Source: a virus. From it: 41,456 nt of DNA. Both the position numbers and the translations under genes were made by a program. Location: the UHGV virus genome UHGV-1460059; one strand, written 5' to 3'. The notes beneath the pieces were generated by a model. It saw nothing but the letters and a program-made list of their open reading frames with translations. It was not told where the DNA came from and ran no database searches. Positions within the stretch are counted from its first letter, which is position 1, and every line of letters starts with the position of its first letter. Positions 1 through 41,456 of the stretch are shown here, piece by piece.

Positions 1-612
1 CGTGGTGCCTGTAAAACTTTCCAGAGTCTGGTCGTTAGTTCGTGAAGTCCAGATTCCCCAATAGTGGTTATGACTGACAATCGCACCGTCCTGAAGCGTT
101 AATAATCCCCTTCCGTTATCCACTCCACGTCCGTCATCCCAGCCACGAATAAACTCACCGCGTAAATCAGGCAATTTATTTGTCGGGTAAGCCTTTGCCA
201 GTTCCGGGTATTCTTCAGCAGAAAAAGCCGCACCATTGCATTTCAGCCAGCCTGTCGGCGGAGTGGCGGAAGGCCACGGAACAGGCACACCAACAGGTAA
301 TGCAGAGCCTTCTCCCAAACCAAGGTTTTCGAGAGCCGTTTTCACCGTGCCATCCGATTTGATATCGCCAAACGGATTCTTGCGGCTTAACAGCAGCGCA
401 CGAAGCGCGGTAAGCAGCTGGTCGTGCCGCGCCTTCTCCAGACTGGCACCGGATGCCTCAACAACGCTACAAAGTTCTTCCTGCAGCATGTCAAAGTAGT
501 CATCATCCAGATCGGTGGCAGGCGTGCCAGTCTGGGGGTTACCACGGGTAAAACCGTTCTTACCCGCGCCGAACTTATCCTTCTGCGCGGTTTTCGTGTC
601 TATACGATGCAT
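1..612 (-). CDS. Tail fiber protein, N-terminal part (ATG at 612; gene runs off the window start, 3' end not in window)
   Basis: Own translation of the minus strand from ATG 612..610: [50 protein letters not shown]...[19 protein letters not shown], open to position 1. Recalled as a typical lambdoid side tail fiber N-terminus with a tail-collar-like motif. Absent from the ORF track because no stop lies in the window. Confidence 0.6.
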
Positions 613-615
613 GGA

Positions 616-1200
616 TTACTCCGGATATTTAAAAATTACGTAGGTATGCGACGGGCAGAGTTTGTTAAGCACACACTCGACAACGGTGTCACCCCAGATA
701 CGCAGTGCGGAATCACAGGGATCGCCACATGTCATCCAGGTGGTGTTGGTGGTGGCTGGCATGTTGACCTGCCAGTAATACCGCCATTCCGGCGCATTCA
801 CCGCGTCAGTACAGGCCGATGAGCAGGTGAACGTGCTTTTGTCGTATCGCGTGATGGTGGCATCTGGTCTGCCCAGGGCAGCAAGCTGTGCAAGATAAAA
901 ATCCTCGTTGATGCCGCCCGCCAGGTTAACCTTCGCATCCAGTCGTTGCTGACGCTGGCGAAGGGTCTGTGTCCCTGCGGGAATACATTCATCCGGCAGG
1001 CCGCACAGACGCTCCCAGCGATTTATCAGTTCGGTGGTGGTGCGCGGATCCAGCTCCCGCATCAGGGCATCCGCACGCTGATGAATGCGGGTTAATGACG
1101 GTGCCGCACCGGCAATCGCCGGATCGCTGGCTGACCACGCCGGACCGGGGGGCAACAGTGCCGACAACAGACGGATGTAATCATCGTTTGTCACGTCCAT
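616..1200 (-). CDS. Tail/baseplate protein, Mu gp48-like (DUF2313-type)
   Basis: 194-aa ORF between the baseplate J-like gene and the tail fiber, the gp48 position in a Mu-like tail module. Stop is 3 nt from the fiber ATG. Confidence 0.5.
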
Positions 1201-2249
1201 GAAATCGTCCCCAGTACCGCCAGTTCATTTTTTGCAATGGAGATATTGTCTGCCGGTGCAAGCAACTGATGGCTGTATTCCCCGTTCGCACCGGAAATCG
1301 CCTCACTGATACGCGACACCTTCAGTTCTCCCTGCGGATAACCATCACGCAGCAGGAACGAACGCAACTCGGCGGTGATGGCAGCCCGTATTTCCGGTGT
1401 GTCCGGCGTCACGCGGATATGAAAATCCACTTTATGCGCCACCGGCCTGAATACATACAAATCAGAGCCTGCCACCGGGGCCAGTGGCTCAATGTGTTGT
1501 CTTGCCGCCGTTTCCGTTGATTCTTCCGGAATGGGATTAATCAGGTCACTGCTGGCAATCATCACACCGACAGTTCCCGTTCCCATCCAGTGACGGTATG
1601 TCCATGCGCGGGTAATGCCGGGCACTTCTTTAGCCCAGACAACATAGTCCCCGTCAGCCCCGCCCTGAGGCGTCCAGTAATACCGCTCAATGACGCGGGC
1701 GCGCCACGTTTCCAGATCTTCAGTATCGAATCCGCCAGTCAGGGTATCTGCAACACCGGAAGACGGCAGACCATTCACCGGCGTGACCAGGATTAATGCC
1801 GTACCGTCGTCAGCGTTACCGACCGCGCCTGCACTTGAGCAGGCGATCGGCACGCGCAGGACACCACCGGAGCTGGTTGCATCAGCAGTTGCCGTGTACT
1901 GAACCAGGTCATCGCGCTGAATCACGCTCCCGGCGGTCACCTTCAGGCCATCGCTGACACCTTCCCAGCGCATATACCCGCTGGCAGCCGTGGCCCCCTT
2001 GCGCGGACACCGTTTCATCGCAGCATGTCGCGCCAGCCAGGACTCATCGCACAGGTCAGGCAGCATGTTCATTGCCAGATAATCGATGTAACCGTAAACC
2101 GTATGCAGCGCCGCCGCATACACCTTTGCCCGCACGTCTTCATCCATGCGCCGGAGCGTGTCGCTGACGTCCAGCCTGGCGAATAAATCGTTACGGAGCA
2201 TACTGATATTTTCTGCCAGCGTCGGGCGCTGAAATTCACTGTCCGCCAT
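1191..2249 (-). CDS. Baseplate J-like protein (Mu gp47-like)
   Basis: 352-aa ORF in conserved order after the gp46-like gene, overlapping its neighbours by a few nt. Size and position fit a baseplate wedge protein. Confidence 0.6.
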
Positions 2250-2664
2250 GCGTTATCGCACTCCACAGATCATCAAAAGAAATCATTACCGGTCCGTCAC
2301 GACGCCAGAGGGTGATACTGTTACCCAGCTCATTAATCCCGGTGCGGCGGATATCCAGATCAATACGGGACACCACGCCGTCATCAATCATCCATTGCAG
2401 GCATTCGCGGATATACCCCCTTACTGTCTGCACCAGCTGATTGGTCAGTTTGCTGCGCTGAAGCAGCCACAGTCGTGAGCCGTAACGGTCATTCTGTACC
2501 GCAGGCCAGGTATCCCCCCACCATCCCATCGGGACGTCGGCGTTGTCATCAGGCTCCGCCCGCCGCCAGGTAAACAGGGAAATCACCACGGCGCGGGTCA
2601 GCGGATCCAGCGGTGCGCTGGCGCAGGTGCGTTTACCGTTCACCGTCAGCCACAGTTCCATCAT
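2236..2664 (-). CDS. Baseplate protein, Mu gp46-like
   Basis: 142-aa ORF between the spike and J-like genes with overlapping stop/start junctions. Confidence 0.5.
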   Translation of the reverse strand: MMELWLTVNGKRTCASAPLDPLTRAVVISLFTWRRAEPDDNADVPMGWWGDTWPAVQNDRYGSRLWLLQRSKLTNQLVQTVRGYIRECLQWMIDDGVVSRIDLDIRRTGINELGNSITLWRRDGPVMISFDDLWSAITHGGQ

Positions 2665-3209
2665 GCCTCCATCGCTTTATCCGGTTTGTCGGTGTTACTG
2701 CCCTGACCGTTCTCTCTGTGACGATGCCCGTTATAGGCAAGCCGCATCGCTGACATGGTAGTGCCGCTGGAGTCGCACAGGTCTTTCACCTGTCCTGTCA
2801 CTTCCAGGTCCATTTCAAAACGTGCTTTAGGTGAATTGCGAAACGTGATCGTTTTACCTGCACCGTCCACCACGATCCCCTCCCGGGTCAGCGTCACAGA
2901 CTGCCCCTGATCGTCATAGACAGCCACCTCACCCGTCTGCAACCCTTTCAGGCGGTAGCGCCGGTCCGACACCGTAACAACCACCGCATGAGAACGGTCG
3001 CCATCCGGAAACAACACCACCGCTTCCGCGCCGCTGTTTGCCCTTGCGGTAAAACCGTAGGGTTCAAGATGTTCAACCCCGGCTTTGGGTTCACCGGCAA
3101 TCAGGGACACATCCACGGTCTGACATTTCGTGGCGGCACTGATGCTTTTCACCACTGCCCGCGCAATCAGGCCGAGAAGTTGTCGCTGCATGGCTTCAAT
3201 CGTCCTCAT
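2661..3209 (-). CDS. Baseplate assembly protein V-like / central spike (Mu gp45-like)
   Basis: 182-aa ORF in the gp45 position; length and position fit a gpV-type spike. Confidence 0.55.
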   Translation of the reverse strand: MRTIEAMQRQLLGLIARAVVKSISAATKCQTVDVSLIAGEPKAGVEHLEPYGFTARANSGAEAVVLFPDGDRSHAVVVTVSDRRYRLKGLQTGEVAVYDDQGQSVTLTREGIVVDGAGKTITFRNSPKARFEMDLEVTGQVKDLCDSSGTTMSAMRLAYNGHRHRENGQGSNTDKPDKAMEA

Positions 3210-4288
3210 CAGAACGGGTCCTCCTGTACTCTGGCTTTTTTCTTTTTCCGCGCGCCGGGGGCTTCGGGTTCAGGCAGATAAGCATCAGGCGGGCCGACAC
3301 GGATTTCCGTCAGGGTGCCGTTCTGGTCCTGAGTAAACGTGACTTCCGAGACAAGCAGTTCGGTATTGTCGAAACCACAGACTGGATCGAAGACAATCAC
3401 CCGCTGGTTGGGCTGCCACAGCGTACCGTTACCCTGTCGCCAGCCCTGCACCACATAGGTGGTTTCATCCGTCCGCGCCGCCCGTTGTCGGGCTTCAAAG
3501 TCAGCACGCGCAATACAGCCTGCCCCCGTGGCCTGCCCTGTCTGCCTGATATACATCGGACGGTAACGGGCAATAAATGCGTCCTCTGTGCGGGCCCGCA
3601 GCGCGGTGGTGGTGACCTCACCGAAATCATCGTCGTTTCCGGCACGCTGCCCCGCCACCTGGTAAACAGAAAACCGCTCCCGGATACTCTTCTCCGTATC
3701 ACAGGAAAGGATGTTTTCCCCAAGTACCAGCGCGGTATGTGCCCGCGTTGAGCCAATACCGCCAATCACCAGCCTGCCGTGCGGATCGTCGTAAGCCAGC
3801 GCCTGCTGCTGACCGAGTATTTTGTTGATAACCTCAATCACCGTTTCACCGTGATCAGGCTGAACATCAGGAATAACACCCGACGGCGCACCGCTGTTCA
3901 CCACCTCAATGCCGAAAGGCGCAGCAAGCGCCTGCGCAATCTGCACCAGCGAGCGTCCGTTAAACTGTGTCGGTTCGGCTGCACAGTCAATCAGGTCAGC
4001 CGTCAGACTACGTCCGGCAATACCGGTGCTGACCGAACGGGCATCGTAACGAACGGGAGTCGCCTCCACCCAGCCGGTGATCACCAGCTCATCACCAATC
4101 AGCACTTCCACTTTTGAACCGTTTTTAATGCGCGGCTGAAGCGTGGTGATACCCTCATCTCCCGGCCACTGGCGAGTGATCTCCACACTGAAATCCCGCG
4201 CCAGCCGTTCAATACCGGCACCGATGCGCACCGATGTCCAGCCATTCCACTCCCGGCCATTTACCCGTAGCGTGACATTGTCGTTCAT
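3209..4288 (-). CDS. Baseplate hub protein (Mu gp44/P-like)
   Basis: 359-aa ORF between the DNA-circulation-like gene and the spike gene. Confidence 0.5.
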   Translation of the reverse strand: MNDNVTLRVNGREWNGWTSVRIGAGIERLARDFSVEITRQWPGDEGITTLQPRIKNGSKVEVLIGDELVITGWVEATPVRYDARSVSTGIAGRSLTADLIDCAAEPTQFNGRSLVQIAQALAAPFGIEVVNSGAPSGVIPDVQPDHGETVIEVINKILGQQQALAYDDPHGRLVIGGIGSTRAHTALVLGENILSCDTEKSIRERFSVYQVAGQRAGNDDDFGEVTTTALRARTEDAFIARYRPMYIRQTGQATGAGCIARADFEARQRAARTDETTYVVQGWRQGNGTLWQPNQRVIVFDPVCGFDNTELLVSEVTFTQDQNGTLTEIRVGPPDAYLPEPEAPGARKKKKARVQEDPF

Positions 4289-5655
4289 TGCACTGGCACC
4301 TTCAGAGGGATCACCGGCACAAAGCCGGGATGCGTAATGGCATTACGCCGGATAATGTCCGCGTCACGCGCCGCGTTATCAAACCAGGTCGCCGCCAGCA
4401 CCAGCGCGGGTAAAACCTCATCCGGCGTGCGCTGAATGATCCGTGCAGACTGTTCAAGGCGCGTGTTGATATCCGCATTCAGATCTGCTTTCACCCGGCG
4501 CAGCGCCAGAAACAGCGCATCACTGGTTGTACGGGACAACTCCTTATCAATTGCCGTATTCAGTGTGTCGCGAATGTCGGTCAGTTCTTCCCACGTTGGC
4601 AGGTCAACCGTGTTTTTCACCGCCGGTGCATTGTTCAGTGCCGGATGCGTGACAGAAGGCCAGCCGGTGCTCTGCGCGGGTGTTGTTGACTGCCCTACTG
4701 TGGCATTCTGCATCACCGCGGAAGTTGTGGGCGCAGGCAATCGTGTGACGGCATACGCCGCTTCGCTGATTGCGGTCGTACGAAGGGTGCTGGCAACCAC
4801 GTTACGCTGCTGCGTCGCCGTGGCGGTAGTTTTACTGTCCGTTTTCCAGACGCCGCGCGGTTGCAGATCGCTGCCGAGGCTGACACCGGAAAGCGTTTTG
4901 ATCATGGTGACCAGGTCGCTGGCGTTACCATAAAGGCGTTTCCCGGTACGCCACATTTTCTGCACCTGCTCAACGAAATTTTTGCCTGACGATGGTGGCG
5001 GCAGAAGTACCGAGATATCCCCCTGCAACAGCCTGGCGGCATCCGATACGGCAGAATCCACCACTTTCATCGCATCAGAAACATACCCAAGCATTGTGCT
5101 GGCATTACCGACGACGTCGTTCTGCACAAAATCTGCCACGCCATCGATACTGAAACCACTGAAGCTGTCACTGATGCAGTCATCCAGTGCAGAACAGGAT
5201 GACATCAGCGTCTGCGCCGTCGCCGCACCTGAAGTGGGGTAAGAGAGTTCTCCCGCTTCGACAAACTTCAGGTCAAAGCGGACAATACGCCCTTCACTCT
5301 TCGATGTGCTGACCCGAACTTCCCCGTCAACACAGACTTTCAGCTCACCGTAAGTCGGATGGACAAGCGTGCCGGGACCGGGTTTATTCAGCGCGTCAAT
5401 CAGGCGATCGCGCTGGTCAAAGCAGTCATCTCCCACCACATAAGCTGTGATGGACGGGCGGAAAGTGATTTTCCCCAGGTCTTCGGTATAGGGTTTGTCG
5501 CGGTTCGGGTATTCGTGCGTTTCCACACGACGACCGGTTCCCGCACTTTCTTCTTCAACCTTAAACGGCACACCGCGAAATGACGCGTCCTGAAGTCTGT
5601 CTTTCCACGTCATATAAACTCCGTACATAAAAAATCCCACCGGAGTGGGACTCAT
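4285..5655 (-). CDS. Tail protein, Mu gp43 (DNA circulation protein N)-like
   Basis: 456-aa ORF immediately downstream of the tape measure gene, as in Mu-like myovirus tails. Confidence 0.5.
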   Translation of the reverse strand: MSPTPVGFFMYGVYMTWKDRLQDASFRGVPFKVEEESAGTGRRVETHEYPNRDKPYTEDLGKITFRPSITAYVVGDDCFDQRDRLIDALNKPGPGTLVHPTYGELKVCVDGEVRVSTSKSEGRIVRFDLKFVEAGELSYPTSGAATAQTLMSSCSALDDCISDSFSGFSIDGVADFVQNDVVGNASTMLGYVSDAMKVVDSAVSDAARLLQGDISVLLPPPSSGKNFVEQVQKMWRTGKRLYGNASDLVTMIKTLSGVSLGSDLQPRGVWKTDSKTTATATQQRNVVASTLRTTAISEAAYAVTRLPAPTTSAVMQNATVGQSTTPAQSTGWPSVTHPALNNAPAVKNTVDLPTWEELTDIRDTLNTAIDKELSRTTSDALFLALRRVKADLNADINTRLEQSARIIQRTPDEVLPALVLAATWFDNAARDADIIRRNAITHPGFVPVIPLKVPVQ

Positions 5656-5673
5656 TAACAGATTAATTTTTCA

Positions 5674-7509
5674 TTACCTGCCAAAGCGCGTATAGCCAAC
5701 ATCATGGCTGACATCAAAACCGCTGGATCGCGTTTCCATAACCCGCATACCCGGAGGCGAATTCACAAAAGAGACCTTGATCTCACCATCAACTTTTGGC
5801 GCAGAAGCTTTGTTAATCATGAAGGGATTCGGGCCTGTGGCACCGGAGGCGTTGTTTGACTGAGCCGGATCTACCGCCTGATAAGGTGTGTATCCCCGTG
5901 CCGGTATTCCCGTCCCATAAGCATCATAAGCACCCGCGCCCCACTGCGCAGAGTTAATGGCATCGACCGTGTCACCGGAACTGTCGGTAAACCACTCAAT
6001 AATTGGCTTCAGTTTGTCCCACATATCCTGAAACCACTTAACAACCGGTCCCCAGTTATTGATTACCATCCCCAGCGGCGACCAGGCAAAAACCTTCTTC
6101 AGAAGTTCCCAGCCAGCCTCAAAATAAGGACCAATGGTTTCCCAGAGCTTCTTGAAATAAGGTCCGACAACATCCCAGTTAGTGATAATTAATCCCGCAG
6201 CCAGGGCTATCGCCGTCGCAATCATTCCAATCGGCGTCATCGACATGATCCTGCTGACAATACTGATGGCACCGCCAACGCCCATCAATCCCAGTTTCAG
6301 AATCGCAAGACCGGCAGCAAGCCCGACGACGCCGCGAATAACCCGGGGATTTTCATCCGCAAACTTCGTGAATTTTTCCCCTAACTCCCCCAGCCATTGC
6401 GTGATATTTTTGGCGTCACCAGAAAATGCGCCGCCAATAGCCGCAAGGCCGTTAGTTGCGGTCCCCGTCATTGCCTCCCACAGGTTGGACAGCGTACCAA
6501 GCTGGGCCTGAACACGTTTATTCAGGCTGGCCTGTTTATTCATCTTCTGCTGGATCTGATCGTAGCCATCCTTTCCTTTATCGATTAGTGCATTGACCAC
6601 CTGAAGGGTTTCGGCATCATCACCAAATATTGCCTTAAGTACACCTGTTCGCTTAACGTCGGTCAGTTTTCGCAGCTTTGCCAGTTGCCTGAACATGTTA
6701 TCAAGACCGCCAAAACTTCCTTTGCCGTCAGTAAAATCGAGCTGTACCCCGAGTTTCTGGCGGGCCATGATTTTATTGACGTCCCTGATTTTCTTAACGC
6801 TTAATCCGGACTGGATAACTTTTCGCAGGGCGTTACCTGCCGACTCCCCGTTCATCCCCATCTGATCCATCATGACGCTGATGGGGGCAAGGCTCTGTGC
6901 AGCCTGAAGACCGTCCTTGTTCACCATCTTCAGAACAGAGCTGGTTTTAGTGAAGAAGGACAACATGTTGGTATCGTCAACACCCAGATAAAACGCCTTC
7001 TGGATAGTGTCGAACAGCCCCATCATGTCTTCTGACGCCGTTCCGGTAGCATCCTGCATCTTTGCAGCAAACTCAGCAGCCGCTTCCGGTGTTTTTTTCA
7101 GTTGTACCGCAAGATAAGCTGTCGCTTTACCCACACCGCCAAGAATGTTTTCTGCCGGGATCCCCTGACGCACCAGCATCTGCATCATGTTCTGGAAATC
7201 AGCCGTTGTACCGGGTAGCTGGTTACCCAGGCCAATAGCCAGTTTATTGATGTCCTGAAAGCTCTTTCCAACCTCGCCGTTCGCATCCATCATGGCGACT
7301 TTCAGCCCGGTGGCGGCGTTTTCCTGATCGGCATAAGATTTCAGGGAAAGCGTCAGACCCGCTGCCAGTCCGCCACCAAGCGCCAGCCCACCCTGTGACG
7401 CTTCTTCCGCCTGGCGTTTAAATCCCCGGATTTTCTTTTGCATTTTCGACAGCGCGGGAGAAAGCCTGTCGACACCGGTGATCAACGCCTTAAGCTCAAA
7501 TTCCGCCAT
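5674..7509 (-). CDS. Tail tape measure protein
   Basis: 611-aa ORF, Ala/Gly-rich with a hydrophobic Gly-rich central segment, downstream of the tail chaperone pair. Confidence 0.75.
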   Translation of the reverse strand: MAEFELKALITGVDRLSPALSKMQKKIRGFKRQAEEASQGGLALGGGLAAGLTLSLKSYADQENAATGLKVAMMDANGEVGKSFQDINKLAIGLGNQLPGTTADFQNMMQMLVRQGIPAENILGGVGKATAYLAVQLKKTPEAAAEFAAKMQDATGTASEDMMGLFDTIQKAFYLGVDDTNMLSFFTKTSSVLKMVNKDGLQAAQSLAPISVMMDQMGMNGESAGNALRKVIQSGLSVKKIRDVNKIMARQKLGVQLDFTDGKGSFGGLDNMFRQLAKLRKLTDVKRTGVLKAIFGDDAETLQVVNALIDKGKDGYDQIQQKMNKQASLNKRVQAQLGTLSNLWEAMTGTATNGLAAIGGAFSGDAKNITQWLGELGEKFTKFADENPRVIRGVVGLAAGLAILKLGLMGVGGAISIVSRIMSMTPIGMIATAIALAAGLIITNWDVVGPYFKKLWETIGPYFEAGWELLKKVFAWSPLGMVINNWGPVVKWFQDMWDKLKPIIEWFTDSSGDTVDAINSAQWGAGAYDAYGTGIPARGYTPYQAVDPAQSNNASGATGPNPFMINKASAPKVDGEIKVSFVNSPPGMRVMETRSSGFDVSHDVGYTRFGR

Positions 7510-7669
7510 GTGTGCGTTTCTCCTGCTCTATCCTGTTTGCCTGACTGACCAGCAAGGGAATTTCACTGATCGGCATATTCAGCAATTCGAAAGGATTAAT
7601 GCGCCAGTAGCTGGCGCAGTCAAAGAAGCGATCAGTGAGGTATTCAGCCGTCAGGCCTGGAGGAAAAAA
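7496..7669 (-). CDS. -1 frameshift extension of the tail assembly chaperone
   Basis: The -1 frame is open from the slippery heptamer at 7663-7669 down to 7496, ending across the tape-measure start. Same arrangement as the lambda G/GT and P2 E/E' chaperones. Confidence 0.45.
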   Translation of the reverse strand, partial: FFPPGLTAEYLTDRFFDCASYWRINPFELLNMPISEIPLLVSQANRIEQEKRTHGGI

Positions 7670-7920
7670 CCAGCCACAAGCCACGCCGCTGCATTCAGGT
7701 CTGCCGGAGACATCTGGTCGACAGAGCTTTGCGGCACTTTCGCCAGCCGCACAATGTATTTCGACACCACATGCGCCAGAAGTCTGACTGACTCATCCTG
7801 ATTCATCTGGTAGGGATACCCCAGCTCGCGGACATCCTTCCCGGTGGGTTCATCAAACTCCAGTACGGAGAGTGTCTCGCCATGAGCAGTAATCGGTTTC
7901 TTTAACTCAAGCTCTTTCAT
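7651..7920 (-). CDS. Tail assembly chaperone (0-frame product)
   Basis: 89-aa ORF between the tube and tape measure genes. Its 3' end carries a U UUU UUC heptamer (minus-strand complement of 7663-7669) and is overlapped by a -1 frame ORF. Confidence 0.5.
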   Translation of the reverse strand: MKELELKKPITAHGETLSVLEFDEPTGKDVRELGYPYQMNQDESVRLLAHVVSKYIVRLAKVPQSSVDQMSPADLNAAAWLVAGFFLQA

Positions 7921-8276
7921 TACTGGTAATCCCCTTCTTCACCGTGGAACTCAAGATCAACCGTGCCTTCTTCGGCATTATGGTTCGCTTCGCCGTGCAG
8001 CCAGGCAGACGACAGTACATAGACCTGACCGTTCGCCAGCTCGGCAGTGATGGTCATCTCATCAGACGAGGTGATTTTGCTTACCGGAAAATTCTTCGGC
8101 ACCTTGAAGGTCCCTTTGACATAAGGCGCACGGTGAGTTTCCTTGCGGTCCACTGAACCGTCCAGGCCGATGATGTCATCGTTAACCGTTTTGTTCATGG
8201 GCACCTCAATGCCGCCGGTCAGCGATAGCTGCTGACCGTCAATTTTGAAATAACAGGTTCCCCCGATACGGGCCAT
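7920..8276 (-). CDS. Tail tube protein
   Basis: 118-aa ORF directly downstream of the sheath gene with an overlapping stop/start. Confidence 0.6.
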   Translation of the reverse strand: MARIGGTCYFKIDGQQLSLTGGIEVPMNKTVNDDIIGLDGSVDRKETHRAPYVKGTFKVPKNFPVSKITSSDEMTITAELANGQVYVLSSAWLHGEANHNAEEGTVDLEFHGEEGDYQ

Positions 8277-9772
8277 TATGCAGACTCCTCTGAATACTGA
8301 AGACGGAATTGATTAACCACGGCAAAGACACGCAGCTGGTTAACATAGTCAGGCGGGAACAGCGTGTTCAGGCGGTTCGGATCGCTGGCATCACGCTCCA
8401 CAACCAGGTACTGCTTAAACAGTTCGTAGTTTTCCACGATCCCCGCACGCTCAAGCTGACGGTAGGTTGCCAGCAGTTCCCCTTTGATCACCGCCGGGGT
8501 GACAATCGCCTGACCGGGACCAAAGCGGGTACCGTCACTGGCAAGCTTGTGACGCCCGTACTTACTGGTAATGACGGATTTCAGTTTGCGCAGTACATAC
8601 GCGCTGGTATGCAGCGTCTCACTGTCGAGGTAACTGTTATCCGCAACCCCGTAAGCGTTTTTCCTGTACGTGGTGACATCACGCTGAATGCGTAGTACCC
8701 CGCTTTCGACATACGCCGTTGCCACGCCATGAGACAGCAGGGTCTGTTGTTCGGTCATCGTGAACCGTTTCCCCTTCGGCGCAGGCAGCATACCCACCAG
8801 CTCACCGGTCTGCGTGGGACGTGCCGGATCGTTGCGGATAAACACCGCTGCGCGGGCGGTACGGCTTGCCGCCAGCTCGTCGGCAGGCGTCTGGGTCTCT
8901 TTTTCGTACCCCGCCAGGGTAATGTGCTGCTGGTTAAACTGGTCACCTGCGGTCACCAGTTCTGACAGCGTGCCGATCTTTGCCGTATACACATGACCAT
9001 ACAGCTGACGCGCATAGCTCCAGCGACCGCTGGTATCGTTCATCTCGGTCACCAGCGTGTTAACGGAGGCCGTGTCGTTGAACGGCAGGCCGATATAATC
9101 AAACGGCTCATCCGCCATTGCAGCCACCGCGCCGGTGAGAACCGGAGCACCCGTTCCGGCGGTACCCGTCGCCACGGCAATCTGTACGCCCGCTGGCAGC
9201 ACTTCGCCCCCACCAAAGCCGTAGTAATTGAGGCTGACAGGAATTTCATTCCCACAAAGCCCCTTATGACGCGCGGTCAGTGTGACCACGCCTGCCAAAG
9301 ATGAAGCCGTAAACGGCAGGGTCGGAACGGCATTGATGGCATCCTGGATACTGCTGGCAATCATCGTGACGTTATCGCCGTTAGTCACCGGTGCCTGCAC
9401 GCGGGTACGTCCTACATACACATTCACCGTGCCGGTTTCGGTTGCCGCCCCGGTCACCGTCAGCGTAACTGTTGCCGCCGCACCTGTGGATTCAGGAACG
9501 GCAATCACATACAGCTCGCCAAACGGGTCAGTCTGGCGATAAGCCTCGACCATACGCGCCAGCTGACTTCCCGCACCACAAATCTGGCGTGCATAGTCTG
9601 CCGACGACATCAGTACCAGACTGTTGGCAACAATCTCTGCACCGTTATTGGCATGACCAATCAGCAGCGATGCTCCGCTGTCCTGTGCAGTATTCGCCGC
9701 CTGGTTATCCATTTCCGCATAAAACAACGGAACCAGCGTATTCGACGGAATGGTGTTAAAGCTTATCGTCAT
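8276..9772 (-). CDS. Contractile tail sheath protein
   Basis: 498-aa ORF with sheath-like composition in the expected position before the tube gene. Confidence 0.8.
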   Translation of the reverse strand: MTISFNTIPSNTLVPLFYAEMDNQAANTAQDSGASLLIGHANNGAEIVANSLVLMSSADYARQICGAGSQLARMVEAYRQTDPFGELYVIAVPESTGAAATVTLTVTGAATETGTVNVYVGRTRVQAPVTNGDNVTMIASSIQDAINAVPTLPFTASSLAGVVTLTARHKGLCGNEIPVSLNYYGFGGGEVLPAGVQIAVATGTAGTGAPVLTGAVAAMADEPFDYIGLPFNDTASVNTLVTEMNDTSGRWSYARQLYGHVYTAKIGTLSELVTAGDQFNQQHITLAGYEKETQTPADELAASRTARAAVFIRNDPARPTQTGELVGMLPAPKGKRFTMTEQQTLLSHGVATAYVESGVLRIQRDVTTYRKNAYGVADNSYLDSETLHTSAYVLRKLKSVITSKYGRHKLASDGTRFGPGQAIVTPAVIKGELLATYRQLERAGIVENYELFKQYLVVERDASDPNRLNTLFPPDYVNQLRVFAVVNQFRLQYSEESA

Positions 9773-9926
9773 CGGTGTTCACCTTTTTATTCACGCGCCG
9801 GATATCACCCGCTGCTTCACGGCGCAGCCAGTAGTTGTTCTCGTCAACATTTCGCCCTTCGGCGGGCAAAAGGTCGCCGCGGGCAGGGTCAGGCACTGAC
9901 CGCCCTTTAACAGGTTTGACAAACAT
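9756..9926 (-). CDS. Small protein (56 aa) upstream of the sheath gene (Mu gp38 position)
   Basis: Own translation from ATG 9926..9924: MFVKPVKGRSVPDPARGDLLPAEGRNVDENNYWLRREAAGDIRRVNKKVNTDDDKL. GAGGA lies 5 nt upstream and the stop overlaps the sheath start. Below the 60-aa cut-off of the ORF track. Confidence 0.35.
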   Translation of the reverse strand: MFVKPVKGRSVPDPARGDLLPAEGRNVDENNYWLRREAAGDIRRVNKKVNTDDDKL

Positions 9927-9934
9927 GAGGATCC

Positions 9935-10495
9935 TCAGGAAGGAAGGGTTATTTCGGTGTGATGTTCGATATCGCCGTCAGGCCCGTTACCGGGCTCGAG
10001 ATAATCAACATCAATCGCCAGCGTTTGCAGTTCATCCAGACTGTTCAGATCATCCTGCTGGCGGGTATCGTCTTCAGTCAGCTCGCTGATGACCGAAAAA
10101 TCGAACTGATAAATCAGCTCATGACGATTCAGATCCAGCAGCGTGCCGCCGTCATAGGTAATCGGGTTACCGCACGCTTCCGGGTTCCAGCCCAGCAAGG
10201 CCTTAAAGAGCATCTGCCGGACATCGTCCACCACATCATACGAAGCAAACTGACCGAGCTCATCACGCCCGTTACTCAGTATGACAACCACGGAGAAGCC
10301 CTCTTTCAGCTCCTGCCAGTAGTCGGTCTGGCTTTTGTTTTCTCCCGGAGAGTCATCACCCGGTACCACATACGCCGCCGGGAGTCTCAGCTTTCCGACC
10401 TCCGGCAGATTTTTGAACTGTGCCGCGCCTGCCACCCGGTTTTCAAAATACGGGCAGCGGGCACGCAGTGCAGCAATAACAGGCGTCAGTTTCAT
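9935..10495 (-). CDS. Virion protein, Mu gp37-like (tail completion/terminator candidate)
   Basis: 186-aa ORF between the head-tail joining genes and the sheath gene. Confidence 0.4.
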   Translation of the reverse strand: MKLTPVIAALRARCPYFENRVAGAAQFKNLPEVGKLRLPAAYVVPGDDSPGENKSQTDYWQELKEGFSVVVILSNGRDELGQFASYDVVDDVRQMLFKALLGWNPEACGNPITYDGGTLLDLNRHELIYQFDFSVISELTEDDTRQQDDLNSLDELQTLAIDVDYLEPGNGPDGDIEHHTEITLPS

Positions 10496-10998
10496 CTGTG
10501 TCGTCGCTCCGGCTTCAGTGATTTACGCAATTCCCGCGCCAGAAAATAGCGTGTCCAGCTGCGGTTCTTTTCAAGCGTTTCCACCATAAAGTTATTACGT
10601 GGAGCCAGCCGCCAGCCGCTGCCACCGGATGCACCACGATGATGACTACGACGACGTTTTGCTCCTCCCCGGACACCAAAAAACAGAAACGCCGGATAGA
10701 AGTCACCAGAGATCATCCGGTTCCCCTTCCCGTTGCGCTGGTTAGGGGCAATGCGTGTCATAAAACCGGCTCGCTTTTTACTGGCTCTCGGCACCATGTA
10801 ACCAATCGAACGAGCCAGGCGTCCGGTCTGATAACCGGGGTTTTCACCCTGTGCCGACCGCGCACGGCGCATCACCAGCCGACGGGCATCACGCATATGA
10901 CGCTGCCCAATCGTGACAAACGCCCGCCGGACACGGGCGCGGTTAAAGCGCATCTCGGCGGGCTGCTGAACATCAACGTGAAAAAAGGGAGTCGCCAT
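10492..10998 (-). CDS. Head-tail joining protein, HK97 gp10-like
   Basis: 168-aa basic protein in the head-tail joining block, coupled to its neighbours by overlapping stops and starts. Confidence 0.45.
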   Translation of the reverse strand: MATPFFHVDVQQPAEMRFNRARVRRAFVTIGQRHMRDARRLVMRRARSAQGENPGYQTGRLARSIGYMVPRASKKRAGFMTRIAPNQRNGKGNRMISGDFYPAFLFFGVRGGAKRRRSHHRGASGGSGWRLAPRNNFMVETLEKNRSWTRYFLARELRKSLKPERRHR

Positions 10999-11383
10999 TG
11001 CTGCCTCCGTGACTCTGCGTAAATTCGCCCAGTTCCGTACACTCCAGCAGCAGAAAGCGCCGCGCCCCGTTCAGATCGCGCTGACGTTTCACCCGGTACA
11101 CACTGTCATCACAGACCACCTCATAATCAGCAGTGATCCCGCGGCGGTAGCGAATGGTGATGTAATGGGTGATGGCGTCCCCGGTCTGCGCGGTTTCCTG
11201 CCAGGTGGTGGCACTGGTCTGGATAACCTTCGCCCATGCCCGGAACGCAACCGGGTATTGAGGCTCCACGCCAAAGTTATCCGCGGGCATATCCACCCGC
11301 TGGCGGATCAGGACGCGTTTATTCAGTTCGCCGGGGTCCGGCAGTATGTAGGTTGCGCTGGTCTGCGCCTGACGAATTTTCAT
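10973..11383 (-). CDS. Head closure / head-tail adaptor protein
   Basis: 136-aa ORF following the connector gene with an ATGA-type overlap. Confidence 0.45.
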   Translation of the reverse strand: MKIRQAQTSATYILPDPGELNKRVLIRQRVDMPADNFGVEPQYPVAFRAWAKVIQTSATTWQETAQTGDAITHYITIRYRRGITADYEVVCDDSVYRVKRQRDLNGARRFLLLECTELGEFTQSHGGSNGDSLFSR

Positions 11384-11703
11384 AGTGGTATAAGGCGATA
11401 AGGAGCAACCAACCAGTTAAAACTCATTGGCAACTCCATTTTCTCAACGTCTGTAACCGTTGAGCGGTTTTCGTAGAAATGGCTGACAAGTAGCAGAAGT
11501 GCCAGCTTCACATCATCAGATATCACAAGCCCATCAGGATCATCCGCAGGCCTGTCATCTGCGGTTGCATACAACTTACGGTTAAGGAAGTTTTCCGTAC
11601 GACTCTGAGCGGCCTTACCAAGCAGTTCAAGCAACTCATCTTCATCAGAGAAATCATCATCCAGACGGAGCTGAAGCTTAATCTCTTCCATTTTTAACAG
11701 CAT
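11380..11703 (-). CDS. Head-tail connector (gp6-like)
   Basis: ORF 11380..11748 trimmed to the ATG at 11703, which has GGAGG 4 nt upstream. Acidic product (MLLKMEEIKLQLRLDDDFSDEDELLELL...). Confidence 0.5.
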   Translation of the reverse strand: MLLKMEEIKLQLRLDDDFSDEDELLELLGKAAQSRTENFLNRKLYATADDRPADDPDGLVISDDVKLALLLLVSHFYENRSTVTDVEKMELPMSFNWLVAPYRLIPL

Positions 11704-11712
11704 AAAACCTCC

Positions 11713-11736
11713 TGTGCCCGCCAGAACGCGGGCACA
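11713..11736 (-). other. Perfect 9-bp stem-loop between the major capsid gene and the connector RBS
   Basis: tgtgcccgc-cagaac-gcgggcaca. On the minus-strand mRNA the U-run precedes the stem, so it is not a canonical intrinsic terminator; more likely an mRNA stability or processing hairpin. Confidence 0.35.
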
Positions 11737-11781
11737 AAAAAACCGCATTACGCGGCGTGCTGTATTACGTAAAAAGACTAA

Positions 11782-13011
11782 TCAACCACCAACGCTACCT
11801 TTCCCCACCAGCGCTTTAATGGCAGAGGTGTCTTCCAGGATACAGTCAAAACGATGGAAGGCCAGAAAACCGGTCTGATCATATTCCGCGTAACGCTCAA
11901 CCAGACGTTTAAGAATCATGTATCGCACACGACGGATAATGAAGCGATCAAAGTCACCACAGAACATGAATTTTTTACCCGCCCCGATATCATCAATTTC
12001 CTGATCAATGACATACGGTACATTCAACACTGAAGCAGGTGCCACACCAACAATATCCGGCAACCATAAAGGGCGTCCCTGACCGTCTTCCATCTCACTG
12101 ATCAGTTTCAGCGTATTATCGTTAAACGCCAGGCGGAATTTCGGTCCGCGACGATATGCAGGATCAATGCTGTGTTTCAGAGCCAGAATTTCCTGCCACT
12201 TCACCGTATTTGCCGCGGCAGTCTGTGTTGTGCCGGTCACAGATGCGACCAGCCCTTTGGGTTGTTTAGGCGTACCAGCACCAGTTCCCTGAATCAGATA
12301 ACGGGCTTCACCACGACCAATACGTTCAGCAATGCGACGGGCAAGATAAGCTTCCATATCGATCGCACTGTCCTGCAGCAACTCATTAGACACACGAATT
12401 ATTTTCGATGTCATTTTGAGCGCCCCAAGGCTTCCCATACCGAAATCGGTGTCTTCTTCACCGGCTTCTTCATTTTCGCCCAGCAGAACACCAACTTCGG
12501 AAGTACCATCAGCTGTTGCCCACTCCATAGTGCGACCGTCAGAAGTGGTAAGAATCTGCGCCACACTGGCGATGCCACCGTAGGATTTCATCTTCTCAAC
12601 AACTTTCGCCAGGAATGTTTCTGGTACGGTATATCCGCCCTTTTCATCCTGAGCTACGCCCTGGGCACGAAGTTCACGCAACGCCTTTCGTTCTTCTGAT
12701 GTCAGCTCACTGGCACCGTGACGCATCCACTTATCAAAAACCTGAGCTCGTTTCTCATCCTGTTGTGGATTGTTTTCCGGATCAAGATTCTGACGCTGCT
12801 CTTCCTCATTGCTTTCAATGTACGCCTGATCCTGACGACGCAGTTCTTCTTCGCGTGCAATTCGTTCATCAAGCGCTTCCAGTTCGGATTTTGCTTTGTT
12901 CCACTCAGTGCGCTGCTCTTCCGTCCATGCGTTATCACCAATTTTTTCATTCAGGGCGCGCATGTCAGTTGCGATAGTATTACGTTTCTGTTTCAGTTCA
13001 TGCAGTTTCAT
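11782..13011 (-). CDS. Major capsid protein, HK97 family (with N-terminal coiled-coil delta domain)
   Basis: 409-aa ORF with a charged coiled-coil N-terminal ~100 aa (…LDERIAREEELRRQDQAYIESNEEEQRQ…) followed by a capsid-like domain, located after the protease gene. Confidence 0.85.
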   Translation of the reverse strand: MKLHELKQKRNTIATDMRALNEKIGDNAWTEEQRTEWNKAKSELEALDERIAREEELRRQDQAYIESNEEEQRQNLDPENNPQQDEKRAQVFDKWMRHGASELTSEERKALRELRAQGVAQDEKGGYTVPETFLAKVVEKMKSYGGIASVAQILTTSDGRTMEWATADGTSEVGVLLGENEEAGEEDTDFGMGSLGALKMTSKIIRVSNELLQDSAIDMEAYLARRIAERIGRGEARYLIQGTGAGTPKQPKGLVASVTGTTQTAAANTVKWQEILALKHSIDPAYRRGPKFRLAFNDNTLKLISEMEDGQGRPLWLPDIVGVAPASVLNVPYVIDQEIDDIGAGKKFMFCGDFDRFIIRRVRYMILKRLVERYAEYDQTGFLAFHRFDCILEDTSAIKALVGKGSVGG

Positions 13012-13021
13012 GATGTTTCCT

Positions 13022-13624
13022 TTACGCGTTAAGAAGGGTCAGGACGCGTTCACGCGCCATACGTTGATTAATGGCTTTCTGTAGCGCGCCGCTGTTGCGC
13101 GCCTCCTGCCATGCTTTCATGGAGCGAACAGCCGAGTCAGCCTCCTGATAGGCAGGATATGTCACAGGACTGACATCCAGCAGACGGGAAAAGCGGGTTA
13201 TCTCGCGAATAACAACCCCGTCCTCATCCTGATACCACTCCTCGCCGTCACGGGCGACACGGAAAGCAAAAGATGACTGGTTAATATCTCCACGTTGCAT
13301 CGGGGCCAGCACCAGATCACGAATGGTCTGTGTCTCCGGAGCCTGGATGTCATAGCGCAATCCGCGCTCATCAACTGAAAGATTCAGCGTGCCTGCTGCA
13401 CTACGCCCAAGAATAAAATTAGGATCGTGGTTAAACAGTGCGCGTACATCATCACCAAGCACATCGTCAAAAGCGCCGGGCCGGATGATTTCGCGGAATG
13501 AACCAAATATCAGCTCAGAACGACAGTCAAACACCGATCCATAACCGATAATGTGCGCAGGGTTATCGTCATGCCGCTCAGCACGCACCTCACCGCTGTA
13601 ACAACGGATTTCACGGTCATTCAT
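13022..13624 (-). CDS. Prohead protease, HK97 family
   Basis: ORF 13022..13681 trimmed to the ATG at 13624 (MNDREIRCYSG…), which has GAGGG upstream and overlaps the portal stop. Confidence 0.75.
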   Translation of the reverse strand: MNDREIRCYSGEVRAERHDDNPAHIIGYGSVFDCRSELIFGSFREIIRPGAFDDVLGDDVRALFNHDPNFILGRSAAGTLNLSVDERGLRYDIQAPETQTIRDLVLAPMQRGDINQSSFAFRVARDGEEWYQDEDGVVIREITRFSRLLDVSPVTYPAYQEADSAVRSMKAWQEARNSGALQKAINQRMARERVLTLLNA

Positions 13625-14843
13625 TGGTTTTTCCCTCATCATTTTTTGGGGGCTTAAAATCTCCTGCCGGGTTAGCAGCATTCACGCTTACCAGCATCTC
13701 ATCCAGCCCTTCAACCGGATTCATATCCTCGAATGCGCGGGCTTCATTACGGCTCATCCATCCATCGGTAATAGCGAAGTGATAGAATTGCGCGCGCTCC
13801 TGCGGAGTTCCGCGTAAAAGCCCCGTCAGATTGAACCTAACGTAATACCCGGCGGCTAACTCAGCGCGGGTAAACAAGCGACGGTTAAGCTCCTGCTCCC
13901 AGTTCGTTACCCACGGCATCATCGTGTAGCGGACAAACTGAATCGCCTGCGCAGAAATATTGGAGAAGGTGGCTTTTTCGAGGTCATTAATCATGTGCGC
14001 AGGAATATTGAAAATACCGGCAATCATTGAACGGTTCAGTTTCATCATGTCAATGATCTGAGCGTCAACTGGCGACACAGTCAGTGCCTTGTAATCCAGA
14101 TCGGCTGGCAGCAGCATGGTTTTGTTTTCCTGGCTGCGTAACGCCTGCGATGCCTTCTGCCACTGATCTTTAAGCCAGCCCCAGCTGTCCTTATTGAGTC
14201 CGCTTTTAACGGATACTATCCCCGCCGGACGGGCATTACCGCTGAAGAAGCTTTCTGTGTATTTCTGACCGCTCATCCCCATGCCTATTGTTTCGGCATG
14301 TTGCATAATCGGACTCAGCCCCATCTTCTGATTATTACCCAGCGCACGGATGTGGATCATATCGTCGGGGCTGATCGCAAACGCCCCATATTCGTTGTAC
14401 AAACCGTAGGTGTATCGGCCACCAGTATTCATCAGCGTCGTTTCCCACGGCATACAGCAATCCAGGGATATGACTTCACCGCGACGATTACGTTTCACCC
14501 AGGTATACCCATTCCCCCAGCCAAGGATGTGACGTTGCTTCAGTTCGCGCCATTTGTAACTGGTTTGCCAGGTATTGGGCTCATCATGAACCAGATAAAA
14601 CGCCGGATGATCGCGTGCGGGCTCAACCTTCCCATTGTGCCTGCGCATAACATGCAACGGCATCTGGGCAAGGCTGGAAGACAGGACATAGATACAGGAA
14701 TACACCGCAGCCAGTTTCATCGCAGTTTCAGGACTGACATAAACGTCTGTCCGGAACAGCCCATCAGTATCAACGGCATCCCCGGTTATCGGGGTGGAAG
14801 GATTCTCCAGTGATTTACTTCTGAACAGAGCATCAAGCAGCAC
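13617..14843 (-). CDS. Portal protein, HK97 family
   Basis: 408-aa ORF between the terminase and the protease genes. Confidence 0.85.
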   Translation of the reverse strand: MLLDALFRSKSLENPSTPITGDAVDTDGLFRTDVYVSPETAMKLAAVYSCIYVLSSSLAQMPLHVMRRHNGKVEPARDHPAFYLVHDEPNTWQTSYKWRELKQRHILGWGNGYTWVKRNRRGEVISLDCCMPWETTLMNTGGRYTYGLYNEYGAFAISPDDMIHIRALGNNQKMGLSPIMQHAETIGMGMSGQKYTESFFSGNARPAGIVSVKSGLNKDSWGWLKDQWQKASQALRSQENKTMLLPADLDYKALTVSPVDAQIIDMMKLNRSMIAGIFNIPAHMINDLEKATFSNISAQAIQFVRYTMMPWVTNWEQELNRRLFTRAELAAGYYVRFNLTGLLRGTPQERAQFYHFAITDGWMSRNEARAFEDMNPVEGLDEMLVSVNAANPAGDFKPPKNDEGKTNE

Positions 14844-14994
14844 GCGTCCCCCTTCTGGCCATAGCCAGTGCGCCCACCAGCAGTAAACCGCCGGACAGCA
14901 TCAGAGCCGGAGCCATACCAAACTGCAGGTAAAACCCGCACGTAAGCAGGCCAAAACCAGCCAGCCCGATAACATCAGCAATTAGTGATTTCAT
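14833..14994 (-). CDS. Small hydrophobic protein (53 aa) between terminase and portal
   Basis: Own translation: [57 protein letters not shown] overlap with the terminase stop and 3' overlap with the portal start. Below the ORF-track cut-off. Confidence 0.3.
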
Positions 14995-16724
14995 AGAATT
15001 AAGAGAGCATCGTCCGGATCAAGAGATGAGAGGAAATCGTCGGGTTCTTTGAGCATTGCCCGACCGATCGCCATAATCAGCGCAACCGCACCATCGATTT
15101 TGTTTTCCGCCTGCTCCTTGACAGGCTTCACCACATCATCGTTACCCGGAATGGTTTTGCCGACCACGTTGCCGATACACCAGGTCATGATGGGATTGCC
15201 GTCATGATGAAAGCGCCCCGATTCAATCGCCGCTTCCAGCTCTTTCATCGGATCGGACATGTTGGTGTAGTTCTGAATGATGGTGATGGGGTTCAGGTCT
15301 TCATCAGCAAGGTCATGCGACAGCCCGGTCGCCCCGAAGGGGTCGATGGGTGACTCACTGACCGGGCTGATTTTGTTCGCCGCTTTGGCCTCCTCGAGGA
15401 TGTACCGATAATCCACCTCCGCACCAGCGGTAACAGTCAGAACGCCCATTTCCACCCATTTCTGAAAGCGTTCGGCTGTCCGGCGATCTTCATTTTTCTC
15501 GACGCTGTACACCGTGTCATACGGTACCCAGAAACGCGGGGCCACACTGTAGTAATGCGTTTTACCGTCAATCTCGCGGGTATAAAGTCGCGCCATGCTG
15601 TTCATATCCAGCTTACGCGCCAGGTCAAAGGCCAGAATGCACGGCTGCCCCTCGAACTGCTCAAGGGTCAGTGATTTATCCTCGCAGCTCTGCCAGCTCA
15701 CCAGGTTGAAATACGCCGAACGCGCCGACACCCAGATATTGAGGTGTTTTGTTTTAAAGACGTTTGCCAGACGGGCGTTATTTTTCGCACGCTGCTGCTG
15801 ACTTAACAAAAATTCGCGATAAACCGACACGCCAATATTTGGATTGGCTTTTTCCAGCACCTGCGGGTCGGTCCAGTCGTCACCTTCATCAACGGTATAG
15901 ATGATCCCGAACAGTTCATCGTTGGGTACCGAACCGTTGAGCATCTCGATAACTTCCCGCCGCTTGTCGTAGCACGGCCCCTCAATGTTGTACCCGGCGG
16001 TGGTGATGGCCCACATCAGTGGCTGACGTCGCGCCCCCATCCCGGTAAGCATCGTGGTATAAAGCGCATCGGTGGCGTGCTCGTGATATTCATCCACCAC
16101 CGCACAGTGGGGTGATGAACCATCACCAGGGTTACCGATCAGCGGTTCAAACCGCGCACCATCCTCCGGACGGTTCATGTTTGAGGCGTTAACCTCAATC
16201 CCGAACGCTTCCGTCAGCATGGGTGTGCGTTTACACATCAGTCGTGCCGGACGAAAGACTTCCCATGCCTGTTTCTCCGTCGTGGCACCGGAATACACTT
16301 CCGCGCCGAACTCGTTATCACAGGCAAAACAATACAGGGCGACACCGGCAGAGATTGCCGATTTGCCGTTCTTACGGGGGATTTCGGTATACACCTCCCG
16401 GAAGCGGCGCAGCCGGGAGCCTTTATTGACCCAGCCAAACGCGCAGCAGATCACAAAGAGCTGCCACGGCTCCAGCGTGATGGGCATCCGTTTGAATGCC
16501 CACTCACCCTTGGTGTGCGGCAACAGCTGAATAAATTTCGCGGCCCGTTCAGCCAGGTCCTTGTCGAAGCGGTAACGAAACGACTTACTTTTTTCCGCCA
16601 TCAGGTCATCAAGATGGCGCTGGCAGGCCTGAATCACAAACTGGCAGGCCACAATCTTTCCGCGCACGACATCACGGGCATACTGATTTGCAGCATTTAC
16701 GTTGGGGTAAGATTTCCGGCTCAT
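14991..16724 (-). CDS. Terminase large subunit
   Basis: 577-aa ORF downstream of the small terminase with an overlapping junction; size and position typical. Confidence 0.85.
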
Positions 16725-17224
16725 GATTCGATAATTTTCAGAAACGGGTTAGTGGCTTTCTTCTGCCCCGCCAGGCCAATCAGACGCTGGCGGCTGCTGG
16801 GGTCGAGTCCGAGCATTGCCCCCGTACTGCTCATCTCGGACTCCTGTTCTTTTTTGGCGGTCAGCTCCGGATTTTTGACCATGCCGCCCATTGCACCGGT
16901 GATGGTGTTGCCCTGTCTGGCAATATTTTTCACGGCACGTCGCCAGAACTCATAGGCCACGCACCACCGCTCAAGCACCGCGAGGTCAGTCACGCACAGC
17001 AGGCCCTGACCGCAGAGTTCTTTGGTTGTCAGTTGCCACATGATCGTGGCGAGAGGGAGATCTTCTTCAGCGAACCACTCCGGTGGCTCAACACCTTTGA
17101 TGGGCGTAAAAACAGGTTCATCTTTGTTCAGGGCTCGCTTGCCGGGGTTTCCGGCCAGCGCCTTGCGCGCCGTTGGCTTGGGGCGACGCCCGGAACGCCC
17201 CGCCGTTCCAGCCATATGCGGCAC
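16721..17224 (-). CDS. Terminase small subunit (P27-family-like)
   Basis: 167-aa ORF with a basic N-terminus ([30 protein letters not shown]…) immediately upstream of the large terminase. Confidence 0.7.
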
Positions 17225-17340
17225 TCCTGGTTAAATTTCATTTTTCGCGGGTATAAAAAAACGATGGGGCGGGCAGTCCGGAAGACGTCAGGTCACAGGG
17301 ATTTGACCCGCCCCTCCCCTCTGGCTGTGGGAACTGGTTC

Positions 17341-17691
17341 TTACTTCAACCGTTCACGGGCCGTCTTCGCCTTATGACATGGCCAGCACAGGCTCTGCAG
17401 ATTACTGTCAGCGTCAGTGCCGCCATGCGCCTTAGGGATAATGTGGTCAACGGTTTTCGCCTCACGCACCACACCGGCACGCAGACATAACTGACACAGG
17501 CCTTTGTCACGCTTCAGCACACGTTCACGGATGGTATCCCACTTCGAACCGTAACCGCGCTGATGACGTGACAGGCCTGGTTTGTATTGCTTCCAGCCTT
17601 CGCTTTTGTGGCTTTCGCAATAGCCTGACGGGTCAGTAGTGGTATTGCGGCAACCGCGAACGCGGCAGGCTTTTGGTGTACGTGGTGGCAT
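17341..17691 (-). CDS. HNH endonuclease (packaging-associated)
   Basis: HNH motifs CRVRGC…CESH…VDHIIP…H…N…CWPCH. Start placed at the ATG at 17691 (AAGGAA upstream) rather than the ORF-track start at 17778. Confidence 0.75.
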   Translation of the reverse strand: MPPRTPKACRVRGCRNTTTDPSGYCESHKSEGWKQYKPGLSRHQRGYGSKWDTIRERVLKRDKGLCQLCLRAGVVREAKTVDHIIPKAHGGTDADSNLQSLCWPCHKAKTARERLK

Positions 17692-17764
17692 TAATTGTTT
17701 CCTTAAGCCATTACGATGCGTCTGAAAATGAGTTAATCTGAAAATTCCTTCACTATGCGAGAGC

Positions 17765-18070
17765 ATGACAATGGTCATAGGACAAGAAGATCAGAAATGC
17801 TGCCCGGCTTGCAATTCAGATGCGACCTGGCAGAACCGTGATACCGCTTGGTTAATTAGATGCCCGATGTGTGAAACATTTCTCATCAGGAATTCCACCA
17901 TTGAAATTTTGCGAAGTGACGTTGTGTATCGGACATTAGCTGGTGACCTTCTCAAACAAGAAGGTGGGTGTGACTACATGCTTACAAGAGGAAGGCTTGC
18001 GAACTTCGCGAAAACCCAGCTCCCAAAATCAAAGTTTCAGGAATACTTCCCTGGTGACAACTACGAATAA
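17765..18070 (+). CDS. Hypothetical Cys-rich small protein (101 aa), opposite strand to the surrounding late genes
   Basis: Two CxxC pairs (CCPACNSD…CPMCETF). Fills the only minus-strand coding gap between the HNH and Rz1 genes; a 13-bp hairpin follows its stop. Confidence 0.35.
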   Translation: MTMVIGQEDQKCCPACNSDATWQNRDTAWLIRCPMCETFLIRNSTIEILRSDVVYRTLAGDLLKQEGGCDYMLTRGRLANFAKTQLPKSKFQEYFPGDNYE

Positions 18071-18110
18071 GCCATTACAAAGCCCACCCGCAGATGAGCT
18101 TTGTAATGGC
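18071..18110. terminator. Hairpin between convergent genes (candidate bidirectional terminator)
   Basis: Perfect 13-bp inverted repeat gccattacaaagc / gctttgtaatggc with a 14-nt loop, between the plus-strand ORF stop (18070) and the Rz1 stop (18110). Flanking U-tracts are weak. Confidence 0.4.
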
Positions 18111-18367
18111 TACTGTGAGTTGCGTGACGTTTCTATCTTCCTGATACTGGCCTTGTCGATGTTGCACTGGCCCAGCGCCGAAAGCAGGCTCACATTCAGA
18201 TCCAGACTGGCCCCATAGGTCAGCGGGTCGGGAATGACTGGCTGGGGCGTTTCAGTGGTCAGGCTTGTTGGCAGCGGTACCGCCGGAACCGGCACGTAAA
18301 CTGTTCGCGTACTTCCGCAACCGGTCAGCAGCGGCAGCAGGCACATGACGTGAAGCACAATCATCAT
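18110..18367 (-). CDS. Rz1-like o-spanin lipoprotein
   Basis: Lipobox LLTGC after a hydrophobic signal (MMIVLHVMCLLPLLTGC) and a Pro-rich mature part, in an alternative frame overlapping the Rz 3' end. Start chosen at the internal Met. Confidence 0.55.
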   Translation of the reverse strand: MMIVLHVMCLLPLLTGCGSTRTVYVPVPAVPLPTSLTTETPQPVIPDPLTYGASLDLNVSLLSALGQCNIDKASIRKIETSRNSQ

Positions 18368-18644
18368 CCGCAACAGCCACTTTGATATCTTCCTGGGTTC
18401 TCTGTGACTCCAGTGCGATCTGCTGTTTTGCATGCTGGTTAGCCTCTATAACTGTATTGATGATTTGCAGTGATTGCAGAACGTTACGGGTAATGGCAGT
18501 TGCTGATTCAGCATTTCGTACAGCCTCATCAGCACGCTCCTTTTCGTGCTGATATTTGCTGTAGTAATGTCCAGCAGACCAGATGAAGGAACCAATGACG
18601 CTAACAACGAAGGCAACAATAACCAGCTTATATCTCAGCTTCAT
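18252..18644 (-). CDS. Rz-like i-spanin
   Basis: N-terminal TM helix (KLVIVAFVVSVIGSFIW) followed by a coiled-coil region; immediately downstream of the endolysin gene. Confidence 0.6.
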   Translation of the reverse strand: MKLRYKLVIVAFVVSVIGSFIWSAGHYYSKYQHEKERADEAVRNAESATAITRNVLQSLQIINTVIEANQHAKQQIALESQRTQEDIKVAVADDDCASRHVPAAAADRLRKYANSLRAGSGGTAANKPDH

Positions 18645-19104
18645 TTACTACCCCACCAGCTTTTTTAAATCGGGCAATCAGGTCACCGATTTTATGTTCA
18701 TACTGACCGTAACCTGCACCAGGTAACGACGCCCAGATATTGCTGCAACGGTCGATTGCCTGACGAATACTGCCGCGGTCAATCATCGGTAAAGCACCAC
18801 GCTCTTTAATCTGCTGCAGAGCTACAGCGTCCTGGCTTTCTGGAGAAAAATCTTTCAGGCCAAGCTGTTTACGGTAAGCATCCCACCAGCGTGAAAGAAG
18901 CTGGTAACGTCCGGCAGCTGTTGATTTGAGTTTGGGGTTTAGCGTGACAAGTTTGCGAGGGTGATCGGAGTAATCAGTGAACAGTTCGCCACCAACAATA
19001 ACATCATAACCGTGGTTACGTGTCGGTTGTCGCCCGTTATCCGTTCCTTCTGACCATGCCACCATATCCAGGAAAGCTTTACGCTGGGAATTTAGTGCCT
19101 GCAT
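18628..19104 (-). CDS. R: Endolysin, lambda R-type lytic transglycosylase
   Basis: 158-aa product (…QRKAFLDMVAWSEGTDNGRQPTRNHGYDVIVGGELFTDYSDHPRKLVTLNPKLKSTAAGRYQLLSRWWDAYRKQLGLKDF…) is near-identical over most of its length to the phage lambda R protein as I recall it. Confidence 0.9.
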   Translation of the reverse strand: MQALNSQRKAFLDMVAWSEGTDNGRQPTRNHGYDVIVGGELFTDYSDHPRKLVTLNPKLKSTAAGRYQLLSRWWDAYRKQLGLKDFSPESQDAVALQQIKERGALPMIDRGSIRQAIDRCSNIWASLPGAGYGQYEHKIGDLIARFKKAGGVVNEAEI

Positions 19105-19107
19105 AAA

Positions 19108-19443
19108 TTACTCCTTCGAGCTACCAAATTTGTTACCGATTACTCGCATTGCAGCCCCACGAATAGCATCGACACCGATCAGCCCCACGCCACCACCAAT
19201 GGCAACAGAAAGCGATTTAGGCCATCCGACATATTCAAGAGCGGATGCAAAGGTCAGCGTCAGAGCGCCACATAGCAAAATCTCGAGCGTTTTTCGCTTC
19301 CAGCCACCACCACCGCCAAAATAGGCGATGCGCAAACCAGCCATAACGATCGACATAATCACTGCACCCAGCGGTGTGTCTCCACGCCACCAGCTCTGAA
19401 ACAACTCCAGCCAGTCCGGCCAGGTATTTGGGTTATGAGGCAT
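19108..19443 (-). CDS. Putative holin
   Basis: 111-aa protein with 2-3 hydrophobic Gly-rich segments and a charged C-terminus, immediately upstream of the endolysin. ORF trimmed to the ATG at 19443, which has GAGGTGAGAG upstream. Confidence 0.5.
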   Translation of the reverse strand: MPHNPNTWPDWLELFQSWWRGDTPLGAVIMSIVMAGLRIAYFGGGGGWKRKTLEILLCGALTLTFASALEYVGWPKSLSVAIGGGVGLIGVDAIRGAAMRVIGNKFGSSKE

Positions 19444-19519
19444 TTCGTCATCTCTCACCTCGCGATATTTGCGGGTGCTGTGTTGGAAATAAAAAGGCCA
19501 CGCAACGTGGCCACCAGAA

Positions 19520-20572
19520 TTATTTCCCCACCAGTTCACTTACCTCTTTCACCGTCTGATTAAACCGCTCTGACTCAAGTTCAACACCTAACGCCCGACG
19601 CCCCAGCGCCATTGCTGCTTTTATTGTGGAACCGGATCCCATAAAGAAATCAGCAACCAGATCACCAGGTCGACTACTGGCATTGATTATTTGCCGGAGC
19701 ATATCCGCCGGTTTCTCGCACGGATGTTTACCCGGGTAGAACTGAACGGGCTTATGCGTCCAGACATCGGTATAAGGCACGGAGACTGATACGGAGAAAT
19801 AGCGCCGGAGAGATTTAAACTCATCCAGCAATTCAGAATATTTGCGATTCAGTGAATCATAAGATGCCACCAGCTGGTGGTGTGGTTGTTCCAGTTGTTG
19901 TTCCTGAAACTTCTCTGCCGCTATACGGGAAAACAGTGCCTGTAACTTCCGATAGTCAGCCTCATTCGGCAACTGCCACTGACTGGCACCAAACCAGTGG
20001 GAAACCATATTTTTCTTACCTGTGGCTTCGGCAATTTGTTTTGCCGTTATACCCAGTTCGGCACGAGCATCCCTGAAATACGATATCAGCGGTGCCATTA
20101 TGTGCTGTTTGAGTTCCCTTTCTTTTGCCGCATAGCCGTCACTTTTGCCGCGATATGGCCCCTGGTAATGTTCAGCAAACAGAACGCGCTCTGTGGCAGG
20201 AAAATATGCGCGCAGACTTTCTTTATTACACCCATTCCAACGTCCGGACGGCTTCGCCCAGATGATATGGTTAAGCACGTTGAAACGTTCACGCATCATG
20301 ATCTCAATATCAGATGCCAGGCGATGCCCACAGAACAGGTAAAGGCTTCCGGCAGGTTTCAACACCCGCCAGAACTGGGCCAGACAGTGGTCCAGCCACT
20401 TAAGGTAATCTTCGTCCCCTTTCCACTGATTGTCCCAACCGTTAGGTTTCACCTTGAAGTAAGGCGGATCGGTAACAATCAGGTCAATGGAATCATCAGG
20501 CAGGGACTGAATAAAATGCAGGCAATCAGCGTTGATTAAATCAACACTGTTTATTTTTACAGTATTTTTCAT
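19520..20572 (-). CDS. DNA methyltransferase (amino-MTase, beta class: DPPY then FxGxG)
   Basis: Motif IV LIVTDPPYF near the N-terminus and motif I DFFMGSGST near the C-terminus. Located between the late promoter region and the lysis genes. Confidence 0.8.
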   Translation of the reverse strand: MKNTVKINSVDLINADCLHFIQSLPDDSIDLIVTDPPYFKVKPNGWDNQWKGDEDYLKWLDHCLAQFWRVLKPAGSLYLFCGHRLASDIEIMMRERFNVLNHIIWAKPSGRWNGCNKESLRAYFPATERVLFAEHYQGPYRGKSDGYAAKERELKQHIMAPLISYFRDARAELGITAKQIAEATGKKNMVSHWFGASQWQLPNEADYRKLQALFSRIAAEKFQEQQLEQPHHQLVASYDSLNRKYSELLDEFKSLRRYFSVSVSVPYTDVWTHKPVQFYPGKHPCEKPADMLRQIINASSRPGDLVADFFMGSGSTIKAAMALGRRALGVELESERFNQTVKEVSELVGK

Positions 20573-20722
20573 GGATCAGTAAGCGTAACTCTGGTAGGCT
20601 CACTCTGCTTTTGCGCTAAAGCAGTGGGCCGTGGTTCGCTTGTGACCAGTAAGCATGAGCGAATGGCTGGCAGGTGCTACCAACACCCACCAGCCGCCCA
20701 TTTTCACAGCAGGAAACCGCCA

Positions 20723-20950
20723 TTACTGGCAGCGTCTGAATTTATTCCCGTACCCGCCGTTATCCTTCGCCAGACCCGCCAGAACTAACTGAGTCAGTAT
20801 TAACTGGCACCGGGCTTCGCTTACTCCGGTAGTTCTCGTCATCATGCGTGGCGTTACCCACTTGTCAGCAGGTAAGAAATGAAGGACTGCGGCGGCGGTT
20901 TCTGTCATATCTTGCTGTTTTAGCATGTCTTTTTCCCTTCTGGTTAACAT
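20723..20950 (-). CDS. Hypothetical small protein (first ORF downstream of the late terminator)
   Basis: 75-aa ORF, no recognised motif. Confidence 0.3.
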   Translation of the reverse strand: MLTRREKDMLKQQDMTETAAAVLHFLPADKWVTPRMMTRTTGVSEARCQLILTQLVLAGLAKDNGGYGNKFRRCQ

Positions 20951-21046
20951 GACATACCAATAACTCTTGTCTAAAAATCCAGCAAGATAAAAAGTCAGTA
21001 TTCACGACCACCAGCGTGTTTACTGTACTGCACCAAGTTTACAGGT

Positions 21047-21073
21047 ACAAAAAACCCGCTCAGTGGCGGGTTC
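21047..21073 (-). terminator. Intrinsic terminator downstream of the late promoter (tR'-like)
   Basis: On the minus strand: stem AACCCGC, loop CACTGA, stem GCGGGTT, followed by TTTTTTGT. Confidence 0.55.
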
Positions 21074-21118
21074 TTAAATCTTATCAACGGTAGACATACA
21101 AAGCCCATCGTTGGGAAA

Positions 21119-21147
21119 ATCTTATCCATGTTTTTTGAAAAATGCAA
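21119..21147 (-). promoter_or_regulatory. Candidate late promoter (PR'-like) just downstream of Q
   Basis: Minus strand TTGCAT (21147-21142), 17-nt spacer, TAAGAT (21124-21119), about 45-70 nt upstream of the terminator. Confidence 0.45.
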
Positions 21148-21178
21148 GCATCATGTCGCCATCTTCGGCGAAAATCAT

Positions 21179-21937
21179 TTATTTTGTCACTTTTCTCAAT
21201 TGTGTCTCTGCATATGCTTCTTCCTGCCAGCACTTTGTAACCAGTTTATCAATGACATCTGCATATCCTTTGTACCACTGATAATCCGTCAGATCCGGTA
21301 CCAGCTTCTGGACATGATGCCGCGCCAGTGTGGTTGGTAAACGGCTAAACCGGTTTCCATTGCAACGCCCACAAATCTTATAAACAGGCGTGCCATGAAG
21401 CCGGGTCCTTTTTTCATCCAGGACAATACCTTTACCCTTACACCCTCTGCACGCTGTGCTGACTTCTCCCTTACCATGACAATGCTGACATAGTTCCTTC
21501 ACCCACTCCTCCTTGATAACAGATTCACCGCTTCTGGAGTGTTTCACCACTTCGCGCAATACATTATGAAATCCAGTACCTGCACAATGCTCACAGCGAG
21601 CCTTACTTGCCGCAGACCTGGAATAATCAGCAAAGGCAAAATTCACAAGGTAAGGGATGATCTGTAACCGGGTTTCTTCACTCAATTTATTCAATGTCGG
21701 GTTATCCAGTGCCATCGCGTAATTGAGCAGACCTTCAATCGCAAACTGAGGATCCTGAACACCAACTTTTGCCAGGAATAAGGCAAAACCCAGTGGTGCT
21801 TTCGACTGCACCATCCCCTGCGCAGCCATCACATCCGTAATCGTTAAACCACCAGAGCCTGTCGCCGGTGCGTCATCGCTCAATTTTGGAGATTTTGGGG
21901 AGTAATATTTTGGTAAGGCTTCAAGGTTCATGCTCAT
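21179..21937 (-). CDS. Late-gene antiterminator Q-like protein
   Basis: 252-aa protein with clustered Cys/His zinc motifs (CEHCAGTGF…CQHCHGKGE…CRGCKGKG…CGRCNGN), positioned immediately upstream of a promoter/terminator pair and the lysis genes. Confidence 0.6.
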   Translation of the reverse strand: MSMNLEALPKYYSPKSPKLSDDAPATGSGGLTITDVMAAQGMVQSKAPLGFALFLAKVGVQDPQFAIEGLLNYAMALDNPTLNKLSEETRLQIIPYLVNFAFADYSRSAASKARCEHCAGTGFHNVLREVVKHSRSGESVIKEEWVKELCQHCHGKGEVSTACRGCKGKGIVLDEKRTRLHGTPVYKICGRCNGNRFSRLPTTLARHHVQKLVPDLTDYQWYKGYADVIDKLVTKCWQEEAYAETQLRKVTK

Positions 21938-21944
21938 TCTCCAC

Positions 21945-22940
21945 TTACGCCAGTACGCCTATTGCCAGCGCACGATCGATAAAACGAAATATCAGCTCCA
22001 GCTGGGAGCCATACTTCTCTTCAAATGCCACGGTATCCGCATGCAGCTCGTCGTGATGCTTTCTGCACAAAGGCAACACAAAGAGGTCATGCGCTTTTGT
22101 ACCCATTCCCCCCTGACCGTGGCCTATCAGGTGGTGGGGATCATCAGCGGGCTTTCCACAACATGCACACGGCTGTGTCTTAACCCAGCGCGTGTACTTT
22201 TCATTAACCCAGCGGCGACGTTTTGGGCGTAACATAAAAGACTCCGGCGACTCCGGATCCACTTTCAGCGCCAGCACCTTTTTTGCCTTATCCTGGATGA
22301 TGCTGGTGGCAGGAACCGAAGGCACAAGGTCACTTTCCCGGGTGACAGACGGCACAACAGGCTTTGGTAATCTCAGTGCCTTACGGGCTGCACTTTCCGG
22401 TAAGGCATCCGCCAGGTCATTACGAATCAGCCACCAGCACAGTTCCGGCATTGTCACAACGTGACTATCATCAAAACCGAGATCCCGACGCACAACAGAC
22501 AACACCCAGCGGGCACAGTTATCCGTTGCCATTGATTCCAGCCGTTCCGTGAACTGATCGCGCAGCTGGTTATCACAGTGCCAGCACAGACGGATTGCGC
22601 CCGGAGCGTGTCGCATTGTGGTCATGTTCTCGCTGTGCCAGTCGGAATGAGGCCACTGGCAGCCTTTTTCACGAAGTAACCAGCTTTCAAGACATTCCAC
22701 GCCACCAGCACGACGGATCACTGCCTCATTGCGGAACACGGCCCGAACGGCAGGATCATCCGCCAGCGGTTGTGATGCCGCCGGAACGGCACCACTGGAG
22801 AAAGATGAATAACGCTCCGGCTCAGGCTCCAGCAGGACACGCCCCTGCATAAACAGGGGCATCAGCTCTGAACCGGGTCTGAACAATACGATCCCCATAC
22901 GCGGGGCTATTTCAGGGGTCAGTAGTGCTCTCACGGTCAC
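21945..22940 (-). CDS. DUF968-type prophage protein (YdfU-like)
   Basis: 331-aa; C-terminal CACCGKPADDPHHLIGHG…LCRKHHDELH motif recalled from DUF968/YdfU proteins of lambdoid prophages. Confidence 0.5.
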   Translation of the reverse strand: MTVRALLTPEIAPRMGIVLFRPGSELMPLFMQGRVLLEPEPERYSSFSSGAVPAASQPLADDPAVRAVFRNEAVIRRAGGVECLESWLLREKGCQWPHSDWHSENMTTMRHAPGAIRLCWHCDNQLRDQFTERLESMATDNCARWVLSVVRRDLGFDDSHVVTMPELCWWLIRNDLADALPESAARKALRLPKPVVPSVTRESDLVPSVPATSIIQDKAKKVLALKVDPESPESFMLRPKRRRWVNEKYTRWVKTQPCACCGKPADDPHHLIGHGQGGMGTKAHDLFVLPLCRKHHDELHADTVAFEEKYGSQLELIFRFIDRALAIGVLA

Positions 22941-22941
22941 C

Positions 22942-23751
22942 TCAATGAACGGTATCGAGCAGCTTTAACAGCTCAGGGAATCGGGATTCGAAGAAATGCG
23001 GCTGCGTCTCACGCGGATTTGCGGGACTGGTAATGTTCTTGCCGAACATGCAACCTTTCGCTGTCAGCGACCAGAATTTTTTGATGTTGTTAATCGCGGT
23101 ACGGCTGTATCGTTCGCGTTGTTCAACGATCCCCAGCTTCGCCATCTGGTGATATGCCTGATTAGCCGTCAGGCGGATACCATACTGCTTCAGCAGTGCA
23201 CTCAGCGACAGCGTCGGGCGGCTTGAGCCATCAGGCGCGTCAGCAGGTGCATCAATGGCATAGCGCGGTGCCAGATTCGGTAAGCCAACAGCCTCCTGGA
23301 GTTTCTGACAGGCCCCAAGCACTGAAGAGTTAGACAGGTTTAACTCCCTGCGCATAAAGTCCAGCAGAATCACTCCAGCCTGCATCTTGTCAGCAGCCTG
23401 CCCGGATAATTTTTCCGGTACGCTGGTTACCATATCGAAAGTACGGATCACCTTCAGATGGAATGACGGGCTGATCCACATTGCATAGGCATACACCAGT
23501 TCTTTGCAGACATACGTCCCCTGGTTATTTCCGCCATTAATGACGCTAACTGGTTGATTTTGTTCCAGAGGCGGAATTCCACCCTCGGTGAAAAGTTGTT
23601 CAATCAATTCACAGGTTTGCTTATTGGAGAGCCAGTATTTCGGGCGGTTTTTTTGTTCTCCCCCGGCTGCCCTGTGCAGATCGTTCAGGCTGTAACGCCC
23701 ATAAGCATCACGACGAACTTCAATACCATCAATGACCATCAGATTATTCAT
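22942..23751 (-). CDS. KilA-N domain protein
   Basis: 269-aa early-region protein whose N-terminal region resembles KilA-N domains by recall. Confidence 0.5.
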   Translation of the reverse strand: MNNLMVIDGIEVRRDAYGRYSLNDLHRAAGGEQKNRPKYWLSNKQTCELIEQLFTEGGIPPLEQNQPVSVINGGNNQGTYVCKELVYAYAMWISPSFHLKVIRTFDMVTSVPEKLSGQAADKMQAGVILLDFMRRELNLSNSSVLGACQKLQEAVGLPNLAPRYAIDAPADAPDGSSRPTLSLSALLKQYGIRLTANQAYHQMAKLGIVEQRERYSRTAINNIKKFWSLTAKGCMFGKNITSPANPRETQPHFFESRFPELLKLLDTVH

Positions 23752-23770
23752 ACTTCGTTTCTCCTCTTAA

Positions 23771-24160
23771 TCAGGCGGCTGCACCCGCCGTTTTCTCGTA
23801 CTTACTGATAGTGATCTCGACCTTCCCTCCCGGGATAACCGGTCCCCACTCCACCAGCATTCTTTTCACCTGACTGTCGTCTTCCCACACACCCGCGTGG
23901 GTCAGGGCGTCAAACAGCGCCTTGTTATAGTTGTCCAGATCGCGGATCCGGTTATCCGGAGGAAACAACACGATCTCCACTGAAGCAGGTGCCGACGTTG
24001 GTTTCGGCAGACGACGTAACTGCTCAACTATTGCTGCGCACGCCGCGCTCTGGAATTTTCGCCCCGCCGCGCTTATCAGACTCTTACCAGCAAACGCCCC
24101 TTTGTTGGGGTGTCGCCAGTACGTGTTCACGCTGGGCGGGAAAGGCAAGATCAGCTTCAT
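23771..24160 (-). CDS. rusA: Holliday junction resolvase RusA
   Basis: 129-aa protein; …RDLDNYNKALFDALTHAGVWEDDSQV… matches the RusA catalytic region (RDLDN…DALT…DD). Confidence 0.7.
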   Translation of the reverse strand: MKLILPFPPSVNTYWRHPNKGAFAGKSLISAAGRKFQSAACAAIVEQLRRLPKPTSAPASVEIVLFPPDNRIRDLDNYNKALFDALTHAGVWEDDSQVKRMLVEWGPVIPGGKVEITISKYEKTAGAAA

Positions 24161-24162
24161 AC

Positions 24163-24483
24163 TTACAGGCCTCTCTCATGTAACCAGTGGGCTGCACGCA
24201 GCCTGGCGTTTTCCTCACCGGCAAGCAGTGTGCGGATAATCCCGACCGCCTCGCTGTCGTCGTCCTTCACCGCGGTATGAAGCGTTATCCCCCGGGCCAC
24301 GCCACGCTTTATCGTGATGACGCCTTTTTTCTCCAGTGCACGAAGATGCTCTACCGCTGCATTCACTGAACGGTATCCCAGCATGGTTGCCACCTCCTGA
24401 TTGGTTGGCGGAAAGCCACGCTCTTTCTGGTAAGAAATCAGCATATCCAGCACCTGCTGCTGGCATTGAGTTAACGTCGTCAT
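24163..24483 (-). CDS. LexA N-terminal DNA-binding-domain-like protein
   Basis: LTQCQQQVLDMLISYQKERGFPPTNQEVATMLGYRSVNAAVEHLRALEKKGVI resembles the LexA winged-HTH domain. Confidence 0.45.
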   Translation of the reverse strand: MTTLTQCQQQVLDMLISYQKERGFPPTNQEVATMLGYRSVNAAVEHLRALEKKGVITIKRGVARGITLHTAVKDDDSEAVGIIRTLLAGEENARLRAAHWLHERGL

Positions 24484-25133
24484 GCCGCCATCTCCCTGAC
24501 CAGTTTTTCCGCCTGCTGGCGAACCTGCACCAGAAAGGCTTCACCACATGCCTCAAGTTCATCGCGCCCGATGTAGCTGATTGCCGGTCCCTTCCAGGTC
24601 TTGTCGAAAACAGCAATAGCACCAGCGAAGAAAGCGCCTGTCGGCACCTGCTTCTCATCCTTCGGGATAAACCAGGCAGGCAGTTCAAAACCAATACGCC
24701 CGCGAATAAAAGCAATATGGTCCGCATCTTCCGGCCACCACACTTCGCTGGTGGCAGCTTTGATCAGGAAAACATAGCGCCCGCCCTTATCACGCATGGC
24801 ACTGGCATGTTTCATGATGTAACGCATGCCGGTGATGTATTGCCCCTCATGCTGACTGGCGCGGCTGTATGGGGGATTACCAAAGGCAGCACCTTTAAGC
24901 TCCGCAAGACGTTCTGACCAGTCATGCGCCAGCGCGTTGTCTTCCGCCGTGTAATACGCGGCACATTTGGCGTTATCACCGTCAGTGAACAGATCCAGAA
25001 CAAACGGACCAAACAGGGTGTTAATTCCCCAGAAAATGTTATCCGGCGTGCGCCACTGATCTCCCACTTCCTTCAGTTCATGGGCTGGTTTATTCCGCAG
25101 TTCCACCAGCGCCTGGCAATATTTATTACTCAT
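24480..25133 (-). CDS. Phage N6-adenine DNA methyltransferase (Dam-like)
   Basis: NPPY motif (FGNPPYS). Start placed at the ATG at 25133 (MSNKYCQALV…), which overlaps the upstream stop. Confidence 0.7.
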   Translation of the reverse strand: MSNKYCQALVELRNKPAHELKEVGDQWRTPDNIFWGINTLFGPFVLDLFTDGDNAKCAAYYTAEDNALAHDWSERLAELKGAAFGNPPYSRASQHEGQYITGMRYIMKHASAMRDKGGRYVFLIKAATSEVWWPEDADHIAFIRGRIGFELPAWFIPKDEKQVPTGAFFAGAIAVFDKTWKGPAISYIGRDELEACGEAFLVQVRQQAEKLVREMAA

Positions 25134-25627
25134 TAAGCCCCCACGTAATTCCCTGACAGATACCACTCTTCACCCGATGCAGCGTGCTTGCTGCTTTTCC
25201 GTAAGCACCGCTCACGACGCGCCAGAAAATTGTTTCGTTCTGGCTGGGAGTGGCTTTCACGGAATGCCGCCATCCACACGGTTGCAGCACGACGGTATAA
25301 GCCCCTTGACTCCAGTTCTTCCGCCTGGCGGGTCAGGCACAAAATCACCCGGGGATCGTTAGTGCCGACATAGAAATTGCGCGCAGGTCTGGTTTCACGA
25401 ACTGGTTGTGGTTCCGGCTCCTGCGCTCTCTCAGTCAGGCGCGGGAAATGTCTGCGTGTATCCCCTTCACAACGGTGAGCCACACGCCCACTCTGACGTA
25501 ACTTGCTTGCTGACTGCAGAACGCGCTGCCGTGAGTAACCAGCAAAAGCATCCGCAATGTCTCCGGAAGTACACCCCGGATGGGCTTCAATGAATTTCTG
25601 AACGTCATTTAACAGACTCATGATCAC
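25133..25627 (-). CDS. PerC/ANR-like small regulator (tentative)
   Basis: LTRQAEELESRGLYRRAATVWMAAF resembles the PerC-family signature as recalled. Coupled to the replication gene by an overlapping stop/start. Confidence 0.35.
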   Translation of the reverse strand: MIMSLLNDVQKFIEAHPGCTSGDIADAFAGYSRQRVLQSASKLRQSGRVAHRCEGDTRRHFPRLTERAQEPEPQPVRETRPARNFYVGTNDPRVILCLTRQAEELESRGLYRRAATVWMAAFRESHSQPERNNFLARRERCLRKSSKHAASGEEWYLSGNYVGA

Positions 25628-26565
25628 CCCCTGAATCCTGCCGGGATCTGGCTGTAGTCCACGTTGTCGTAACTGGATTTGAAGTACGGGTCTTCGCGTT
25701 TTTCAGTGTACGTGCTTACGGACGGCGATAAGCGCAGGGAAAGCTCATCCCATTTTTCCCGCAGCTTCGACGGGCTGAGCACGTTACGGCACCAGAACGG
25801 ATCGCGGCTGACGCGGCTGTACATCTCGCAGATTTGTTTGTGAGTACGACCATCCTGCACACACATCAGGCGAATTTCGTTTGCCCAGGCTGTCCAGTTC
25901 GGTTCTTTGGGACGAACCACCTCGCCGTCACATTCGGCGGCCTGCTCGTACAGGGCGATGATTTTTTTCCAGAGCCACTGTGCGCAGGTCAAATCATCCT
26001 GCGTTCCCCACTGGCGCTTTTTAGGGCTGAATACAACCGCATCAGGATGGCGAGTTAAAAAATCCTGTTCATCCGTCTGCGTGTCCGGTTGCGAAGCGTC
26101 CGGACGAGAAGTTTTTTTATCTGACGGATCATGTTTTGATTTTACTGACGGATCCCCGCCAGATTCTGACGGGTGAAAACCCGCTTTTTTGCCAGATTTC
26201 GACGCATCAAATTTTGACGGGTCAGATTTTGATGCGTCAGATTTTGACGGGTCAGAATCTGACAGTTGAGAAAATGCCGCTGCCTGAAGCTTCGCAACGT
26301 TAAGCTGATAAACATTCGACGCATTGCGGTTACCCTGGCGACGCGCCTTACGCGTTAACCAGCCTTCTGCTTCCAGCCGTGCGATAGCCGTTCTGACGGT
26401 ACTCATCCCCGCGCCAATCTGGCGGGCAATGGTTTCAATTGATGGCCAGCACACACCTTCGTCATTACTGAAATCAGCCAGGCGGGCCATAATTGCCACG
26501 CTGGATAATTTCATGCCTGATGCAGCGCAACCATCCCATACATAGCCGGTTAATTTAGTGCTCAT
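25624..26565 (-). CDS. Replication initiator (lambda O analogue) with N-terminal winged HTH
   Basis: 313-aa protein; N-terminal HTH (…SIETIARQIGAGMSTVRTAIARLEAEGWL…); central low-complexity DPSKSDASKSDPSKFDASKS linker encoded by a DNA iteron array. Confidence 0.5.
   Translation of the reverse strand: MSTKLTGYVWDGCAASGMKLSSVAIMARLADFSNDEGVCWPSIETIARQIGAGMSTVRTAIARLEAEGWLTRKARRQGNRNASNVYQLNVAKLQAAAFSQLSDSDPSKSDASKSDPSKFDASKSGKKAGFHPSESGGDPSVKSKHDPSDKKTSRPDASQPDTQTDEQDFLTRHPDAVVFSPKKRQWGTQDDLTCAQWLWKKIIALYEQAAECDGEVVRPKEPNWTAWANEIRLMCVQDGRTHKQICEMYSRVSRDPFWCRNVLSPSKLREKWDELSLRLSPSVSTYTEKREDPYFKSSYDNVDYSQIPAGFRG
26119..26265. repeat. Iteron array (candidate origin of replication) inside the initiator gene
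   Basis: Tandem ~15-bp units TTTTGACGGGTCAGA / TTTTGATGCGTCAGA / TTTTGACGGGTCAGA plus degenerate copies (ATCTGACGGATCATG, TTACTGACGGATCCC, ATTCTGACGGGTGAA), flanked by T-runs. Confidence 0.55.
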
Positions 26566-26574
26566 GACCGACCT

Positions 26575-26913
26575 CTATTTCCCTGAATTTACGACGAAAC
26601 TGTTCGAGCGGGCTGAAGCACTCATGCTCATAGCCTTCGCGGAGGTAGATAACCCGTTGTGTTTCCGGCTCCCAACGAATGACTCTGACGGGCACTCCGT
26701 AGTGATCTTTGAACCAGCGGTTAACTTGTCGCAAAGGACTGTCTCCTTCTGCCGGTTGAAATCACCCACAGCCCACTCTGCAAAGCTGTGGGTTACAATT
26801 TCCCTGTCACCTGGTACATTTACTGCATAGCAATACTCCACCTTCGCTTTTCCACCCGGTACAGGAAGCGCAATCAGTTGCGAGCGACGGTAGTGTGTTG
26901 TTAAACTGTTCAT
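26575..26913 (-). CDS. Hypothetical early protein
   Basis: 112-aa ORF whose start has an ATGA overlap with the stop of the upstream gene. Confidence 0.4.
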
Positions 26914-27461
26914 GCGTTAGTTTCTCCACAGTCACGACACGCCACGGCGCCCGGAGCTGCACACTCGCGGGCGTCATTACTTTCTGAAATGCAAAAAATT
27001 TTGTAGACCAGTGCTGCATGCTCCTGCAGCTTCGAAATTGAGAGGTACAGCTCGTCGTTAATTGCTGTCTTCTCATGCGGTTCCACTACACCGTCTTCAA
27101 TTGCTGAACGAATCTGTTTTGAATAACTGCCGATCTGTTCAATGACTTCCAGCAGGCGCTGGTTAATATCGGCGTTGTCCACATCCTCGACGTCAGGAAG
27201 AGACACAAAGACGCCATTTGCAGACTGCGCCACAGCGTCAGCAATGAAGTGAGTTCCACCAGCACGTTGCAAAATCATTGCCCATCCCAGCGGGAAAATC
27301 TGATCGCCATCGGCACGAAGGCGGTTAAATAATGCGTTCTCTGTTACATCCAGCCAGTCAGCAGCTTCAGCGTACCCCCCCGGCAACGCTGCGATAGTTT
27401 TTCTGACAGCTTTCACGTACCACTCAGGCTGTTTTTCTACTTTCCAGTGATGCTTACCCAC
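26910..27461 (-). CDS. CII-like early regulatory protein (tentative)
   Basis: 183-aa ORF immediately downstream of cro, overlapping its stop; Cys-rich C-terminus. Confidence 0.4.
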
Positions 27462-27714
27462 GGTTCACCTCCTGTTCCTGTGGTTTAAACCCATTCTGAT
27501 TTTGGCTAGATTGAAAACGTGCCGGATAAAGAATCTGCATTTCGCTGACTTCACCCTTAAAAAAATTGGCTAAACGTTCTGCAAGCTCGATAGATGGAAT
27601 CTGCTCCAGCCTCTCAATACGACTCAACGTCGCTGGATTGACTTGAACACCCGCAGCAACATGCTGCAAAGTGAAACCATGCGCCTTACGCACATTTCGT
27701 AATGGTGATTGCAT
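27454..27714 (-). CDS. Cro-like HTH (XRE-family) repressor
   Basis: 86-aa HTH protein divergent from cI; GGAGGA 5 nt upstream of the ATG. Confidence 0.6.
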   Translation of the reverse strand: MQSPLRNVRKAHGFTLQHVAAGVQVNPATLSRIERLEQIPSIELAERLANFFKGEVSEMQILYPARFQSSQNQNGFKPQEQEVNRG

Positions 27715-27811
27715 ATGTCCTCCAGATATTGCGCGTTATGCATGTTATTTCACGCAATTATTTTGCGCAAGTTGATTTGCTTATCACGCAATAAAGAAAT
27801 GTAATAAACGC
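27715..27811. promoter_or_regulatory. Divergent cI/cro switch region: operators with PR-like and PRM-like promoters
   Basis: TTGC-N7-GCAA-type sites at 27729-27743 and 27777-27791, plus GCAA-ttatt-TTGC at 27755-27768. Candidate PRM: TTGCTT (27777-27782), 17 nt, TGTAAT (27800-27805), 6 nt to the cI ATG with no SD. Confidence 0.55.
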
Positions 27812-28504
27812 ATGAACATAGGAAACCGAGTCAGACAACTTCGCCAAGCGAAGAACATGAAAATCGCCGATCTCGCTGAAGCAATAGGAGTAGATGCGGC
27901 GAACATCTCGCGCTTAGAAACGGGTAAGCAAAAACAATTTACCGAACAAACACTGAGTAATATTGCCAAGAGCTTAGGTGTTGATATTGCTGATCTCTTT
28001 ACCTCTGCCCACAAAAGTAATACTGTATATAAAAACAGTAATAATGAGGATGTTGCGCAGGTGAAGGATGTGTTCCGTATTGAAATGCTGGATATCAGTG
28101 CCAGTGCGGGAAATGGCCTTATCCAGGGCGGTGATGTCATTGATGTGATTCATGCCATCGAATACAGAACTGATAATGCTGTATCAATGTTCGGCGGACG
28201 ACCAGCCAATCACATCAAAGTTATCAACGTTCGTGGGGACAGTATGTGTCCAACCATTGAGCCAGGAGATCTCATCTTCGTTGATGTCAGCATCAATCAG
28301 TTTGATGGTGATGGTATATATGTCTTTGGTTTTGATGACAAAATATACGTTAAAAGACTTCAAATGATTCCTGACAAACTGCTGGTGATTTCTGATAACC
28401 AGATTTACCGTGAATGGGGAATTACTAGCGAAAACGAACACCGATTCATGGTCTTTGGAAAGGTCTTAATCAGTCAGTCGCAAACCCTTAAGAGACATAA
28501 TTAA
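27812..28504 (+). CDS. cI: CI-type repressor (HTH + S24 LexA-like autopeptidase domain)
   Basis: N-terminal XRE-type HTH; C-terminal GDSMCPT (Ser) and VKRL (Lys) peptidase S24 motifs. Confidence 0.85.
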   Translation: MNIGNRVRQLRQAKNMKIADLAEAIGVDAANISRLETGKQKQFTEQTLSNIAKSLGVDIADLFTSAHKSNTVYKNSNNEDVAQVKDVFRIEMLDISASAGNGLIQGGDVIDVIHAIEYRTDNAVSMFGGRPANHIKVINVRGDSMCPTIEPGDLIFVDVSINQFDGDGIYVFGFDDKIYVKRLQMIPDKLLVISDNQIYREWGITSENEHRFMVFGKVLISQSQTLKRHN

Positions 28505-28523
28505 CCTCAATATCCCATCCATC

Positions 28524-28546
28524 GGCCACCGAAAGGTGGCTTTTTA
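28524..28546 (+). terminator. Intrinsic terminator downstream of cI
   Basis: GGCCACC-GAAA-GGTGGC followed by TTTTTA. Confidence 0.65.
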
Positions 28547-28558
28547 TTACCTATAAAT

Positions 28559-28595
28559 TTGCATATTTCGCAAAAATAACTTGCATATATCGCAA
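28559..28595. promoter_or_regulatory. Second operator cluster (OL-like) with a candidate leftward early promoter
   Basis: Two copies of TTGCATAT(T/A)TCGCAA (28559-28573, 28581-28595), the same half-site family as the cI/cro operators. Possible -35 TTGCAT (28581-28586) and -10 TATCTT (28604-28609). Confidence 0.4.
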
Positions 28596-28785
28596 TTTAA
28601 TTTTATCTTTTGTTCCAGACCAACTACAGGATTACAACAAAATCTGGTTGCAACACGGTGCATGTGTCGTAAGCAGTCAGTAAATGTCAAAAACGAACAG
28701 GCAGGACGCCCACGAAGTAGCCGCCTGGGGCATATGAAGTCCAGGATGATTCGTTAGCAACAAAAAAGCGCCCTACAGGACGCTT

Positions 28786-28800
28786 AGCTCTTTAACAATC
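28786..28800 (+). promoter_or_regulatory. boxA-like element (nut-like) in the leader of the plus-strand early operon
   Basis: AGCTCTTTAACAATC closely resembles the rrn/lambdoid boxA consensus (GCTCTTTAACAA). No convincing boxB hairpin follows it. Confidence 0.35.
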
Positions 28801-28843
28801 TGGTCCCCATCAACAAGTAACTGATAACTTGAGGAGATGTGAA

Positions 28844-29050
28844 ATGCACAAAACAGAACCCAAAATCGTCGCGCCTGGCTACACAGATGAGGAAATTTAT
28901 GAGTGGATGACAAAGAAGCTGGCAGCTATAAACCAGCTTCGTGAAGTGCTGTCTTATCGACAGGAAACAATAGACTCCTTAAAAAAACTGGATCAGGAAA
29001 TCACGGTTTTATCACAGGATGTTACTTTAGATATTGTGCAGACAAATTAG
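28844..29050 (+). CDS. Hypothetical small protein (68 aa), first gene after the OL-like region
   Basis: ATG at 28844 with GAGGAG 7 nt upstream (MHKTEPKIVAPGYTDEEIYEWMTKKL…). 3' end overlaps a convergent gene. Confidence 0.35.
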   Translation: MHKTEPKIVAPGYTDEEIYEWMTKKLAAINQLREVLSYRQETIDSLKKLDQEITVLSQDVTLDIVQTN

Positions 29051-29456
29051 GATCCCATTCATTTTCGTCAAAATCATCAAAGTGATGAATTTGTGATCTC
29101 CAGTCTCGATAATCTAAAAATTTCTGGGCGGTTACGCTTATTTTATCAAGTGTGAGTTCATCCTGAATTGAAAGAAGAAGTTCATCAAATTTCATCTCAT
29201 TAATCTGTTTTGGCATCCAGTGATGCTTCATCAGAATAAGGTGAACCAGAGCCTTTTTCCCATTCAACTGATTATAGGGAGTGCCGAATTTCTTCCGGTG
29301 CTCATGTAAGACAAGGTCCAAAAGAGTAAGTAATGTTGCCCTTGATTCAACTTTGCTTATTTCGACTGATGACACTACCCCACTGATTTCAATGCCCCGA
29401 TACTTTCCAACATTTTCACAGTGGGATTTGTACAGCGTATAGATATTACCGGACAT
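29022..29456 (-). CDS. Hypothetical protein (144 aa), AT-rich, in the immunity region
   Basis: Long ORF in AT-rich DNA with AAGGA-like SD; no recognised motif. Tandem direct repeats lie in its upstream region. Confidence 0.45.
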   Translation of the reverse strand: MSGNIYTLYKSHCENVGKYRGIEISGVVSSVEISKVESRATLLTLLDLVLHEHRKKFGTPYNQLNGKKALVHLILMKHHWMPKQINEMKFDELLLSIQDELTLDKISVTAQKFLDYRDWRSQIHHFDDFDENEWDPNLSAQYLK

Positions 29457-29471
29457 TTCTTTTCCTTTTGC

Positions 29472-29523
29472 GTTGTTGGGGATAACCAGATTAACCGAAT
29501 CCTTGTTGTTGGGGAATAACCAG
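29472..29523. repeat. Tandem direct repeat upstream of the 144-aa gene (candidate regulator binding sites)
   Basis: gttgttggggataaccag (29472-29489) and gttgttggggaataaccag (29505-29523), about 33 bp centre to centre. Confidence 0.5.
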
Positions 29524-29597
29524 GTCCACCTCGCCTGATGTGGCTAAAAGCAGGCACATAACAGCTAAGTATTTTCAACCAGAGAGAATCCTTAGCG

Positions 29598-29876
29598 TTG
29601 TGGTGAATGCGGCTCAGCGCACGCGGGTTAAGGTTGAGGCTGACAGTCGACCTTCTGTGGATACCCACCCGCCTGGTGTGCAACCTTCGCCAGGCACCGG
29701 GAGGCACCCGGCACCACAACTTTATGCTGTGTGTAGTCCTGGCGGTACCAGCTTGTACCCTTGCTTCCGGCTGGTACCGTCCTTTTTACAAAACAGAGAA
29801 GAGCATCACCGGACGACGGGCTCATAACCCAATCCATCCGGGCGGCAGTCACCGCAGGTGTTCTTCTCTGTTTTGT
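29598..29876. other. GC-rich, ORF-poor, hairpin-dense non-coding element (candidate structured RNA or recombination/regulatory site)
   Basis: Perfect 15-bp inverted repeat 29788-29802 / 29862-29876; 9-10-bp IR 29744-29752 / 29770-29778; GCCTGG/CCAGGC 29671-29695; CCGGG/CCCGG 29697-29711; long-range TTGTGGTG/CACCACAA 29598-29605 / 29712-29719. All frames give Arg/Pro/Gly-rich non-protein-like ORFs. Confidence 0.4.
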
Positions 29877-29924
29877 GGAGAAACTAACCGACCTTGCAGG
29901 GTCGATATGATGAGGAGCAGCAAA

Positions 29925-30287
29925 ATGGCTAGCGAACGCAGTACTGATGTGCAGGCATTTATCGGGGAGCTGGACGGCGGCGTATTTGAAACCAAAATCG
30001 GCGCAGTTCTCAGTGAAGTCGCTTCCGGTGTGATGAACACGAAAACCAAAGGTAAGGTCTCGCTCAACCTGGAAATCGAACCGTTTGATGAGAACCGTGT
30101 GAAAATCAAACACAAACTCTCATATGTTCGCCCAACTAACCGCGGGAAAATTTCCGAAGAAGACACCACCGAAACGCCGATGTATGTCAATCGCGGTGGT
30201 CGCCTGACTATTCTGCAGGAAGACCAGGGACAATTACTGACTCTTGCCGGTGAACCTGACGGAAAACTCCGCGCAGCAGGTCGTTAA
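29925..30287 (+). CDS. yfdP: YfdP-like prophage protein
   Basis: ATG at 29925 with GAGGAG 7 nt upstream gives 120 aa. Size and the following gene neighbours match the K-12 CPS-53 yfdP-yfdQ-yfdR block as recalled. Confidence 0.45.
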   Translation: MASERSTDVQAFIGELDGGVFETKIGAVLSEVASGVMNTKTKGKVSLNLEIEPFDENRVKIKHKLSYVRPTNRGKISEEDTTETPMYVNRGGRLTILQEDQGQLLTLAGEPDGKLRAAGR

Positions 30288-30352
30288 TATCGTTCGTAAT
30301 AAACTGATTATTTATCTCATCACTGAATATCTTTATATAGTGAGGACTTATT

Positions 30353-31177
30353 ATGTCTCAGAACTTAGACGCAACCGCAATTAATCAAATCCATGCCCTT
30401 ATTTCTGCTCAGGGTGTTAATGAAATTATCAGTAAGATTGGTGCCGATGCTGTGGCATTGCCTGAGAATTTCCGCATTCATGATCTGGAAAAATTTAATT
30501 TAAATCGCTTCCGTTTCCGTGGTGCACTTTCCACTGCCAGCATCGATGATTTTACCCGTTATTCTAAAGATCTTGCAGATGAAGGCACCCGCTGCTTTAT
30601 CGATGCCGATAATATGCGTGCCGTCAGTGTGCTTAACCTGGGTACTATTGATGAGCCAGGTCACGCAGATAACACTGCCACTCTCAAACTGAAAAAGACA
30701 GCACCGTTCTCTGCTCTGTTGTCTGTTAACGGCGAGCGTAACTCCCAGAAGTCACTGGCAGAATGGATCGAAGACTGGGCCGACTACCTTGTGGGCTTTG
30801 ATGCTAATGGTGACACCATTCAGGCAACAAAAGCGGCTGCGGCGGTCCGTAAAATCACGATTGAAGCAAACCAGACTGCTGATTTTGAAGATAATGACTT
30901 CAGCGGCAAACGCTCCCTGATGGAGTCTGTCGAAGCGAAGACCAAAGACATTATGCCAGTGGCATTTGAGTTTAAATGCGTTCCGTTTGAAGGTCTGAAA
31001 GAACGTCCGTTTAAATTACGCCTCAGCATTATCACTGGCGATCGTCCTGTACTGGTTCTGCGCATTATTCAGCTGGAAGCGGTGCAGGAAGATATGGCTA
31101 ACGAATTTCGTGATCTGCTTGTTGAGAAATTCAAGGACAGCAAAGTAGAAACCTTTATTGGGACTTTCACCGCCTGA
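30353..31177 (+). CDS. yfdQ: YfdQ-like (DUF2303-type) prophage protein
   Basis: 274 aa, the same length as YfdQ, with the conserved neighbour order. Confidence 0.55.
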
Positions 31178-31188
31178 TTTCATTACTG

Positions 31189-31212
31189 CAAATGCCCCTG
31201 CGGGGGCATTTA
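31189..31212 (+). other. Perfect hairpin between the yfdQ-like and yfdR-like genes
   Basis: aaatgcccc-tgc-gggggcattt (9-bp stem, 3-nt loop), not followed by a U-tract. Confidence 0.35.
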
Positions 31213-31305
31213 TGGAAACGTAATTGACTCAATAATCGCCTGAAGGCGAGGGTTTTCTTTAACCAAAATTCAGCGCGGTGCAGCGCATATAACGTGGAGA
31301 ACAAA

Positions 31306-31830
31306 ATGTCATTTATTAAAACTTTTTCCGGGAAACATTTTTATTATGACAGGATAAATAAAGACAACATCGATATTAACGATATCGCGGTTTCCCTTTC
31401 AAATATCTGTCGCTTTGCCGGCCATCTTTCACACTTCTACAGCGTCGCCCAACATGCGGTGCTTTGCAGCCAGCTGGTACCGCAGGAATTTGCTTTTGAA
31501 GCGTTAATGCATGATGCAACAGAAGCGTATTGCCAGGACATCCCGGCTCCACTGAAACGCCTTCTTCCTGACTATAAACGGATGGAAGAAAAAATAGACG
31601 CCGTAATCCGTGAGAAATACGGGTTACCCCCGGTTATGAGTACGCCCGTGAAATATGCCGATCTCATCATGCTGGCAACCGAACGCCGCGATCTCGGGCT
31701 TGATGATGGCTCTTTCTGGCCCGTACTGGAAGGTATCCCGGCAACAGAGATGTTCAAAGTTATTCCACTGTCGCCAGGCCATACCTATGGGATGTTTATG
31801 GAACGCTTTAAAGAGTTAACTGAGTCGTAA
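31306..31830 (+). CDS. yfdR: HD-domain phosphohydrolase, YfdR-like 5'-deoxynucleotidase
   Basis: HD motif (…EALMHDATEAY…) with upstream His (SVAQHAVL). ATG at 31306 has GGAGA upstream; the GTG at 31294 would give 178 aa. Confidence 0.65.
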   Translation: MSFIKTFSGKHFYYDRINKDNIDINDIAVSLSNICRFAGHLSHFYSVAQHAVLCSQLVPQEFAFEALMHDATEAYCQDIPAPLKRLLPDYKRMEEKIDAVIREKYGLPPVMSTPVKYADLIMLATERRDLGLDDGSFWPVLEGIPATEMFKVIPLSPGHTYGMFMERFKELTES

Positions 31831-31938
31831 AAATCAGCACGTACGAATTCAAACTCTGCCATAAAAGAACATATAAGTAATTTATTAACATATAGATATA
31901 GGTTATATTACAAATTGAAAAATTATTGGAGAGCAACA

Positions 31939-32805
31939 ATGAATCAAAATCCATTCTCATTCTATGACTTTCTTGGATATTTAATACCAGGTGGTTTTTT
32001 TATCCTATTAATGTATTTCTGTGGTTTGACATTCGATCTAGATATTGTTATTGACTTAAGTGAATTGCTCAGAGGTCAAAGTCAAATCTTTGGCATTTTG
32101 AACTACGCTTCAATAGTTATTATATCTTATATAGCTGGACATTTTATTTCTATCACGTCAGCATTTTTTATCGAAAAATACATGAATAAAGAATTAGGAT
32201 ATCCTTCCAAATATCTATTTAAAAAATTGATAGATACCTCAGAAAGCATTTGTAGCCCATCATGCGATGAGAGAAGCGCTGATAAAAAAACAAAAATAAA
32301 GAATCGCATAATCAAATGCGTATTATGCCCAATAATACTATGGGATTTTATAACACAAAAACTATGTTATTCTCAATCTCTACCATTTCATTTAGCTAAT
32401 ACAACATGGTTAATGATCAAAGAAGGTTATGAGAAAAAGTTCATAACAAATCGCCAATTATTACAAGATAAAAACGGACTTGATGATGATCTCTTCAGAT
32501 TGGCATATCATTATGTTTATGAGTTTTCAAAACAACATCAAACAAAAATTCAAAACTATGTTGCATTATATGGTTTTTGCAGAAACATATGTTTAATCTT
32601 TATAATTTCATTTTGGGTATCAGTTCCAACCTTTATTTATCGATTATGTACTCATAGTGATTATCTTTATAGTTTACTTTCAATAATGCTTAGCTTTTTC
32701 TTCGTCTATGTTTTCTATGTTGGTTTTGTTAAATTTTATAGAAGATATACTTTAGAAGTATTAATGGCATTTGCTGTACTTCAAAGTAACGACACTATTC
32801 GTTAA
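31939..32805 (+). CDS. Polytopic membrane protein, very AT-rich (accessory gene upstream of xis/int)
   Basis: ATG at 31939 with GGAGAG upstream. Several hydrophobic segments (LGYLIPGGFFILLMYFCGL; IFGILNYASIVIISYIAGHFISI; ICLIFIISFWVSVPTFIY; LLSIMLSFFFVYVFYVGFV). GC content is far below the flanking phage genes. Confidence 0.45.
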   Translation: MNQNPFSFYDFLGYLIPGGFFILLMYFCGLTFDLDIVIDLSELLRGQSQIFGILNYASIVIISYIAGHFISITSAFFIEKYMNKELGYPSKYLFKKLIDTSESICSPSCDERSADKKTKIKNRIIKCVLCPIILWDFITQKLCYSQSLPFHLANTTWLMIKEGYEKKFITNRQLLQDKNGLDDDLFRLAYHYVYEFSKQHQTKIQNYVALYGFCRNICLIFIISFWVSVPTFIYRLCTHSDYLYSLLSIMLSFFFVYVFYVGFVKFYRRYTLEVLMAFAVLQSNDTIR

Positions 32806-32846
32806 TAATGTTGCTCCCGTGTGCAGACGGGATAATGGAGAAACGT

Positions 32847-33053
32847 ATGCTGAACCTCGATTGTGTTCCTATCTCAACTTATTGCAAAGAAACTGGCGAA
32901 ACTCCTGAAGCAATAAACAAACGTGTACAGCGCGGTGTTTGGCGTGAAGGTGTTCAGGTTTTAAAGGTTGAAGGCGTTAAGGAGAGGTGGATTGATCTTA
33001 GTGAGGTTGCAAAATGGGCCAGACAAAACTGCTCAAACTACCGCGCGGCGTAA
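32847..33053 (+). CDS. Excisionase-like small DNA-binding protein
   Basis: 68-aa basic protein whose 3' end overlaps the int start by 40 nt. ATG at 32847 has GGAG upstream; the alternative start is 32835. Confidence 0.45.
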   Translation: MLNLDCVPISTYCKETGETPEAINKRVQRGVWREGVQVLKVEGVKERWIDLSEVAKWARQNCSNYRAA

Positions 33054-34186
33054 CAATCAGGAAACACCGCCAGGGAGAAACGATCAATATAACTTTCACC
33101 TACAAAGGAGTTAGATGTCGTGAGCCGCTTTCCAATCTGGAAGTAACACCAAAGAACATTAAATACGCCGAGCGTACACTCGGCGAAATCCATAATAAGA
33201 TCGAAAGGGGAACATTCATTTATGCAGAATATTTTCCCCGTTCTGCTCGTTTGAAAATTTTTGGTAATGCTGCTGCAGGCAAAACGGTAAAGATGTACCT
33301 GGACGAATATCTTGAAATCTGCGAAACAAGAAAACTTTCACCCTCTACGATTGGTGGCTATAAAAAATGCCGTAGTGCGTTAGCCTCACTTCACATTTGC
33401 CCTGCAAGTGAATTAACACCAGCAACCCTGAAAGCGTGGATTCAAAATCAGAAAACGACCTTAAAAACAATTCGCAACCAGTTATCTTTCCTGCGGTCAG
33501 CACTTGATGAAGCCGTGACCGATGGGGTACTTCAAATTAACCCCGTATCGTTAGTAACAGCTTCGCGCTACCAAAGTGATAAGTCAGAAGCAGAAAGCAG
33601 CTACGTAGTTGATCCGCTATCACCAGCAGAAGTTGATGCATTACTAGCAGCAGCCGGAAACAAACAATGGGAAAATCTGTTCCGGTTCGCTATACATACA
33701 GGCCTGCGTAGTTCTGAATTATGTGCCCTTCGATGGCGTGATATCGACTTTGTTGGAAAAACTGCCCATGTCCAGAGCGCAAGTGTTGTCGGTGTTATCA
33801 AAGGGACAAAGACAAAAGCAGGTACTCGGAAAGTTGAACTGACAGAAGAGGCAATGTTGGCGCTGATAAATCAGAAGCCATTTACATTCATGAAGGATAC
33901 TACTGTCTTTGAAGATCCAAAGACCAATAAGCCTTGGGCAAGTGCTGATGCAATCAGGAAAAAAGCATGGGTGCCAACATTGCGAAAAGCAGGTATTCGT
34001 TACAGAAATCCATATCAAACTAGGCATACATTCGCCACCCGCCATATCAGCCGGGGAGCAAACCTGTTTTGGCTTGCAGCTCAAATGGGGCATAAAGGGC
34101 CGGAAATGTTATTTCGTCATTATGGTTCATATTTAAAGGAATATGACGGTAATACGACCAGCAATATCACAAAAAAAGCCACTTAA
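33014..34186 (+). CDS. Tyrosine integrase (lambda-type, with arm-binding N-terminal domain)
   Basis: 390 aa; C-terminal catalytic signature including …HTFATRHISRGANLFWLAAQMGHKGPEMLFRHYGSYL… (R, HxxR, Y). Confidence 0.9.
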   Translation: MGQTKLLKLPRGVTIRKHRQGETINITFTYKGVRCREPLSNLEVTPKNIKYAERTLGEIHNKIERGTFIYAEYFPRSARLKIFGNAAAGKTVKMYLDEYLEICETRKLSPSTIGGYKKCRSALASLHICPASELTPATLKAWIQNQKTTLKTIRNQLSFLRSALDEAVTDGVLQINPVSLVTASRYQSDKSEAESSYVVDPLSPAEVDALLAAAGNKQWENLFRFAIHTGLRSSELCALRWRDIDFVGKTAHVQSASVVGVIKGTKTKAGTRKVELTEEAMLALINQKPFTFMKDTTVFEDPKTNKPWASADAIRKKAWVPTLRKAGIRYRNPYQTRHTFATRHISRGANLFWLAAQMGHKGPEMLFRHYGSYLKEYDGNTTSNITKKAT

Positions 34187-34195
34187 GTGGCTTTA
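34175..34195. terminator. Bidirectional intrinsic terminator straddling the int stop codon
   Basis: aaagccact-TAA-agtggcttt (perfect 9-bp stem). On the minus strand it is followed by a U7 run, ending the int-distal operon; on the plus strand it ends int. Confidence 0.6.
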
Positions 34196-34199
34196 TCAA

Positions 34200-34583
34200 T
34201 TAGGAGGCTCTCGATTTAAGCATTTCCGTACACTTAGCAAAGAGCCTCTCAGTTGTTAGAATCGCAACTTCAGACTGTTTAGAAGTGACCGATTGATCAA
34301 GTCGATAGTCTGCAACAATCCTCTGAGCTTTAAGTTGACTCAGGATAAAACTAATCCCTTTTAGATATCTAGCTTCATATACTTCACTTCCTCTTGAAGC
34401 ATCGCCCTGCAAATAATTGATTAGCCCCTGATGACTGTCTTTCGGCCCGTTTACCATACAAGGCAAGACATGATGGTAAGCGCCATAGTAGGATCTTGCT
34501 ATAGCATTTCGATAGCCGATTTCGTCATTACGTTGATGACAGTCTTTTGCAAAACCGAGAAAATCTTGACTATTAACCGGCAT
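34200..34583 (-). CDS. Hypothetical protein with R-x6-H motif (HEPN-like candidate), distal gene of the int-att operon
   Basis: ATG at 34583 with GGAGGG 7 nt upstream; 127 aa; motif RSYYGAYHH; 11-nt overlap with the upstream gene. Confidence 0.4.
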   Translation of the reverse strand: MPVNSQDFLGFAKDCHQRNDEIGYRNAIARSYYGAYHHVLPCMVNGPKDSHQGLINYLQGDASRGSEVYEARYLKGISFILSQLKAQRIVADYRLDQSVTSKQSEVAILTTERLFAKCTEMLKSRAS

Positions 34584-35388
34584 GTGCAACCCTCCGGGTA
34601 ATCAGACCTAATTCGGAGATAGCATTCTGCTCAATATGTGTGTCTTTACATTCAAACCAAACAGCAAAATCTTTACCGACTAAACAATCGTGCTCAGCCA
34701 TTGAAAAAGCAAGCTCAATATTCATATCAGCGATTTGTTCAGCATCAGAAGACTTTGTCATGAATACAATCGCATTCACTTTCTCTTCCGAAATATTATA
34801 AAAACGCATTCCCGAAAGATGAACCTTCTGAGAATCCATGACATTGGCTACATTATTGAAAATAAGTTCATATTCTAAACCAGAAAGATCGGCACGTTGC
34901 TTAAAGGATTCGACCTGGGAAACAACTTCATCAAAATTGTTGTCCATTTTTTCAGGCTCCTTATCTCCGAACAATTTAGAGTATGACTGGAAATACTTCT
35001 CCGCCAACGCCATCTTCCCCATAAAGAGGGAGTTTTCATAAGCTTGAAGATAAATAAACGGGGATATGAAGCTTTCAGCAAGCTTAATGCTTGTTTCAAA
35101 GCTTTTCTTCAACGTACCGTAATCTGACAAGAAAACAAGAAAATTCTTTGCAACAACCTCATTATGGCATACCTGCAAGGAACGCTCAAAGAAGCCTATC
35201 GCCTCATTCACTTGGCCATGTGCACCATAGACCAACGCTAAAAGATAGTCCTCAGAGACAGGATCTCTAAGTGCTTCAATCTCACGTAACATCCTTCTAA
35301 AGCTAAAGTCATCAATCCTCACTCCATCTTTGAGGTATTTAGTTAGCCGCGCGCTAATAACTGATGCTTTTTTTGCTGGCTGCAACAT
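34573..35388 (-). CDS. Hypothetical protein (271 aa), AT-rich, first gene of the int-att operon
   Basis: Long ORF in AT-rich DNA; helical-repeat-like N-terminal half; no recognised catalytic motif. Confidence 0.45.
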   Translation of the reverse strand: MLQPAKKASVISARLTKYLKDGVRIDDFSFRRMLREIEALRDPVSEDYLLALVYGAHGQVNEAIGFFERSLQVCHNEVVAKNFLVFLSDYGTLKKSFETSIKLAESFISPFIYLQAYENSLFMGKMALAEKYFQSYSKLFGDKEPEKMDNNFDEVVSQVESFKQRADLSGLEYELIFNNVANVMDSQKVHLSGMRFYNISEEKVNAIVFMTKSSDAEQIADMNIELAFSMAEHDCLVGKDFAVWFECKDTHIEQNAISELGLITRRVAHAG

Positions 35389-35815
35389 TAAAAACCTTAT
35401 CTTACAAATAGTTGGTAATGATGTTGAATTATTTTTTGTTCTTTATGGCTAATAAGATTACATGAAGGGACAACTTCTGACCACCTTAGAAAACACTCAC
35501 TTTAGTAACAAGAGTCAATAATATTGTTGACAAATCACAAAAAAACAAACTTATCCAAAACAATCTGGTTTATCACAAAGCCTCTGTGCATAAATCTGTG
35601 CATAACATCATTTTTACACACATTTTTTTATAAAAATATTTTTTAGCAAAAAATGCTATCTATCTCCGAAACTGCAACCACAAACCATTAATTCCAAATG
35701 AAACTATTTTAAAATAAATAGTAAGACAGTAACAGGACAGAAAAAGTTCCGCAAAAGAGCCGCTTGTAAAATCAACAATATTTGGCTATTTAAATTCAAT
35801 GAATTACATAACTAT

Positions 35816-35847
35816 GGACACGGGTTCAACTCCCGCCAGCTCCACCA
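35816..35847 (+). other. ssrA (tmRNA) 3'-end-like fragment: attachment-site core / junction between two integrative elements
   Basis: GGACACGGGTTCAACTCCCGCCAGCTCCACCA matches the recalled E. coli tmRNA 3' terminus with one mismatch. Upstream sequence is AT-rich and unlike ssrA, so only the terminal ~32 nt are present. Confidence 0.6.
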
Positions 35848-36012
35848 CTTTTTAGTTGTTTGAAGTTCAATGAAGTCTACTAAGCCCACACAGCACAAGC
35901 TCTGCGGGCTTTTTTACGTCTATTGTCGTCCAGTGAGAATTGCTGAGAACTACGAGTTATGGCACCCTGAATGGGACCCACTAAGAAGGGTCCAAAAACC
36001 GAGGGTCCCAAA

Positions 36013-37242
36013 ATGGCAAAAATCGCTAAGAAGCTCACTGACACTGAAATCAAAAGCACCAAGCCAGCCGATAAAGAAATCAACTTGTTTGACGGTGATG
36101 GTCTGATTCTACGAATCGCTCCTTTGGCGAAAGGAGGCAAGAAAAATTGGTATTTCAGGTATGCAGTACCAGTGAGCAAGAAAAGAACCAAAATGAGCCT
36201 TGGGACATATCCTCACCTTACCCTTGCAAGAGCCAGAGCCTTACGTGATGAATATCTCTCCTTTCTGGCAAATGGTGTTGATCCCCAAATCCATAACAAC
36301 GATAAGGCGAAGGCATTAAAGAGTGCTACTGAGCACACTCTCCAAGCCGTAGCGCGGAAATGGTTAGATGAGAAGGTAAAGACATCAGGTATCTCACAAG
36401 ACCATGCAGCAGACATCTGGCGCAGCTTAGAGAGAAATGTCTTTCCCGGTCTGGGTAATGTCCCTATCAATGAGATCCGACCTAAGCTCTTAAAACAACA
36501 CCTTGATCCTATTGAGCAACGAGGCGTATTGGAAACTCTACGCCGTATCATTTCACGTCTGAATGAAATCTTCCGGTGGGCAGCTACTGAAGAACTTATT
36601 GAGTTCAACCCGGCTGACAACCTTGGTCAAAGATTCAGTAAACCAAAAAAGCAAAATATGCCTGCCCTTCCCCCAAGCGAATTGCCAAGGTTTATGGAAT
36701 CTTTGACGAATGCGTCAATCCGGTTGGAAACACGTATGCTAATTGAATGGCAATTGTTGACATGGGTTCGTCCGGGTGAAGCCGTTCGCGCAAGGTGGTC
36801 TGATATTGATACAACCAACAGCATTTGGAACATTCCTGCTGATTTCATGAAAATGAAAAAGCTTCACAAAGTTCCTTTGAGTAAAGAAGCTTTGCGCATC
36901 CTTGAATTAATGAAATCAATAAGTGGGCATAGAGAATGGGTTTTCCCCAGCATAAAAGCGCCTCTTAATCATATGCATGAACAAACAGCCAACGCAGCTA
37001 TCATCCGAATGGGGTTCGGAGGCGAGCTTGTAGCTCACGGTATGCGTTCTATTGCACGAACAGCGGCAGAGGAGTCTGGTAAATTCAGAGCTGAAGTTCT
37101 TGAGGCAGCGCTTGCCCACTCGAAAAAAGATGAAATTATCGCAGCATACAATCGTGCAGAATATCTGATAGAGCGACAGAGTTTGATGCAATGGTGGAGT
37201 GATTACGTTCAAGCTCAAAGATCAAATGCTCTGGTAGCCTAA
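36013..37242 (+). CDS. P4-type tyrosine integrase (IntA-like)
   Basis: ATG at 36013 with GAGGG upstream. N-terminus MAKIAKKLTDTEIKSTKPADKEINLFDGDGLILRI… is typical of P4-family integrases; lies ~165 bp downstream of the ssrA-like fragment. Confidence 0.85.
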   Translation: MAKIAKKLTDTEIKSTKPADKEINLFDGDGLILRIAPLAKGGKKNWYFRYAVPVSKKRTKMSLGTYPHLTLARARALRDEYLSFLANGVDPQIHNNDKAKALKSATEHTLQAVARKWLDEKVKTSGISQDHAADIWRSLERNVFPGLGNVPINEIRPKLLKQHLDPIEQRGVLETLRRIISRLNEIFRWAATEELIEFNPADNLGQRFSKPKKQNMPALPPSELPRFMESLTNASIRLETRMLIEWQLLTWVRPGEAVRARWSDIDTTNSIWNIPADFMKMKKLHKVPLSKEALRILELMKSISGHREWVFPSIKAPLNHMHEQTANAAIIRMGFGGELVAHGMRSIARTAAEESGKFRAEVLEAALAHSKKDEIIAAYNRAEYLIERQSLMQWWSDYVQAQRSNALVA

Positions 37243-37280
37243 GTATCAGAATAGCTAATATAATCCTGAAGGTAAAGAAA

Positions 37281-37697
37281 ATGGAAACCCTATTCAAAGT
37301 TTTTGAAAAATTTAGTTCCAGACCACTTTTTTTTATTTTTTTCGGACTCTCACTTTGTGAATTTTTTCAGAAACAATCTGTTCTGATGAATCCATCAGCA
37401 GATAACATCGCGAAATTATTCGCAGCCATGATATTAGTTGTTTTTTTTACTTGGGGATTTGAATGGCTAATCTTCAAGTTCAATGTAAACCTTGAACCTC
37501 ATGATCAAGGCGATATTGGACCAACAATTGGAACGGCTACTTTAGCTGTATACTTAGTTTATGCCTTTCACTTTCTCAGTGAAAATCCTGAAGCATTAAA
37601 TTTAAAGTTATTAACTAACTCTGGCTTTATATACAGCACAACTCTATTATTATTCTCATTAGAATGCATGAAGCTTAGAAGACTTAAACAAAAATAA
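37281..37697 (+). CDS. Small membrane protein (138 aa), AT-rich island cargo
   Basis: Hydrophobic segments (PLFFIFFGLSLCEFF; LFAAMILVVFFTWGFEWLIF; TIGTATLAVYLVYAFHFL; FIYSTTLLLFSL). Confidence 0.4.
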   Translation: METLFKVFEKFSSRPLFFIFFGLSLCEFFQKQSVLMNPSADNIAKLFAAMILVVFFTWGFEWLIFKFNVNLEPHDQGDIGPTIGTATLAVYLVYAFHFLSENPEALNLKLLTNSGFIYSTTLLLFSLECMKLRRLKQK

Positions 37698-37728
37698 ACA
37701 ACATCATTGTGATGATAAATATAAAATA

Positions 37729-37755
37729 GGCATGGCGAAAAAAAATCACCACGCC
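37729..37755. terminator. Imperfect hairpin between convergent genes (candidate terminator)
   Basis: ggcatggcga-aaaaaaa-tcaccacgcc (8 of 10 pairs); U-rich on the minus strand after the stem. Confidence 0.35.
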
Positions 37756-37768
37756 TAAAATATAATAA

Positions 37769-39517
37769 TTATGGTAGCATCATTGATACATAATCCACAC
37801 CAATCCTTGAGCTATACTGAGACGCTATAGCCTGATATCTTTCTGCATAACCAGTTCTCAGTTGAGATTTAAGTTTGAGTCGGACAGGAACATTTTGCAC
37901 GTTGCCATCCATATTACTTAAAAACACGGCAGAAATAATATTTTTTTCTTCGCCATCAACTGTTGTTCCATGATTCAACACCACCATATAATCAACAACA
38001 GGAAGCGTTTTATCCCCTTCGAAAATAGAGAGATATTTTCTTTGATTTTTATGCATTACATATATATATTTCGAATGTTCAGCAAATGGCAATGCTTTAC
38101 TCTGACTGGCGTTAAAAAGCTCCAGAACTTTAATGAGCCTGTGCGGACTTAATCTTACATGGTGAGGGTCGTTACCCTGAGTAGGAACCAAATCACATGC
38201 CGCAGATACACATAAATACCATTTGTTCGACTCTGTATCAAAGAAAATAGTGCCAGTAGAAATATGACCATCTTCAAAATTCTTTGAAGACAAATTCATA
38301 TTTAAAGCATGATACATTTCGTGATAAGTATCATTATTTGATGGCAGATCCATTTTTGAAGAGCAATATTGGAGCAATGCAGCAACTCCGCTGTTAGCGT
38401 ATTCATTTGAATAGCTATCAAAAACACTTTTGATAAATTCATCCAGCGTATTATTATTTTTAAGTCTTTGATAAAGCTCTTCTGATAAATTACCAAATAC
38501 AAAGTCAATATTTCTACATCTAATATCAGGCGAGTCTGATTTTAATATCTCATTTAACCACGCAGCTTGACCGTAATGATCGTTAGCAAAATGATTTACA
38601 AAAGATAAAGCCTCAGCTTCGATTGCATTCTGAATTTCAGATTTTATTAACTGATAATAAGATGGTTTCCATTCAATGAGAGAATCATTGAGAGTTTGCC
38701 AAATCCTATCTCCATCGTTTTCATGATCATCTTGAACCTTATGAAATAGGGAGACAAAGATATTACCACATTGAATCCATTTTACTCCGCTTTCATCACC
38801 CCGAATGACATTGCCAGATGTGTTGCTAGAAATAATTGCATTTCTAGACACAGCATATTCTGCAATCATTTTTGCAATGAAGTTTTTATCCTTTTGATCC
38901 TCCAACACAGCATCATCATGTATTAATCTTTTAATTCTTCTACAAGGCTTACTGTCTTTAATATAGGCTATTGTTTCATCTCTTGTGAGAGCTTTATTAC
39001 CATTATCATTTAAGTTCGGTAATACAACGTCTTCCCAATAACTTTGGACATCTTCATTATCGTAGTCAATGATCAAGCTGTTGATATCCAGAGCACCTTT
39101 GAGAGTCGATGATATCTGCATCCAAACCGTTTCTAAATTCTCTCTAGTATATATTACAATCATATTTAAATGATCGGAGTCTTTCAAATCTTGTAATAGT
39201 TTAAGTGTTTTATCAGGTGCATTATTATCAAGATGATAATCTACAATAATAAGATCTGATTTTCTAATCCGATCCACATCGAAATTAACAGAACCATTGT
39301 CAACATCACAAATCATATTTTTAGATTGAAAAAAGCTCTCAAGAGTAGCGGCTCGTTTAGATGAGTCAATTTTGTTGTAGTCTAAATCAACTTCGTTATT
39401 CAACGCCCTGATTGATTCAGAATACGTCAGAAAATCGTCATCAATCATGACAACGGAACGAATTGCATTTTCGCAGAAAGTTTTCTGGACAAGAGAATTA
39501 TAATTTGCCACTGTCAT
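37769..39517 (-). CDS. Receiver (REC)-domain protein with ~450-aa uncharacterised C-terminal domain
   Basis: N-terminal REC-like signature: VVMIDDDF (acidic pocket), LIIVDYHL (phospho-acceptor Asp), NMIVIYT (Thr). Start preferred at ATG 39517, 1 nt after the upstream stop; ATG 39535 is the alternative. Very AT-rich. Confidence 0.5.
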   Translation of the reverse strand: MTVANYNSLVQKTFCENAIRSVVMIDDDFLTYSESIRALNNEVDLDYNKIDSSKRAATLESFFQSKNMICDVDNGSVNFDVDRIRKSDLIIVDYHLDNNAPDKTLKLLQDLKDSDHLNMIVIYTRENLETVWMQISSTLKGALDINSLIIDYDNEDVQSYWEDVVLPNLNDNGNKALTRDETIAYIKDSKPCRRIKRLIHDDAVLEDQKDKNFIAKMIAEYAVSRNAIISSNTSGNVIRGDESGVKWIQCGNIFVSLFHKVQDDHENDGDRIWQTLNDSLIEWKPSYYQLIKSEIQNAIEAEALSFVNHFANDHYGQAAWLNEILKSDSPDIRCRNIDFVFGNLSEELYQRLKNNNTLDEFIKSVFDSYSNEYANSGVAALLQYCSSKMDLPSNNDTYHEMYHALNMNLSSKNFEDGHISTGTIFFDTESNKWYLCVSAACDLVPTQGNDPHHVRLSPHRLIKVLELFNASQSKALPFAEHSKYIYVMHKNQRKYLSIFEGDKTLPVVDYMVVLNHGTTVDGEEKNIISAVFLSNMDGNVQNVPVRLKLKSQLRTGYAERYQAIASQYSSRIGVDYVSMMLP

Positions 39518-39518
39518 A

Positions 39519-41237
39519 TTAGAACTCCACTTCATTGAACTGGATCACAAAATTAGCGCCATCTTTTATTAAATAGTTATCGCCTTCATCAGGTTCTGAA
39601 TACCATATTTTATGATGTGCAACAGCAAGGTTTTCTCGACATAGATACAGACCTACCCCATGTCCATTTGCTCTTTTGCTATAAAATAGTTCAAATAGTC
39701 GCGGGATATCATCGGTATCAATTGCCGGACCAGAATTTGCTATGATAACCAAAGAATTCACAAAACCAATCTTTATGAGCCTATTATTTGACAGACTGAC
39801 CCAATACATTGCATTGTTGATAATATTAGTAAAAACAGGATAGATCCTTGATGGTATATCTGTTATTGCGATTTGCTTAAACTCTTCACTAAATTCAATA
39901 GTTATTCGTTGCCGTTCGAAACGCTCCCCAAAGAACTTCAGGACATAATCCATGATATTTTTTCCAGTTATTCTCTGCCTGGATTGATAACCTGATATTT
40001 TCAAAGGTGATAAGAAACGTATTTGTTGAGTAAGCGATCTGTGAGCATTTAACGCCAATGAAAAACCAGGGTGTTCTTTTACAGAAGTAGGAAGAGAGTT
40101 TAGTCCTCTGGTTACCATAGAATCCATTTCTTCAAGTTCATGAGATATTATCTCAACACTAATACCTAACTGTGCAAGCGCGTTTAAACTTTTAGCTTTT
40201 TCTTCAAAATATGAGCGTTCTTCTTCAGATAATGAGAATGCTGAATCTAAGTTTATACCTTCAAATAATCTATCGAGACCTTTTATTATTGATTGATATT
40301 TGAAAGTTAGGGTATCAACTGACTCAACATATAAACTATCGAGCAAATTAAACACATTTTCAATTTGTGAATCATTATCTATTGAATCAACAACTGATAT
40401 AGTTTTAGCATAATAATCACTTCGATCAACCTTTATTTCATCGGCCCATTTTTTTAAAAGAGAATGTATCTTCTCCTCTATCGTGTTATTAAACTTAGTT
40501 AGTTTAGAATTAATAATACCTTGATTTTTTTCAAGGTGATTTTTCGCTGACAATGAAGGCTCAAGTTTATTTAATTCAGAATCAAGTTTATTAATTGCTA
40601 ACTTCATTTGTAGAATATACGCAGAGAACTCATTAAATTTATCTCTGTAGTCTCTATATTTCTCTTCATACATTCCAAGTTTTGGAGGTTTGATAGGCGT
40701 TTTAATTTCACTGCGCAACGCATCTAAGTTTGTAAGATCACTGTCTATAATTTTAAGATAGTTTAAATCTAACGAACCATCAGTTTTATCAAGCTTAGTT
40801 TTCAGCCTTTTAACAGCCTCCAAGGAAGCATCAAGAACTGGTGTCTGATTCTTCAAAGCTTCTGAAAAACTTTTTTGTGTTGATTTTCGAGCTTGTTGTT
40901 GAGCAGATTTTCTTAACTCTTTTTCACGCTTAACTTGTTCTAAAAGCTCTTTACGGTCATCAGAACGTGAACCAAAAAATCTATCAGCAAGTTCAGTTAA
41001 CAAATTAGATATAATAGTTTTCAGTTCTCTTGCAGCCTGGTTTCTTATGAATCCCTCTCTCCCCGACTTATCTTTCAGCTCTTTATTACTGGATTGAGTA
41101 ATTCCAATATAACCAAAAATCCTTCTATTAGACCAATAATATCGCCCTGCATTCCATGAACGTCTTTCTTCTATCTGGAAGAAATCATTATCTACTCGAC
41201 CATAAGGTAATACTCTCAAGCTATCCCTAAAAATCAT
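39519..41237 (-). CDS. Soluble histidine-kinase-like protein (coiled-coil N-terminal region + HisKA/HATPase-like C-terminus), apparently 5'-truncated
   Basis: H-box-like ISHELEEM, N-box NIINNAMYW, G1 NSGPAID, G2 GHGVGLYLC; no TM segments. The reading frame stays open upstream of the first ATG to 41363 inside the IS end, with no start codon. Confidence 0.5.
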   Translation of the reverse strand: MIFRDSLRVLPYGRVDNDFFQIEERRSWNAGRYYWSNRRIFGYIGITQSSNKELKDKSGREGFIRNQAARELKTIISNLLTELADRFFGSRSDDRKELLEQVKREKELRKSAQQQARKSTQKSFSEALKNQTPVLDASLEAVKRLKTKLDKTDGSLDLNYLKIIDSDLTNLDALRSEIKTPIKPPKLGMYEEKYRDYRDKFNEFSAYILQMKLAINKLDSELNKLEPSLSAKNHLEKNQGIINSKLTKFNNTIEEKIHSLLKKWADEIKVDRSDYYAKTISVVDSIDNDSQIENVFNLLDSLYVESVDTLTFKYQSIIKGLDRLFEGINLDSAFSLSEEERSYFEEKAKSLNALAQLGISVEIISHELEEMDSMVTRGLNSLPTSVKEHPGFSLALNAHRSLTQQIRFLSPLKISGYQSRQRITGKNIMDYVLKFFGERFERQRITIEFSEEFKQIAITDIPSRIYPVFTNIINNAMYWVSLSNNRLIKIGFVNSLVIIANSGPAIDTDDIPRLFELFYSKRANGHGVGLYLCRENLAVAHHKIWYSEPDEGDNYLIKDGANFVIQFNEVEF

Positions 41238-41358
41238 TAGTCCTGCATACTTTTTGGCCTTAAGATCAAAGTGGGAATGTTCACGTTCAGTATGTGATGT
41301 ATTTTGTGAAAGGAATTCAAACGTTCCTATCTGAAGCTCAAATGGGCCGACCCCTGCG

Positions 41359-41456
41359 TGATCCTACCCACGTAATATGGACACAGGCCTAAGCGAGGTT
41401 CTTGTTTTCAAATTGTTCCGGACTGAGGCCGCCACACCAACTGTGCCGCCGCCACC
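41359..41456 (-). mobile_element. IS3-family insertion sequence, terminal ~100 bp (inverted repeat plus 3' end of the transposase gene), continuing beyond the window
   Basis: Terminus TGATCCTACCCACGTAATATGGACACAGGCC. Minus-strand translation of 41454..41387 gives …WRRHSWCGGLSPEQFENKNLA*, the conserved C-terminus of IS3-family OrfB. Matches the IS3 right end as recalled. Confidence 0.7.

Follow-up and report, generated by a model that had tools for sequence, protein, structure and literature searches.

The window analysed here is the complete genome of an SfV-like temperate phage of E. coli (UHGV-1460059, 41,456 nucleotides), whose nearest sequenced relatives are the phages vB_EcoM-720R4, SfV and SfIV and whose late genes are carried by the minus strand. 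Between its lysis and packaging genes, a short open reading frame (ORF) runs in the opposite direction and ends at a strong hairpin. The question raised by this locus is whether the frame is a gene, how it came to stand among late genes and whether the hairpin belongs to it.

Coding evidence for the plus-strand frame

On the minus strand, a putative DNA methylase gene (19520-20572) is followed by the holin gene, the endolysin gene (18628-19104), Rz (18252-18644) and the Rz1/LysC o-spanin gene (18110-18433), the right neighbour of the frame. Downstream of Rz1/LysC, an unannotated gap of 418 nt precedes the HNH endonuclease gene (17341-17691, minus strand), which is the left neighbour and belongs to the packaging module together with the genes of the P27-type small terminase TerS (16721-17224, minus strand) and of the large terminase TerL (14991-16724, minus strand). 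The plus-strand frame of 101 codons with two CxxC pairs that the earlier note had described was recovered inside this gap, at 17765-18070. That the gap would be the only one in the late operon is roughly correct, but smaller gaps occur at about 20573-21178 and 7510-7919. Translation from 17765, where the first in-frame ATG lies, gives a product of 101 aa; every homologue starts at the equivalent of the second ATG, at 17771, and the coding sequence is accordingly given as 17771-18070 (plus strand, 99 aa and a stop codon).

The window version of the frame could be aligned codon for codon, without a single insertion or deletion, with four diverged versions (L003, L006, L007 and L008). Among these five nucleotide versions, the pairwise dN/dS was 0.07-0.13 wherever dS was measurable, and third codon positions carried most of the differences (for example 8/5/27 and 16/10/36 by codon position). 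All alternative frames of the homologous DNA were broken by 3-13 stops. The diverged copies share 41-91% amino acid identity and keep the reading frame, their length varies between 96 and 104 aa and nearly all of them begin with MVIG. Conservation and codon-level selection had been named in the earlier note as a way to check the frame, and both were found. Judged from these alignments, the ORF is a genuine gene under strong purifying selection.

Relatives are few. A search of 5.8 billion proteins returned six of them, with 61-99% identity, and when 1.84 billion cluster representatives were searched exhaustively with an HMMER profile, only four clusters came back; in IMG/VR contigs, relatives were found down to 41% identity. 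In view of the dN/dS values, the small number of clusters and the IMG/VR relatives, the family is, as far as these comparisons reach, real, selected, very small and restricted to phages. One of the six proteins, P0006, is a frameshifted fusion of 148 aa encoded by an ENA contig of 972 bp that corresponds to window 17771-18218; in this variant, the ORF is shifted into the +1 frame (window ORF 17943-18218), which points to a pseudogene or to an error of sequencing.

No homologue was detected by tblastn in 50,697 phage records, nor in a scan with one genome per species, and 32 of 5,426 complete E. coli genomes carry the ORF at 99% identity or more. Strains in which the region is identical to that of the window include CFSAN061770, KSC1031 and EC6868. 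RefSeq/PGAP annotates it in none of these 32 carriers. Our literature search found general papers on morons and mosaicism only, and neither this gene nor its hairpin. The lack of annotation and of tblastn matches, together with the failure to find a consensus promoter (see below), would be expected of a chance antisense frame in a non-coding spacer, in which case the region would be an intergenic insert with a hairpin. Such a frame would hardly show dN/dS values of 0.07-0.13, a third-position bias and no indel across lineages in which dS is near saturation, with stops in every other frame and conservation down to 41% identity in viral contigs. We consider this alternative extremely improbable; the codon-level analysis effectively refutes it. 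A conserved and selected gene has thus been missed by RefSeq in all of its complete E. coli carriers, an example of a small antisense prophage gene which escapes annotation pipelines.

The annotation of the adjacent lysis genes also calls for a remark. At positions 3419-3953 of L001, equivalent to window 18110-18644, PGAP calls a LysC of 107 aa and flags Rz (DUF2570) as an incomplete pseudogene, whereas the Rz ORF of the window is intact. The embedded Rz1 gene probably misled the annotation of Rz, and the true Rz1 start probably lies nearer to the LLTGC lipobox.

A mobile cassette between lysis and packaging genes

The insert, of about 390 bp, is missing from SfV and vB_EcoM-720R4, and the spacer between Rz1 and HNH in SfV measures 26 nt. 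Both HNH and Rz1 are intact in the window and undisturbed by the insert, whose GC content is 44% against 54-59% in the flanks. Since SfIV, vB_EcoM-689R6 and 118970_sal3 bear different inserts at the same place, the Rz1/HNH junction is a variable hot spot.

Homologues of the ORF were found in at least seven unrelated lambdoid packaging/lysis backbones. In the contexts compared (L003-L008, L011-L014, L031 and L033), the terminase, portal and lysis modules differ. One of the neighbouring packaging types consists of a 200-aa gene in the small-terminase position and a large gene of about 490 aa, with or without a GIY-YIG gene between them; the others are a lambda-like DUF1441 gene with gpA, a ParB_N-like type, and a 344-aa gene with a 441-aa gene. 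In spite of this diversity, the homologues always lie between lysis and packaging genes and opposite to the late genes, and the 5' end of each is turned toward the small-terminase side, either directly or with one small gene between. A second plus-strand ORF next to the homologue of L012/L013 was considered as a paralogue and proved not to be one.

The proposal of the earlier note that the ORF is a moron is well supported by its purifying selection, its absence from the collinear SfV, its low GC content and its recurrence, antisense and at the same junction, in many unrelated backbones. On the evidence of these genome comparisons, the ORF is an ordinary mobile moron and the cassette is horizontally mobile. 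Passages of PMC3594210 and PMC2629481 describe morons as independently transcribed, horizontally spread units, and passages of PMC3594210 and PMC7067206 as independent transcription units often expressed in lysogens; for accessory loci in general, frequent expression in lysogens is stated in part of PMC7067206. Like the lambdoid morons of the HK97/HK022 definition, the window ORF is an extra gene among essential late genes, missing in collinear relatives, and its cassette differs from its flanks in base composition, as do the morons treated in passages of PMC3594210 and PMC2629481. Current views are not overturned, and the cassette fits the moron concept well.

The lysis/packaging site holds unrelated morons in other phages, lambda bor being an example: it stands between Rz/Rz1 and the packaging genes and is read against the direction of the late operon. 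The window ORF has the same position and orientation as bor. The two products differ, since that of bor is an envelope lipoprotein and that of the ORF is a predicted cytoplasmic zinc-ribbon protein.

The constant position of the gene next to the packaging genes, and divergent from them, would also be explained if its function were linked to DNA packaging, where it might, for instance, regulate or guard the terminase or HNH. In every context, the 5' end does face the small-terminase side with at most one small gene between. However, the neighbouring systems (P27-type TerS with HNH, lambda Nu1/gpA-like, ParB_N-like and others) are mutually unrelated, which makes a specific packaging partner unlikely. 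Furthermore, close relatives such as SfV package their DNA without the gene, and the site is shared with unrelated morons. A packaging function is therefore very improbable in our judgement.

Two accessory sites of these phages deserve mention. In L031 (4385-6066), the gap between lysis and terminase genes also holds, next to the ORF homologue, a 181-aa gene and a gene for a 379-aa protein with a DGQHR motif, which was read by eye as DndB-like; this hot spot may collect defence-type cargo. The 350-aa minus-strand ORF at 19520-20572, which is a putative DNA methylase by reading only, lies beside the holin gene on the side away from the lysozyme gene. CFSAN061770 is identical to the window across the moron and has plus-strand genes annotated as 'nucleoid-associated protein' at the methylase site (L001 5035-6424). 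This holin-adjacent site is a second variable accessory site.

The limits of the cassette were sought in the similarity between its versions, which extends from GTTAAGCCATTACG, some 65 nt ahead of the ATG, to the hairpin. At the left module boundary, TAAGCCATTAC (17704-17714, plus strand) is an 11-nt direct repeat of the left arm of the hairpin with the stop codon (18068-18078). On the minus strand, this left copy closely precedes the AAGGA Shine-Dalgarno sequence of HNH, and it is conserved with small variations in the other cassettes. The arm repeat and a GCTGA/TCAGC mini-palindrome suggested a decayed second hairpin at this boundary. This candidate was rejected: the folds were inconsistent in structure, with energies from -1.7 to -9 kcal/mol, and the covariance model was silent. 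In our interpretation, an SfV-like prophage would have acquired a moron cassette of about 400 bp (approximately 17704-18112) at the junction of Rz1 with the HNH/terminase genes.

As regards expression, a Shine-Dalgarno-like GAGAG (17759-17763, plus strand) stands 7 nt before the ATG at 17771, and a GAG(A) motif is found at the same spacing in the diverged homologues. No sigma-70 consensus promoter scoring at least 9/12 was found for the ORF. A candidate weak promoter, TTACGA-17 nt-TAATCT (17711-17739, plus strand), matches the consensus at 6 of 12 positions. Its -10-like hexamer is of the form TAnnnT, weak in sequence and conserved in position, about 37 nt before the ATG in the window leader; other subfamilies have TATGAT at -36 (L014/L028) or TACACT at -39 (L011/L031/L038). 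A relaxed promoter scan gave no single site common to all subfamilies. No intrinsic terminator was detected by scanning either strand between 17300 and 18500. The classic moron has its own promoter and terminator; for the cassette of the window, neither a consensus promoter nor a U-tract terminator was found.

Transcription of the gene would start at a weak promoter within the conserved leader of about 65 nt and would be separate from that of the Q-dependent late operon. Because of this presumed independence from the Q-dependent operon, expression would most plausibly occur in the lysogen.

The encoded protein and its comparison with Lar/RalR

Conservation is highest near the N-terminus of the protein, in a putative zinc ribbon with four cysteines, CPAC and CPMC separated by 16 residues (residues 11-36; 17801-17878, plus strand). 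The cysteines are C13/C16 and C33/C36 when the 101-aa product is numbered, that is, C11/C14/C31/C34 in the 99-aa product. Close homologues all have both CxxC pairs, the second of which is replaced by Cx3C in distant ones; cysteines at other positions vary.

The C-terminal half (residues 45-97; 17903-18061, plus strand) is predicted to be helical and resembles an HTH_32-like repeat unit. When compared by hhalign with the repeats of P0009, it gave a probability of 85% and an E-value of 6e-6. P0009 is a protein of 869 aa with eight tandem repeats of about 62 aa between residues 186 and 682 approximately, which fall just short of the HTH_32 threshold. The AF2 model (pLDDT 80.7) consists of four strands followed by four helices, and it was confident in two of the five models only. 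By our own count, the protein is roughly neutral in charge, which is atypical of DNA binders.

Searches of Pfam, PHROGs, NCBIfam and PADLOC for a known function or family gave sub-threshold zinc-ribbon matches only, and a PDB sequence search with the family profile gave nothing below an E-value of 0.24. YdaE, the zinc-binding protein of Rac, was considered as a relative and rejected, no similarity being found. From the cysteine pattern, the repeat comparison and the model, we infer a four-cysteine zinc ribbon joined to a small HTH-like domain of three or four helices.

Among the sub-threshold matches, the one to the Lar/RalR family has to be weighed, in which case the protein might be a restriction-alleviation factor or a RalR-like DNase toxin, possibly with an antisense-RNA antitoxin. 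PF14354 (Lar_restr_allev) matched the ribbon in all five members scanned, the window included, with 17.6-22.7 bits and E-values from 1.2e-4 to 4.8e-3, every score being below the Pfam gathering cut-off of 28.6 bits. The Lar-like PHROG 6422 was matched with an E-value of 0.026. Against K-12 RalR, whose annotation is that of an endodeoxyribonuclease toxin countered by the sRNA RalA, hhalign gave an E-value of 1.7e-4 with a probability of 49.5% only, over 31 columns restricted to the generic CPxC...CxxC ribbon (residues 7-37).

What is common to the ORF product and the Lar/RalR proteins (PF14354; ralR of Rac) is thus a small size, a prophage origin, a CPxC...CxxC ribbon with 16-17 residues between the pairs and weak but consistent profile matches. 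The remainder of RalR does not align with the C-terminal half of about 60 residues, the ORF protein has an additional helical domain of about 55 residues, and no antisense sRNA partner was evident at the locus, where Rfam gave no match. For these reasons, a protein of the Lar/RalR family appears quite improbable on the profile evidence.

With low confidence, we rather favour a small cytoplasmic zinc-ribbon and HTH-like protein, made by the prophage, which probably binds either nucleic acid or a protein of the host or phage and in this way serves for regulation or conflict rather than for catalysis. The very small family (four clusters among 1.84 billion) keeps a strikingly fixed position in temperate phages although no fold could be assigned to it, and on this account a role in lysogenic conversion or phage conflict can reasonably be proposed for the protein.

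The hairpin at the cassette junction

The conserved hairpin of about 45 nt (18069-18112, minus strand) is the best of only five short-range inverted repeats in the window. The inverted repeat described in the earlier note is indeed perfect, its stem being of 14 bp (18070-18083/18098-18111, with a loop of 14 nt) and not of 13. It had been placed exactly between the convergent stops; it does lie at both of them, but it overlaps the TAA of the ORF (18068-18070) and, at its base, the stop codon of Rz1 (18110-18112, minus strand).

The RNA fold was more stable than those of shuffled sequences on both strands (z = -5.0 for the plus and -7.6 for the minus strand). The late-operon strand was favoured, with -31.6 kcal/mol on the minus against -22.7 kcal/mol on the plus strand in the window, and the same preference was found in nine of ten related copies folded both ways (for example -23.6 vs -10.2 kcal/mol for HK022a and -15.4 vs -5.1 kcal/mol for L006a). 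Read on the late strand, the window hairpin forms about 19 pairs with a UGCG loop. In the structural alignment, 15 pairs of the inner stem are G·U when read on the minus strand and would be C·A mismatches on the plus strand, and double-sided compensatory changes are seen at several pairs. When pairs were counted, 95% of the cells were paired, 10 of 17 pairs were changed on both sides and none of 500 shuffles did as well, the statistics being drawn from nine sequences only, some of them related and one subtype off by one register; pairing fell to 34-49% when the partners were slid. No match at the gathering score was found with Rfam over the whole window, the only hits being chance miRNA-like matches with E-values of at least 0.14.

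A query of 45 nt detected the hairpin in 97 phage records, including Sf6, HK544, mEp460, IME10, a Stx2a phage and phages of Klebsiella and Salmonella, and the ORF is encoded in none of them. In all but one of the annotated records listed, the hairpin is intergenic or unannotated. The family ranges over the post-lysis region of enterobacterial temperate phages, lambdoid and P22-like.

With the covariance model, every copy was found on the late strand, and two copies each were present in Sf6 (L019, 502-549 and 1170-1213, with no annotation at either), HK544 (L020, 885-932 and 1186-1229), HK022 (L010, 836-880 and 1032-1075), L006 (5299-5343 and 5666-5709) and L008 (688-732 and 995-1038). One small gene is enclosed by the pair in Sf6, L006 and L008, typically with the hairpin following immediately on a late-strand stop codon.

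The earlier note had taken the hairpin to close the ORF. As a rho-independent terminator of the moron, it would travel with the gene for that reason, and its position agrees with such a role: it begins at the ORF stop in seven of nine hairpin-bearing versions and 35-50 nt after it in two more, and the plus-strand fold is stable in the window. However, no U-run follows it on the plus strand, where the tail is ACUGUGAG (the minus-strand tail is UAUUCGUA), and the terminator scan was negative. In addition, the fold is better on the late strand in nine of ten copies, the 15 G·U pairs would be C·A mismatches in the moron transcript, and the 97 phage records have the hairpin without the ORF. The Sf6 hairpin lies between two late-strand genes, the second late-strand copy of L006 is just beyond a 75-aa late-strand gene, and the hairpin is absent from the distant homologues L031-L037, L031 having instead an apparent stem and T-run, as read from its sequence. 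The claim that the hairpin closes the ORF is therefore not supported, and we regard a private terminator as unlikely, with an appreciable residual chance.

In L031, about 20-70 nt past the stop of the homologue (4291), an A-run, a stem and a T-run follow one another and look, by eye, like a bidirectional intrinsic terminator. From such comparisons, the 3' element of the cassette appears to be interchangeable.

Our best reading is that the hairpin belongs to a family of elements of about 45 nt which would work as late-strand RNA and mark cassette junctions. It may stabilise or process the mRNA, it may be a preferred recombination joint and, lying between convergent stops, it may as a secondary effect keep antisense transcripts of the moron from running on into the lysis genes. 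In keeping with Q antitermination in lambdoid phages generally, Q-modified polymerase would be expected to pass through the hairpin on the late strand.

Several known elements offer a comparison, and the properties of REP elements and T7 processing sites served here as the analogy. Like the E. coli REP and T7 RNase III-type hairpins, the phage element is an imperfect palindrome of about 45 nt in a polycistronic transcript, past stop codons; it also shares with them G·U pairs confined to one strand, a repeated occurrence at numerous gene junctions and two stems separated by a 2x2 internal loop. It differs in that its sequence is unlike REP, that Rfam has no family for it and that it is restricted to the post-lysis region; a part in processing or stabilisation would follow by analogy. 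The 'boundary sequences' of Sf6/HK620 are likewise short, conserved and placed where mosaic modules begin or end (bsq7 in the Sf6 record), and the window hairpin is the point where inter-cassette similarity ends. Unlike these sequences, the hairpin copies of Sf6 are unannotated, and bsq7 is a different site.

A further step would be to see in the hairpin an undescribed strand-specific element, RNA or single-stranded DNA, which delimits cassettes, processes or stabilises late mRNA and serves as a crossover point for morons; by analogy, it might be the phage counterpart of REP or attC-like junction elements. This reading fits the hairpin pairs of Sf6, HK544, HK022, L006 and L008, the solo copy of the 11-nt arm at the far end of the cassette and the recombinant look of the window hairpin. 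As to the latter, the loop and right arm are 93% identical to a HK022 copy and the left arm is like the usual hairpin of the cassette; because the two parts resemble different copies, a crossover inside the window hairpin is suggested. Taken in full, this cassette-delimiting element seems unlikely to us, and the late-strand RNA hairpin at cassette junctions is kept as the preferred reading.

Taken together, a selected protein carried by a moron cassette and a late-strand hairpin at its junction appear to us the probable explanation of the locus. Against it stand the lack of a sigma-70 consensus and of an intrinsic terminator, the 6/12 score of the candidate promoter, the absence of a PGAP call in the 32 E. 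coli carriers, and a roughly neutral protein with a confident fold in two of five AF2 models. The hairpin family is more unusual than the moron cassette: it is widespread, absent from Rfam, marked by covariation and strand asymmetry and recurrent at cassette junctions, and it could bear on late-mRNA processing and on moron exchange.

Elsewhere in the window, an inverted repeat with arms of 18 nt, 89% complementary and separated by a spacer of 2 nt, is present at 26201-26238 in the early/replication region and could be an operator or an origin element.

Follow-up and report, generated by a model that had tools for sequence, protein, structure and literature searches.

Two orphan adenine methyltransferases of an SfV-like prophage, one in the early and one in the late operon, and a conserved structured leader RNA ahead of the late gene

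We analyzed a window of 41,456 nucleotides (the whole stretch of DNA at its full length), which represents an SfV-like lambdoid prophage of E. coli/Shigella, with 97.5% nucleotide identity of the region to Shigella phage SfV. Its two orphan N6-adenine methyltransferases, a Dam-type and an M.EcoGII-type enzyme, probably act early and late in the lytic cycle, respectively. This arrangement is already known, and as put forward in the earlier note, the presence of two such genes adds little: the SfV record (GenBank U82619.2, 2002) already holds both. We found the two-methyltransferase module in 773 of 5426 complete E. coli genomes (~14%). What is new here is a conserved, covarying leader RNA, absent from Rfam, which precedes the larger gene. 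The features of the region are listed in Table 1.

Table 1. Features of the methyltransferase regions of the prophage (positions in the window)
Feature	Position	Strand	Remarks
Endolysin, glycoside hydrolase family 24	18628..19104	-	
Holin S, 111 aa form	19108..19443	-	100% identical to SfV holin; PGAP "phage holin, lambda family"
Terminator-like hairpin between methyltransferase stop and holin	19496..19512	-	annotated terminator in SfV, N15
Late orphan beta-class N6-adenine methyltransferase, 350 aa	19520..20572	-	M.EcoGII family, predicted non-specific
Conserved structured leader RNA, 145 nt	20570..20714	-	ends at methyltransferase AUG
Small conserved ORF, 67 aa	20723..20926	-	PHROG 331; immediately 5' of leader
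tR'-like intrinsic terminator, hairpin + U-run	21047..21075	-	3' of Q; fold; SfV terminator annotated equivalently
Putative late promoter PR'	21119..21147	-	TTGCAT + 17 nt spacer + TAAGAT; read by eye
Late-gene antiterminator Q	21179..21937	-	PF03589, E=9.5e-54; PHROG 127
LexA-type DNA-binding-domain protein gene	24163..24483	-	PF01726; directly 3' of dam
Early orphan phage Dam-type N6-adenine methyltransferase, 217 aa	24480..25133	-	SfV dam equivalent
PerC/YfdN-like gene	25133..25627	-	PF06069; translationally coupled to dam
Cro-like gene	27454..27714	-	first gene of the rightward early operon containing dam
CI-like (XRE family) prophage repressor	27812..28504	+	divergent from early operon

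The larger gene encodes a beta-class enzyme of the M.EcoGII family

Both methyltransferase genes proposed in the earlier note are indeed open reading frames on the minus strand, at precisely the coordinates given there. The larger one had been called a beta-class enzyme on the basis of a DPPY motif followed by FxGxG. In agreement with this, its product matched PF01555 (N6_N4_Mtase) over residues 29-341 with E=1.3e-42 and 146.6 bits (cut-off, 26.7 bits). DPPY occupies residues 35-38 and FMGSG, which conforms to FxGxG, residues 310-314; the enzyme thus shows the beta-class order, in which (D/S)PPY is N-terminal to FxGxG and the target-recognition region lies between them. Both methyltransferases of the prophage are intact.

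The 350-aa protein is the equivalent of SfV orf48, to which it is identical at 347 of 350 residues (99%). Comparison with M.EcoGII gave 283 of 349 identical residues (~81%), with 60 of 78 identical and 18 of 78 different within the target-recognition region (residues 160-237); these identities are uncertain by ~1%, because the M.EcoGII reference sequence was an OCR copy of a PDF with visible errors. The similarity extends over the full length, including the four-helix target-recognition region (residues ~160-237), which places the enzyme in the M.EcoGII family. Furthermore, it is 89.6% identical to Anc291, a reconstructed ancestor, and 70.9% identical to SUPREM. Both are reported to be non-sequence-specific, Anc291 on experimental grounds. 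Because of these identities (~81, 90, and 71%), the enzyme is expected to methylate any adenine, and the earlier view that the sequence does not reveal its specificity is outdated. Counting against this expectation, a handful of changes in the target-recognition region can be enough to alter the specificity of a methyltransferase.

The smaller gene encodes a phage Dam-type enzyme in the early operon

The 217-aa protein, previously described as Dam-like with an NPPY motif, matched both PF05869 (Dam; E=9.7e-46, 156 bits, cut-off 28.1) and the equivalog profile TIGR01712, "phage N-6-adenine-methyltransferase" (255.6 bits, cut-off 97.05). With both scores above the curated cut-offs and NPPY at residues 86-89, it is a phage Dam. 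It is nearly the same as the SfV enzyme (214 of 217 residues identical, 99%) and 99.1% identical to that of phage 1720a-02, while identity to VT2-Sakai Dam and HP1 Dam is only 31 and 25%, respectively. The enzyme probably targets GATC: M.EcoVT2Dam, which belongs to the same phage Dam family, is reported to target this site, and the gene is named dam in the SfV record. The low identities to the VT2-Sakai and HP1 enzymes count against this assignment. Allison et al. 2002 reportedly found Dam activity for SfV orf-41. The window contains 163 GATC sites; therefore, GATC is not avoided.

As the earlier note had it, dam is part of the early operon. This operon runs rightward, and dam lies in it between the replication genes and Q. 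Its start is the ATG at 25133, as in the SfV record and PGAP; a longer ORF starting with GTG and reaching to 25166 was considered and is not needed. The gene overlaps the preceding stop codon at its start (TAATG) and the following start codon at its stop (ATGA), and it is translationally coupled to its neighbors.

The larger gene is the first long gene of the late operon

We found the larger gene between Q with its tR'-like hairpin on one side and the holin, endolysin, and Rz genes on the other, which bears out the context described earlier. No other long gene precedes it in the late operon, which depends on Q, and the methyltransferase cassette is flanked by hairpins. The putative PR' was missed by a consensus promoter scan, and so by itself it is weak evidence. 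The same order of Q, small ORF, methyltransferase, and either lysis genes or tRNA plus stx was found in SfV, vB_EcoM-720R4, an Stx2a phage, and a Morganella phage, and in N15 the order is promoter, terminator, methyltransferase, terminator, and holin. The location behind Q and a tR'-like hairpin fits the predicted silence of the gene in the lysogen.

The neighbors of the larger gene are the small ORF and the holin gene, and those of dam are the PerC-like and LexA-like genes. No restriction-enzyme family was matched among the neighbors of either gene. Thus, with no nuclease adjoining to form a restriction-modification pair, both methyltransferases are orphans, as had been proposed. The small ORF was present upstream of the methyltransferase in 80/80 and 66/80 IMG/VR loci and in 37 of the 62 motif-bearing GTDB loci. 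Its product had no match in Pfam or PADLOC, and its AlphaFold2 model was poor.

A conserved structured leader RNA ends at the methyltransferase start codon

The stretch between the small ORF and the methyltransferase carries a structured RNA composed of domain 1 (helices P1 and P2) and domain 2 (P3 to P6). The covariance models R1 and R2 scored 128.5 and 146 bits at this position, which was their sole match in the window. Across the leader alignment, 89.9% of cells were paired, and 31 of 40 pairs showed changes on both sides. The minimum free energy (MFE) was -56.9 kcal/mol (z = -2.66). P3 covaries, belongs to the MFE fold, and pairs bases located just 5' of the AUG (20574-20578 with 20643-20647). 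A search of the whole window against Rfam 15 gave no match at gathering thresholds and nothing overlapping 20570-20714 even at E<=10.

The leader accompanied an M.EcoGII-family methyltransferase in 62 of 80 species-level (GTDB) loci and was absent from the other 18. It goes with this family across Enterobacterales, Vibrio, and Aeromonas, and in one case it was found on a C5-cytosine methyltransferase. In the Enterobacterales-type sequences displayed, the 3' end of the motif falls on the AUG of the first downstream ORF, for both the M.EcoGII-type and the C5 methyltransferases; where that ORF is Com-like, it lies within a few nucleotides of the AUG.

Comparative and thermodynamic predictions suggest, tentatively and with less than even confidence, that the leader is an undescribed cis-regulatory RNA family, in which two mutually exclusive folds would gate the translation of toxic phage methyltransferases, with a trans factor deciding between them. 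The closed fold would hold the AUG region by means of P1 and the long-range helix P3. In the open one, the 5' strand of P1 (UGGGC) would pair instead with an invariant GCCCA box. The switching factor could be a ribosome that terminates on the upstream small ORF, the protein encoded by this ORF, a Com-like protein, or a metabolite such as SAM or SAH. If the leader does control translation, this would explain how an adenine methyltransferase acting genome-wide stays harmless until late in infection, and the element could serve as a compact off-switch for expressing M.EcoGII-type enzymes. The leader is the part of this work that deserves attention, as it is widespread, strongly covarying, and absent from Rfam.

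Proposed timing and roles, and alternatives

Under the proposed scheme, the Dam-type enzyme would be produced from the repressor-controlled early PR operon and most likely methylate GATC on replicating phage DNA. The late operon would be read in the order PR', tR', small ORF, leader RNA, methyltransferase, terminator hairpin, and holin. Because its gene is the foremost long one in an operon antiterminated by Q, the 350-aa enzyme would be made only after induction, shortly before packaging. Progeny genomes would thereby be broadly shielded from restriction by adenine-sensitive Type I, II, and III systems, as they are by Mom in phage Mu. M.EcoGII itself is non-specific, prophage-borne, unexpressed in the lysogen, and harmful when expressed; because an enzyme of this type is toxic, its production seems to be under two controls, transcription that depends on Q and the 145-nt leader. 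[quoted passage not shown]

The earlier note had read the orphan pair either as layered protection against host restriction or as a source of epigenetic effects on the lysogen. The former is favored by the literature, and the placement of one gene early and the other late fits timed anti-restriction, not lysogen epigenetics. Methyltransferases of mobile elements can alter host expression, with M.EcoGIII affecting ~1,900 genes, and the SfV record annotates a separate -35/-10 dam promoter inside the upstream gene; both would suit enzymes that regulate host or prophage genes in the lysogen. However, the hexamers at the equivalent position of the window (TGGCGC/TACGGA, by eye) are poor matches, and the late gene, located behind a terminator, requires Q. 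Moreover, homologs of M.EcoGI and M.EcoGII are toxic, weakly transcribed in lysogens, and give no SMRT methylation signal there, while the Dam-type enzyme would be redundant with the host Dam, which already methylates ~99.9% of GATC sites. We consider a role in the lysogen very improbable. For the Dam-type enzyme alone, a main function in phage DNA metabolism rather than anti-restriction is somewhat unlikely. Such a function could be to keep the GATC sites of rapidly replicating DNA fully methylated, for SeqA avoidance or mismatch repair, or it could lie in packaging or gene control. The gene is translationally coupled within a replication/recombination module, P1 packaging requires Dam methylation, and in lambda and P22 replication is too fast for host Dam, which leaves the virion DNA under-methylated. 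Yet SfIV has a similar replication module and no dam, so the gene is dispensable, and such a function is compatible with anti-restriction against MboI- or DpnII-type enzymes. It is also improbable that the larger enzyme, as an orphan methyltransferase of Type II, recognizes a specific but unknown motif. Its identity to M.EcoGII is only 81%, the differences in the target-recognition region are those given above, and NCBI and PADLOC apply generic labels, "site-specific" or "Type II". These labels are automatic names, however, and the tested enzymes that bracket it (M.EcoGI, M.EcoGII, Anc291, and SUPREM) are all reported to be non-specific, down to ~71% identity. We propose that the 350-aa gene be annotated as encoding a methyltransferase that is probably late, non-specific, and directed against restriction, instead of a site-specific enzyme with an unknown motif. 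Its family includes M.EcoGII, which is sold commercially, and the practical gain is this corrected annotation.

As for the leader, it could act other than as a translational gate, as an element for RNase III processing or mRNA stability, or as a binding site for a factor with another purpose. P2, a near-perfect hairpin of 12-14 bp, is of the kind that RNase III typically cleaves, most sequences are predicted to have the closed state as their ground state, and almost a quarter of the methyltransferase loci (18/80) do without the motif. On the other hand, the coincidence of the motif 3' end with the downstream AUG in the Enterobacterales-type sequences and the covariation of P3, which pairs AUG-proximal bases, speak for a gate, and we hold these other functions to be rather doubtful.

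Comparison with known systems

The gene order and the flanking terminators of the window are the same as in SfV. The two prophages differ elsewhere, for example in the O-like replication gene and in a small ORF (75 aa versus 64 aa) with only 51% identity. The Dam-type enzyme shares the N-terminal D-W-TP and F-LD motifs, and also NPPYS, with the phage Dam family represented by M.EcoVT2Dam and HP1 Dam. The family members also have in common that their genes lie in an early or nin-type region of a temperate phage genome. It differs from these two in being ~40 aa longer, owing to two insertions and a C-terminal extension.

The proposed late system resembles the com-mom module of Mu, which also combines a late, toxic, broadly adenine-modifying enzyme with additional post-transcriptional control. 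The modifying enzyme differs, being a methyltransferase in the window and Mom in Mu, and the start-occluding mRNA structure of com-mom is matched at the window leader by a predicted helix (P3). To our knowledge, the 145-nt leader has no counterpart in Mu. A Com-type zinc-ribbon ORF (PF10122) lies between leader and methyltransferase in relatives from Vibrio, Aeromonas, and Pseudaeromonas (7/80 loci), and a pair of Com and adenine methyltransferase has been noted for phage B3; none of the six frames of the window contains a Com-like ORF. Hia5, Hin1523, and Nma1821 of Mu-like prophages are described (PMC3299994) as nearly non-specific m6A methyltransferases in an anti-restriction position, as predicted for the window enzyme, although their sequence family, which is Dam-related, and phage type are both different.

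Close parallels are M.EcoGII and M.EcoGI, which come from prophages of E. coli O104:H4 C227-11 (Murray et al. 2018, PMC5778455). They share with the window enzyme the length (349/350 aa), the order of DPPY before FxGxG, and the prophage setting, and the likeness to M.EcoGII includes the target-recognition region of helix-turn-helix type, with ~19% of residues differing over the whole protein. The M.EcoGII family is very large in E. coli prophages, including phage 1720a-02. Within it, the window enzyme falls in the SfV/mEp460 sub-branch, one nearer to Anc291, and its non-specificity is predicted from sequence. Last, a copy with 94% identity likewise follows Q in the Stx2a phage, where it is preceded by the same leader RNA.

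Two orphan methyltransferases in a widespread prophage

Both methyltransferase genes proposed in the earlier note were found on the minus strand with the same boundaries. The product of the larger one (350 aa) matched PF01555 (N6_N4_Mtase) with 146.6 bits and showed the motif order assigned to the beta class, with DPPY at residues 35-38 and FMGSG at residues 310-314. The Dam-type enzyme (217 aa, NPPY at residues 86-89) matched PF05869 (Dam) with 156 bits and the NCBIfam equivalog TIGR01712, "phage N-6-adenine-methyltransferase," with 255.6 bits (cut-off, 97). Because no nuclease partner was found among the genes neighboring either one, both enzymes are orphans, as had been proposed. A sequence search of solved structures retrieved only distant beta-class relatives of the larger enzyme and none of the Dam-type enzyme.

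Across the region 19000-26000, identity is 97.5% to Shigella phage SfV, 97.7% to Escherichia phage vB_EcoM-720R4, and 99.9% to a prophage of E. coli strain 1500. According to its PGAP annotation, the latter is a complete lambdoid prophage with a Mu-like tail and an HK97-like head. The larger enzyme shares 347 of 350 residues with SfV orf48 and the Dam-type enzyme 214 of 217 with SfV Dam. The exact sequences of both enzymes were found on at least 1000 contigs, and of 5426 complete E. coli genomes, 773 covered at least 80% of the 5.6-kb stretch spanning the two genes. Together with the SfV record, these counts show that the two-gene arrangement is common and has been in GenBank since SfV. The finding of two methyltransferases is thus already known and ordinary.

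Near the prophage integrase, the window also carries a second, P4-type integrase, after which come two large genes encoding HEF_HK and HATPase_c domains and a Response_reg_2 receiver domain, neither of which had a match in PADLOC. The interval 35971-41237 is possibly a separate island with a conflict system.

Features of the window and of the leader RNA
Feature	Coordinates	Strand	Remarks
Terminator-like hairpin	19512-19496	(-)	after methyltransferase
Larger methyltransferase gene	19520-20572	(-)	350 aa
Leader RNA	20570-20714	(-)	covariance model hit
P3	20647-20643 with 20578-20574	(-)	pairs bases just 5' of AUG
P2	20695-20684 with 20676-20665	(-)	12-bp hairpin enclosed by P1
P1	20701-20696 with 20660-20655	(-)	domain 1, AUGGGC/GCUCAU
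Small ORF	20926-20723	(-)	67 aa
tR'-like hairpin and U-run	21075-21047	(-)	
Putative late promoter PR'	21147-21119	(-)	TTGCAT-17-TAAGAT, read by eye
Q	21179-21937	(-)	PF03589
Dam-type gene	24480-25133	(-)	217 aa
cro-like gene	27454-27714		divergent from repressor
Repressor	27812-28504		
Prophage integrase	33014-34186		matches that of strain 1500 prophage
P4-type integrase	35971-37242		
Response_reg_2 gene	37769-39535	(-)	
HEF_HK + HATPase_c gene	39519-41237	(-)	

The Dam-type gene belongs to the early operon

As the earlier note had placed it, the Dam-type gene is part of the early rightward operon, where it comes after the cro-like gene. The operon runs in the order O-like replication gene, PerC/YfdN-like gene, dam, LexA-like gene, RusA, KilA-N, DUF968, and Q. 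The dam start has one base in common with the upstream stop codon (TAATG), while its stop codon overlaps the next start (ATGA). M.EcoVT2Dam, a member of the family, targets GATC. The window's enzyme shares only 31% identity with that of VT2-Sakai and 25% with HP1 Dam. GATC is not avoided in the window, with 163 occurrences versus 161 expected from base composition. The SfV record names the equivalent gene dam. The SfV genome paper reportedly gave experimental evidence of Dam activity for this gene and is said to have noted that SfV encodes multiple methylases.

The same gene is labeled "phosphoadenosine phosphosulfate reductase" in RefSeq NC_003444 and in several RefSeq- and PHROG-based annotations. 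Misleading for the 217-aa Dam-type enzyme, the label probably originates from the fused-protein profile PHROG 33262.

The larger enzyme is close to non-specific adenine methyltransferases

M.EcoGII (349 aa; GenBank EGT69837.1), a characterized enzyme encoded by an O104:H4 prophage, methylates adenines non-specifically and is said to belong to a family with very many members among E. coli prophages (Murray et al. 2018, PMC5778455). It is silent in the lysogen and deleterious once expressed, and it is thought to turn on during prophage excision and new infection, helping the phage to overcome restriction. Compared with a machine-read copy of M.EcoGII from the SUPREM supplement, which contains a few visible OCR errors, the larger enzyme was identical at 283 of 349 positions (81%), and at 60 of 78 within the predicted target-recognition region. 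Its identity is 89.6% to the reconstructed ancestor Anc291 and 70.9% to SUPREM, both reported to be largely non-sequence-specific. Homologues from O111 and ST131 strains carry the listing "nonspecific"; in growing lysogens they left no signature of methylation, and their transcription was weak. Because the larger enzyme resembles M.EcoGII, Anc291, and SUPREM, all of them reported as non-specific or largely so, the earlier statement that the sequence does not reveal its target specificity no longer holds. On the strength of these similarities, our best inference is that it would target any adenine.

Genomic context suggests methylation timed to lytic growth

On the minus strand, Q is followed by the putative PR', the tR'-like hairpin, the small ORF, the leader, the methyltransferase, a second hairpin, and the genes for holin, endolysin, and Rz. 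A consensus promoter scan missed PR'. In SfV and N15, terminators are annotated at places equivalent to those of the two window hairpins. A Morganella phage shows the same order after Q, as does an Stx2a phage, in which tRNAs and stx2 come after the methyltransferase. The larger gene occupies what is classically the "moron" slot of the late transcript that depends on Q, and the natural expectation is that it would be expressed solely after induction.

In VT2-Sakai (L003 12458-12562) and many Stx2a phages, all that is left of the M.EcoGII-type gene is a C-terminal remnant, about 35 aa long, between Q and the tRNA/stx2 genes. This suggests that the toxin cassette displaced the methyltransferase from this slot.

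Together, the two genes look like a means of timed adenine methylation in lytic growth. The early Dam-type enzyme would methylate GATC in replicating phage DNA, and the non-specific enzyme, made late, would be active ahead of packaging, conferring broad protection against restriction. Possibly, the Dam-type enzyme instead has a housekeeping role in phage DNA metabolism. The interpretation offered in the earlier note was half right: its layered protection is matched by early GATC and late non-specific methylation, and timed lytic methylation argues against epigenetic effects on the lysogen.

A conserved structured leader precedes the larger gene

The spacer that separates the small ORF from the start of the methyltransferase shows striking conservation, even across methyltransferase clades whose proteins are only 57-64% identical, and contains compensatory base changes. 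A covariance model built from 23 sequences scored 128.5 bits over a leader of 145 nt, whose 3' end coincides with the methyltransferase AUG. We assessed covariation in a 71-sequence alignment, with the structure specified by us and with the caveat that the alignment had been fitted to its model. In this alignment, standard pairs filled 89.9% of cells versus 27-43% with the 3' partners slid, two-sided changes were present in 31 of the 40 pairs, and none of 500 shuffles reached the observed values. Domain 1 consists of P1, which encloses both P2 and a conserved CAUUC bulge, and domain 2 of a long-range stack, P3-P6. For the window leader, the P1-P6 fold is the predicted minimum free energy (MFE) structure (-56.9 kcal/mol, z = -2.66). 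As a conserved structure, the leader is real.

A search of the window against Rfam 15 gave no match at gathering thresholds and nothing over the leader even at E<=10; the sub-threshold matches fall in the PR'/tR' region, outside the leader. There, on the opposite strand, STnc130, an Enterobacteria sRNA, matched 20945-21081 (+) with 29.5 bits (gathering score, 55; E=0.026), probably driven by a shared terminator hairpin. An origin of the leader as a tRNA remnant was ruled out, since a tRNA scan of the window was empty. The prophage anti-sRNAs AgvB and AsxR and the Pas sRNAs were rejected on size and position, as they are 51-60 nt long and lie 3' of a moron gene or adjoin capsid or tail structural genes. 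A limited literature search found no account of a methyltransferase-associated RNA motif. Judged by Rfam and this search, the leader appears unlisted, and it makes a separate lead of moderate interest.

The 5' strand of P1, UGGGC (20700-20696), is also complementary to an invariant GCCCA box (20629-20625). In an Aeromonas variant, both partners change together with the UGGGC strand, although such covariation events are few. When enforced in the window, the alternative helix was predicted to give a fold only 1.5 kcal/mol above the MFE and to leave the AUG region unpaired. Across 70 sequences, the alternative fold was predicted to be less stable by a median of 4.3 kcal/mol, with the last 15 nt unpaired at 0.58 versus 0.39. 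These models do no more than suggest a leader that switches between two folds; equally simply, P2 could be cut by RNase III or could stabilize the mRNA.

Distribution of the leader and its associated ORFs

Among 80 species-representative genome loci collected with a methyltransferase alignment, 62 carried the leader motif. Its genera include Providencia, Proteus, Morganella, Buttiauxella, Citrobacter, Enterobacter, Kluyvera, Mixta, Mangrovibacter, Rosenbergiella, Vibrio, Aeromonas, Pseudaeromonas, and Limoniibacter. In phage N15, where gene 52 is annotated to start at 41621, the covariance model places the leader end at an ATG lying 234 nt farther upstream, and extension to this ATG (41387; NC_001901 41387-42475) restores DPPY. 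Because protein match and leader both point to 41387, the gene 52 start appears from sequence comparison to be annotated too far downstream.

A degenerate core pattern gave at least 121 matches in at least 120 stretches of IMG/VR. Among the matches listed, the methyltransferase ATG lies 51-53 nt past the pattern in 113, and the downstream sequence is too short in 6. In the two exceptions among them, both viral contigs, the leader scores 49.8 bits and is followed by a PF00145 C5-cytosine DNA methylase, the ATG of which likewise lies at the leader's 3' end.

The small ORF (PHROG 331) was found at 37 of the 62 motif-bearing genome loci, its stop codon 2-24 nt before P1 in 36 of them, and accompanies the leader and methyltransferase as a cassette across different Q and holin types. 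Querying IMG/VR with this ORF returned near-identical copies only, and the diversity comes from the other scans. It had no Pfam or PADLOC match, and an AlphaFold2 model made without an alignment (pLDDT 57) was too poor for a fold search.

Seven of the 62 loci instead carry a zinc-ribbon ORF of 38-61 aa between leader and methyltransferase (Vibrio L171, L172, L173, L174, L227; Aeromonas L164/L215; Pseudaeromonas L181), and 18 have neither ORF. Of the five zinc-ribbon ORFs compared with Pfam, two pass the gathering score of PF10122, the family of Mu Com, and another two are narrowly below it; no Com-like ORF was found in the window. At the Vibrio, Aeromonas, and Pseudaeromonas loci, a hairpin covers the Shine-Dalgarno sequence of the methyltransferase. 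Their arrangement is thus similar to com-mom, with an M.EcoGII-type methyltransferase instead of Mom. The link to Com recalls the com-mom module of Mu and also the pair of Com and an adenine methyltransferase in phage B3.

Follow-up and report, generated by a model that had tools for sequence, protein, structure and literature searches.

The window analysed here (the whole 41,456-nucleotide stretch of the virus genome UHGV-1460059) raises the question of how a lambda-like prophage that encodes an O-like replication initiator and no recognisable helicase loader begins its replication, and of whether the short repeats lying within the initiator gene (read in the initial annotation as an iteron array, at 26100-26290) serve in this process as DNA or only encode a stretch of protein.

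By homology the gene that harbours the repeats (situated after cII in the rightward early operon) belongs to the O-like initiators: it matches PHROG 391 ('replication initiation O-like', E 1e-135), residues 23-70 of its product match the Pfam domain HTH_36, and BLASTP aligns residues 70-277 with lambda O (E 4e-26, 31% identity over 216 aa), while the NCBIfam search of the protein returned no specific family. SfII, SfIV and other phages (98-99% DNA identity) name it 'DNA replication protein O', 'O protein family' or 'primosomal protein'. The gene and the parts of its product are the following:

25624..26565, minus strand: O-like replication initiator gene, 313 aa (ORF; PHROG 391, Pfam HTH_36, BLASTP to lambda O)
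26269..26565, minus strand: codons 1-99, N-terminal winged-helix DNA-binding domain, presumed reader of the iterons (AF2, Foldseek, phmmer)
26086..26268, minus strand: codons 100-160, disordered linker whose DNA bears the predicted origin (low pLDDT; aligns with the lambda O linker)
25735..26079, minus strand: codons 163-277, C-terminal helical domain, homologue of the lambda O C-domain (pLDDT mostly >90; BLASTP)
25627..25668, minus strand: codons 300-313, extreme C-terminal tail DNVDYSQIPAGFRG, resembling the C-terminus of DnaT (pairwise match, hhalign)

The N-terminal domain is modelled by AF2 as H-H-H-H-E-E-H (pLDDT 64-85); its best PDB matches in Foldseek are dimeric MarR/ArsR-type winged-helix proteins (several of them solved on DNA), phmmer likewise matches MarR chains, and the Pfam search returned HTH_36 and no match to the lambda-type family Phage_rep_O. 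For the C-terminal domain nothing informative came from searching the PDB by sequence or, using the AF2 model, with Foldseek, the MarR/ArsR-type matches pertaining only to the N-terminal domain; it is nonetheless about 75% identical to the C-domain of the O protein of locus L153, where a homologue of lambda P comes after the O gene. In the AF2 model the C-terminal tail beyond this domain is loose. The linker between the winged-helix domain and the confidently modelled helical domain (residues 101-160, pLDDT 27-42) is predicted to be disordered, and its repeat-encoded part aligns with the linker of lambda O in which the four iterons of lambda are held.

Within the DNA of this linker and its surroundings we delineated the following elements (none of which is assigned to a strand):

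26193..26269, no strand: tandem array of five 15-bp iterons (Tandem Repeats Finder, repeat search, motif statistics)
26167..26176, no strand: spaced iteron-like site TGACGGGTGA, with one mismatch to TGAYNNRTCA, within the conserved 60-nt segment
26146..26155, no strand: spaced iteron-like site TGACGGATCC, with a GATC inside at 26151-26154
26122..26131, no strand: spaced iteron-like site TGACGGATCA, a perfect match to TGAYNNRTCA, with a GATC inside at 26127-26130
26119..26178, no strand: 60-nt predicted origin core, conserved family-wide (synonymous-site conservation), sense strand TTTCACCCGTCAGAATCTGGCGGGGATCCGTCAGTAAAATCAAAACATGATCCGTCAGAT
26104..26150, no strand: candidate DNA-unwinding element, AT-rich and the least stable part of the gene (AT content and stability scan of the ORF)

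The initial annotation had described 15-bp units with palindromic cores and T-run flanks inside an O-like gene, where they encode a low-complexity Ser/Asp/Lys linker, and both parts of this description hold. Tandem Repeats Finder reports a 15-bp period at 26193-26256 (4.3 copies, 81% matches, consensus CAGATTTTGACGGGT; alternatively a 30-bp period with 88% matches), a separate repeat search retrieves the same family with its 15-bp spacings and outlying copies, and the array corresponds to codons ~100-149 of the 313-codon minus-strand ORF, encoding SDSDPSKSDASKSDPSKFDASKS... in the part predicted to be disordered. On the plus strand the 10-bp cores lie at 26200 (CGACGCATCA), 26215 (TGACGGGTCA), 26230 (TGATGCGTCA), 26245 (TGACGGGTCA again) and, in degenerate form, 26260 (TGACAGTTGA). 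The core consensus of the units is the palindromic TGAYNNRTCA, TTTT runs lie between the cores, and units 2 and 4 are mutually inverted, so that together they make up a 38-bp dyad with its centre at 26215-26224. When up to three mismatches are allowed, the window contains the 15-mer 7 times (4 times in the array region) as compared to the 1.19 expected, and none of 100 shuffles reached 7. The single-stranded fold, taken as a measure of cruciform or hairpin potential, has a z of -4.0, which is not independent evidence because the dyad repeats themselves produce it. The palindromes also account for the only hit to a known RNA family, a miRNA hairpin match that was rejected as sub-threshold (30.7 bits, where the gathering score is 97). 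A scan for promoters and terminators brought up no conserved signal; one antisense hairpin that resembles a terminator, at 26170-26183, is absent from the Klebsiella homologue.

Just downstream of the array (in the reading direction of the gene) lies the AT-rich stretch 26104-26150, which holds two GATC sites, and a scan of the entire ORF places the starts of its most AT-rich 30-mers and of its least stable 40-mers at 26103-26117; the segment is less clear-cut than that of lambda because its AT content reaches only 70-73% and iteron-like sites break it up. In the 60-nt segment, as compared over 63 loci, the commonest third-position base has a frequency of 0.78 (as against 0.52 in the N-terminal domain), phenylalanine, aspartate, valine and serine are encoded by TTT, GAT, GTA and TCA, respectively, in 100% of cases, and at least two GATC sites are present in 54 of the 63 loci. 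Across the window as a whole GATC is ordinary in number (163 sites against 160 expected, hence no overall enrichment), and only the conserved pair in the predicted origin stands out. No DnaA box was found within 9 kb of the predicted origin, the only three DnaA-box-like 9-mers of the window being clustered at 35585-35620.

The initial annotation had named the absence of the repeats from homologues as grounds against its reading; the array was found in 73 of 73 related genome loci, in variable copy number. Among 80 viral contigs, the number of units is 4 in 66 and 3, 5 or 6 in the remainder (a range of 3-6 that applies to phages with an identical N-terminal domain), and in wider relatives the number extends from 3 to 8. 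The serine of the linker motif [DE]xS is encoded by TCA in 357 of 417 cases (86%) as compared to 251 of 1404 (18%) elsewhere in the same genes (Fisher p 1e-144), and the middle codon of the unit ends in a purine in roughly 90% of its P/A/G/T cases; at the invariant residues of the N-terminal domain synonymous codons are scrambled (commonest codon 0.31-0.79, typically near 0.45). Furthermore, the array accompanies the N-terminal winged-helix domain while C-terminal domains get swapped, and diverged N-terminal domains are paired with other palindromic cores at an unchanged 15-bp period (e.g. TGAACGTTCA in L146, TGAACCTTCA in L147 and Stx2a KH16-043, where the change in the second half-site is synonymous, and TTGACCCCTCAA, whose units occur in both orientations). 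Cores with A at position 4 (N4) have T at position 7 (N7) in 8 of 10 sites. To judge from these codon and base patterns, selection on the repeats is on the nucleotides and not on the peptide.

As to the loading of the helicase, the initial annotation had recognised no P-, DnaC- or DnaB-type gene downstream of the initiator, and the domain search and tblastn extend this to the entire window (with lambda P, E. coli DnaC and two phage DnaC/DnaB sequences as seeds, the best E was 1.2). Downstream of the initiator lie genes for a PerC/YfdN-like protein, a Dam-type methyltransferase, a LexA-DBD-like protein, RusA and KilA-N, the first two of which are placed as follows:

25133..25627, minus strand: YfdN/PerC-like gene, directly downstream of the initiator (Pfam PerC; PHROG 'transcriptional activator')
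24480..25166, minus strand: Dam-type N6-adenine methyltransferase gene (Pfam Dam, E 1e-45)

The methyltransferase is the first or second gene downstream in at least 33 related loci (following O directly in Klebsiella phage 1 LV-2017 and Citrobacter phiNP) and may be functionally linked to the conserved GATC pair of the predicted origin. Relatives that have loaders carry either P (L153-160) or DnaC together with DnaB (L145 and L147-152). The window fits the definition of an 'O-only' module, in which an O homologue is the sole replication gene (PMC12315714); this class, exemplified by LLS, comprises 34 of 314 Enterobacteriales lambdoid phages (Genome Res 2025, PMC12315714), and its mode of replication is described there as not understood, with mention of neither DnaT nor PriA.

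The extreme C-terminus of the initiator offers a candidate solution. Its last residues, SQIPAGFRG, are identical in 8 of 9 positions to SQIPPGFRG of E. coli DnaT, both being true C-termini (pairwise E 0.009), an hhalign comparison of the two families, O and DnaT, yields an alignment of the last 14 columns and nothing more (E 0.0011), and residues 159-179 of DnaT align end to end with the last 21 residues of several O proteins (E 1e-5), the likeness among relatives reaching about 17 of 20 residues. The P, G, F and R of the tail are invariant in 31 O homologues, and the motif [IV]P.GFRG is invariant in DnaT orthologues (those of only 32-38% identity included); the endings GFRG and GFRGAK both occur in each of the two families. 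The likeness is confined to the tail: whole-domain homology between O and DnaT was ruled out (hhalign aligning nothing else), Pfam gives no DnaT match (PF17948) for the window protein, and its identification as DnaT (primosomal protein I) was dismissed, as it has neither the N-domain nor the acidic linker nor the three-helix ssDNA-binding C-domain of DnaT. The record names 'primosomal protein (I)' probably stem from the tail. Other mobile-element proteins possess a complete DnaT C-domain together with the tail. In an informal comparison, the tails of Kluyvera O proteins resemble that of Kluyvera DnaT, from which we make no claim of host tracking.

Across 73 loci the tail was found without a loader in 40 and together with a loader in none, 14 have a loader and no tail, and 19 have neither (p 2e-6 with phylogeny ignored, the counts not being phylogenetically independent). 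In the loader-less loci it is attached to three unrelated types of C-domain: that of lambda O (the window), a DnaD-like one (many loci) and that of mEp460. Where these domains occur without the tail, lambda P (L153-160) or DnaC and DnaB (L147, Stx2a KH16-043) accompany them, and near-identical C-domains were seen that differ only in the tail. The O proteins linked to P bear a distinct tail, W....W...L, at the exact place of the DnaT-like one, which points to a partner-specifying element. As the 19 loader-less relatives without the DnaT-like tail carry a different C-terminal extension, this tail cannot be the only route.

Several other explanations of the repeats and of the tail have to be weighed against these observations. 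The repeats might be nothing more than a slippage-prone, low-complexity Ser/Asp/Lys linker whose DNA has no function of its own, the origin lying elsewhere or not being sequence-specific; the predicted disorder of the encoded region, its variable copy number (as slippage predicts) and the variation of its residues would agree with this. We nevertheless give it hardly any credence, since synonymous sites are far more conserved here than in the folded N-terminal domain, amino-acid changes in the units fall at the palindrome centre with TGA...TCA retained, in the TGAA..TTCA lineage the dyad is re-established by a CCG to CCT change that leaves the amino acid unaltered, and one lineage has the same DNA unit (TTGACCCCTCAA) in both orientations, encoding IDPSN or VEGLT. 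A less improbable, yet still unlikely, reading accepts the units as O-binding sites and assigns them to control (autoregulation, titration or handcuffing, or a transcription roadblock), productive replication then starting mainly from D-loops formed in recombination, via host PriA. It draws on the 17 Chi sites of the window (as compared to 1.5 expected, with 14 in one orientation), on the absence of a Rec module from the window and on the recombination-dependent growth proposed for the O-only class (PMC12315714), and a pathway centred on PriA would likewise accommodate the DnaT-like tail. Against it stand the full ori-lambda layout (iterons followed by an AT-rich conserved segment, within an O homologue), which is found family-wide, and the fact that in relatives the same N-domain/iteron module has P or DnaC/DnaB as its partner, an arrangement that implies an origin of the classical kind; moreover, late recombination-dependent replication is compatible with early firing of an origin, and lambda does both. 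We consider that the repeats very probably represent the replication origin of a SfV/SfII-type lambda-like prophage, placed inside the initiator gene as in lambda: the homology to O, the colinear linker, the constraint at the DNA level and the AT-rich flank support the lambda-like origin that the initial annotation had predicted.

With regard to helicase loading, the YfdN/PerC-like protein could be envisaged as an unrecognised loader that replaces P, as its gene occupies the position of P (directly after O, with overlapping stop and start), its N-terminal part is winged-helix-like, and it accompanies the O tail in Stx2c phages and mEp460. The protein matches PerC/ANR transcription-regulator families, though, and follows O in only 10 related loci, most O-only modules continuing into methyltransferase or other genes; given that most of these modules are without it, we rejected it as a hidden loader and regard this role as very improbable. 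The Rep proteins of iteron plasmids bind host DnaB-DnaC (or DnaA) directly, and the C-domain of O might do the same, or P might be borrowed in trans from a different resident lambdoid prophage, the tail then having no part in helicase loading and being a tag for degradation, regulation or localisation. We hold this alternative to be unlikely, albeit much less so than the preceding ones. In its favour, the C-domain is so similar to a P-partnered one that it could still bind P in trans, 19 loader-less relatives do without the tail, and the match of the window's own tail is short. The distance of more than 9 kb to any DnaA box, the confinement of the tail to loader-less loci (it is absent from all 14 with a loader) across three C-domain types, and the position of the P-linked tail argue otherwise, and SfV, SfII and SfIV were isolated as phages in their own right, with no dependence on a helper prophage reported (PMC3851460).

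Taken as a whole, we judge it likely that 26100-26290 is the origin of a SfV/SfII-type (e14-family) lambdoid prophage, residing in the DNA of the disordered linker of its O-like gene. If it works as lambda O does at ori-lambda, the initiator would bind the palindromic units with dimers of its N-terminal winged helix and build an O-some, the AT-rich segment beside the array would melt, and rightward transcription through the initiator gene (from the cro-side promoter) would assist; the geometry of this O-some may differ from that of lambda, since a 15-bp spacing puts neighbouring sites on nearly opposite faces of the helix. The C-terminal tail would then copy that of DnaT, a replication restart protein of the host, and bind its host partner (PriA, or DnaB-DnaC directly), whereupon host DnaC would load host DnaB at the melted origin and no phage-encoded loader would be needed. 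That the ...YSQIPAGFRG tail of the window protein mimics the host DnaT tail and engages its partner is a proposition to which we assign a little under even chances. Its extension to O-only and wider mobile-element initiators in general (with a tail of ~10-20 residues, ...IPxGFRG, replacing the phage loader and loading the host helicase by DnaT mimicry) is advanced somewhat more tentatively still. In the literature consulted (the SfV genome paper not being covered) we found no experiment on binding, unwinding or autonomous replication in this phage group, and nothing on the function of the extreme tail of DnaT or on such a tail in phage O proteins.

The placement of the origin within O is in itself the ordinary lambdoid design (with a different iteron grammar) and not surprising; the predicted origin is useful for annotation, mini-replicons and incompatibility studies in Shigella serotype-converting phages. 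What is unusual is the lack of a helicase loader combined with an initiator that ends in a DnaT-like tail. About 1 in 10 enterobacterial lambdoid phages are O-only, and the tail/loader pattern offers a concrete and cheaply testable mechanism for them; it also draws attention to one particular peptide of DnaT, which is invariant and seems not to have been studied. The 2026 preprimosome paper proposed the N-terminal domain of DnaT, and not its tail, as the recruiter of DnaB/DnaC, and the 2026 preprimosome structure paper still calls the recruitment of DnaB/DnaC by PriA/PriB/DnaT unknown. If the mimicry is real, the extreme tail of DnaT would be the preprimosome element that makes the contact, which would bear on the handover from DnaT to DnaB/DnaC.

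Compared with known systems, the locus is closest to lambda, with which it shares the predicted origin in the linker-coding middle of an initiator gene that comes after cII in the rightward early operon, direct repeats that contain dyad symmetry and have an AT-rich stretch downstream of them (for ori-lambda, PMC7466680), and an initiator with an N-terminal DNA-binding domain and a homologous C-terminal one. It departs from lambda in having 10-bp palindromes at 15-bp intervals, along with three spaced sites (instead of four 18-19-bp iterons 20-24 bp apart), an N-terminal domain that matches HTH_36 rather than the Pfam lambda-type family, a conserved GATC pair in the AT-rich part, no P gene, and a DnaT-like tail where lambda O ends in ...DLTNTDWIYGVDL. 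In the Stx phages 933W and P27, whose origins have six iterons and whose O acts as a dimer, iteron number likewise differs among relatives and O gains or loses residues accordingly (PMC7466680), as in the 3-8 units of the family described here; those phages have lambda-type iterons and a P gene, and the window differs from them in iteron type and in the route of helicase loading. With O-only phages such as LLS the window has in common a single O homologue, no loader or helicase, no Rec module and abundant oriented Chi sites, and the DnaT-like tail and the origin anatomy are additions to the description of this class (PMC12315714).

The likeness to E. coli DnaT is limited to the nearly identical last 9 residues, truly C-terminal in both proteins, the remaining domains of DnaT having no counterpart in the window O. 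The iteron-plasmid initiators pSC101 RepA, R6K pi and RK2 TrfA bring no loader of their own and make use of host DnaB-DnaC; plasmid iterons measure 17-22 bp, are situated outside the rep gene and in most cases work together with DnaA boxes. Unlike these, the repeats of the window are inside coding sequence with no DnaA box near the predicted origin; what it would share with the plasmids is a winged-helix initiator, direct repeats by an AT-rich region and (as proposed here) reliance on the helicase and loader of the host. Dam-dependent origins carry GATC in their unwinding region (the 13-mers of oriC and the 7-mers of P1 oriR), and although the predicted origin has only two such sites and GATC is not enriched in the window overall, it resembles these origins in the conservation of GATC within the AT-rich part (at least two in 54 of 63 loci) and in having a Dam-type methyltransferase gene as a recurrent neighbour.

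The 15-bp palindromic units that the initial annotation had placed at 26100-26290, inside the O-like initiator gene (25624-26565, minus strand, 313 aa), were recovered there by repeat finding and motif counts. Tandem Repeats Finder delimited an array at 26193-26256 (15-bp period, 4.3 copies, 81% matches, consensus CAGATTTTGACGGGT), which can alternatively be read with a 30-bp period (88% matches), and 15-mers with up to 3 mismatches occur 7 times in the window (4 of them in the array region) versus 1.19 expected (0 shuffles reached 7). The core of the unit is a dyad (TGAY-NN-RTCA), and its copies are distributed as follows:

26200, + strand, 10-bp core CGACGCATCA
26215, + strand, 10-bp core TGACGGGTCA
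26230, + strand, 10-bp core TGATGCGTCA
26245, + strand, 10-bp core TGACGGGTCA
26260, + strand, 10-bp core TGACAGTTGA, degenerate
26167, 26146 and 26122, three more copies outside the array, at spacings of 21-33 bp

Units 2 and 4 are mutually inverted and form a 38-bp near-palindrome (26201-26238). Read along the gene strand, the array is TCTGACCCGTCAAAA..., which is translated as SDSDPSKSDASKSDPSKFDASKS at codons ~100-125; the spaced copies extend the repeat region to codon ~149. Two other-frame ORFs of 55-60 aa with QILT.. repeats run across the array (26136-26303, +; 26142-26324, -); we rejected them as genes, as they are by-products of stop-free repeats, and a sub-threshold Rfam match to mir-5880 (26190-26264) has the same cause.

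Over its whole length the initiator matches PHROG 391 (‘replication initiation O-like’; E 1e-135), and its residues 23-70 correspond to Pfam HTH_36. BLASTP aligned residues 70-277 with lambda O (NC_001416; E 4e-26), the C-terminal halves aligning well and the repeat-encoded stretch facing the lambda O linker, in which the four lambda iterons lie (39034-39118 in the NC_001416 annotation, converted to O codons ~117-145); this homology and the position of the repeats support the earlier proposal that the array mirrors the lambda origin inside O. AlphaFold2, given 31 homologues, modelled aa 1-100 as a winged-helix domain and, with confidence, aa 163-277 as a helical domain (pLDDT mostly >90); aa 101-160 between them are disordered (pLDDT ~30), and the C-terminal tail is loose. 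Since the array lies within the linker modelled as disordered, the origin-like DNA is limited to a stretch where nearly any amino-acid sequence is tolerated. In Foldseek the N-domain matched winged-helix proteins of the MarR/ArsR type, which are dimeric and in several cases were solved on palindromic DNA; this agrees with a dyad-symmetric site.

Absence of the repeats from functional homologues had been named as evidence against an origin. We therefore compared five annotated phage homologues, 80 viral contigs and 79 loci (one genome per species), and in all 73 loci with an intact gene (N-domain identity 60-100%) the linker is periodic at 15 bp (5 codons). Contigs with an identical N-domain carry 4 units in 66 cases and 3, 5 or 6 units in single cases, their amino-acid changes falling at the palindrome centre; across species the unit number ranges from about 3 to 8.

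Four results point to a constraint on the DNA rather than on the peptide. Within the linker motif [DE]-x-S, serine is encoded by TCA in 357/417 cases (86%), versus 251/1404 (18%) of the serine codons elsewhere in the same genes, and the middle codon is purine-ended in ~90% of Pro/Ala/Gly/Thr cases; as a control for relatedness, invariant N-domain residues of the same loci have scrambled synonymous codons (commonest codon 0.31-0.79, typically near 0.45). Diverged N-domains pair with other cores, which are still palindromic and keep the 15-bp period: TGAACGTTCA in Trabulsiella (L146), TGAACCTTCA in Citrobacter sp. NCU1 (L147) and an Stx2a phage (an Asp-to-Glu change at one half-site matching a synonymous CCG-to-CCT change at the other), and TTGACCCCTCAA in the Erwinia and Edwardsiella lineage, where it occurs in both orientations and encodes IDPSN or VEGLT. 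Among TGA-N4..N7-TCA sites, N7 is T in 8/10 of those with N4=A, though T is rare at N7 overall. Furthermore, a 60-nt segment just downstream of the array (26119-26178) is conserved family-wide, even where the tandem units differ: its commonest third-position base has a frequency of 0.78 versus 0.52 in the N-domain, and four conserved residues use TTT, GAT, GTA and TCA in 100% of cases. This segment holds the three spaced sites and two GATC (26127-26130 and 26151-26154; at least 2 GATC in 54/63 loci), and overlaps a region (26104-26150) where the gene as a whole has its most AT-rich 30-mers (70-73% AT) and its least stable 40-mers. The spacer between array and segment contains a terminator-like hairpin (CGGGTGAAAACCCG, then T6; 26170-26183, +), antisense to O, which is not kept in the Klebsiella homologue.

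The Asp codon at the GATC of the conserved segment is always GAT (mostly GAC in array units), and in at least 33 loci a Dam-type methyltransferase gene (24480-25166 in the window) follows O directly or after one other gene. Origins such as oriC and P1 oriR are under methylation-sensitive control, and by analogy the GATC pair with its neighbouring Dam-type gene hints at such control here.

The early region around the array is 98-99% identical to the SfV/SfII/SfIV (e14-like) temperate phages of Shigella and E. coli (in which the O-like gene is labelled ‘DNA replication protein O’, ‘O protein family protein’ or ‘primosomal protein’), and the structural half matches SfV. A different integrative element makes up the last ~5.5 kb (~35900-41456); this part carries a CP4-57-type intA and a histidine-kinase-like gene, and it shares 99.8% identity with the ends of phi467 and CP-1639. 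The neighbourhood is arranged thus:

Local gene order, all minus strand: cro, cII-like, 112-aa ORF, O-like (25624-26565), PerC/YfdN-like, Dam-type methyltransferase, LexA-DBD-like, RusA, KilA-N
27812-28504, cI-type repressor, divergent
35971-37242, second integrase gene, within the other integrative element

DnaA-box-like 9-mers (TTWTNCACA) number only three in the window, all within 36 bp (35585-35620), close to the end of the prophage that carries the integrase and adjoining the junction with the other element. In two E. coli chromosomes (L135 and L162, match 3501-3737) the first 79 residues of the initiator are in frame with an unrelated 455-aa reading frame, a fusion apparently left by a deletion in a related prophage.

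The reported lack of a P, DnaC or DnaB type gene downstream of the initiator holds for the whole window (best tblastn E-value 1.2). The PerC/YfdN-like gene, which occupies the position of P, was rejected as a loader: it belongs to a transcription-regulator family, and most related O-only modules (i.e. those without a loader gene) lack it, the methyltransferase following O directly. The early-left operon encodes DUF2303, an HD-type hydrolase, unknown proteins and an integrase, with no helicase, primase or recombination module. Chi sites (GCTGGTGG) number 17 in the window versus 1.5 expected (span 8794-27263), with 14/17 on the minus strand and most at 18.6-27.3 kb. By these sites and the missing recombination module, the phage belongs to the ‘no Rec module, high Chi’ class of PMC12315714. 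Its replication module is of the O-only class, whose mode of replication that paper describes as not understood.

The N-domain and the array move together among loci, while the C-terminal domain is exchanged:

Lambda-O-type C-domain: the window, L087, L090, Proteus, Providencia, Erwinia, Edwardsiella
DnaD-like C-domain (‘ITDQAKQVL.HLN...’): most Enterobacteriaceae loci, Citrobacter phiNP, Yersinia YeP3
Third C-domain type: L147, Stx2a KH16-043

When the 73 loci were sorted by downstream genes, 6 had a lambda P homologue, 8 had DnaC (7 of them with DnaB) and the others had no loader. A tail of the form ...[IVLT]P-x(1-3)-GFR[GST] ends 40 loader-less initiators, of any C-domain type, versus 0/14 loader-linked ones (Fisher p 2e-6, ignoring phylogeny). 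The end of the window O (...DNVDYSQIPAGFRG) is identical in 8/9 positions to that of E. coli DnaT (MG1655), with the motif at the true C-terminus in both; other O proteins align with DnaT 159-179 end to end (e.g. ...ERDINAISRPDTSIPPGFRG; E. coli prophage versions ...VNHISEPDTEIPPGFRG). Domain homology between O and DnaT was rejected, as the profile-profile alignment is limited to the last 14 columns (E 0.0011); the sequences thus indicate a grafted short motif, which makes ‘primosomal protein I’ a misleading label in the databases. In DnaT the tail is conserved like the folded core (invariant R160, D161, S166, P168, D169, I172, P173, G175, F176, R177, G178) and kept in orthologues of 32-38% identity (...IPDGFRG, ...IPYGFKG). 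A HMMER scan with DnaT recovered many mobile-element proteins of 270-400 aa with a complete DnaT C-domain and the tail (e.g. P0277, P0288, P0306, P0331, P0335, P0342, P0350, P0298, P0345 and P0363, all ending in ...IPxGFRG) and mobile-element-like N-termini (MAGDWIKMR..., MANSWLRLWHDMPNDPKWRTI...); the DnaT C-module appears to be widely reused by putative initiators.

Two natural swaps bear on the role of the tail. As far as residue 284, the C-domains of the window O and L153 O share ~75% identity; past that point their tails show no relation. A lambda P gene is present in L153, whose O ends in ...GGHWNSPEAWENTL, resembling the ...DLTNTDWIYGVDL of lambda. The mEp460 initiator (L167:1778-2596) has an unrelated N-domain, its own 21-24-bp linker repeats at the same position (consensus GGTAGTGCAGAAAATTCACCA) and the third C-domain type; it is O-only and ends in exactly the tail of the window (...VDYSQIPAGFRG), likewise with YfdN-like and Dam genes downstream, the recombination joint falling within the 3' end of O. 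L147 and Stx2a KH16-043 carry the third C-domain type without the tail, with DnaC-like or DnaC and DnaB genes downstream. From the split between tail and loader and from these swaps we infer that the extreme tail would set the helicase-loading route. The P-linked O proteins (L153-L160, and lambda, L002:387-1286) share a C-terminal tail W(N)....W...L, which occupies exactly the position of the DnaT-like tail in O-only proteins and is possibly a P-binding element. It is plausible, at a little under an even chance, that through the DnaT-type tail the initiator on its origin connects to whichever host factor the tail of DnaT binds. Preprimosome structures from 2026 place the DnaT C-domain on PriA, forming an ssDNA filament, and their authors call DnaB/DnaC recruitment ‘unknown’, favouring the DnaT N-domain for it (PMC13377028); we found no literature on the extreme tail of DnaT. 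As 19 loader-less relatives carry another C-terminal extension (...RWNAIWKEQ...), the tail is not the sole solution: initiators lacking both GFRG and a loader (L095, L096, L103, L119, L121, L131, L133, L136-L144, L158, L164) have a ~50-aa extension ending in ...RWNAIWKEQAQRGNQGEAA or ...AWAGIWQQAAEQAAKE, on DnaD-like and lambda-O-type C-domains.

Taken together, the array and adjoining segment are very probably the phage origin. It would be of the usual lambdoid kind, set within O, with an iteron grammar of its own and a candidate unwinding segment that is conserved and bears GATC; binding, unwinding, origin firing and the partner of the tail are what we infer. DnaT-tail mimicry offers a specific, testable hypothesis for how the O-only class replicates. 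The exchange of C-domains behind a shared N-domain and array matches the classical lambdoid logic: origin recognition by the N-domain, contact with the helicase-loading partner by the C-domain. Lambda has 4 iterons versus 6 in Stx phages (PMC7466680), a variation paralleled by the ~3-8 units across the relatives of this initiator, and, as in ori-lambda, iterons are followed by an AT-rich element along the reading direction of O.

Follow-up and report, generated by a model that had tools for sequence, protein, structure and literature searches.

In phage lambda, the rexAB genes, situated between cI and OL, share a transcript with cI. The lambda sieB gene is convergent to N, and SieB is a membrane protein. 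The bsrG/SR4 and txpA/RatA pairs, type I toxin-antitoxin systems of Bacillus prophages, form convergent RNAs that overlap at their 3' ends. According to Owen et al., the neighbourhood of the immunity region is a frequent site of morons (PMC7067206). Phage P22 escapes its own exclusion through an antisense RNA (sas) and a second polypeptide (Esc), and OOP, of the OOP/cII pair of lambda, is listed in the same source (PMC12197685). YdfC is a protein without known function (PMC5069750).

The window analyzed here is a stretch of 41,456 nucleotides from the virus genome UHGV-1460059. Adjacent to its immunity region are two convergent genes, encoding a 68-aa YdfC-like protein and a 144-aa protein of the ECs1072 family. 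Like rexAB, they are a two-gene, AT-rich, lysogeny-associated cargo adjoining the immunity region. The earlier note had placed them at the position of rexAB, a comparison that fails in detail: the genes are convergent, are found past both the cI terminator and the two OL-like repeats, inside the early-left transcription unit, and are not co-transcribed with cI, the 144-aa gene being on the strand opposite to cI. By position, the locus appears to be a closer analogue of the lambda N/sieB region. No homology to RexA or RexB was found; matches in PHROGs were to families of unknown function only, and no PADLOC model was hit. The sieB gene of lambda and P22 is likewise a lysogen-expressed accessory gene inside the early-left region, but the 144-aa protein is modelled as a helical protein without recognised relatives, and Esc is an internal product of sieB rather than of a separate convergent gene. 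The pair showed no SieB homology in PHROGs or Pfam and no match in PADLOC. The ydfC gene of the E. coli K-12 prophage Qin (dicBF operon) is promoter-proximal in an operon facing away from the repressor, as is the 68-aa gene; in Qin-like phages, by contrast, no ECs1072 gene faces ydfC, and DicF and dicB come next. OOP/cII, bsrG/SR4 and txpA/RatA share with the pair a convergent 3' overlap of tens to about 100 nt, with terminators so positioned that each RNA would end inside the other unit. They differ in that both partners in the window encode conserved proteins, the larger of which is not a small hydrophobic peptide. The convergent 3' overlap of type I toxin-antitoxin systems with a 3'-overlapping antisense RNA is present (29 bp of coding sequence here, 29-113 bp in relatives), whereas the small hydrophobic toxin and the non-coding antitoxin RNA are replaced by a 144-aa helical protein and a coding partner.

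Organization of the gene pair

The YdfC-like gene (28844-29050, plus strand) extends from an ATG at 28844 to a stop codon at 29048-29050 and is co-directional with the early-left operon. The strong ribosome-binding site claimed for it is borne out by GAGGAG at 28831-28836, which ends 7 nt before the ATG; an alternative upstream TTG at 28829 would give a product of 73 aa. The ECs1072-family gene runs against the early-left operon, on the minus strand, from 29456 to 29022, with AAGGA 6-10 nt upstream of its start. ORF listing and sequence agree with the earlier note in that the coding sequences have 29 bp in common at their 3' ends (29022-29050), in that the DNA is AT-rich (G+C 0.37-0.40 in the pair region vs 0.53-0.58 directly to its right), and in the position of the pair beyond the cI terminator and the OL-like operators. 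Both genes carry RefSeq annotation (WP_000549623.1, 68 aa; WP_000016389.1, 144 aa).

Flanking signals and cargo slot

The cI gene (27812-28504; Peptidase_S24 and HTH) is followed, left of the slot, by a plus-strand terminator-like hairpin at 28524-28541 (GGCCACCGAAAGGTGGCT then TTTTATT); the records of SfV and SfII list a putative rho-independent terminator at the homologous site. Two OL-like operator repeats at 28559-28595 are exact copies of TTGCATAT(T/A)TCGCAA, starting at 28559 and 28581, and a related operator-like site is located at 27777 in the cro-cI intergenic region. The region of the repeats is presumed to be pL, reading rightwards; a consensus promoter scan called no promoter at the repeats. 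RNA structure in the pL-proximal leader (28617-28843) is not unusual (z 0.2). The left border of the variable slot is formed by a plus-strand non-coding element at 28694-28753, which is 86-100% identical in SfV, SfII, ST64B, ZF40 and in Yersinia, Klebsiella, Pantoea and Citrobacter phages, and unannotated wherever it is found. A strong intrinsic terminator on the minus strand (28766-28785; AAGCGTCCTGTAGGGCGCTT then TTTTGTTGCT) is situated 237 nt beyond the stop codon of the 144-aa gene. In PhiR29_1, this hairpin ends another minus-strand cargo gene.

On the right, the minus-strand leader of the 144-aa gene (29457-29530) contains the direct repeats CTGGTTAT(T)CCCCAACAAC (plus-strand coordinates 29472-29489 and 29505-29523) and is conserved along with the ECs1072 gene in a 56% homologue (locus L006). 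It is the presumed promoter region; scans of the window showed no sigma-70 consensus ahead of the 144-aa gene. The stretch 29472-29950 recurs in PhiR29_1 with 98.7% identity, there in front of another cargo gene. The right border is an STnc100-like structured RNA on the plus strand, which ends in a terminator hairpin (29567-29790). It matches the full Rfam model RF02076 (positions 1-206) with 42.4 bits and E 1.8e-7, at a gathering score of 47; Rfam returned nothing in the window at gathering thresholds, and in E-value mode it returned this flanking element only and none inside the gene pair. The STnc100-like region is conserved in SfV, SfII, ST64B and Stx2c phages.

Other cargo found in the slot includes SfV orf33, SfII_36, a zinc-ribbon protein in PhiR29_1 and the sRNA STnc1310 in ST64B. 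The PhiR29_1 locus keeps both flanks (28689-28803 and 29472 onward), with the two genes of the pair replaced together. Two further candidates for neighbouring elements were discarded: STnc1310 was rejected as the conserved 60-nt element, being ST64B-specific cargo of the same slot, and svsR was set aside, as it sits at the 3' end of cI (PMC12803456). Of the features of morons, the variable slot, the low G+C content and the terminator are seen at the pair itself, and lysogenic expression from an own promoter in the ST64B homologue only. The cassette occupies a variable cargo slot that heads a lytic operon, here after the OL-like operators and the presumed pL, both of which were assigned from sequence.

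Gene products

The earlier note recognised no family for either protein. Both belong to named, though uncharacterised, families: NF033230/phrog_5286 (144 aa) and phrog_1744 (68 aa). The 144-aa protein scores 157.8 bits against NCBIfam NF033230, with residues 4-144 on profile positions 2-142; membership in the ECs1072 family was judged by a whole-protein score above the curated cut-off (70) and an end-to-end match to the profile of about 142 aa. The match to phrog_5286 (1.5e-90) covers residues 1-144 of 144, and the RefSeq name of WP_000016389.1 agrees with this assignment. A total of 65 distant homologues were collected, of which the full-length ones are mostly about 145-155 aa long. In an alignment of 51 sequences, H72 and W134 (numbering of the 144-aa protein of the window) are invariant and R54, L64, G66, A69 and W80 are at least 90% conserved; all are present in the window. 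Profile scans of genome contigs and viral sequences returned identical copies only.

Remote homology and structure prediction, proposed in the earlier note as a check, gave a confident all-alpha AF2 model (pLDDT 93.8) without structural relatives in the PDB or among viral structures, and no DNA- or RNA-binding fold was recognised in the structure comparisons. The best match of a PDB sequence profile search was myoglobin (E 0.44). No functional lead for the 144-aa protein came from Pfam, PADLOC or NCBIfam, and none from Pfam on 51 members of the family; with either the 144-aa or the 68-aa protein as query, PADLOC-DB v2.0.0 (2023 library) gave 0 families, even at an E limit of 1. Homology of the 144-aa protein to a core phage function, which the earlier note had named as evidence against its proposal, was looked for in Pfam, PHROGs and structure comparison and was not found. 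Literature searches with the name ECs1072 and with the RefSeq accession yielded no study of function.

The 68-aa protein matches phrog_1744 over residues 1-68 of 68 (6e-35). In BLASTP it is 41% identical over 66 residues (E 8e-18) to the annotated YdfC-family protein URC10036.1, which itself matches phrog_1744 at 1.9e-39. The full-length profile match and the significant pairwise similarity place it among the YdfC-like proteins, a name whose link to YdfC of K-12 comes from the annotation of phage homologues and not from the K-12 sequence. Alignment of its family with the phrog_3501-type partners (hhalign probability 96.3%, E 1.6e-9) indicates that the two small-protein PHROGs, phrog_1744 and phrog_3501, are homologous. 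A short N-terminal motif, EPxIVxPG..E(I/L)xEW(M/L), is followed by a single long helix (residues 15-67 in the AF2 model, pLDDT 87).

Both genes are under purifying selection. The dN/dS of the ECs1072 gene is 0.13; that of the small ORF is 0.19 in the non-overlapping codons and 0.80 in the overlapping tail (Q-lysis clade). Across 83 copies the 144-aa gene shows zero non-synonymous changes, but this value was discarded as evidence of constraint; it is an ascertainment artefact, because the loci had been picked for 100% protein identity.

Constraint on the 68-aa ORF appears weak among near-identical E. coli copies (10 synonymous vs 13 non-synonymous changes), and a plus-strand A7 run at 28981-28987 is a frameshift hotspot within it: the database variants P0047, P0052 and P0056 and the E. 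albertii locus L007 have residues 1-48 in common, after which the frame shifts. The ORF is also missing from the annotation of the SfIV record, and use of the terminator at 28785-28766 would place the whole of it antisense within the 144-aa transcript. These observations would fit an untranslated ORF, a by-product in a region that serves only as 3' UTR for the mRNA of the 144-aa gene or as a target of antisense RNA. Such a reading is highly improbable in view of the GAGGAG before the ATG, the dN/dS in the non-overlapping codons, the confident helical model and the conservation at protein level, which extends to the YdfC family and to phrog_3501 members with diverged DNA.

Conservation of the pairing

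A convergent YdfC-like gene is present at 26 of 28 distinct loci with an ECs1072 homologue, down to about 22-38% identity, and in 25 of the 28 the 3' ends overlap, by 29-113 bp. Two loci (L006 and L029) have no partner, and in another (L015) it is 471 bp away. The pair occupies two different slots, either after cI/pL, as in the window, or, in most relatives, in the interval that separates the Q antiterminator from the lysis genes; at most loci Q is upstream and lysozyme downstream. Orientation is constant: the small gene shares the direction of the lytic operon, and the ECs1072 gene opposes it. Among 5426 complete E. coli genomes, the gene-specific segments were counted singly in 414 and 421 and the whole module in 407. 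In the phage collection, the large gene also accompanies the phrog_3501-type small gene in 10 of 11 records. The recurrent arrangement and the co-occurrence in E. coli uphold the earlier note in treating the two genes as a real unit.

Distances between the large proteins co-vary with those between the small ones (Mantel r 0.80, a value reached in 0 of 2000 permutations). This result is not decisive, because adjacent genes in mosaic phages co-diverge anyway. Moreover, the E. albertii locus combines an intact large gene of 72% identity with a small ORF that differs from that of the window at one position (L36Q) in residues 1-48, and hence recombination has taken place inside the pair; YdfC-type genes without an ECs1072 gene occur in the dicBF (pL-like) operon of Qin-like phages. 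Such data would be expected if the 68-aa gene were an ordinary early-operon gene (YdfC) next to an unrelated 144-aa moron, with an overlap devoid of function. Mere adjacency is nonetheless very unlikely: pairing, orientation and overlap recur in a second, unrelated slot with partners diverged to about 14-38% identity, cassette replacement in E. coli takes out both genes (PhiR29_1), and co-occurrence in E. coli is near-complete. The pair is best explained as an accessory (moron) cassette of prophages, made up of two genes, self-contained and kept as a unit. The conserved pairing of the ECs1072 and YdfC-like families is new; the two had not been linked previously.

Overlap and transcription

A terminator-like hairpin of the 144-aa transcript, predicted from the sequence pattern (28915-28940, minus strand; GAAGCTGGTTTATAGCTGCCAGCTTC then TTTGTCATCC), is located antisense inside the 68-aa ORF, 82 nt past the 144-aa stop codon, and has a weak T tract. 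In the Q-lysis clade, 20 of 24 loci have an analogous hairpin inside the partner ORF, 17-45 nt past the ECs1072 stop codon. With transcript ends placed at these hairpins, RNA overlaps of at least 100 nt are predicted. Antisense interplay, which the earlier note had deduced from the convergent overlap, is therefore a reasonable inference, given the conserved overlap and the hairpin inside the partner ORF.

Expression in lysogens can be assessed for the homologous locus of ST64B, where the pair lies between a Q-type gene and a holin gene and not beside cI. The large gene, STMMW_20121, was mapped to the ECs1072-homologue ORF of ST64B by its length, a 71-bp overlap and the neighbouring genes. Its product matches the family profile, as does the 144-aa protein, and is 32% identical to the latter over residues 52-143 (tblastn E 6e-6). 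The partner with the 71-bp overlap is the convergent Sb50/STMMW_20131; a pR'-like promoter with 10 of 12 consensus positions was found just upstream of this small gene. In the original GenBank record of ST64B, the large gene is unannotated and sb50 over-extended. In published RNA-seq data, STMMW_20121 has a promoter of its own and is transcribed in antisense orientation to the lytic genes, at 70-270 TPM in 16 of 17 conditions, and STMMW_20131 at 23-258 TPM (PMC7067206, Table S5), so that both are at repressor-like levels in ST64B lysogens; the neighbouring holin gene has 0.3-33 and the Q-type gene sb49 (STMMW_20141) 1.5-7 TPM (PMC7067206). From InSPI2 to peroxide and NO shock, in which lytic genes go up, STMMW_20121 changes from 269 to 113 and 105 and STMMW_20131 from 108 to 148 and 258 (PMC7067206). 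Owen et al. 2020 flagged STMMW_20121 as a possible accessory or regulatory gene of the prophage, assigning no function and mentioning neither partner gene, overlap nor family (PMC7067206). ECs1072 itself has been detected on Sakai microarrays. These values support the lysogenic expression suggested in the earlier note for a homologue only, one that is about 32% identical in the C-terminal two thirds and resides in the other genomic slot. The strong expression of this relative in lysogens identifies the pair as a real accessory module.

The pair may instead be a self-regulatory or insulating module, which would damp leaky read-through into the early-left or lysis genes in the lysogenic state or tune induction and lysis timing, both proteins acting on the transcription or antitermination machinery of the phage itself and the cassette standing head-on at the start of the antiterminated pL and pR' operons. 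The placement of signals would suit such a role. Both slots are directly behind lytic promoters (here deduced from the OL-like operators) and have a terminator-like element downstream, in the window the STnc100-like RNA; 14 of 24 loci have tR'-like hairpins some 100 nt before the start of the ECs1072 gene; and the region upstream of this gene in the Q-lysis clade contains an extended -10-like motif, TGnTATTGT, overlapped by a palindrome or hairpin that shows compensatory changes. The pR'-like promoter of ST64B and the repressor-like levels of the pair point the same way. We consider self-regulation rather unlikely all the same. The slot is variable, with unrelated cargo or only an sRNA in related phages, so that the phage life cycle can do without the module; insulation of transcription alone would not call for two proteins under purifying selection; and the structure comparisons offered no fold for binding DNA or RNA.

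Tight two-gene linkage with co-divergence, co-expression in lysogens and a 3' overlap with embedded terminators are also what a toxin-antitoxin-like addiction or stress module would show, one protein inhibiting growth, the other neutralising it, with control at the RNA level added, as in type I systems with 3' overlap, and with a gain in prophage stability instead of phage defence. The E. albertii locus, where an intact large gene faces a frameshifted partner, would be tolerable under this model only if the C-terminus of the small protein is dispensable. A module of this type is distinctly unlikely, since neither Pfam, NCBIfam nor PADLOC gave a toxin or antitoxin family, the genes are convergent instead of forming an autoregulated operon, and each occurs alone, which is unusual for an obligate pair: L006 and L029 have an intact large gene only, Qin-like phages and SKA5 only the small one.

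Proposed function

The reading preferred here is a conserved accessory cassette with reciprocal antisense control; we give it, taken as a whole, a probability of roughly 0.5. In the lysogen, the ECs1072 gene would be expressed from a promoter of its own. Once the lytic promoters of the phage become active, RNA polymerase would pass the small gene and enter the ECs1072 gene in antisense direction, and this read-through would lower ECs1072 expression by collision and RNA duplex formation while raising the small protein, which is the best candidate for a direct partner or antagonist of the ECs1072 product. The small gene of ST64B is not a lytic-only antagonist, because it is also highly expressed in lysogens.

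An exclusion role for the pair is plausible. More specifically, the ECs1072 effector might act for the lysogen, most likely in superinfection exclusion or abortive infection, and need to be switched off for the lytic growth of its own prophage; this is the most speculative step, and we consider it less likely than not. A bolder version, which must be regarded as doubtful, would see in the ECs1072/YdfC-like pair a widespread, hitherto undescribed two-component prophage immunity switch: an effector of new fold, encoded head-on to pL or pR', would guard the lysogen from incoming phages and, on lytic development of the resident prophage, be disarmed twice, through convergent read-through with antisense pairing of the RNAs and through a coiled-coil YdfC-like protein partner.

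The cassette is carried by about 7.5% of complete E. coli genomes and, in its ST64B version, by at least 1000 Salmonella contigs; prophages of Shigella, Klebsiella, Proteus and Providencia have it as well. Database entries call both proteins hypothetical, and in several reference phage records the annotation of one gene or of both is wrong. The ST64B pair is among the few prophage loci that are transcribed as strongly as the repressor in lysogens. A conserved head-on, 3'-overlapping two-protein unit at the entry of antiterminated lytic operons offers a compact and testable model of how accessory genes are coupled to the lysis-lysogeny state. If the cassette serves defence, it would represent a new effector fold with its own self-immunity logic and a possible role for ydfC; if the immunity switch is true, this would be the first function for E. 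coli ydfC, as an orphaned antagonist.

Genomic setting

The window resembles the SfIV, SfV and SfII temperate phages of Shigella and E. coli, and positions 28500-30300 are 98-99.6% identical to SfIV and several E. coli phages. Genes for an O-like replication protein (25624-26565), a CII-like regulator (Phage_CP76, 26910-27461) and a cro-like HTH protein (27454-27714) lie on the minus strand, and cI (HTH and Peptidase_S24, 27812-28504) on the plus strand. The yfdP-, yfdQ- (DUF2303) and yfdR-like plus-strand genes stand to the right of the module, with xis and int next in relatives; the early-left operon thus reads rightwards in window coordinates. A terminator-like hairpin follows cI (28524-28541), and two exact OL-like TTGCATAT(T/A)TCGCAA repeats, similar to a site between cro and cI, are found at 28559 and 28581. 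The module, placed rightward of both, consists of a 68-aa plus-strand ORF (28844-29050) with GAGGAG 7 nt 5' of its ATG and a 144-aa minus-strand ORF (29022-29456), which overlap by 29 bp; its GC content is 0.37-0.40 vs 0.53-0.58 in the following 400 bp. The coordinates, ribosome binding site, overlap and low GC described in an earlier note were all verified.

Protein families

Both proteins, which the earlier note could assign to no recognised family, do have one. The 144-aa protein scores 157.8 bits (cut-off 70) over its full length with NCBIfam NF033230, 'ECs1072 family phage-associated protein', and is also a full-length member of phrog_5286; it had no match in Pfam, PADLOC or a PDB sequence profile search. 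An exhaustive profile-free search gave 65 relatives; most of those that are full length have a single domain and measure some 145-155 aa. In their alignment H72 and W134 are invariant and R54, L64, G66, A69 and W80 near-invariant. AlphaFold2 with the family alignment gave a confident all-helical model (pLDDT 93.8, pTM 0.88).

The 68-aa protein matches phrog_1744 end to end (6e-35) and is 41% identical (E 8e-18) to a 'YdfC family' protein of phage vB_EcoS-640R1, encoded near the promoter of an early operon of the dicC/dicF/dicB type. No function is known for YdfC of the K-12 Qin prophage (PMC5069750). The model of the 68-aa protein has an unstructured N-terminus and then a single long helix, residues 15-67 (pLDDT 87, from a shallow alignment).

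Conservation and coding status of the pair

Loci of diverged ECs1072 homologues were gathered and every ORF in them was searched with small HMMs. An opposite-strand YdfC-like ORF lies directly 3' of the large gene in 26 of 28 distinct large-gene loci, and the coding sequences overlap by 29-113 bp in 25 of the 28. Locus L006 has no partner gene, L029 carries a convergent GGDEF gene in its place, and in the Providencia locus L015 the partner is 471 bp off. Partners in the distant clade, where the pair stands beside lysis genes, belong to phrog_3501; profile-profile comparison relates them to the phrog_1744 type (96.3% probability, E 1.6e-9, 57 columns), and both types share (E/Q)P.(I/F)(V/F).PG...E(L/I).(E/D)W(L/M) and, after it, a heptad-like helix.

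Of 5426 complete E. coli genomes, 414 have the segment specific to the small gene, 421 the one specific to the large gene and 407 the complete module. The large gene accompanies the phrog_3501-type small gene in 10 of 11 phage-collection records (truncated in two), and the SKA5 record has the small gene only. Pairwise distances of large and small proteins are correlated (Mantel r 0.80 overall, 0.70 within clade; 0 of 2000 permutations as high), which fits joint inheritance, as plain linkage would too. That the two genes are neighbours by accident is now unlikely; the window pair is one case of a widespread conserved convergent pair joining the ECs1072 and YdfC-like families.

The small ORF could also be non-coding. 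Its constraint is weak across 83 nearly identical copies from E. coli and Shigella (10 synonymous, 13 non-synonymous sites), and an A7 run (28981-28987) yields frameshift variants, the E. albertii copy among them. Across the distant clade, Nei-Gojobori estimates gave a median dN/dS of 0.13 for the large gene (66 pairs), 0.19 for the non-overlapping codons 1-58 of the small ORF (120 pairs) and 0.80 for its overlapping tail (342 pairs). Judged by these substitution patterns both ORFs are protein-coding, which makes a non-coding small ORF unlikely; the large protein's conserved C-terminus (..(D/E)EW.P.. motif) on the other strand dictates the sequence of the small ORF's overlapping tail. The small protein of the window terminates earlier and, given the weak constraint and the frameshifts, its C-terminal third is probably less important in the window's clade.

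Insertion sites and their borders

Two sites house the pair. The first is right behind the OL-like operators and presumed pL, as in the window, E. albertii (L007) and, loosely, Providencia (L015). Its left border is a non-coding element of about 60 nt (28694-28753, plus strand), just 3' of the OL-like repeats. The element is 86-100% identical in SfV, SfII, ST64B, Pectobacterium ZF40 and phages of Yersinia, Klebsiella, Pantoea and Citrobacter, is unannotated in every one of them, and could serve the early-left transcript as a nut-/put-like or other leader element. Its identity with the sRNA STnc1310 was rejected, as in ST64B that RNA is found about 150 nt beyond it.

The right border is a GC-rich STnc100-like structured RNA between the module and yfdP (29567-29790, plus strand), which matches the whole Rfam model RF02076 at 42.4 bits (E 1.8e-7), below the gathering score of 47, and ends in a GGTACCAGC...GCTGGTACC hairpin and a T run. 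Parts of this stretch are similar to the sequence that follows DicF in a Qin-like phage, and spurious SfIV ORFs (SfIVp35 and an extended SfIVp34) are annotated across it.

The same borders enclose different cargo in related phages: orf33 and a terminator in SfV, a minus-strand 63-aa gene in SfII, a minus-strand gene for a coiled-coil/zinc-ribbon protein in PhiR29_1 and STnc1310 in ST64B. In PhiR29_1 the different cargo is flanked by the same leader (29472 onwards, 98.7% identical) and the same strong terminator on the minus strand (28785-28766), which gives the minus-strand unit the look of a cargo site bounded by a promoter and a terminator. A direct repeat, CTGGTTAT(T)CCCCAACAAC (29472-29489 and 29505-29523 in plus-strand coordinates, read on the minus strand), stands in the leader before the 144-aa gene, with AAGGA directly after the first copy and 5 nt downstream of the second. 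The repeats are kept in the 56% homologue L006 and before the unrelated PhiR29_1 gene, and may be a portable promoter or leader. If the terminator at 28785-28766 is used, the entire 68-aa gene is antisense within the 3' part of the 144-aa transcript.

The second site, occupied in the majority of distant relatives, is between a gene for a Q-type antiterminator and those for holin and lysozyme. In every case the small gene and the lytic operon read the same way, and the ECs1072 gene reads against them. A terminator-like hairpin on the ECs1072 strand lies within the partner ORF, 17-45 nt past the stop codon, in 20 of 24 loci of this Q-lysis clade, and is kept while its stem sequence varies; its window counterpart (28940-28915) has a weak T tract. 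In 14 of the 24, an opposite-strand terminator is found about 100 nt upstream of the ECs1072 start, the expected position of tR'.

Q-lysis-clade loci also carry an inverted repeat upstream of the ECs1072 gene (L018:2949-2996, ST64B locus L130:2292-2339, equivalents in L023-L041), for example GTTTGATATTGT...ACAATATCAAAC in L018 (fold z -4.6) and GTCTGTTATCGTT...ACCATACAGAC in L026. It shows compensatory changes, spans a TGnTAT(T/C)GT extended -10-like motif, ends at the ribosome binding site, and could be an operator or a hairpin in the 5' UTR.

Other cargo lies nearby. In the window, a 296-aa AT-rich ORF after the yfdR-like gene (31915-32805, plus strand), hydrophobic by eye, has a weak PADLOC match (E 1.4e-5; NCBIfam score far under cut-off) to the CRISPR-associated membrane protein Csx27 of type VI-B, and may be a second cargo gene. 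Two Proteus prophages have SIR2_2 and DUF87 (HerA-like) genes (L011:5892-8453) vs a 449-aa gene (L010:5802-7151) beside otherwise identical pair copies, a swap that marks a neighbouring cargo hotspot.

Expression of homologues

The ECs1072 homologue of ST64B (L130:2345-2779; AY055382 36435-36869) is absent from the GenBank annotation of AY055382. Its convergent partner Sb50 (L130:2709-3068; AY055382 36146-36505) overlaps it by 71 bp, and its annotated start is placed some 100 nt too far upstream; the 68-aa gene, too, is missing from the SfIV record. This makes the two paired families easy to overlook in reference annotations. Table S5 of Owen et al. 2020 lists STMMW_20121 (2090066-2090500, 435 bp, adjoining the holin gene) and STMMW_20131 (2090430-2090789) (PMC7067206); these are the ST64B ECs1072-homologue and Sb50 genes, because lengths, overlap and neighbours match exactly.

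STMMW_20121 has its own promoter, is transcribed in almost all conditions antisense to lytic genes, and was put forward as a candidate accessory or regulatory gene (PMC7067206). The expression in lysogens proposed in the earlier note is borne out for this homologue, at TPM 70-270 in 16 of 17 conditions; STMMW_20131 reaches TPM 23-258, the holin neighbour 0.3-33, the Q-type neighbour 1.5-7 and, for scale, BTP1 cI about 100-290 in 16 of 17 conditions (PMC7067206). A sequence matching 10 of 12 sigma-70 consensus positions (TTGAAA-16-TATGAT) lies where the ST64B Q-type gene ends, some 100 nt before the small ORF. There the small gene is probably within the constitutive pR' leader, a placement that would account for its expression in lysogens.

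The lytic genes of ST64B rise under peroxide and NO shock; STMMW_20121 meanwhile drops from its InSPI2 level of 269 to 113 and 105, and STMMW_20131 climbs from 108 to 148 and 258 (PMC7067206). On our reading, not that of the authors, and with single values per condition, this is the direction expected for convergent interference. The ECs1072 transcript itself was detected on a Sakai microarray, 2.1-fold lower at one growth-phase transition studied (PMC2241611).

Downstream of cI, STnc1310 and the two genes like yfdP and yfdQ climb to TPM 1000-2400 in ST64B lysogens under the same shocks (PMC7067206 Table S5, D23580 2099207-2099280 and 2099534-2100952); the yfdPQR block, also next to the module in the window, is thus strongly induced early.

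Comparison with known systems and proposed function

The pair belongs to two families that are themselves uncharacterised. The earlier interpretation as a candidate lysogen-expressed exclusion module is partly supported: it stands as to a conserved unit with lysogen expression of a homologue, and falls as to the comparison with RexAB, from which the pair differs in place and strand and to which it has no homology. Nor did PHROGs or Pfam show homology to SieB, and neither protein matches a PADLOC model. A toxin-antitoxin-like module is a rival reading, the 3' overlap being the sole feature in common with type I systems. P22 sieB/esc/sas and lambda OOP/cII are the closest functional analogies. 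The closest described locus is ST64B STMMW_20121, whose partner, overlap and family link were all previously unreported. What is new is the conserved ECs1072/YdfC-like pairing, with published lysogen expression of a homologue.

The cassette is conserved, dispensable and AT-rich; its two gene products are both under selection, its genes face each other, with their 3' ends overlapping, at the entry to lytic operons, and at least one member is expressed in lysogens. The ECs1072 protein might, speculatively, be an effector serving the lysogen in exclusion or abortive infection. In favour of this, the two sites are recognised cargo and defence sites, the SIR2_2 and DUF87 genes of L011 are about 1.4 kb away, and the repressor-proximal region was named a moron site by Owen et al. 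(PMC7067206). A rival holds that the pair is a self-regulatory or insulating module.

Lytic transcription, from pL or Q-modified pR', would pass the small gene and continue antisense through the ECs1072 gene, countering its expression while increasing the small protein, which is the obvious candidate to partner the ECs1072 protein directly. The geometry of the pair would in this way tie the module to the lysis-lysogeny state.

Follow-up and report, generated by a model that had tools for sequence, protein, structure and literature searches.

Lambda 6S RNA and StxS are constitutive, terminated transcripts of pR′ leaders that accumulate in lysogens, and the lambda hairpin between nutL and N is reportedly an RNase III site (Kameyama et al. 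1991; Wilson et al. 2002). STnc100 (Rfam RF02076) is a family of prophage-borne sRNAs of Enterobacteria; a copy in EHEC has been confirmed by Northern blotting, and several copies show low ribosome coverage (PMC5331693). PasD1 and PasD2, sRNAs of EPEC prophages studied by Northern blotting and RIL-seq, are abundant, depend on Hfq for their stability and engage many mRNAs on Hfq (PMC8550237), and PasD and STnc100 have been reported to be structurally related (bioRxiv 10.64898/2026.05.13.724894). In E. coli K1 RS218, a 193-nt RNA of an mEp460-type prophage, sRNA-17, was mapped by 5′/3′ RACE and Northern blotting and described as having "no Rfam homologue" (PMC7719688). The put RNA is a V-shaped pair of stem-loops of about 73 nt with a triplex (PMC9378689).

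Here, we analyzed a locus in the virus genome UHGV-1460059, the whole 41,456-nt stretch of which is called the window. On the plus strand, 29597-29876 is GC-rich and non-coding and contains three conserved RNA features: an S module, an intrinsic terminator, and an H module (Table 1). A preliminary description, made from the letters alone, had noted a contrast in composition with AT-rich neighbors, and the composition profile confirmed it: GC content is 0.56-0.62 over 29550-29800, against 0.34-0.43 at 29000-29450 and 0.35-0.39 at 30250-30450. The same description had reported a perfect 15-bp inverted repeat around some 59 nt and a long-range 8-bp pairing that could close the whole unit. The repeat finder recovered the former at 29788-29802 / 29862-29876, with 59 nt between the arms; it belongs to a 25-nt arm pair of 84% complementarity and, in the fold, to a 20-bp stem. 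The long-range pairing also exists, as the perfect 9-bp helix P1, but it encloses the S module only and not the entire 280 bp. What had been described as a single unit is in fact two independent conserved modules with an intrinsic terminator between them, and the pseudoknot predicted within the first had been missed.

Table 1 Features of the locus and of its genomic surroundings (window coordinates).
Feature	Position	Strand	Basis or remark
Q-type antiterminator (PF03589)	21182-21937	-	other arm
cro	27457-27714	-	
cI-type repressor	27812-28501	+	
Divergent accessory gene, function not assigned	29025-29456	-	phrog_5286 match
Upstream hairpin, GCUAAG / CUUAGC	29564-29569 / 29591-29596, within 29564-29596	+	abuts closing helix P1
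Weak -10-like hexamer GAGAAT	29584-29589	+	placed for a start at C29596; putative promoter
S module, STnc100/PasD-type RNA core	29597-29720	+	Rfam match; z -2.72; P1 covariation
Helix P1, 9-bp closing helix	29597-29605 / 29712-29720	+	covaries in type-B homologues; 115 species in type A
HP1, GCGGC / GC-A-CGC, bulged A29621, loop UCAGC	29609-29624	+	fold and alignment fold
P2, GGGU / ACCC	29625-29628 / 29667-29670	+	consensus fold, 11 subtype members
Pseudoknot 5′ strand AAGGUUG	29630-29636	+	pairs with CAACCUU 29681-29687 in the P3 loop
P3 hairpin, GCCUGGUG / CGCCAGGC, one U.G pair	29671-29695	+	loop UGCAACCUU bears the pseudoknot 3′ strand
P4 hairpin, CCGGG-AGGCA-CCCGG	29697-29711	+	most conserved block of the family
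Intrinsic terminator, 13-bp stem, 15-nt loop, CUUUUU	29741-29787 (stem 29741-29753 / 29769-29781)	+	fold, z -4.39
H module, three-way junction	29788-29876	+	z -8.26; covariation
H long stem	29788-29807 / 29857-29876	+	
H arm A, apical motif ACGGGCUCAUAACCCAAUC	29809-29841	+	
H arm B	29842-29855	+	
GGAGAAAC and small hairpin, loop UGCA (UUGCAG with closing pair)	29877-29927 (hairpin 29889-29904)	+	
Ribosome-binding site GAGGAG	29912-29917	+	
yfdP-like gene, first after the element	start ATG 29925	+	phrog_204; RefSeq places yfdP at the equivalent position
yfdQ (DUF2303), yfdR (HD), further genes	downstream of yfdP-like	+	
Integrase	33014-34183	+	

The stretch is the untranslated leading segment of the leftward early operon on the cI side, yfdP-yfdQ-yfdR ... 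int, and the earlier placement in the leader of a plus-strand early operon was correct. Gene order is the same in SfV, ST64B, and mEp460, and the element itself is 97-99% identical in SfV-type phages and 77% identical in ST64B. mEp460 and the Stx2c phages have in common with the window only the terminator, the H module, and the yfdP start, with a different S subtype; the near-identical terminator-H-yfdP module follows subtype A in some phages and subtype B in others. In the K-12 prophage CPS-53 the entire leader is lost. A retron-like RNA had been considered less likely from the outset, and no reverse transcriptase was found among the neighboring genes scanned.

At gathering thresholds, Rfam gave no match in the whole window. 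A permissive scan of 29300-30100 (801 nt) identified STnc100 at 29567-29790, on the plus strand only (42.4 bits, E = 9.8 × 10⁻⁸); the match is full-length (model positions 1-206) but below the gathering threshold of 47 bits. Besides STnc100, only chance-level matches were seen in this region, and none supported a riboswitch or ribozyme class of Rfam. The alignment runs through the entire model, from the closing helix and the UGGUGAAU junction to HP1, P3, the invariant CACCGGGAGGCACCCGGCACCA block, and a terminator region; like STnc100, the window element is prophage-borne and lies on the same strand as its operon. Both the minimum-free-energy fold and the alignment fold reproduced the STnc100 helices, with the invariant block CACCGGGAGGCACCCGGCACC present, and RNAalifold applied to 11 members of the window's subtype recovered P1, HP1, P2, and P4. 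The two differ in several respects: HP1 reads GCGGC/GC-A-CGC in the window and CCCCC/GG-N-GGG in STnc100, the window has an additional P2, its slot is the early-left leader whereas the only canonical copy with a described position lies 75 nt downstream of the stx2 operon, and its pseudoknot, backed by covariation, has no equivalent in the Rfam consensus structure. The S module of the window is a divergent variant of the known prophage sRNA family STnc100/PasD. Its kinship with PasD runs through the published structural statement on PasD and STnc100 and not through sequence comparison; it is PasD, and not STnc100, for which a location near Q is reported, beside a Q antiterminator (PF03589) and lpxR rather than upstream of yfdP.

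Comparison with dinucleotide-shuffled controls on both strands agreed with the earlier suggestion of a structured RNA and assigned it to the plus strand. For 29595-29722, z was -2.72 on the plus strand and -1.54 on the minus strand; for 29567-29790, the shuffles gave -2.52 and -1.31, and for the H module -8.26 and -6.88. The U.G pairs in P1 variants, P3, and H likewise fit a plus-strand RNA only. The S fold additionally shows an AAU junction after P1 and a 20-nt linker from S to the terminator stem. The HP1 loop follows the motif UNNGCG across the family. The third pair of P2 is AU in four sequences, GC in three, and CG in one; inside this helix lie the pseudoknot 5′ strand and an interior (29637-29666) that is poorly conserved and, in the comparison with ST64B, the least conserved part.

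Relatives of S were gathered by exact-motif scans of viral contigs, of which 35 non-redundant type-B sequences were kept. Because variable insert lengths left MAFFT seeds unreliable, we measured covariation of P1, P3, and the pseudoknot by scripts with permutation controls instead of a covariance model. The outer pairs of P1 alternate among U-A, C-G, A-U, and U.G, and the paired fraction was 0.715, compared with 0.589 ± 0.023 for permuted partners. In HP1, the design of two base pairs, a bulge, and three base pairs is kept with other sequences (CCCCC/GG-N-GGG, CCUUUC/GAAAGG), while the arms of P3 are wholly different between subfamilies, yet complementary. Among the 35 members, the P3 loop and the segment that follows HP1 were complementary over a mean of 6.69 nt, against 4.93 ± 0.18 for permuted partners (highest value 5.43, 500 permutations). 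These strands covary in more than 12 distinct sequence pairs, among them AAGGUUG/CAACCUU (the window), AGACUGACA/UGUCAGUCU, GAACUGGCA/UGCCAGUUC, UGGUUAA/UUAACCA, ACUGGAUA/UAUCCAGU, and CCAGAC/GUCUGG. This complementarity across members supports an H-type pseudoknot within S. The STnc100 family has been filed as a simple sRNA, yet it has a pseudoknot with covariation support.

Twenty nucleotides beyond S, the repeat finder identified a perfect 10-bp hairpin (29743-29752 / 29770-29779), which forms part of the strong terminator stem that precedes a run of U (-23 kcal/mol). The terminator stem of the STnc100 model itself aligns over 29741-29787, through a different, partly overlapping pairing. 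In mEp460 the terminator is nearly identical, with few substitutions, and there it is the mapped 3′ end of sRNA-17. We also considered an antiterminator pairing between CGCCAGG in the 3′ arm of P3 and CCUGGCG in the 5′ arm of the terminator, and dropped the idea because ST64B does not keep the pairing. Across nine diverse homologues, 34 consensus pairs were predicted for the H module, seven of them with compensatory double changes, and several H pairs are U.G, which would be A.C on the opposite strand. Compensatory change among homologues, the pattern expected of a conserved RNA in the preliminary description, is present in P1, HP1, P3, the pseudoknot, and H. The apical motif of H, ACGGGNUCAUAWCCCAAUC, occurs in >120 viral contigs. 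In yfdP-type contexts the terminator U-tract always lies directly 5′ of H, and GGAGAAAC, the small hairpin, and the ribosome-binding site of the first gene follow on its 3′ side.

RefSeq offers another explanation of the stretch. PGAP labels the equivalent of 29600-29910 a pseudogene, "frameshifted hypothetical protein", and several phage records call hypothetical proteins across the element. About half of complete E. coli genomes (2781 of 5426, with coverage ≥80% in 1823) carry a match to the stretch, yet it is given this pseudogene label, because the variant falls just under the Rfam threshold. Mechanical open reading frames of 95, 114, 161, and 226 aa do overlap the GC-rich stretch, so the earlier claim that no protein-like frame exists held only in part: Pfam returned no match for the 95- or 161-aa frame and PHROG none for the 95-aa frame. 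Homologues carry indels of 1 and 20 nt, not multiples of three, and substitutions in the helices are compensatory. Moreover, interiors that are unrelated and differ greatly in length are found within the same core, and discrete non-coding RNAs arise from homologous loci. A degraded coding remnant, which the preliminary description had named as the outcome that would speak against its RNA reading, is contradicted by these direct tests and is hardly credible. An element acting at the DNA level, either a protein-binding site or a recombination hotspot, would agree with conserved blocks that flank variable inserts and mark mosaic module junctions. However, the variation is compatible with G.U and not with A.C pairs and is thus strand-specific, and covariation backs the pseudoknot, which would be meaningless in duplex DNA and therefore counts against such a site; this reading is likewise contradicted, and we assign it a negligible probability.

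The closest positional counterpart with a mapped transcript is sRNA-17, which we placed through its published full-length primers (PMC7719688). It extends from CGTTGTGGTGAATGCGCAGG... to ...GGCTGGTACCGCTCTTTT, that is, over an S element and the near-identical terminator, and its 5′ end at CGTTGTGGTGAATGCGCAGG is the first base before P1 of a type-A scaffold. As in the window, it occupies the slot on the immunity side of an mEp460/SfV-type prophage, ahead of yfdP; the two scaffolds share their first 15 nt, GTTGTGGTGAATGCG, and the sRNA-17 length of 193 nt compares with 192 nt predicted for the window equivalent (29596-29787). The interior, in contrast, is of type A, GCGCA-GGCUGA-UGCGC ... GCCGG-AGAUCAGCA-CCGGC, and goes undetected by Rfam. 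Since sRNA-17 belongs to the other scaffold subtype, it is a positional and not a sequence orthologue of the window RNA, and because its upstream promoter region differs, its control by ArcA is not transferable to the window. In an sRNA-17::Cm mutant, yfdP was up 95-fold (PMC7719688). This rise may reflect a gate before the operon; equally, it may reflect polar read-through from the resistance cassette, which is possible because the terminator was left in place. Of the labels offered earlier, phage sRNA is the best supported, through the full-length, sub-threshold STnc100 match and the mapped positional counterpart.

We consider it somewhat better than an even chance that the stretch is a transcribed, untranslated leader in which an STnc100-type RNA of ~190-220 nt ends at the terminator and the terminator also serves as a gate for the operon. 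Transcription would begin just upstream of S, at a putative promoter, and its first product would be the compact, pseudoknotted STnc100/PasD-family RNA. After a further 20 nt, polymerase would reach the strong intrinsic terminator. In a lysogen, most transcripts would end there, leaving a discrete, stable RNA of ~190-220 nt, or of 192 nt if counted from the 5′ end homologous to that of sRNA-17; this window variant may act in trans through Hfq-dependent base pairing. The same terminator would also hold down expression of the genes beyond it, those at the recombination-directionality and integrase end included. Read-through RNA would carry the H module and the small hairpin directly before the yfdP ribosome-binding site, possibly as a processing or stability element. 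SfV-, ST64B-, and mEp460-type phages have no N gene, and this leader, made of a structured RNA, a terminator, and a hairpin, is the obvious decision point for expression of early-left genes, excision functions included.

A promoter consensus scan returned no sigma-70-like plus-strand promoter near or upstream of the element. Upstream of the element, the cI/cro operator word TCACGCAAT does not recur, and no cI-operator motif is present there. Nor is there a second copy of the late promoter/Q-binding region ahead of S, the single match being a 15-nt RBS-like identity. The negative promoter scan, the missing cI-operator motif, and the Rfam score below threshold stand against the leader-RNA reading.

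Its position had led the preliminary description to propose a cis-acting antitermination signal, with a put-like RNA as one candidate. A strict put-like or nut-like processive antitermination site would suit an element that lies downstream of the immunity region, heads an early operon without an N gene, and is followed immediately by a terminator, and HK022 put is likewise a cis-encoded RNA that heads early operons in an N-less lambdoid phage. However, the part of HK022 examined (24.0-40.7 kb) contains no S or H motif; since HK022 is the put phage, the element is not put. The two also share no similarity in sequence or architecture, S being a 124-nt multi-helix pseudoknot and put a much shorter pair of stem-loops (PMC9378689). 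As for nut, inspection by eye of 29400-29600, just ahead of the element, showed no boxA (YGCUCUUWA) or boxB, and the first gene is yfdP-like and not N. Unlike the window, the phage loci L367 (Providencia), L382 (Edwardsiella), and L413 have boxA, boxB, and an N-type protein, with S exactly between pL-boxA-boxB and the antiterminator gene; because S stands alongside a complete nutL there, it is no substitute for nutL. Processive antitermination of either kind is contradicted by these comparisons and is very improbable.

In these N-type phages the S scaffold is of type A, in exactly the position of the lambda N-leader hairpin, and in an alignment the flanks TTTGGG...CACCAAAG are common to the three leaders and the lambda pL-nutL-N leader. 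From these shared flanks, S occupies the slot of the lambda N-leader hairpin, although the lambda interior has no S core and the window phage has neither N nor nutL. A sister scaffold without an Rfam model thus sits at this lambda slot. Type A has the form P1 - AAU - GCGCA-GGCUGA-UGCGC - variable insert - GCCGG-AGAUCAGCA-CCGGC - P1′, and the first 15 nt of the window scaffold (GTTGTGGTGAATGCG) are common to it. Elements range from 69 to >250 nt in length, with a hypervariable interior of about 10-250 nt, and Rfam failed to detect them in mEp460, HK620, P1, and PMG1 even at E 0.1.

The distribution of type A is broad. Its 30-nt 5′ block matches 242 phage records, P1 and HK620 included, from phages whose hosts include Klebsiella, Escherichia, Pseudomonas, Burkholderia, Aeromonas, Erwinia, and Yersinia. 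The exact 22-mer of the core is found in genomes of 115 species of gamma-, beta-, and alpha-Proteobacteria and reads the same from Pelagibacterium through Pseudomonas to phages of E. coli. P1 covaries extensively (GAGGGUG/CACCCUC, GCAGGUG/CACCUGC, GAGAGUG/CACUCUC). About 150 of 155 variants keep the same HP1 loop, GGCUGA, even when the search imposes no sequence on it; this loop shows complementarity to AUCAGC in the P4 loop. HK620 carries the scaffold between pR′/qut and the late terminator, that is, in a leader of the lambda 6S/StxS kind, whereas the window leader belongs to the early-left operon. Downstream of Q, the window has a late leader of its own (about 21180-21050, minus strand), which is short and contains no S element. 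In phage P1, the scaffold is in the C1-controlled ban operon, adjoins tRNAs, and has no terminators of its own. Since scaffolds in N leaders and in phage P1 occur without a following terminator, "sRNA gene plus terminator" cannot account for everything that the family does.

This leads to the main rival of the leader-RNA reading, namely that the S core is primarily cis-acting on its own operon leader and that constitutive, terminated transcription yields the lysogen RNAs as by-products. Candidate jobs are, for example, processing, protection from Rho or RNases, control over translation of the first gene, or action on the polymerase during elongation. S scaffolds are always co-directional in operon leaders, including the nutL-N leaders, the HK620 pR′ leader, and the P1 ban operon, and, among the 18 diverse proteobacterial loci with a cI-like repressor gene upstream, 16 carry that gene on the same strand. 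The identity of the 22-mer in 115 species and the invariant GGCUGA fit a universal host partner better than base-pairing seeds, and the hypervariable, least conserved interior argues against a seed located there. In addition, 20 of 108 loci have a boxA-like YGCUCUY that stops 3 nt short of P1, compared with 0-3 in control windows. On the other hand, this string is usually base-paired within the preceding hairpin, and the sequence upstream of S in the window has no such string. The engagement of many mRNAs by PasD on Hfq also points away from a cis role, as does the terminator that separates the window S from its first gene; with the terminator in between, a purely cis role must act on termination or read-through. 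We regard the cis-acting explanation as possible but rather unlikely for the window.

At the level of the family, we tentatively suggest, as a possibility short of an even chance, that STnc100, PasD, sRNA-17, and the window element are one unrecognized pan-proteobacterial class of phage RNA, whose conserved job is cis-acting in operon leaders. Such a class would have a strongly conserved tertiary core, made of the closing helix, the AAU junction, and two conserved hairpins that kiss or flank a pseudoknot, and an expansion site that accommodates about 10-250 nt of inserted sequence, in some cases tRNA-like. It would span nutL-N, N-less early-left, and late pR′ leaders as well as the P1 ban operon, and the lysogen "sRNAs" would be secondary products. 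Its partner would probably be a universal host factor, for example RNA polymerase with Nus factors, RNase P, or RNase III, which makes it a testable question which conserved host component the core recognizes. Follow-up is warranted above all for the wider superfamily and its connection with the lambda N-leader slot.

As for a tRNA mimic, ARAGORN detected no tRNA in these scaffolds, nor do they fit the T-loop consensus; literature string searches for the conserved sequences returned nothing relevant. A resemblance of the type-A motif to helix 23 of 16S rRNA was judged coincidental. Finally, S and H also occur together outside the yfdP context: in phage P1, one H module lies directly before each of three tandem S scaffolds.

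Units that pair the three-way-junction hairpin H with the structured RNA scaffold S recur in the ban operon of phage P1, where the annotated coding sequences plp and upl overlie them on the opposite strand; both annotations are probably spurious. Protein-based labelling of the RNA locus is also found in RefSeq/PGAP, which lists it as a "frameshifted hypothetical protein" pseudogene in L305 (2561-2871, equivalent to window 29600-29910). In K-12 CPS-53, S, the terminator and H have all been lost from the yfdO-yfdP intergenic region (L004 5248-5604), and similarity to the window starts only from the yfdP ribosome-binding site.

Type-A scaffolds are the sister S subtype of sRNA-17, mEp460, HK620 and phage P1. 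Among 108 genome loci, a boxA-like YGCUCUY ended exactly 3 nt 5′ of the type-A closing helix in 20, versus 0–3 in control windows. In most cases this motif is base-paired, as the 3′ arm of the hairpin that comes before the scaffold. In L326 and L082, sequence resembling the D-arm and T-arm of a tRNA lies inside the variable insert; ARAGORN called no tRNA in the L082 scaffold. In both L333 (Halomonas olivaria) and L411, a CRISPR spacer with repeats on either side encloses the conserved type-A 22-mer GTGAATGCGCAGGCTGATGCGC around the motif position; an invariant phage sequence is therefore a target of hosts.

Features of the window and compared phages
Feature	Location	Strand	Context
Three tandem H hairpin–S scaffold units	phage P1 (L126) 2190-2890	+	ban operon, tRNA-Thr to tciA interval
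Late promoter TTGCAT-17-TAAGAT, rated good	within window 21180-21050	-	downstream of Q gene
Strong terminator AACCCGCCACTGAGCGGGTTTTTT	within window 21180-21050	-	downstream of Q gene
C4 antisense RNA and isrK	SfV (L001) 1212-1400; ST64B (L002) 1409-1597; mEp460 (L003) 323-511	-	early-right operon
Direct repeat TTGTTGGGGAWAACCAG	window 29471-29488 and 29505-29523		between divergent 144-aa gene and S element

The S element is absent from the short late leader of the window (21180-21050, minus strand). C4 antisense RNA and isrK exceeded Rfam thresholds in the early-right operons of SfV, ST64B and mEp460; neither is present in the window, whose right arm is thus made of a different module from theirs.

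Upstream of the S element, the minus strand of the direct repeat reads GGTTAT/GGTTAA, giving GTTA half-sites that resemble the ArcA boxes reported 5′ of sRNA-17, the mapped K1 RS218 RNA in the same slot. This repeat may bind a regulator of one of the divergent promoters, or of both. The 15-nt sequence TGTGGAGAAACTAAC occurs identically at 29874-29888 (plus strand) and 26916-26930 (minus strand), the latter copy forming the ribosome-binding region of ORF 26575-26913. This identity may reflect a cassette for translation initiation that both sites share, or a scar left by recombination.

Follow-up and report, generated by a model that had tools for sequence, protein, structure and literature searches.

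The yfdP-yfdQ-yfdR block of an SfV/CPS-53-type prophage: an invariant YfdP-YfdQ pair and a separate HD-domain protein

Which genes occupy the early-left block at positions 29925-31830 of the phage DNA stretch UHGV-1460059 (41,456 nt in full; hereafter, the window), and do they act together on nucleotides or on some other target in the host cell? The original prediction had taken the three plus-strand genes, from their order and size, to be yfdP, yfdQ and yfdR, and had proposed a nucleotide-degrading enzyme with two partners.

Identity and prophage setting of the three genes

The identification of the trio was borne out in full, as follows:

29925-30287, plus strand: yfdP, 120 aa
30353-31177, plus strand: yfdQ, 274 aa, DUF2303 family
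31306-31830 (ORF from 31294), plus strand: yfdR, 174 aa, predicted HD-domain phosphohydrolase

Alignment by BLASTP with the K-12 proteins (MG1655, translated from NC_000913.3) gave strong similarity for all three, with the HD residues kept: YfdP is identical at 118/120 residues (98%, E 5e-89), YfdQ at 272/274 (99%) and YfdR at 164/173 aligned residues (95%, E 2e-129). The start of yfdR was placed at the ATG at 31306, because the GTG at 31294 falls within its GGAG ribosome-binding site. DNA homology to the K-12 prophage CPS-53 extends from ∼12 nt before the yfdP ATG to the yfdR stop, and the codon differences within it are for the most part synonymous (yfdP, 5 synonymous and 2 non-synonymous; yfdQ, 14 and 2; yfdR, 24 and 9); the three are therefore genes under purifying selection and not chance ORFs. 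PGAP labels the identical stretch in strain 1500 yfdP, yfdQ and yfdR, and RefSeq names all three. Moreover, the block is found in more than half of the complete E. coli genomes (3031/5426), as well as in the SfV, SfIV and Stx2c phages. The trio is a known block of SfV/CPS-53-type E. coli prophages, already named and ordinary, in which yfdR is the one gene with a tested function. YfdP matches phrog_204 (E 1e-49), and its homologues carry Pfam PF27127; YfdQ matches DUF2303 (Pfam PF10065) over residues 7-272, with 309.9 bits against a cut-off of 26.6. A DNA-mimic role was considered for the three proteins and dropped, as they are only mildly acidic (pI 5.0-5.9).

The element that carries the block is apparently a complete myovirus-type prophage, with a terminase, portal, major head protein, tail sheath, tape measure, baseplate and O-like initiator. 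An early-operon position had also been predicted, and it holds: the trio lies downstream of a cI-like repressor and operator repeats and upstream of xis/int, among the following features:

27454-27714: cro-like gene
27812-28504: cI-like S24 repressor
28559..28595, plus strand: two perfect copies of TTGCATAT[T/A]TCGCAA, just past the terminator of the cI-like gene
29567..29790, plus strand: STnc100/PasD-like structured RNA upstream of yfdP (Rfam RF02076)
29788..29876, plus strand: long hairpin with 25-nt arms, between the sRNA-like element and yfdP
31190..31249, plus strand: two hairpins in the yfdQ-yfdR spacer (31190-31211 and 31236-31249), the second terminator-like
31939..32805, plus strand: multi-pass membrane ORF, 288 aa, ∼32% GC (phrog_12528)
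32847..34186, plus strand: excisionase and integrase, closing the early-left arm (phrog_2917; Pfam Arm-DNA-bind_2 and Phage_integrase; PGAP)

The repeats at 28559..28595 probably serve as the left operator and early-left promoter region, and related TTGC/GCAA half-sites are present in the cI-cro spacer (27720-27795). The leader that follows (29560-29925) is highly structured, with a predicted fold of -162 kcal/mol (z -7.5). Its STnc100-like element matches the full length of the RF02076 model at 42.4 bits (E 1.8e-7), against a gathering score of 47, and a scan at the gathering threshold gave no hit; the element closes with a terminator-like hairpin (29743-29779) and then a run of Ts. Since a search upstream of yfdP in 16 other genera returned no match at the gathering score, this RNA does not accompany the cassette as a conserved partner.

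Comparison with K-12 CPS-53 (KpLE1) showed the same gene order, gene sizes and spacers, and identical HD residues. However, the K-12 block is a remnant whose replication gene is truncated to yfdO; it lacks the structured leader and the STnc100-like RNA upstream of yfdP, and it is followed by yfdS, yfdT and torI, whereas in the window the low-GC membrane ORF replaces yfdS/yfdT. That ORF runs in the same direction as the trio without being part of it, occurs in 205/5426 E. coli genomes and has a weak PADLOC match to Csx27 (E 1.4e-5). A tblastn search of the window with K-12 YfdS and YfdT returned no match at E up to 1. The phages SfV (orf30-32) and SfIV (gp32-34) share 97% DNA identity with the window across the leader and the trio and likewise carry the cluster between cI and xis/int; unlike the window, SfV, SfIV and phage Kati keep yfdS/yfdT-type genes after yfdR. 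The same cluster is present in the ST64B, LLS and Stx2c phages and is common in lambdoid early-left operons (PMC12315714).

The HD domain of YfdR and its candidate substrates

The HD motif predicted for the third gene is intact (H50, H69-D70 and D119), and this tetrad is nearly invariant across the YfdR family. The closest solved relative, Atu1052 (PDB 2GZ4, E 3e-12), aligns with YfdR at all of the HD residues. Judged by its sequence, the window YfdR is a small HD-domain metal-dependent phosphohydrolase. It resembles YfbR, the E. coli HD-domain 5'-deoxyribonucleotidase (dCMP phosphohydrolase), in (i) superfamily and similarly small size and (ii) the HD, E and D residues around the motif, which align with 33% identity over 40 residues and include E73 and D78, opposite E72 and D77 of YfbR. 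The similarity is nevertheless local, and the scores fall under the curated YfbR family cut-offs, with 24.4 bits for Pfam PF12917 (cut-off 25.9, over 65 residues only) and 20 bits for the NCBIfam equivalog NF003009 (cut-off 122); further, YfbR is encoded by a chromosomal housekeeping gene, unlike the prophage yfdR. The label of 5'-deoxynucleotidase in the original prediction thus stands in part: RefSeq uses this name, which rests on assays of K-12 YfdR, but the family scores do not bear it out.

Could nucleotide hydrolysis nonetheless be the main activity? In such a case, YfdR would primarily dephosphorylate 5'-(deoxy)nucleoside monophosphates and in this way reshape the dNMP pool in lytic growth, its binding to the host initiator DnaA (see below) would be incidental, and YfdP and YfdQ would be unrelated to it. 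All of the metal-binding and acid/base residues are conserved, YfdR matches phrog_318, annotated as 'deoxyribonucleoside 5' monophosphate phosphatase', with an E value of 1e-106, and phosphatase activity on nucleotides has been reported for K-12 YfdR. Moreover, YfdR homologues are present in 333 phage records, among them virulent and jumbo phages that infect Caulobacter, Bacillus, Stenotrophomonas and Xanthomonas; they are widespread in such unrelated phages, which lack YfdP and YfdQ, and many virulent phages have YfdR on its own. An interaction specific to E. coli DnaA cannot explain this conservation, which argues for catalysis as the primary function. Several observations weigh on the other side, in addition to the scores under the YfbR thresholds. 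[quoted passage not shown] Taken together, we consider a primary role in the dNMP pool rather unlikely for this cassette.

The HD enzyme might instead degrade signalling nucleotides (cyclic oligonucleotides, cCMP/cUMP or gcADPR) and thereby counter immunity, or serve the prophage's own defence. Anti-defence genes often lie in early-left operons and some HD-domain proteins are cyclic-nucleotide phosphodiesterases, which lends the idea a general plausibility. However, YfdP, YfdQ and YfdR had no match in PADLOC-DB at E up to 0.01, on which account a defence or anti-defence role was dropped; the nearest relatives of YfdR are HD proteins of the mononucleotide phosphatase type (YfbR-like and Atu1052) and not members of the HD-GYP or other phosphodiesterase clades, and our literature search returned nothing in favour of such a role, leaving it very improbable. 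The earlier suggestion that the enzyme depletes dNMPs or degrades signalling nucleotides is unsupported here, and the mechanistic literature points to DnaA binding and oriC inhibition (PMC4776307).

Linkage of YfdP, YfdQ and YfdR

The idea of one enzyme with two partners did not survive a comparison of loci. YfdP lies directly upstream of YfdQ in all 68 of the 68 testable loci, with gaps of -13 to 192 nt, in a range that spans Enterobacterales to Pseudomonas, Limnohabitans and Xanthomonas phage CP2, and the pair is also present in Pseudomonas phages PG1 and LPPA56. YfdR, by comparison, adjoins YfdQ in 47 of 69 loci, lies further downstream in 7 and is absent from 14. YfdP and YfdQ are thus an invariant pair, with YfdR as a frequent but dispensable neighbour, and the cassette is made up of two modules. 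The hairpins in the yfdQ-yfdR spacer mark the module junction; the second one has kept its pairing through a compensatory change (TCGCC/GGCGA in the window vs TCACC/GGTGA in K-12). Two other searches were narrower in their yield: a viral-contig scan for distant contexts gave near-identical E. coli contigs only, and one further homologue search gave Enterobacterales only.

Structural information on YfdQ comes from PDB entry 9O7M ('YfdQ Protein'), which holds 36 chains of a YfdQ homologue encoded by a CP2/MET23-P3-type Xanthomonas phage; homologues of YfdP and YfdR are absent from the entry. Among solved folds, the window YfdQ itself had no informative match. The 9O7M protein belongs to the DUF2303 family, aligns with the window YfdQ over its full length (E 3.5e-44) and is likewise encoded after a YfdP homologue; it differs in being only ∼40% identical (by hand count from the alignment), and its phage of origin carries an Erf-exonuclease-SSB module but lacks an HD gene. 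A literature search on 9O7M or on a DUF2303 structure found no paper. Going solely by the 36 chains in this one entry, the DUF2303 family may build large homo-oligomers.

These findings raise the question of whether the trio is a functional unit at all. YfdP-YfdQ could be an autonomous two-protein system, in which YfdQ acts as a large oligomer on a target other than DnaA and YfdR is a mosaic neighbour. The unequal linkage, the terminator-like hairpins between yfdQ and yfdR and the composition of 9O7M speak for this, as do Xanthomonas phages CP2 and Usme, in which the genes after YfdP-YfdQ encode a DUF1351-like protein, Erf, an exonuclease and SSB, and an HD gene is absent. If PHROG numbering follows family size, the neighbouring numbers of phrog_204 and phrog_210 and the higher one of phrog_318 fit a co-occurrence of YfdP and YfdQ. 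On the other hand, YfdR comes after YfdP-YfdQ in 54 of the 68 loci counted at species level, and distant prophages and phages of Pseudomonas again show the order P-Q-(x)-R, a recurrence beyond what chance mosaicism would lead one to expect; K-12 yfdQ and yfdR are also both genetically needed for one phenotype (PMC4776307). We therefore regard full autonomy of the pair, with YfdR as a chance neighbour, as unlikely. Equally speculative, in our estimate, is the broader idea that from enterobacterial lambdoid phages to those of Pseudomonas and Xanthomonas, YfdP-YfdQ forms an obligate two-protein system of an undescribed kind, in which a large YfdQ homo-oligomer and YfdP would act early on the host replication or DNA-handling machinery, with YfdR as an optional add-on.

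In CP2, YfdP-YfdQ lies beside Erf, an exonuclease and SSB, which could also suggest that YfdP-YfdQ(-YfdR) serves in recombination or DNA repair, as an unrecognised module that replaces Red, RecET or Erf; the window prophage has no recognisable recombinase. Yet the cluster coexists with Erf in CP2 itself, with a RecT-like gene upstream of it in one Limnohabitans locus (L067; Pfam RecT 23.0 bits, cut-off 24) and with a complete Rec module in ArgO145, whose authors judge a recombinase role unlikely (PMC12315714). Further, YfdP, YfdQ and YfdR yielded no match to an SSAP, a nuclease or an OB fold, and their mild acidity also speaks against such a role. A hidden recombinase was dropped because of this coexistence with RecT-like, Erf and full Rec modules, and a recombination function is highly unlikely.

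A possible role in damping host replication

With gene identity, catalytic residues, genomic context and linkage pattern established, the reading that we favour, tentatively and at a probability of roughly 0.45, is that the cassette inhibits the host initiator DnaA. The block would be the yfdP-yfdQ-yfdR accessory set in the early-left operon of an SfV/CPS-53-type temperate phage. Upon loss of the repressor, transcription from the left promoter would pass through the highly structured leader and express the cassette; YfdR would then bind domain I of DnaA at the Phe46 surface and compete there with DiaA and the DnaB helicase, so that new rounds of replication from oriC would be damped, while the phage would replicate from its own O-like initiator. 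YfdQ would add to the block at oriC, and the weak dNMP phosphatase activity of YfdR would be a second, possibly ancestral, activity.

The model builds on K-12 biochemistry. Purified K-12 YfdR binds DnaA in a Phe46-dependent manner (PMC4776307; Noguchi and Katayama 2016) and has a moderate inhibitory effect on the binding of DiaA and of DnaB to DnaA; yfdQ and yfdR in multicopy, together with yfdS or yfdT, inhibit initiation in vivo and in vitro, with yfdP being dispensable; and the authors of that study, citing the SfV homologues, suggest a role in host-replication shut-off in the ancestral phage (PMC4776307). The window YfdR differs from this DnaA-binding protein at 9/173 aligned residues. The same study also sets limits, in that (i) the K-12 effects were seen in multicopy only, the deletion having no initiation phenotype, (ii) the authors concede that an over-expression artefact is possible, (iii) multicopy yfdQR without yfdS or yfdT did not suppress and (iv) pull-downs of YfdQ, YfdS and YfdT revealed no strong affinity for YfdR or DnaA (PMC4776307). 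The third point bears directly on the window, where the initiation-inhibiting set (yfdQ and yfdR with yfdS or yfdT) is incomplete and yfdQ and yfdR alone are present. We infer that inhibition would occur during natural induction and, in this prophage, without YfdS or YfdT.

Other proteins offer partial parallels for DnaA inhibition by YfdR. SirA of B. subtilis and Dps of E. coli share its target, DnaA domain I, and lambda P is likewise a phage protein that damps host initiation (PMC4776307). However, none of the three has sequence or fold kinship with YfdR, which, in contrast to them, has an enzyme fold and a moderate effect that is seen under over-expression only.

In summary, temperate phages of Proteobacteria very widely carry the YfdP-YfdQ pair, and an intact prophage such as the one described here offers, where the K-12 remnant does not, the right setting in which to ask what YfdP and YfdQ do and whether the binding of DnaA by YfdR is a phage strategy.

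Identity of the three genes

The original prediction had claimed three plus-strand ORFs matching in order and size yfdP, yfdQ and yfdR of the K-12 prophage CPS-53, and all three lie exactly where it had placed them:

29925-30287, plus strand: yfdP, 120-aa ORF
30353-31177, plus strand: yfdQ, 274-aa ORF
31294-31830, plus strand: yfdR, longest ORF, with a preferred start at 31306

The ATG at 31306 is the most likely yfdR start, because it is preceded by GGAG and used by PGAP, and because the upstream GTG falls inside the ribosome-binding site. We aligned the window products, one protein at a time, with those of CPS-53 of E. coli K-12 MG1655 and found identity at 118/120 residues in YfdP, 272/274 in YfdQ, and 164/173 in YfdR, which bears out the claimed match. 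The DNA match runs from ∼12 nt 5' of the yfdP ATG to the yfdR stop codon, and the codon changes are mostly synonymous (5 synonymous and 2 non-synonymous in yfdP, 14 and 2 in yfdQ, and 24 and 9 in yfdR), so all three genes are under purifying selection. Further, a 2.5-kb query spanning the block found matches in 3031 of the 5426 complete E. coli genomes, 2079 of which aligned with 80% or more of the query, as well as in 58 phage records, among them SfV, SfIV, Kati, and Stx2c phages. RefSeq already names the genes yfdP, yfdQ, and yfdR, the last as a 5'-deoxynucleotidase; the observation is therefore correct and already known.

The third gene had been credited with a clear HD motif, and its signature is indeed complete (H50, H69-D70, and D119), with E73 and D78 aligning with the catalytic E72 and D77 of YfbR, the E. 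coli HD-domain 5'-deoxyribonucleotidase. The 5'-deoxynucleotidase label held only in part: it is the RefSeq name, but YfdR scores under the thresholds of the curated YfbR-family models, so the name rests on assays of K-12 YfdR rather than on family membership. As cited in PMC4776307, Zimmerman et al. 2008 found a nucleotide affinity much lower than that of YfbR and left the function of K-12 YfdR "elusive". Among solved structures, the nearest relative is that of Atu1052 (2GZ4, E 3e-12), an uncharacterised HD protein.

YfdP falls in phrog_204 and PF27127, and YfdQ matches over its full length the profile of DUF2303 (309.9 bits), a family of 1792 clusters at 50% identity. When PDB sequences were searched with a profile, a deposited YfdQ homologue came up: 9o7m chain C, a 274-aa chain named "YfdQ Protein". 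Its sequence shows 98.8% identity to a Xanthomonas phage MET23-P3 gene and 93-96% to the genes of phages CP2 and Usme; the 36 chains of this entry suggest that YfdQ may build a large homo-oligomer. A literature search found no paper on this structure, and neither YfdP nor the gene that follows yfdQ in CP2 had a homologue in PDB searches.

Linkage of the YfdP-YfdQ pair and YfdR

We searched the ORFs of 69 species-level genomic loci containing a YfdQ homologue, using profiles for YfdP and YfdQ and the sequence itself for YfdR. YfdP lies directly 5' of YfdQ in 68/68 testable loci (gap of -13 to 192 nt), including those of Limnohabitans, Hydrogenophaga, Methylibium, Alcanivorax, and Pseudomonas, in which YfdQ identity is 40-46%. 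YfdR directly follows YfdQ in 47 of the 69 loci, lies 0.6-1.2 kb further downstream in 7, and is missing in 14 with at least 1.5 kb of flank. Two Pseudomonas phages, PG1 and LPPA56, carry the pair as well, the latter with a YfbR-like HD gene one gene further on. It also heads an operon in CP2 (L155 2639-8241) and Usme, neither with an HD gene there, being followed in CP2 by a DUF1351-like 511-aa protein, Erf, exonuclease, endonuclease, and SSB, and in Usme by a DUF1351-like protein, Erf, exonuclease, and SSB; the YfdQ of 9O7M belongs to this CP2-type group. YfdR, in turn, has homologues in 333 phage records, and many of these phages are virulent or jumbo.

In the window, the spacer between yfdQ and yfdR contains two hairpins, one of them as follows:

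31236-31249, plus strand: terminator-like hairpin in the yfdQ-yfdR spacer, stem TCGCC/GGCGA (TCACC/GGTGA in K-12)

The stem change from G:C here to A:T in K-12 is compensatory, which suggests that this structure is functional. Given the 68/68 adjacency, the displaced or missing YfdR, the separate distributions, and the hairpins at the junction, the "trio" is an invariant YfdP-YfdQ pair with a frequent, separable HD neighbour.

Prophage context and upstream leader

The surrounding features are listed below.

25624-26565, minus strand: O-like replication initiator, 313 aa
27454-27714, minus strand: cro-like gene facing the cI-like repressor
27812-28504, plus strand: cI-like repressor (HTH and S24 peptidase)
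28559 and 28581 (28559-28595): two perfect repeats TTGCATAT[T/A]TCGCAA, after the terminator of the cI-like gene
29022-29456, minus strand: ECs1072-family phage-associated gene, 144 aa, antisense within the early-left region
29457-29924, plus strand: non-coding leader, 470 nt, between the ECs1072-family gene and yfdP
29567-29790, plus strand: putative STnc100/PasD-like prophage sRNA (Rfam RF02076, 42.4 bits against a gathering score of 47, E 1.8e-7)
29788-29876, plus strand: hairpin with 25-nt arms, following the STnc100-like element
31939-32805, plus strand: multi-pass membrane ORF, 288 aa, ∼32% GC, phrog_12528, between yfdR and xis

The repeats are a predicted left operator and promoter; together with similar half-sites (TTGC...GCAA) in the cI-cro spacer at 27720-27795, they probably form the left and right operators. 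After them come a 68-aa ORF, the antisense ECs1072-family gene (with its own terminator-like minus-strand hairpins at 28940-28915 and 28785-28766), the leader, yfdP-yfdQ-yfdR, the membrane ORF, xis, and int. With terminase, portal, major head protein, tail sheath, tape measure, baseplate, and O-like initiator genes, the window holds an apparently complete SfV-like myovirus prophage carrying the cassette at its native early-left position, unlike CPS-53, which is not complete. The C-terminal 122 residues of the initiator are 99% identical to K-12 "YfdO", which makes yfdO of K-12 what is left of the 3' end of that gene. Past the integrase, 34200-41456 (GC 32-44%) carries a second integrase-domain gene, a response-regulator receiver gene, and several hypothetical genes, and is probably a separate island beside the attachment site.

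The predicted fold of the leader has an energy of -162 kcal/mol (z -7.5). Its STnc100-like element closes with a terminator hairpin; K-12 lacks this element, and a search of the regions 5' of yfdP from 16 other genera did not detect it at the gathering score. PGAP annotates a pseudogene with a frameshift here, and in some phage records yfdP is lengthened by 106 codons over the leader.

The membrane ORF occupies the place of yfdS and yfdT, both absent from this prophage. Only 205/5426 E. coli genomes carry this ORF, which resembles a moron and possibly has a role in exclusion or abortive infection; it has a weak PADLOC match to Csx27, an accessory protein of CRISPR type VI-B (E 1.4e-5).

Candidate roles of the cassette

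The only mechanistic data on these genes come from Noguchi and Katayama 2016 (PMC4776307), in which multicopy yfdQ and yfdR with either yfdS or yfdT suppressed over-initiation mutants and inhibited initiation in wild-type cells and in vitro. There, yfdP was not needed, yfdQR alone was not enough, and purified YfdR bound DnaA; deletion gave no initiation phenotype, and the authors conceded a possible over-expression artefact. They proposed that an ancestral phage favoured its own replication in this way, pointing to SfV, and a later paper describes YfdR as a prophage-encoded rival of DnaB for DnaA domain I (PMC12122000).

The main rival is a nucleotide-pool role for YfdR, since the wide spread of YfdR homologues beyond enterobacterial phages argues that what has been conserved is catalysis rather than binding to E. 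coli DnaA. The suggested degradation of signalling nucleotides found no support: YfdP, YfdQ, and YfdR gave no PADLOC match, and the closest relatives are HD proteins of the mononucleotide-phosphatase type. YfdP-YfdQ is also unlikely to act as a hidden recombinase, because the cluster is found alongside complete Rec modules (PMC12315714), with a RecT-like gene in the Limnohabitans locus (Pfam RecT just under cut-off), and with Erf in CP2.

In summary, the two-module anatomy, the existence of a YfdQ structure (unpublished or unlocated), the yfdS/yfdT absence, and the structured STnc100-like leader are new here, and a specialist would not find the cassette surprising for any of them; the YfdP-YfdQ pair is very common, and this window is no better a test case than other intact prophages. 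Inhibition of initiation through DnaA is the best-supported model for this intact prophage, with two caveats, the spread of YfdR homologues noted above and the lack of yfdS and yfdT, one of which is needed in K-12: by binding DnaA, YfdR would inhibit host initiation, favouring phage replication.
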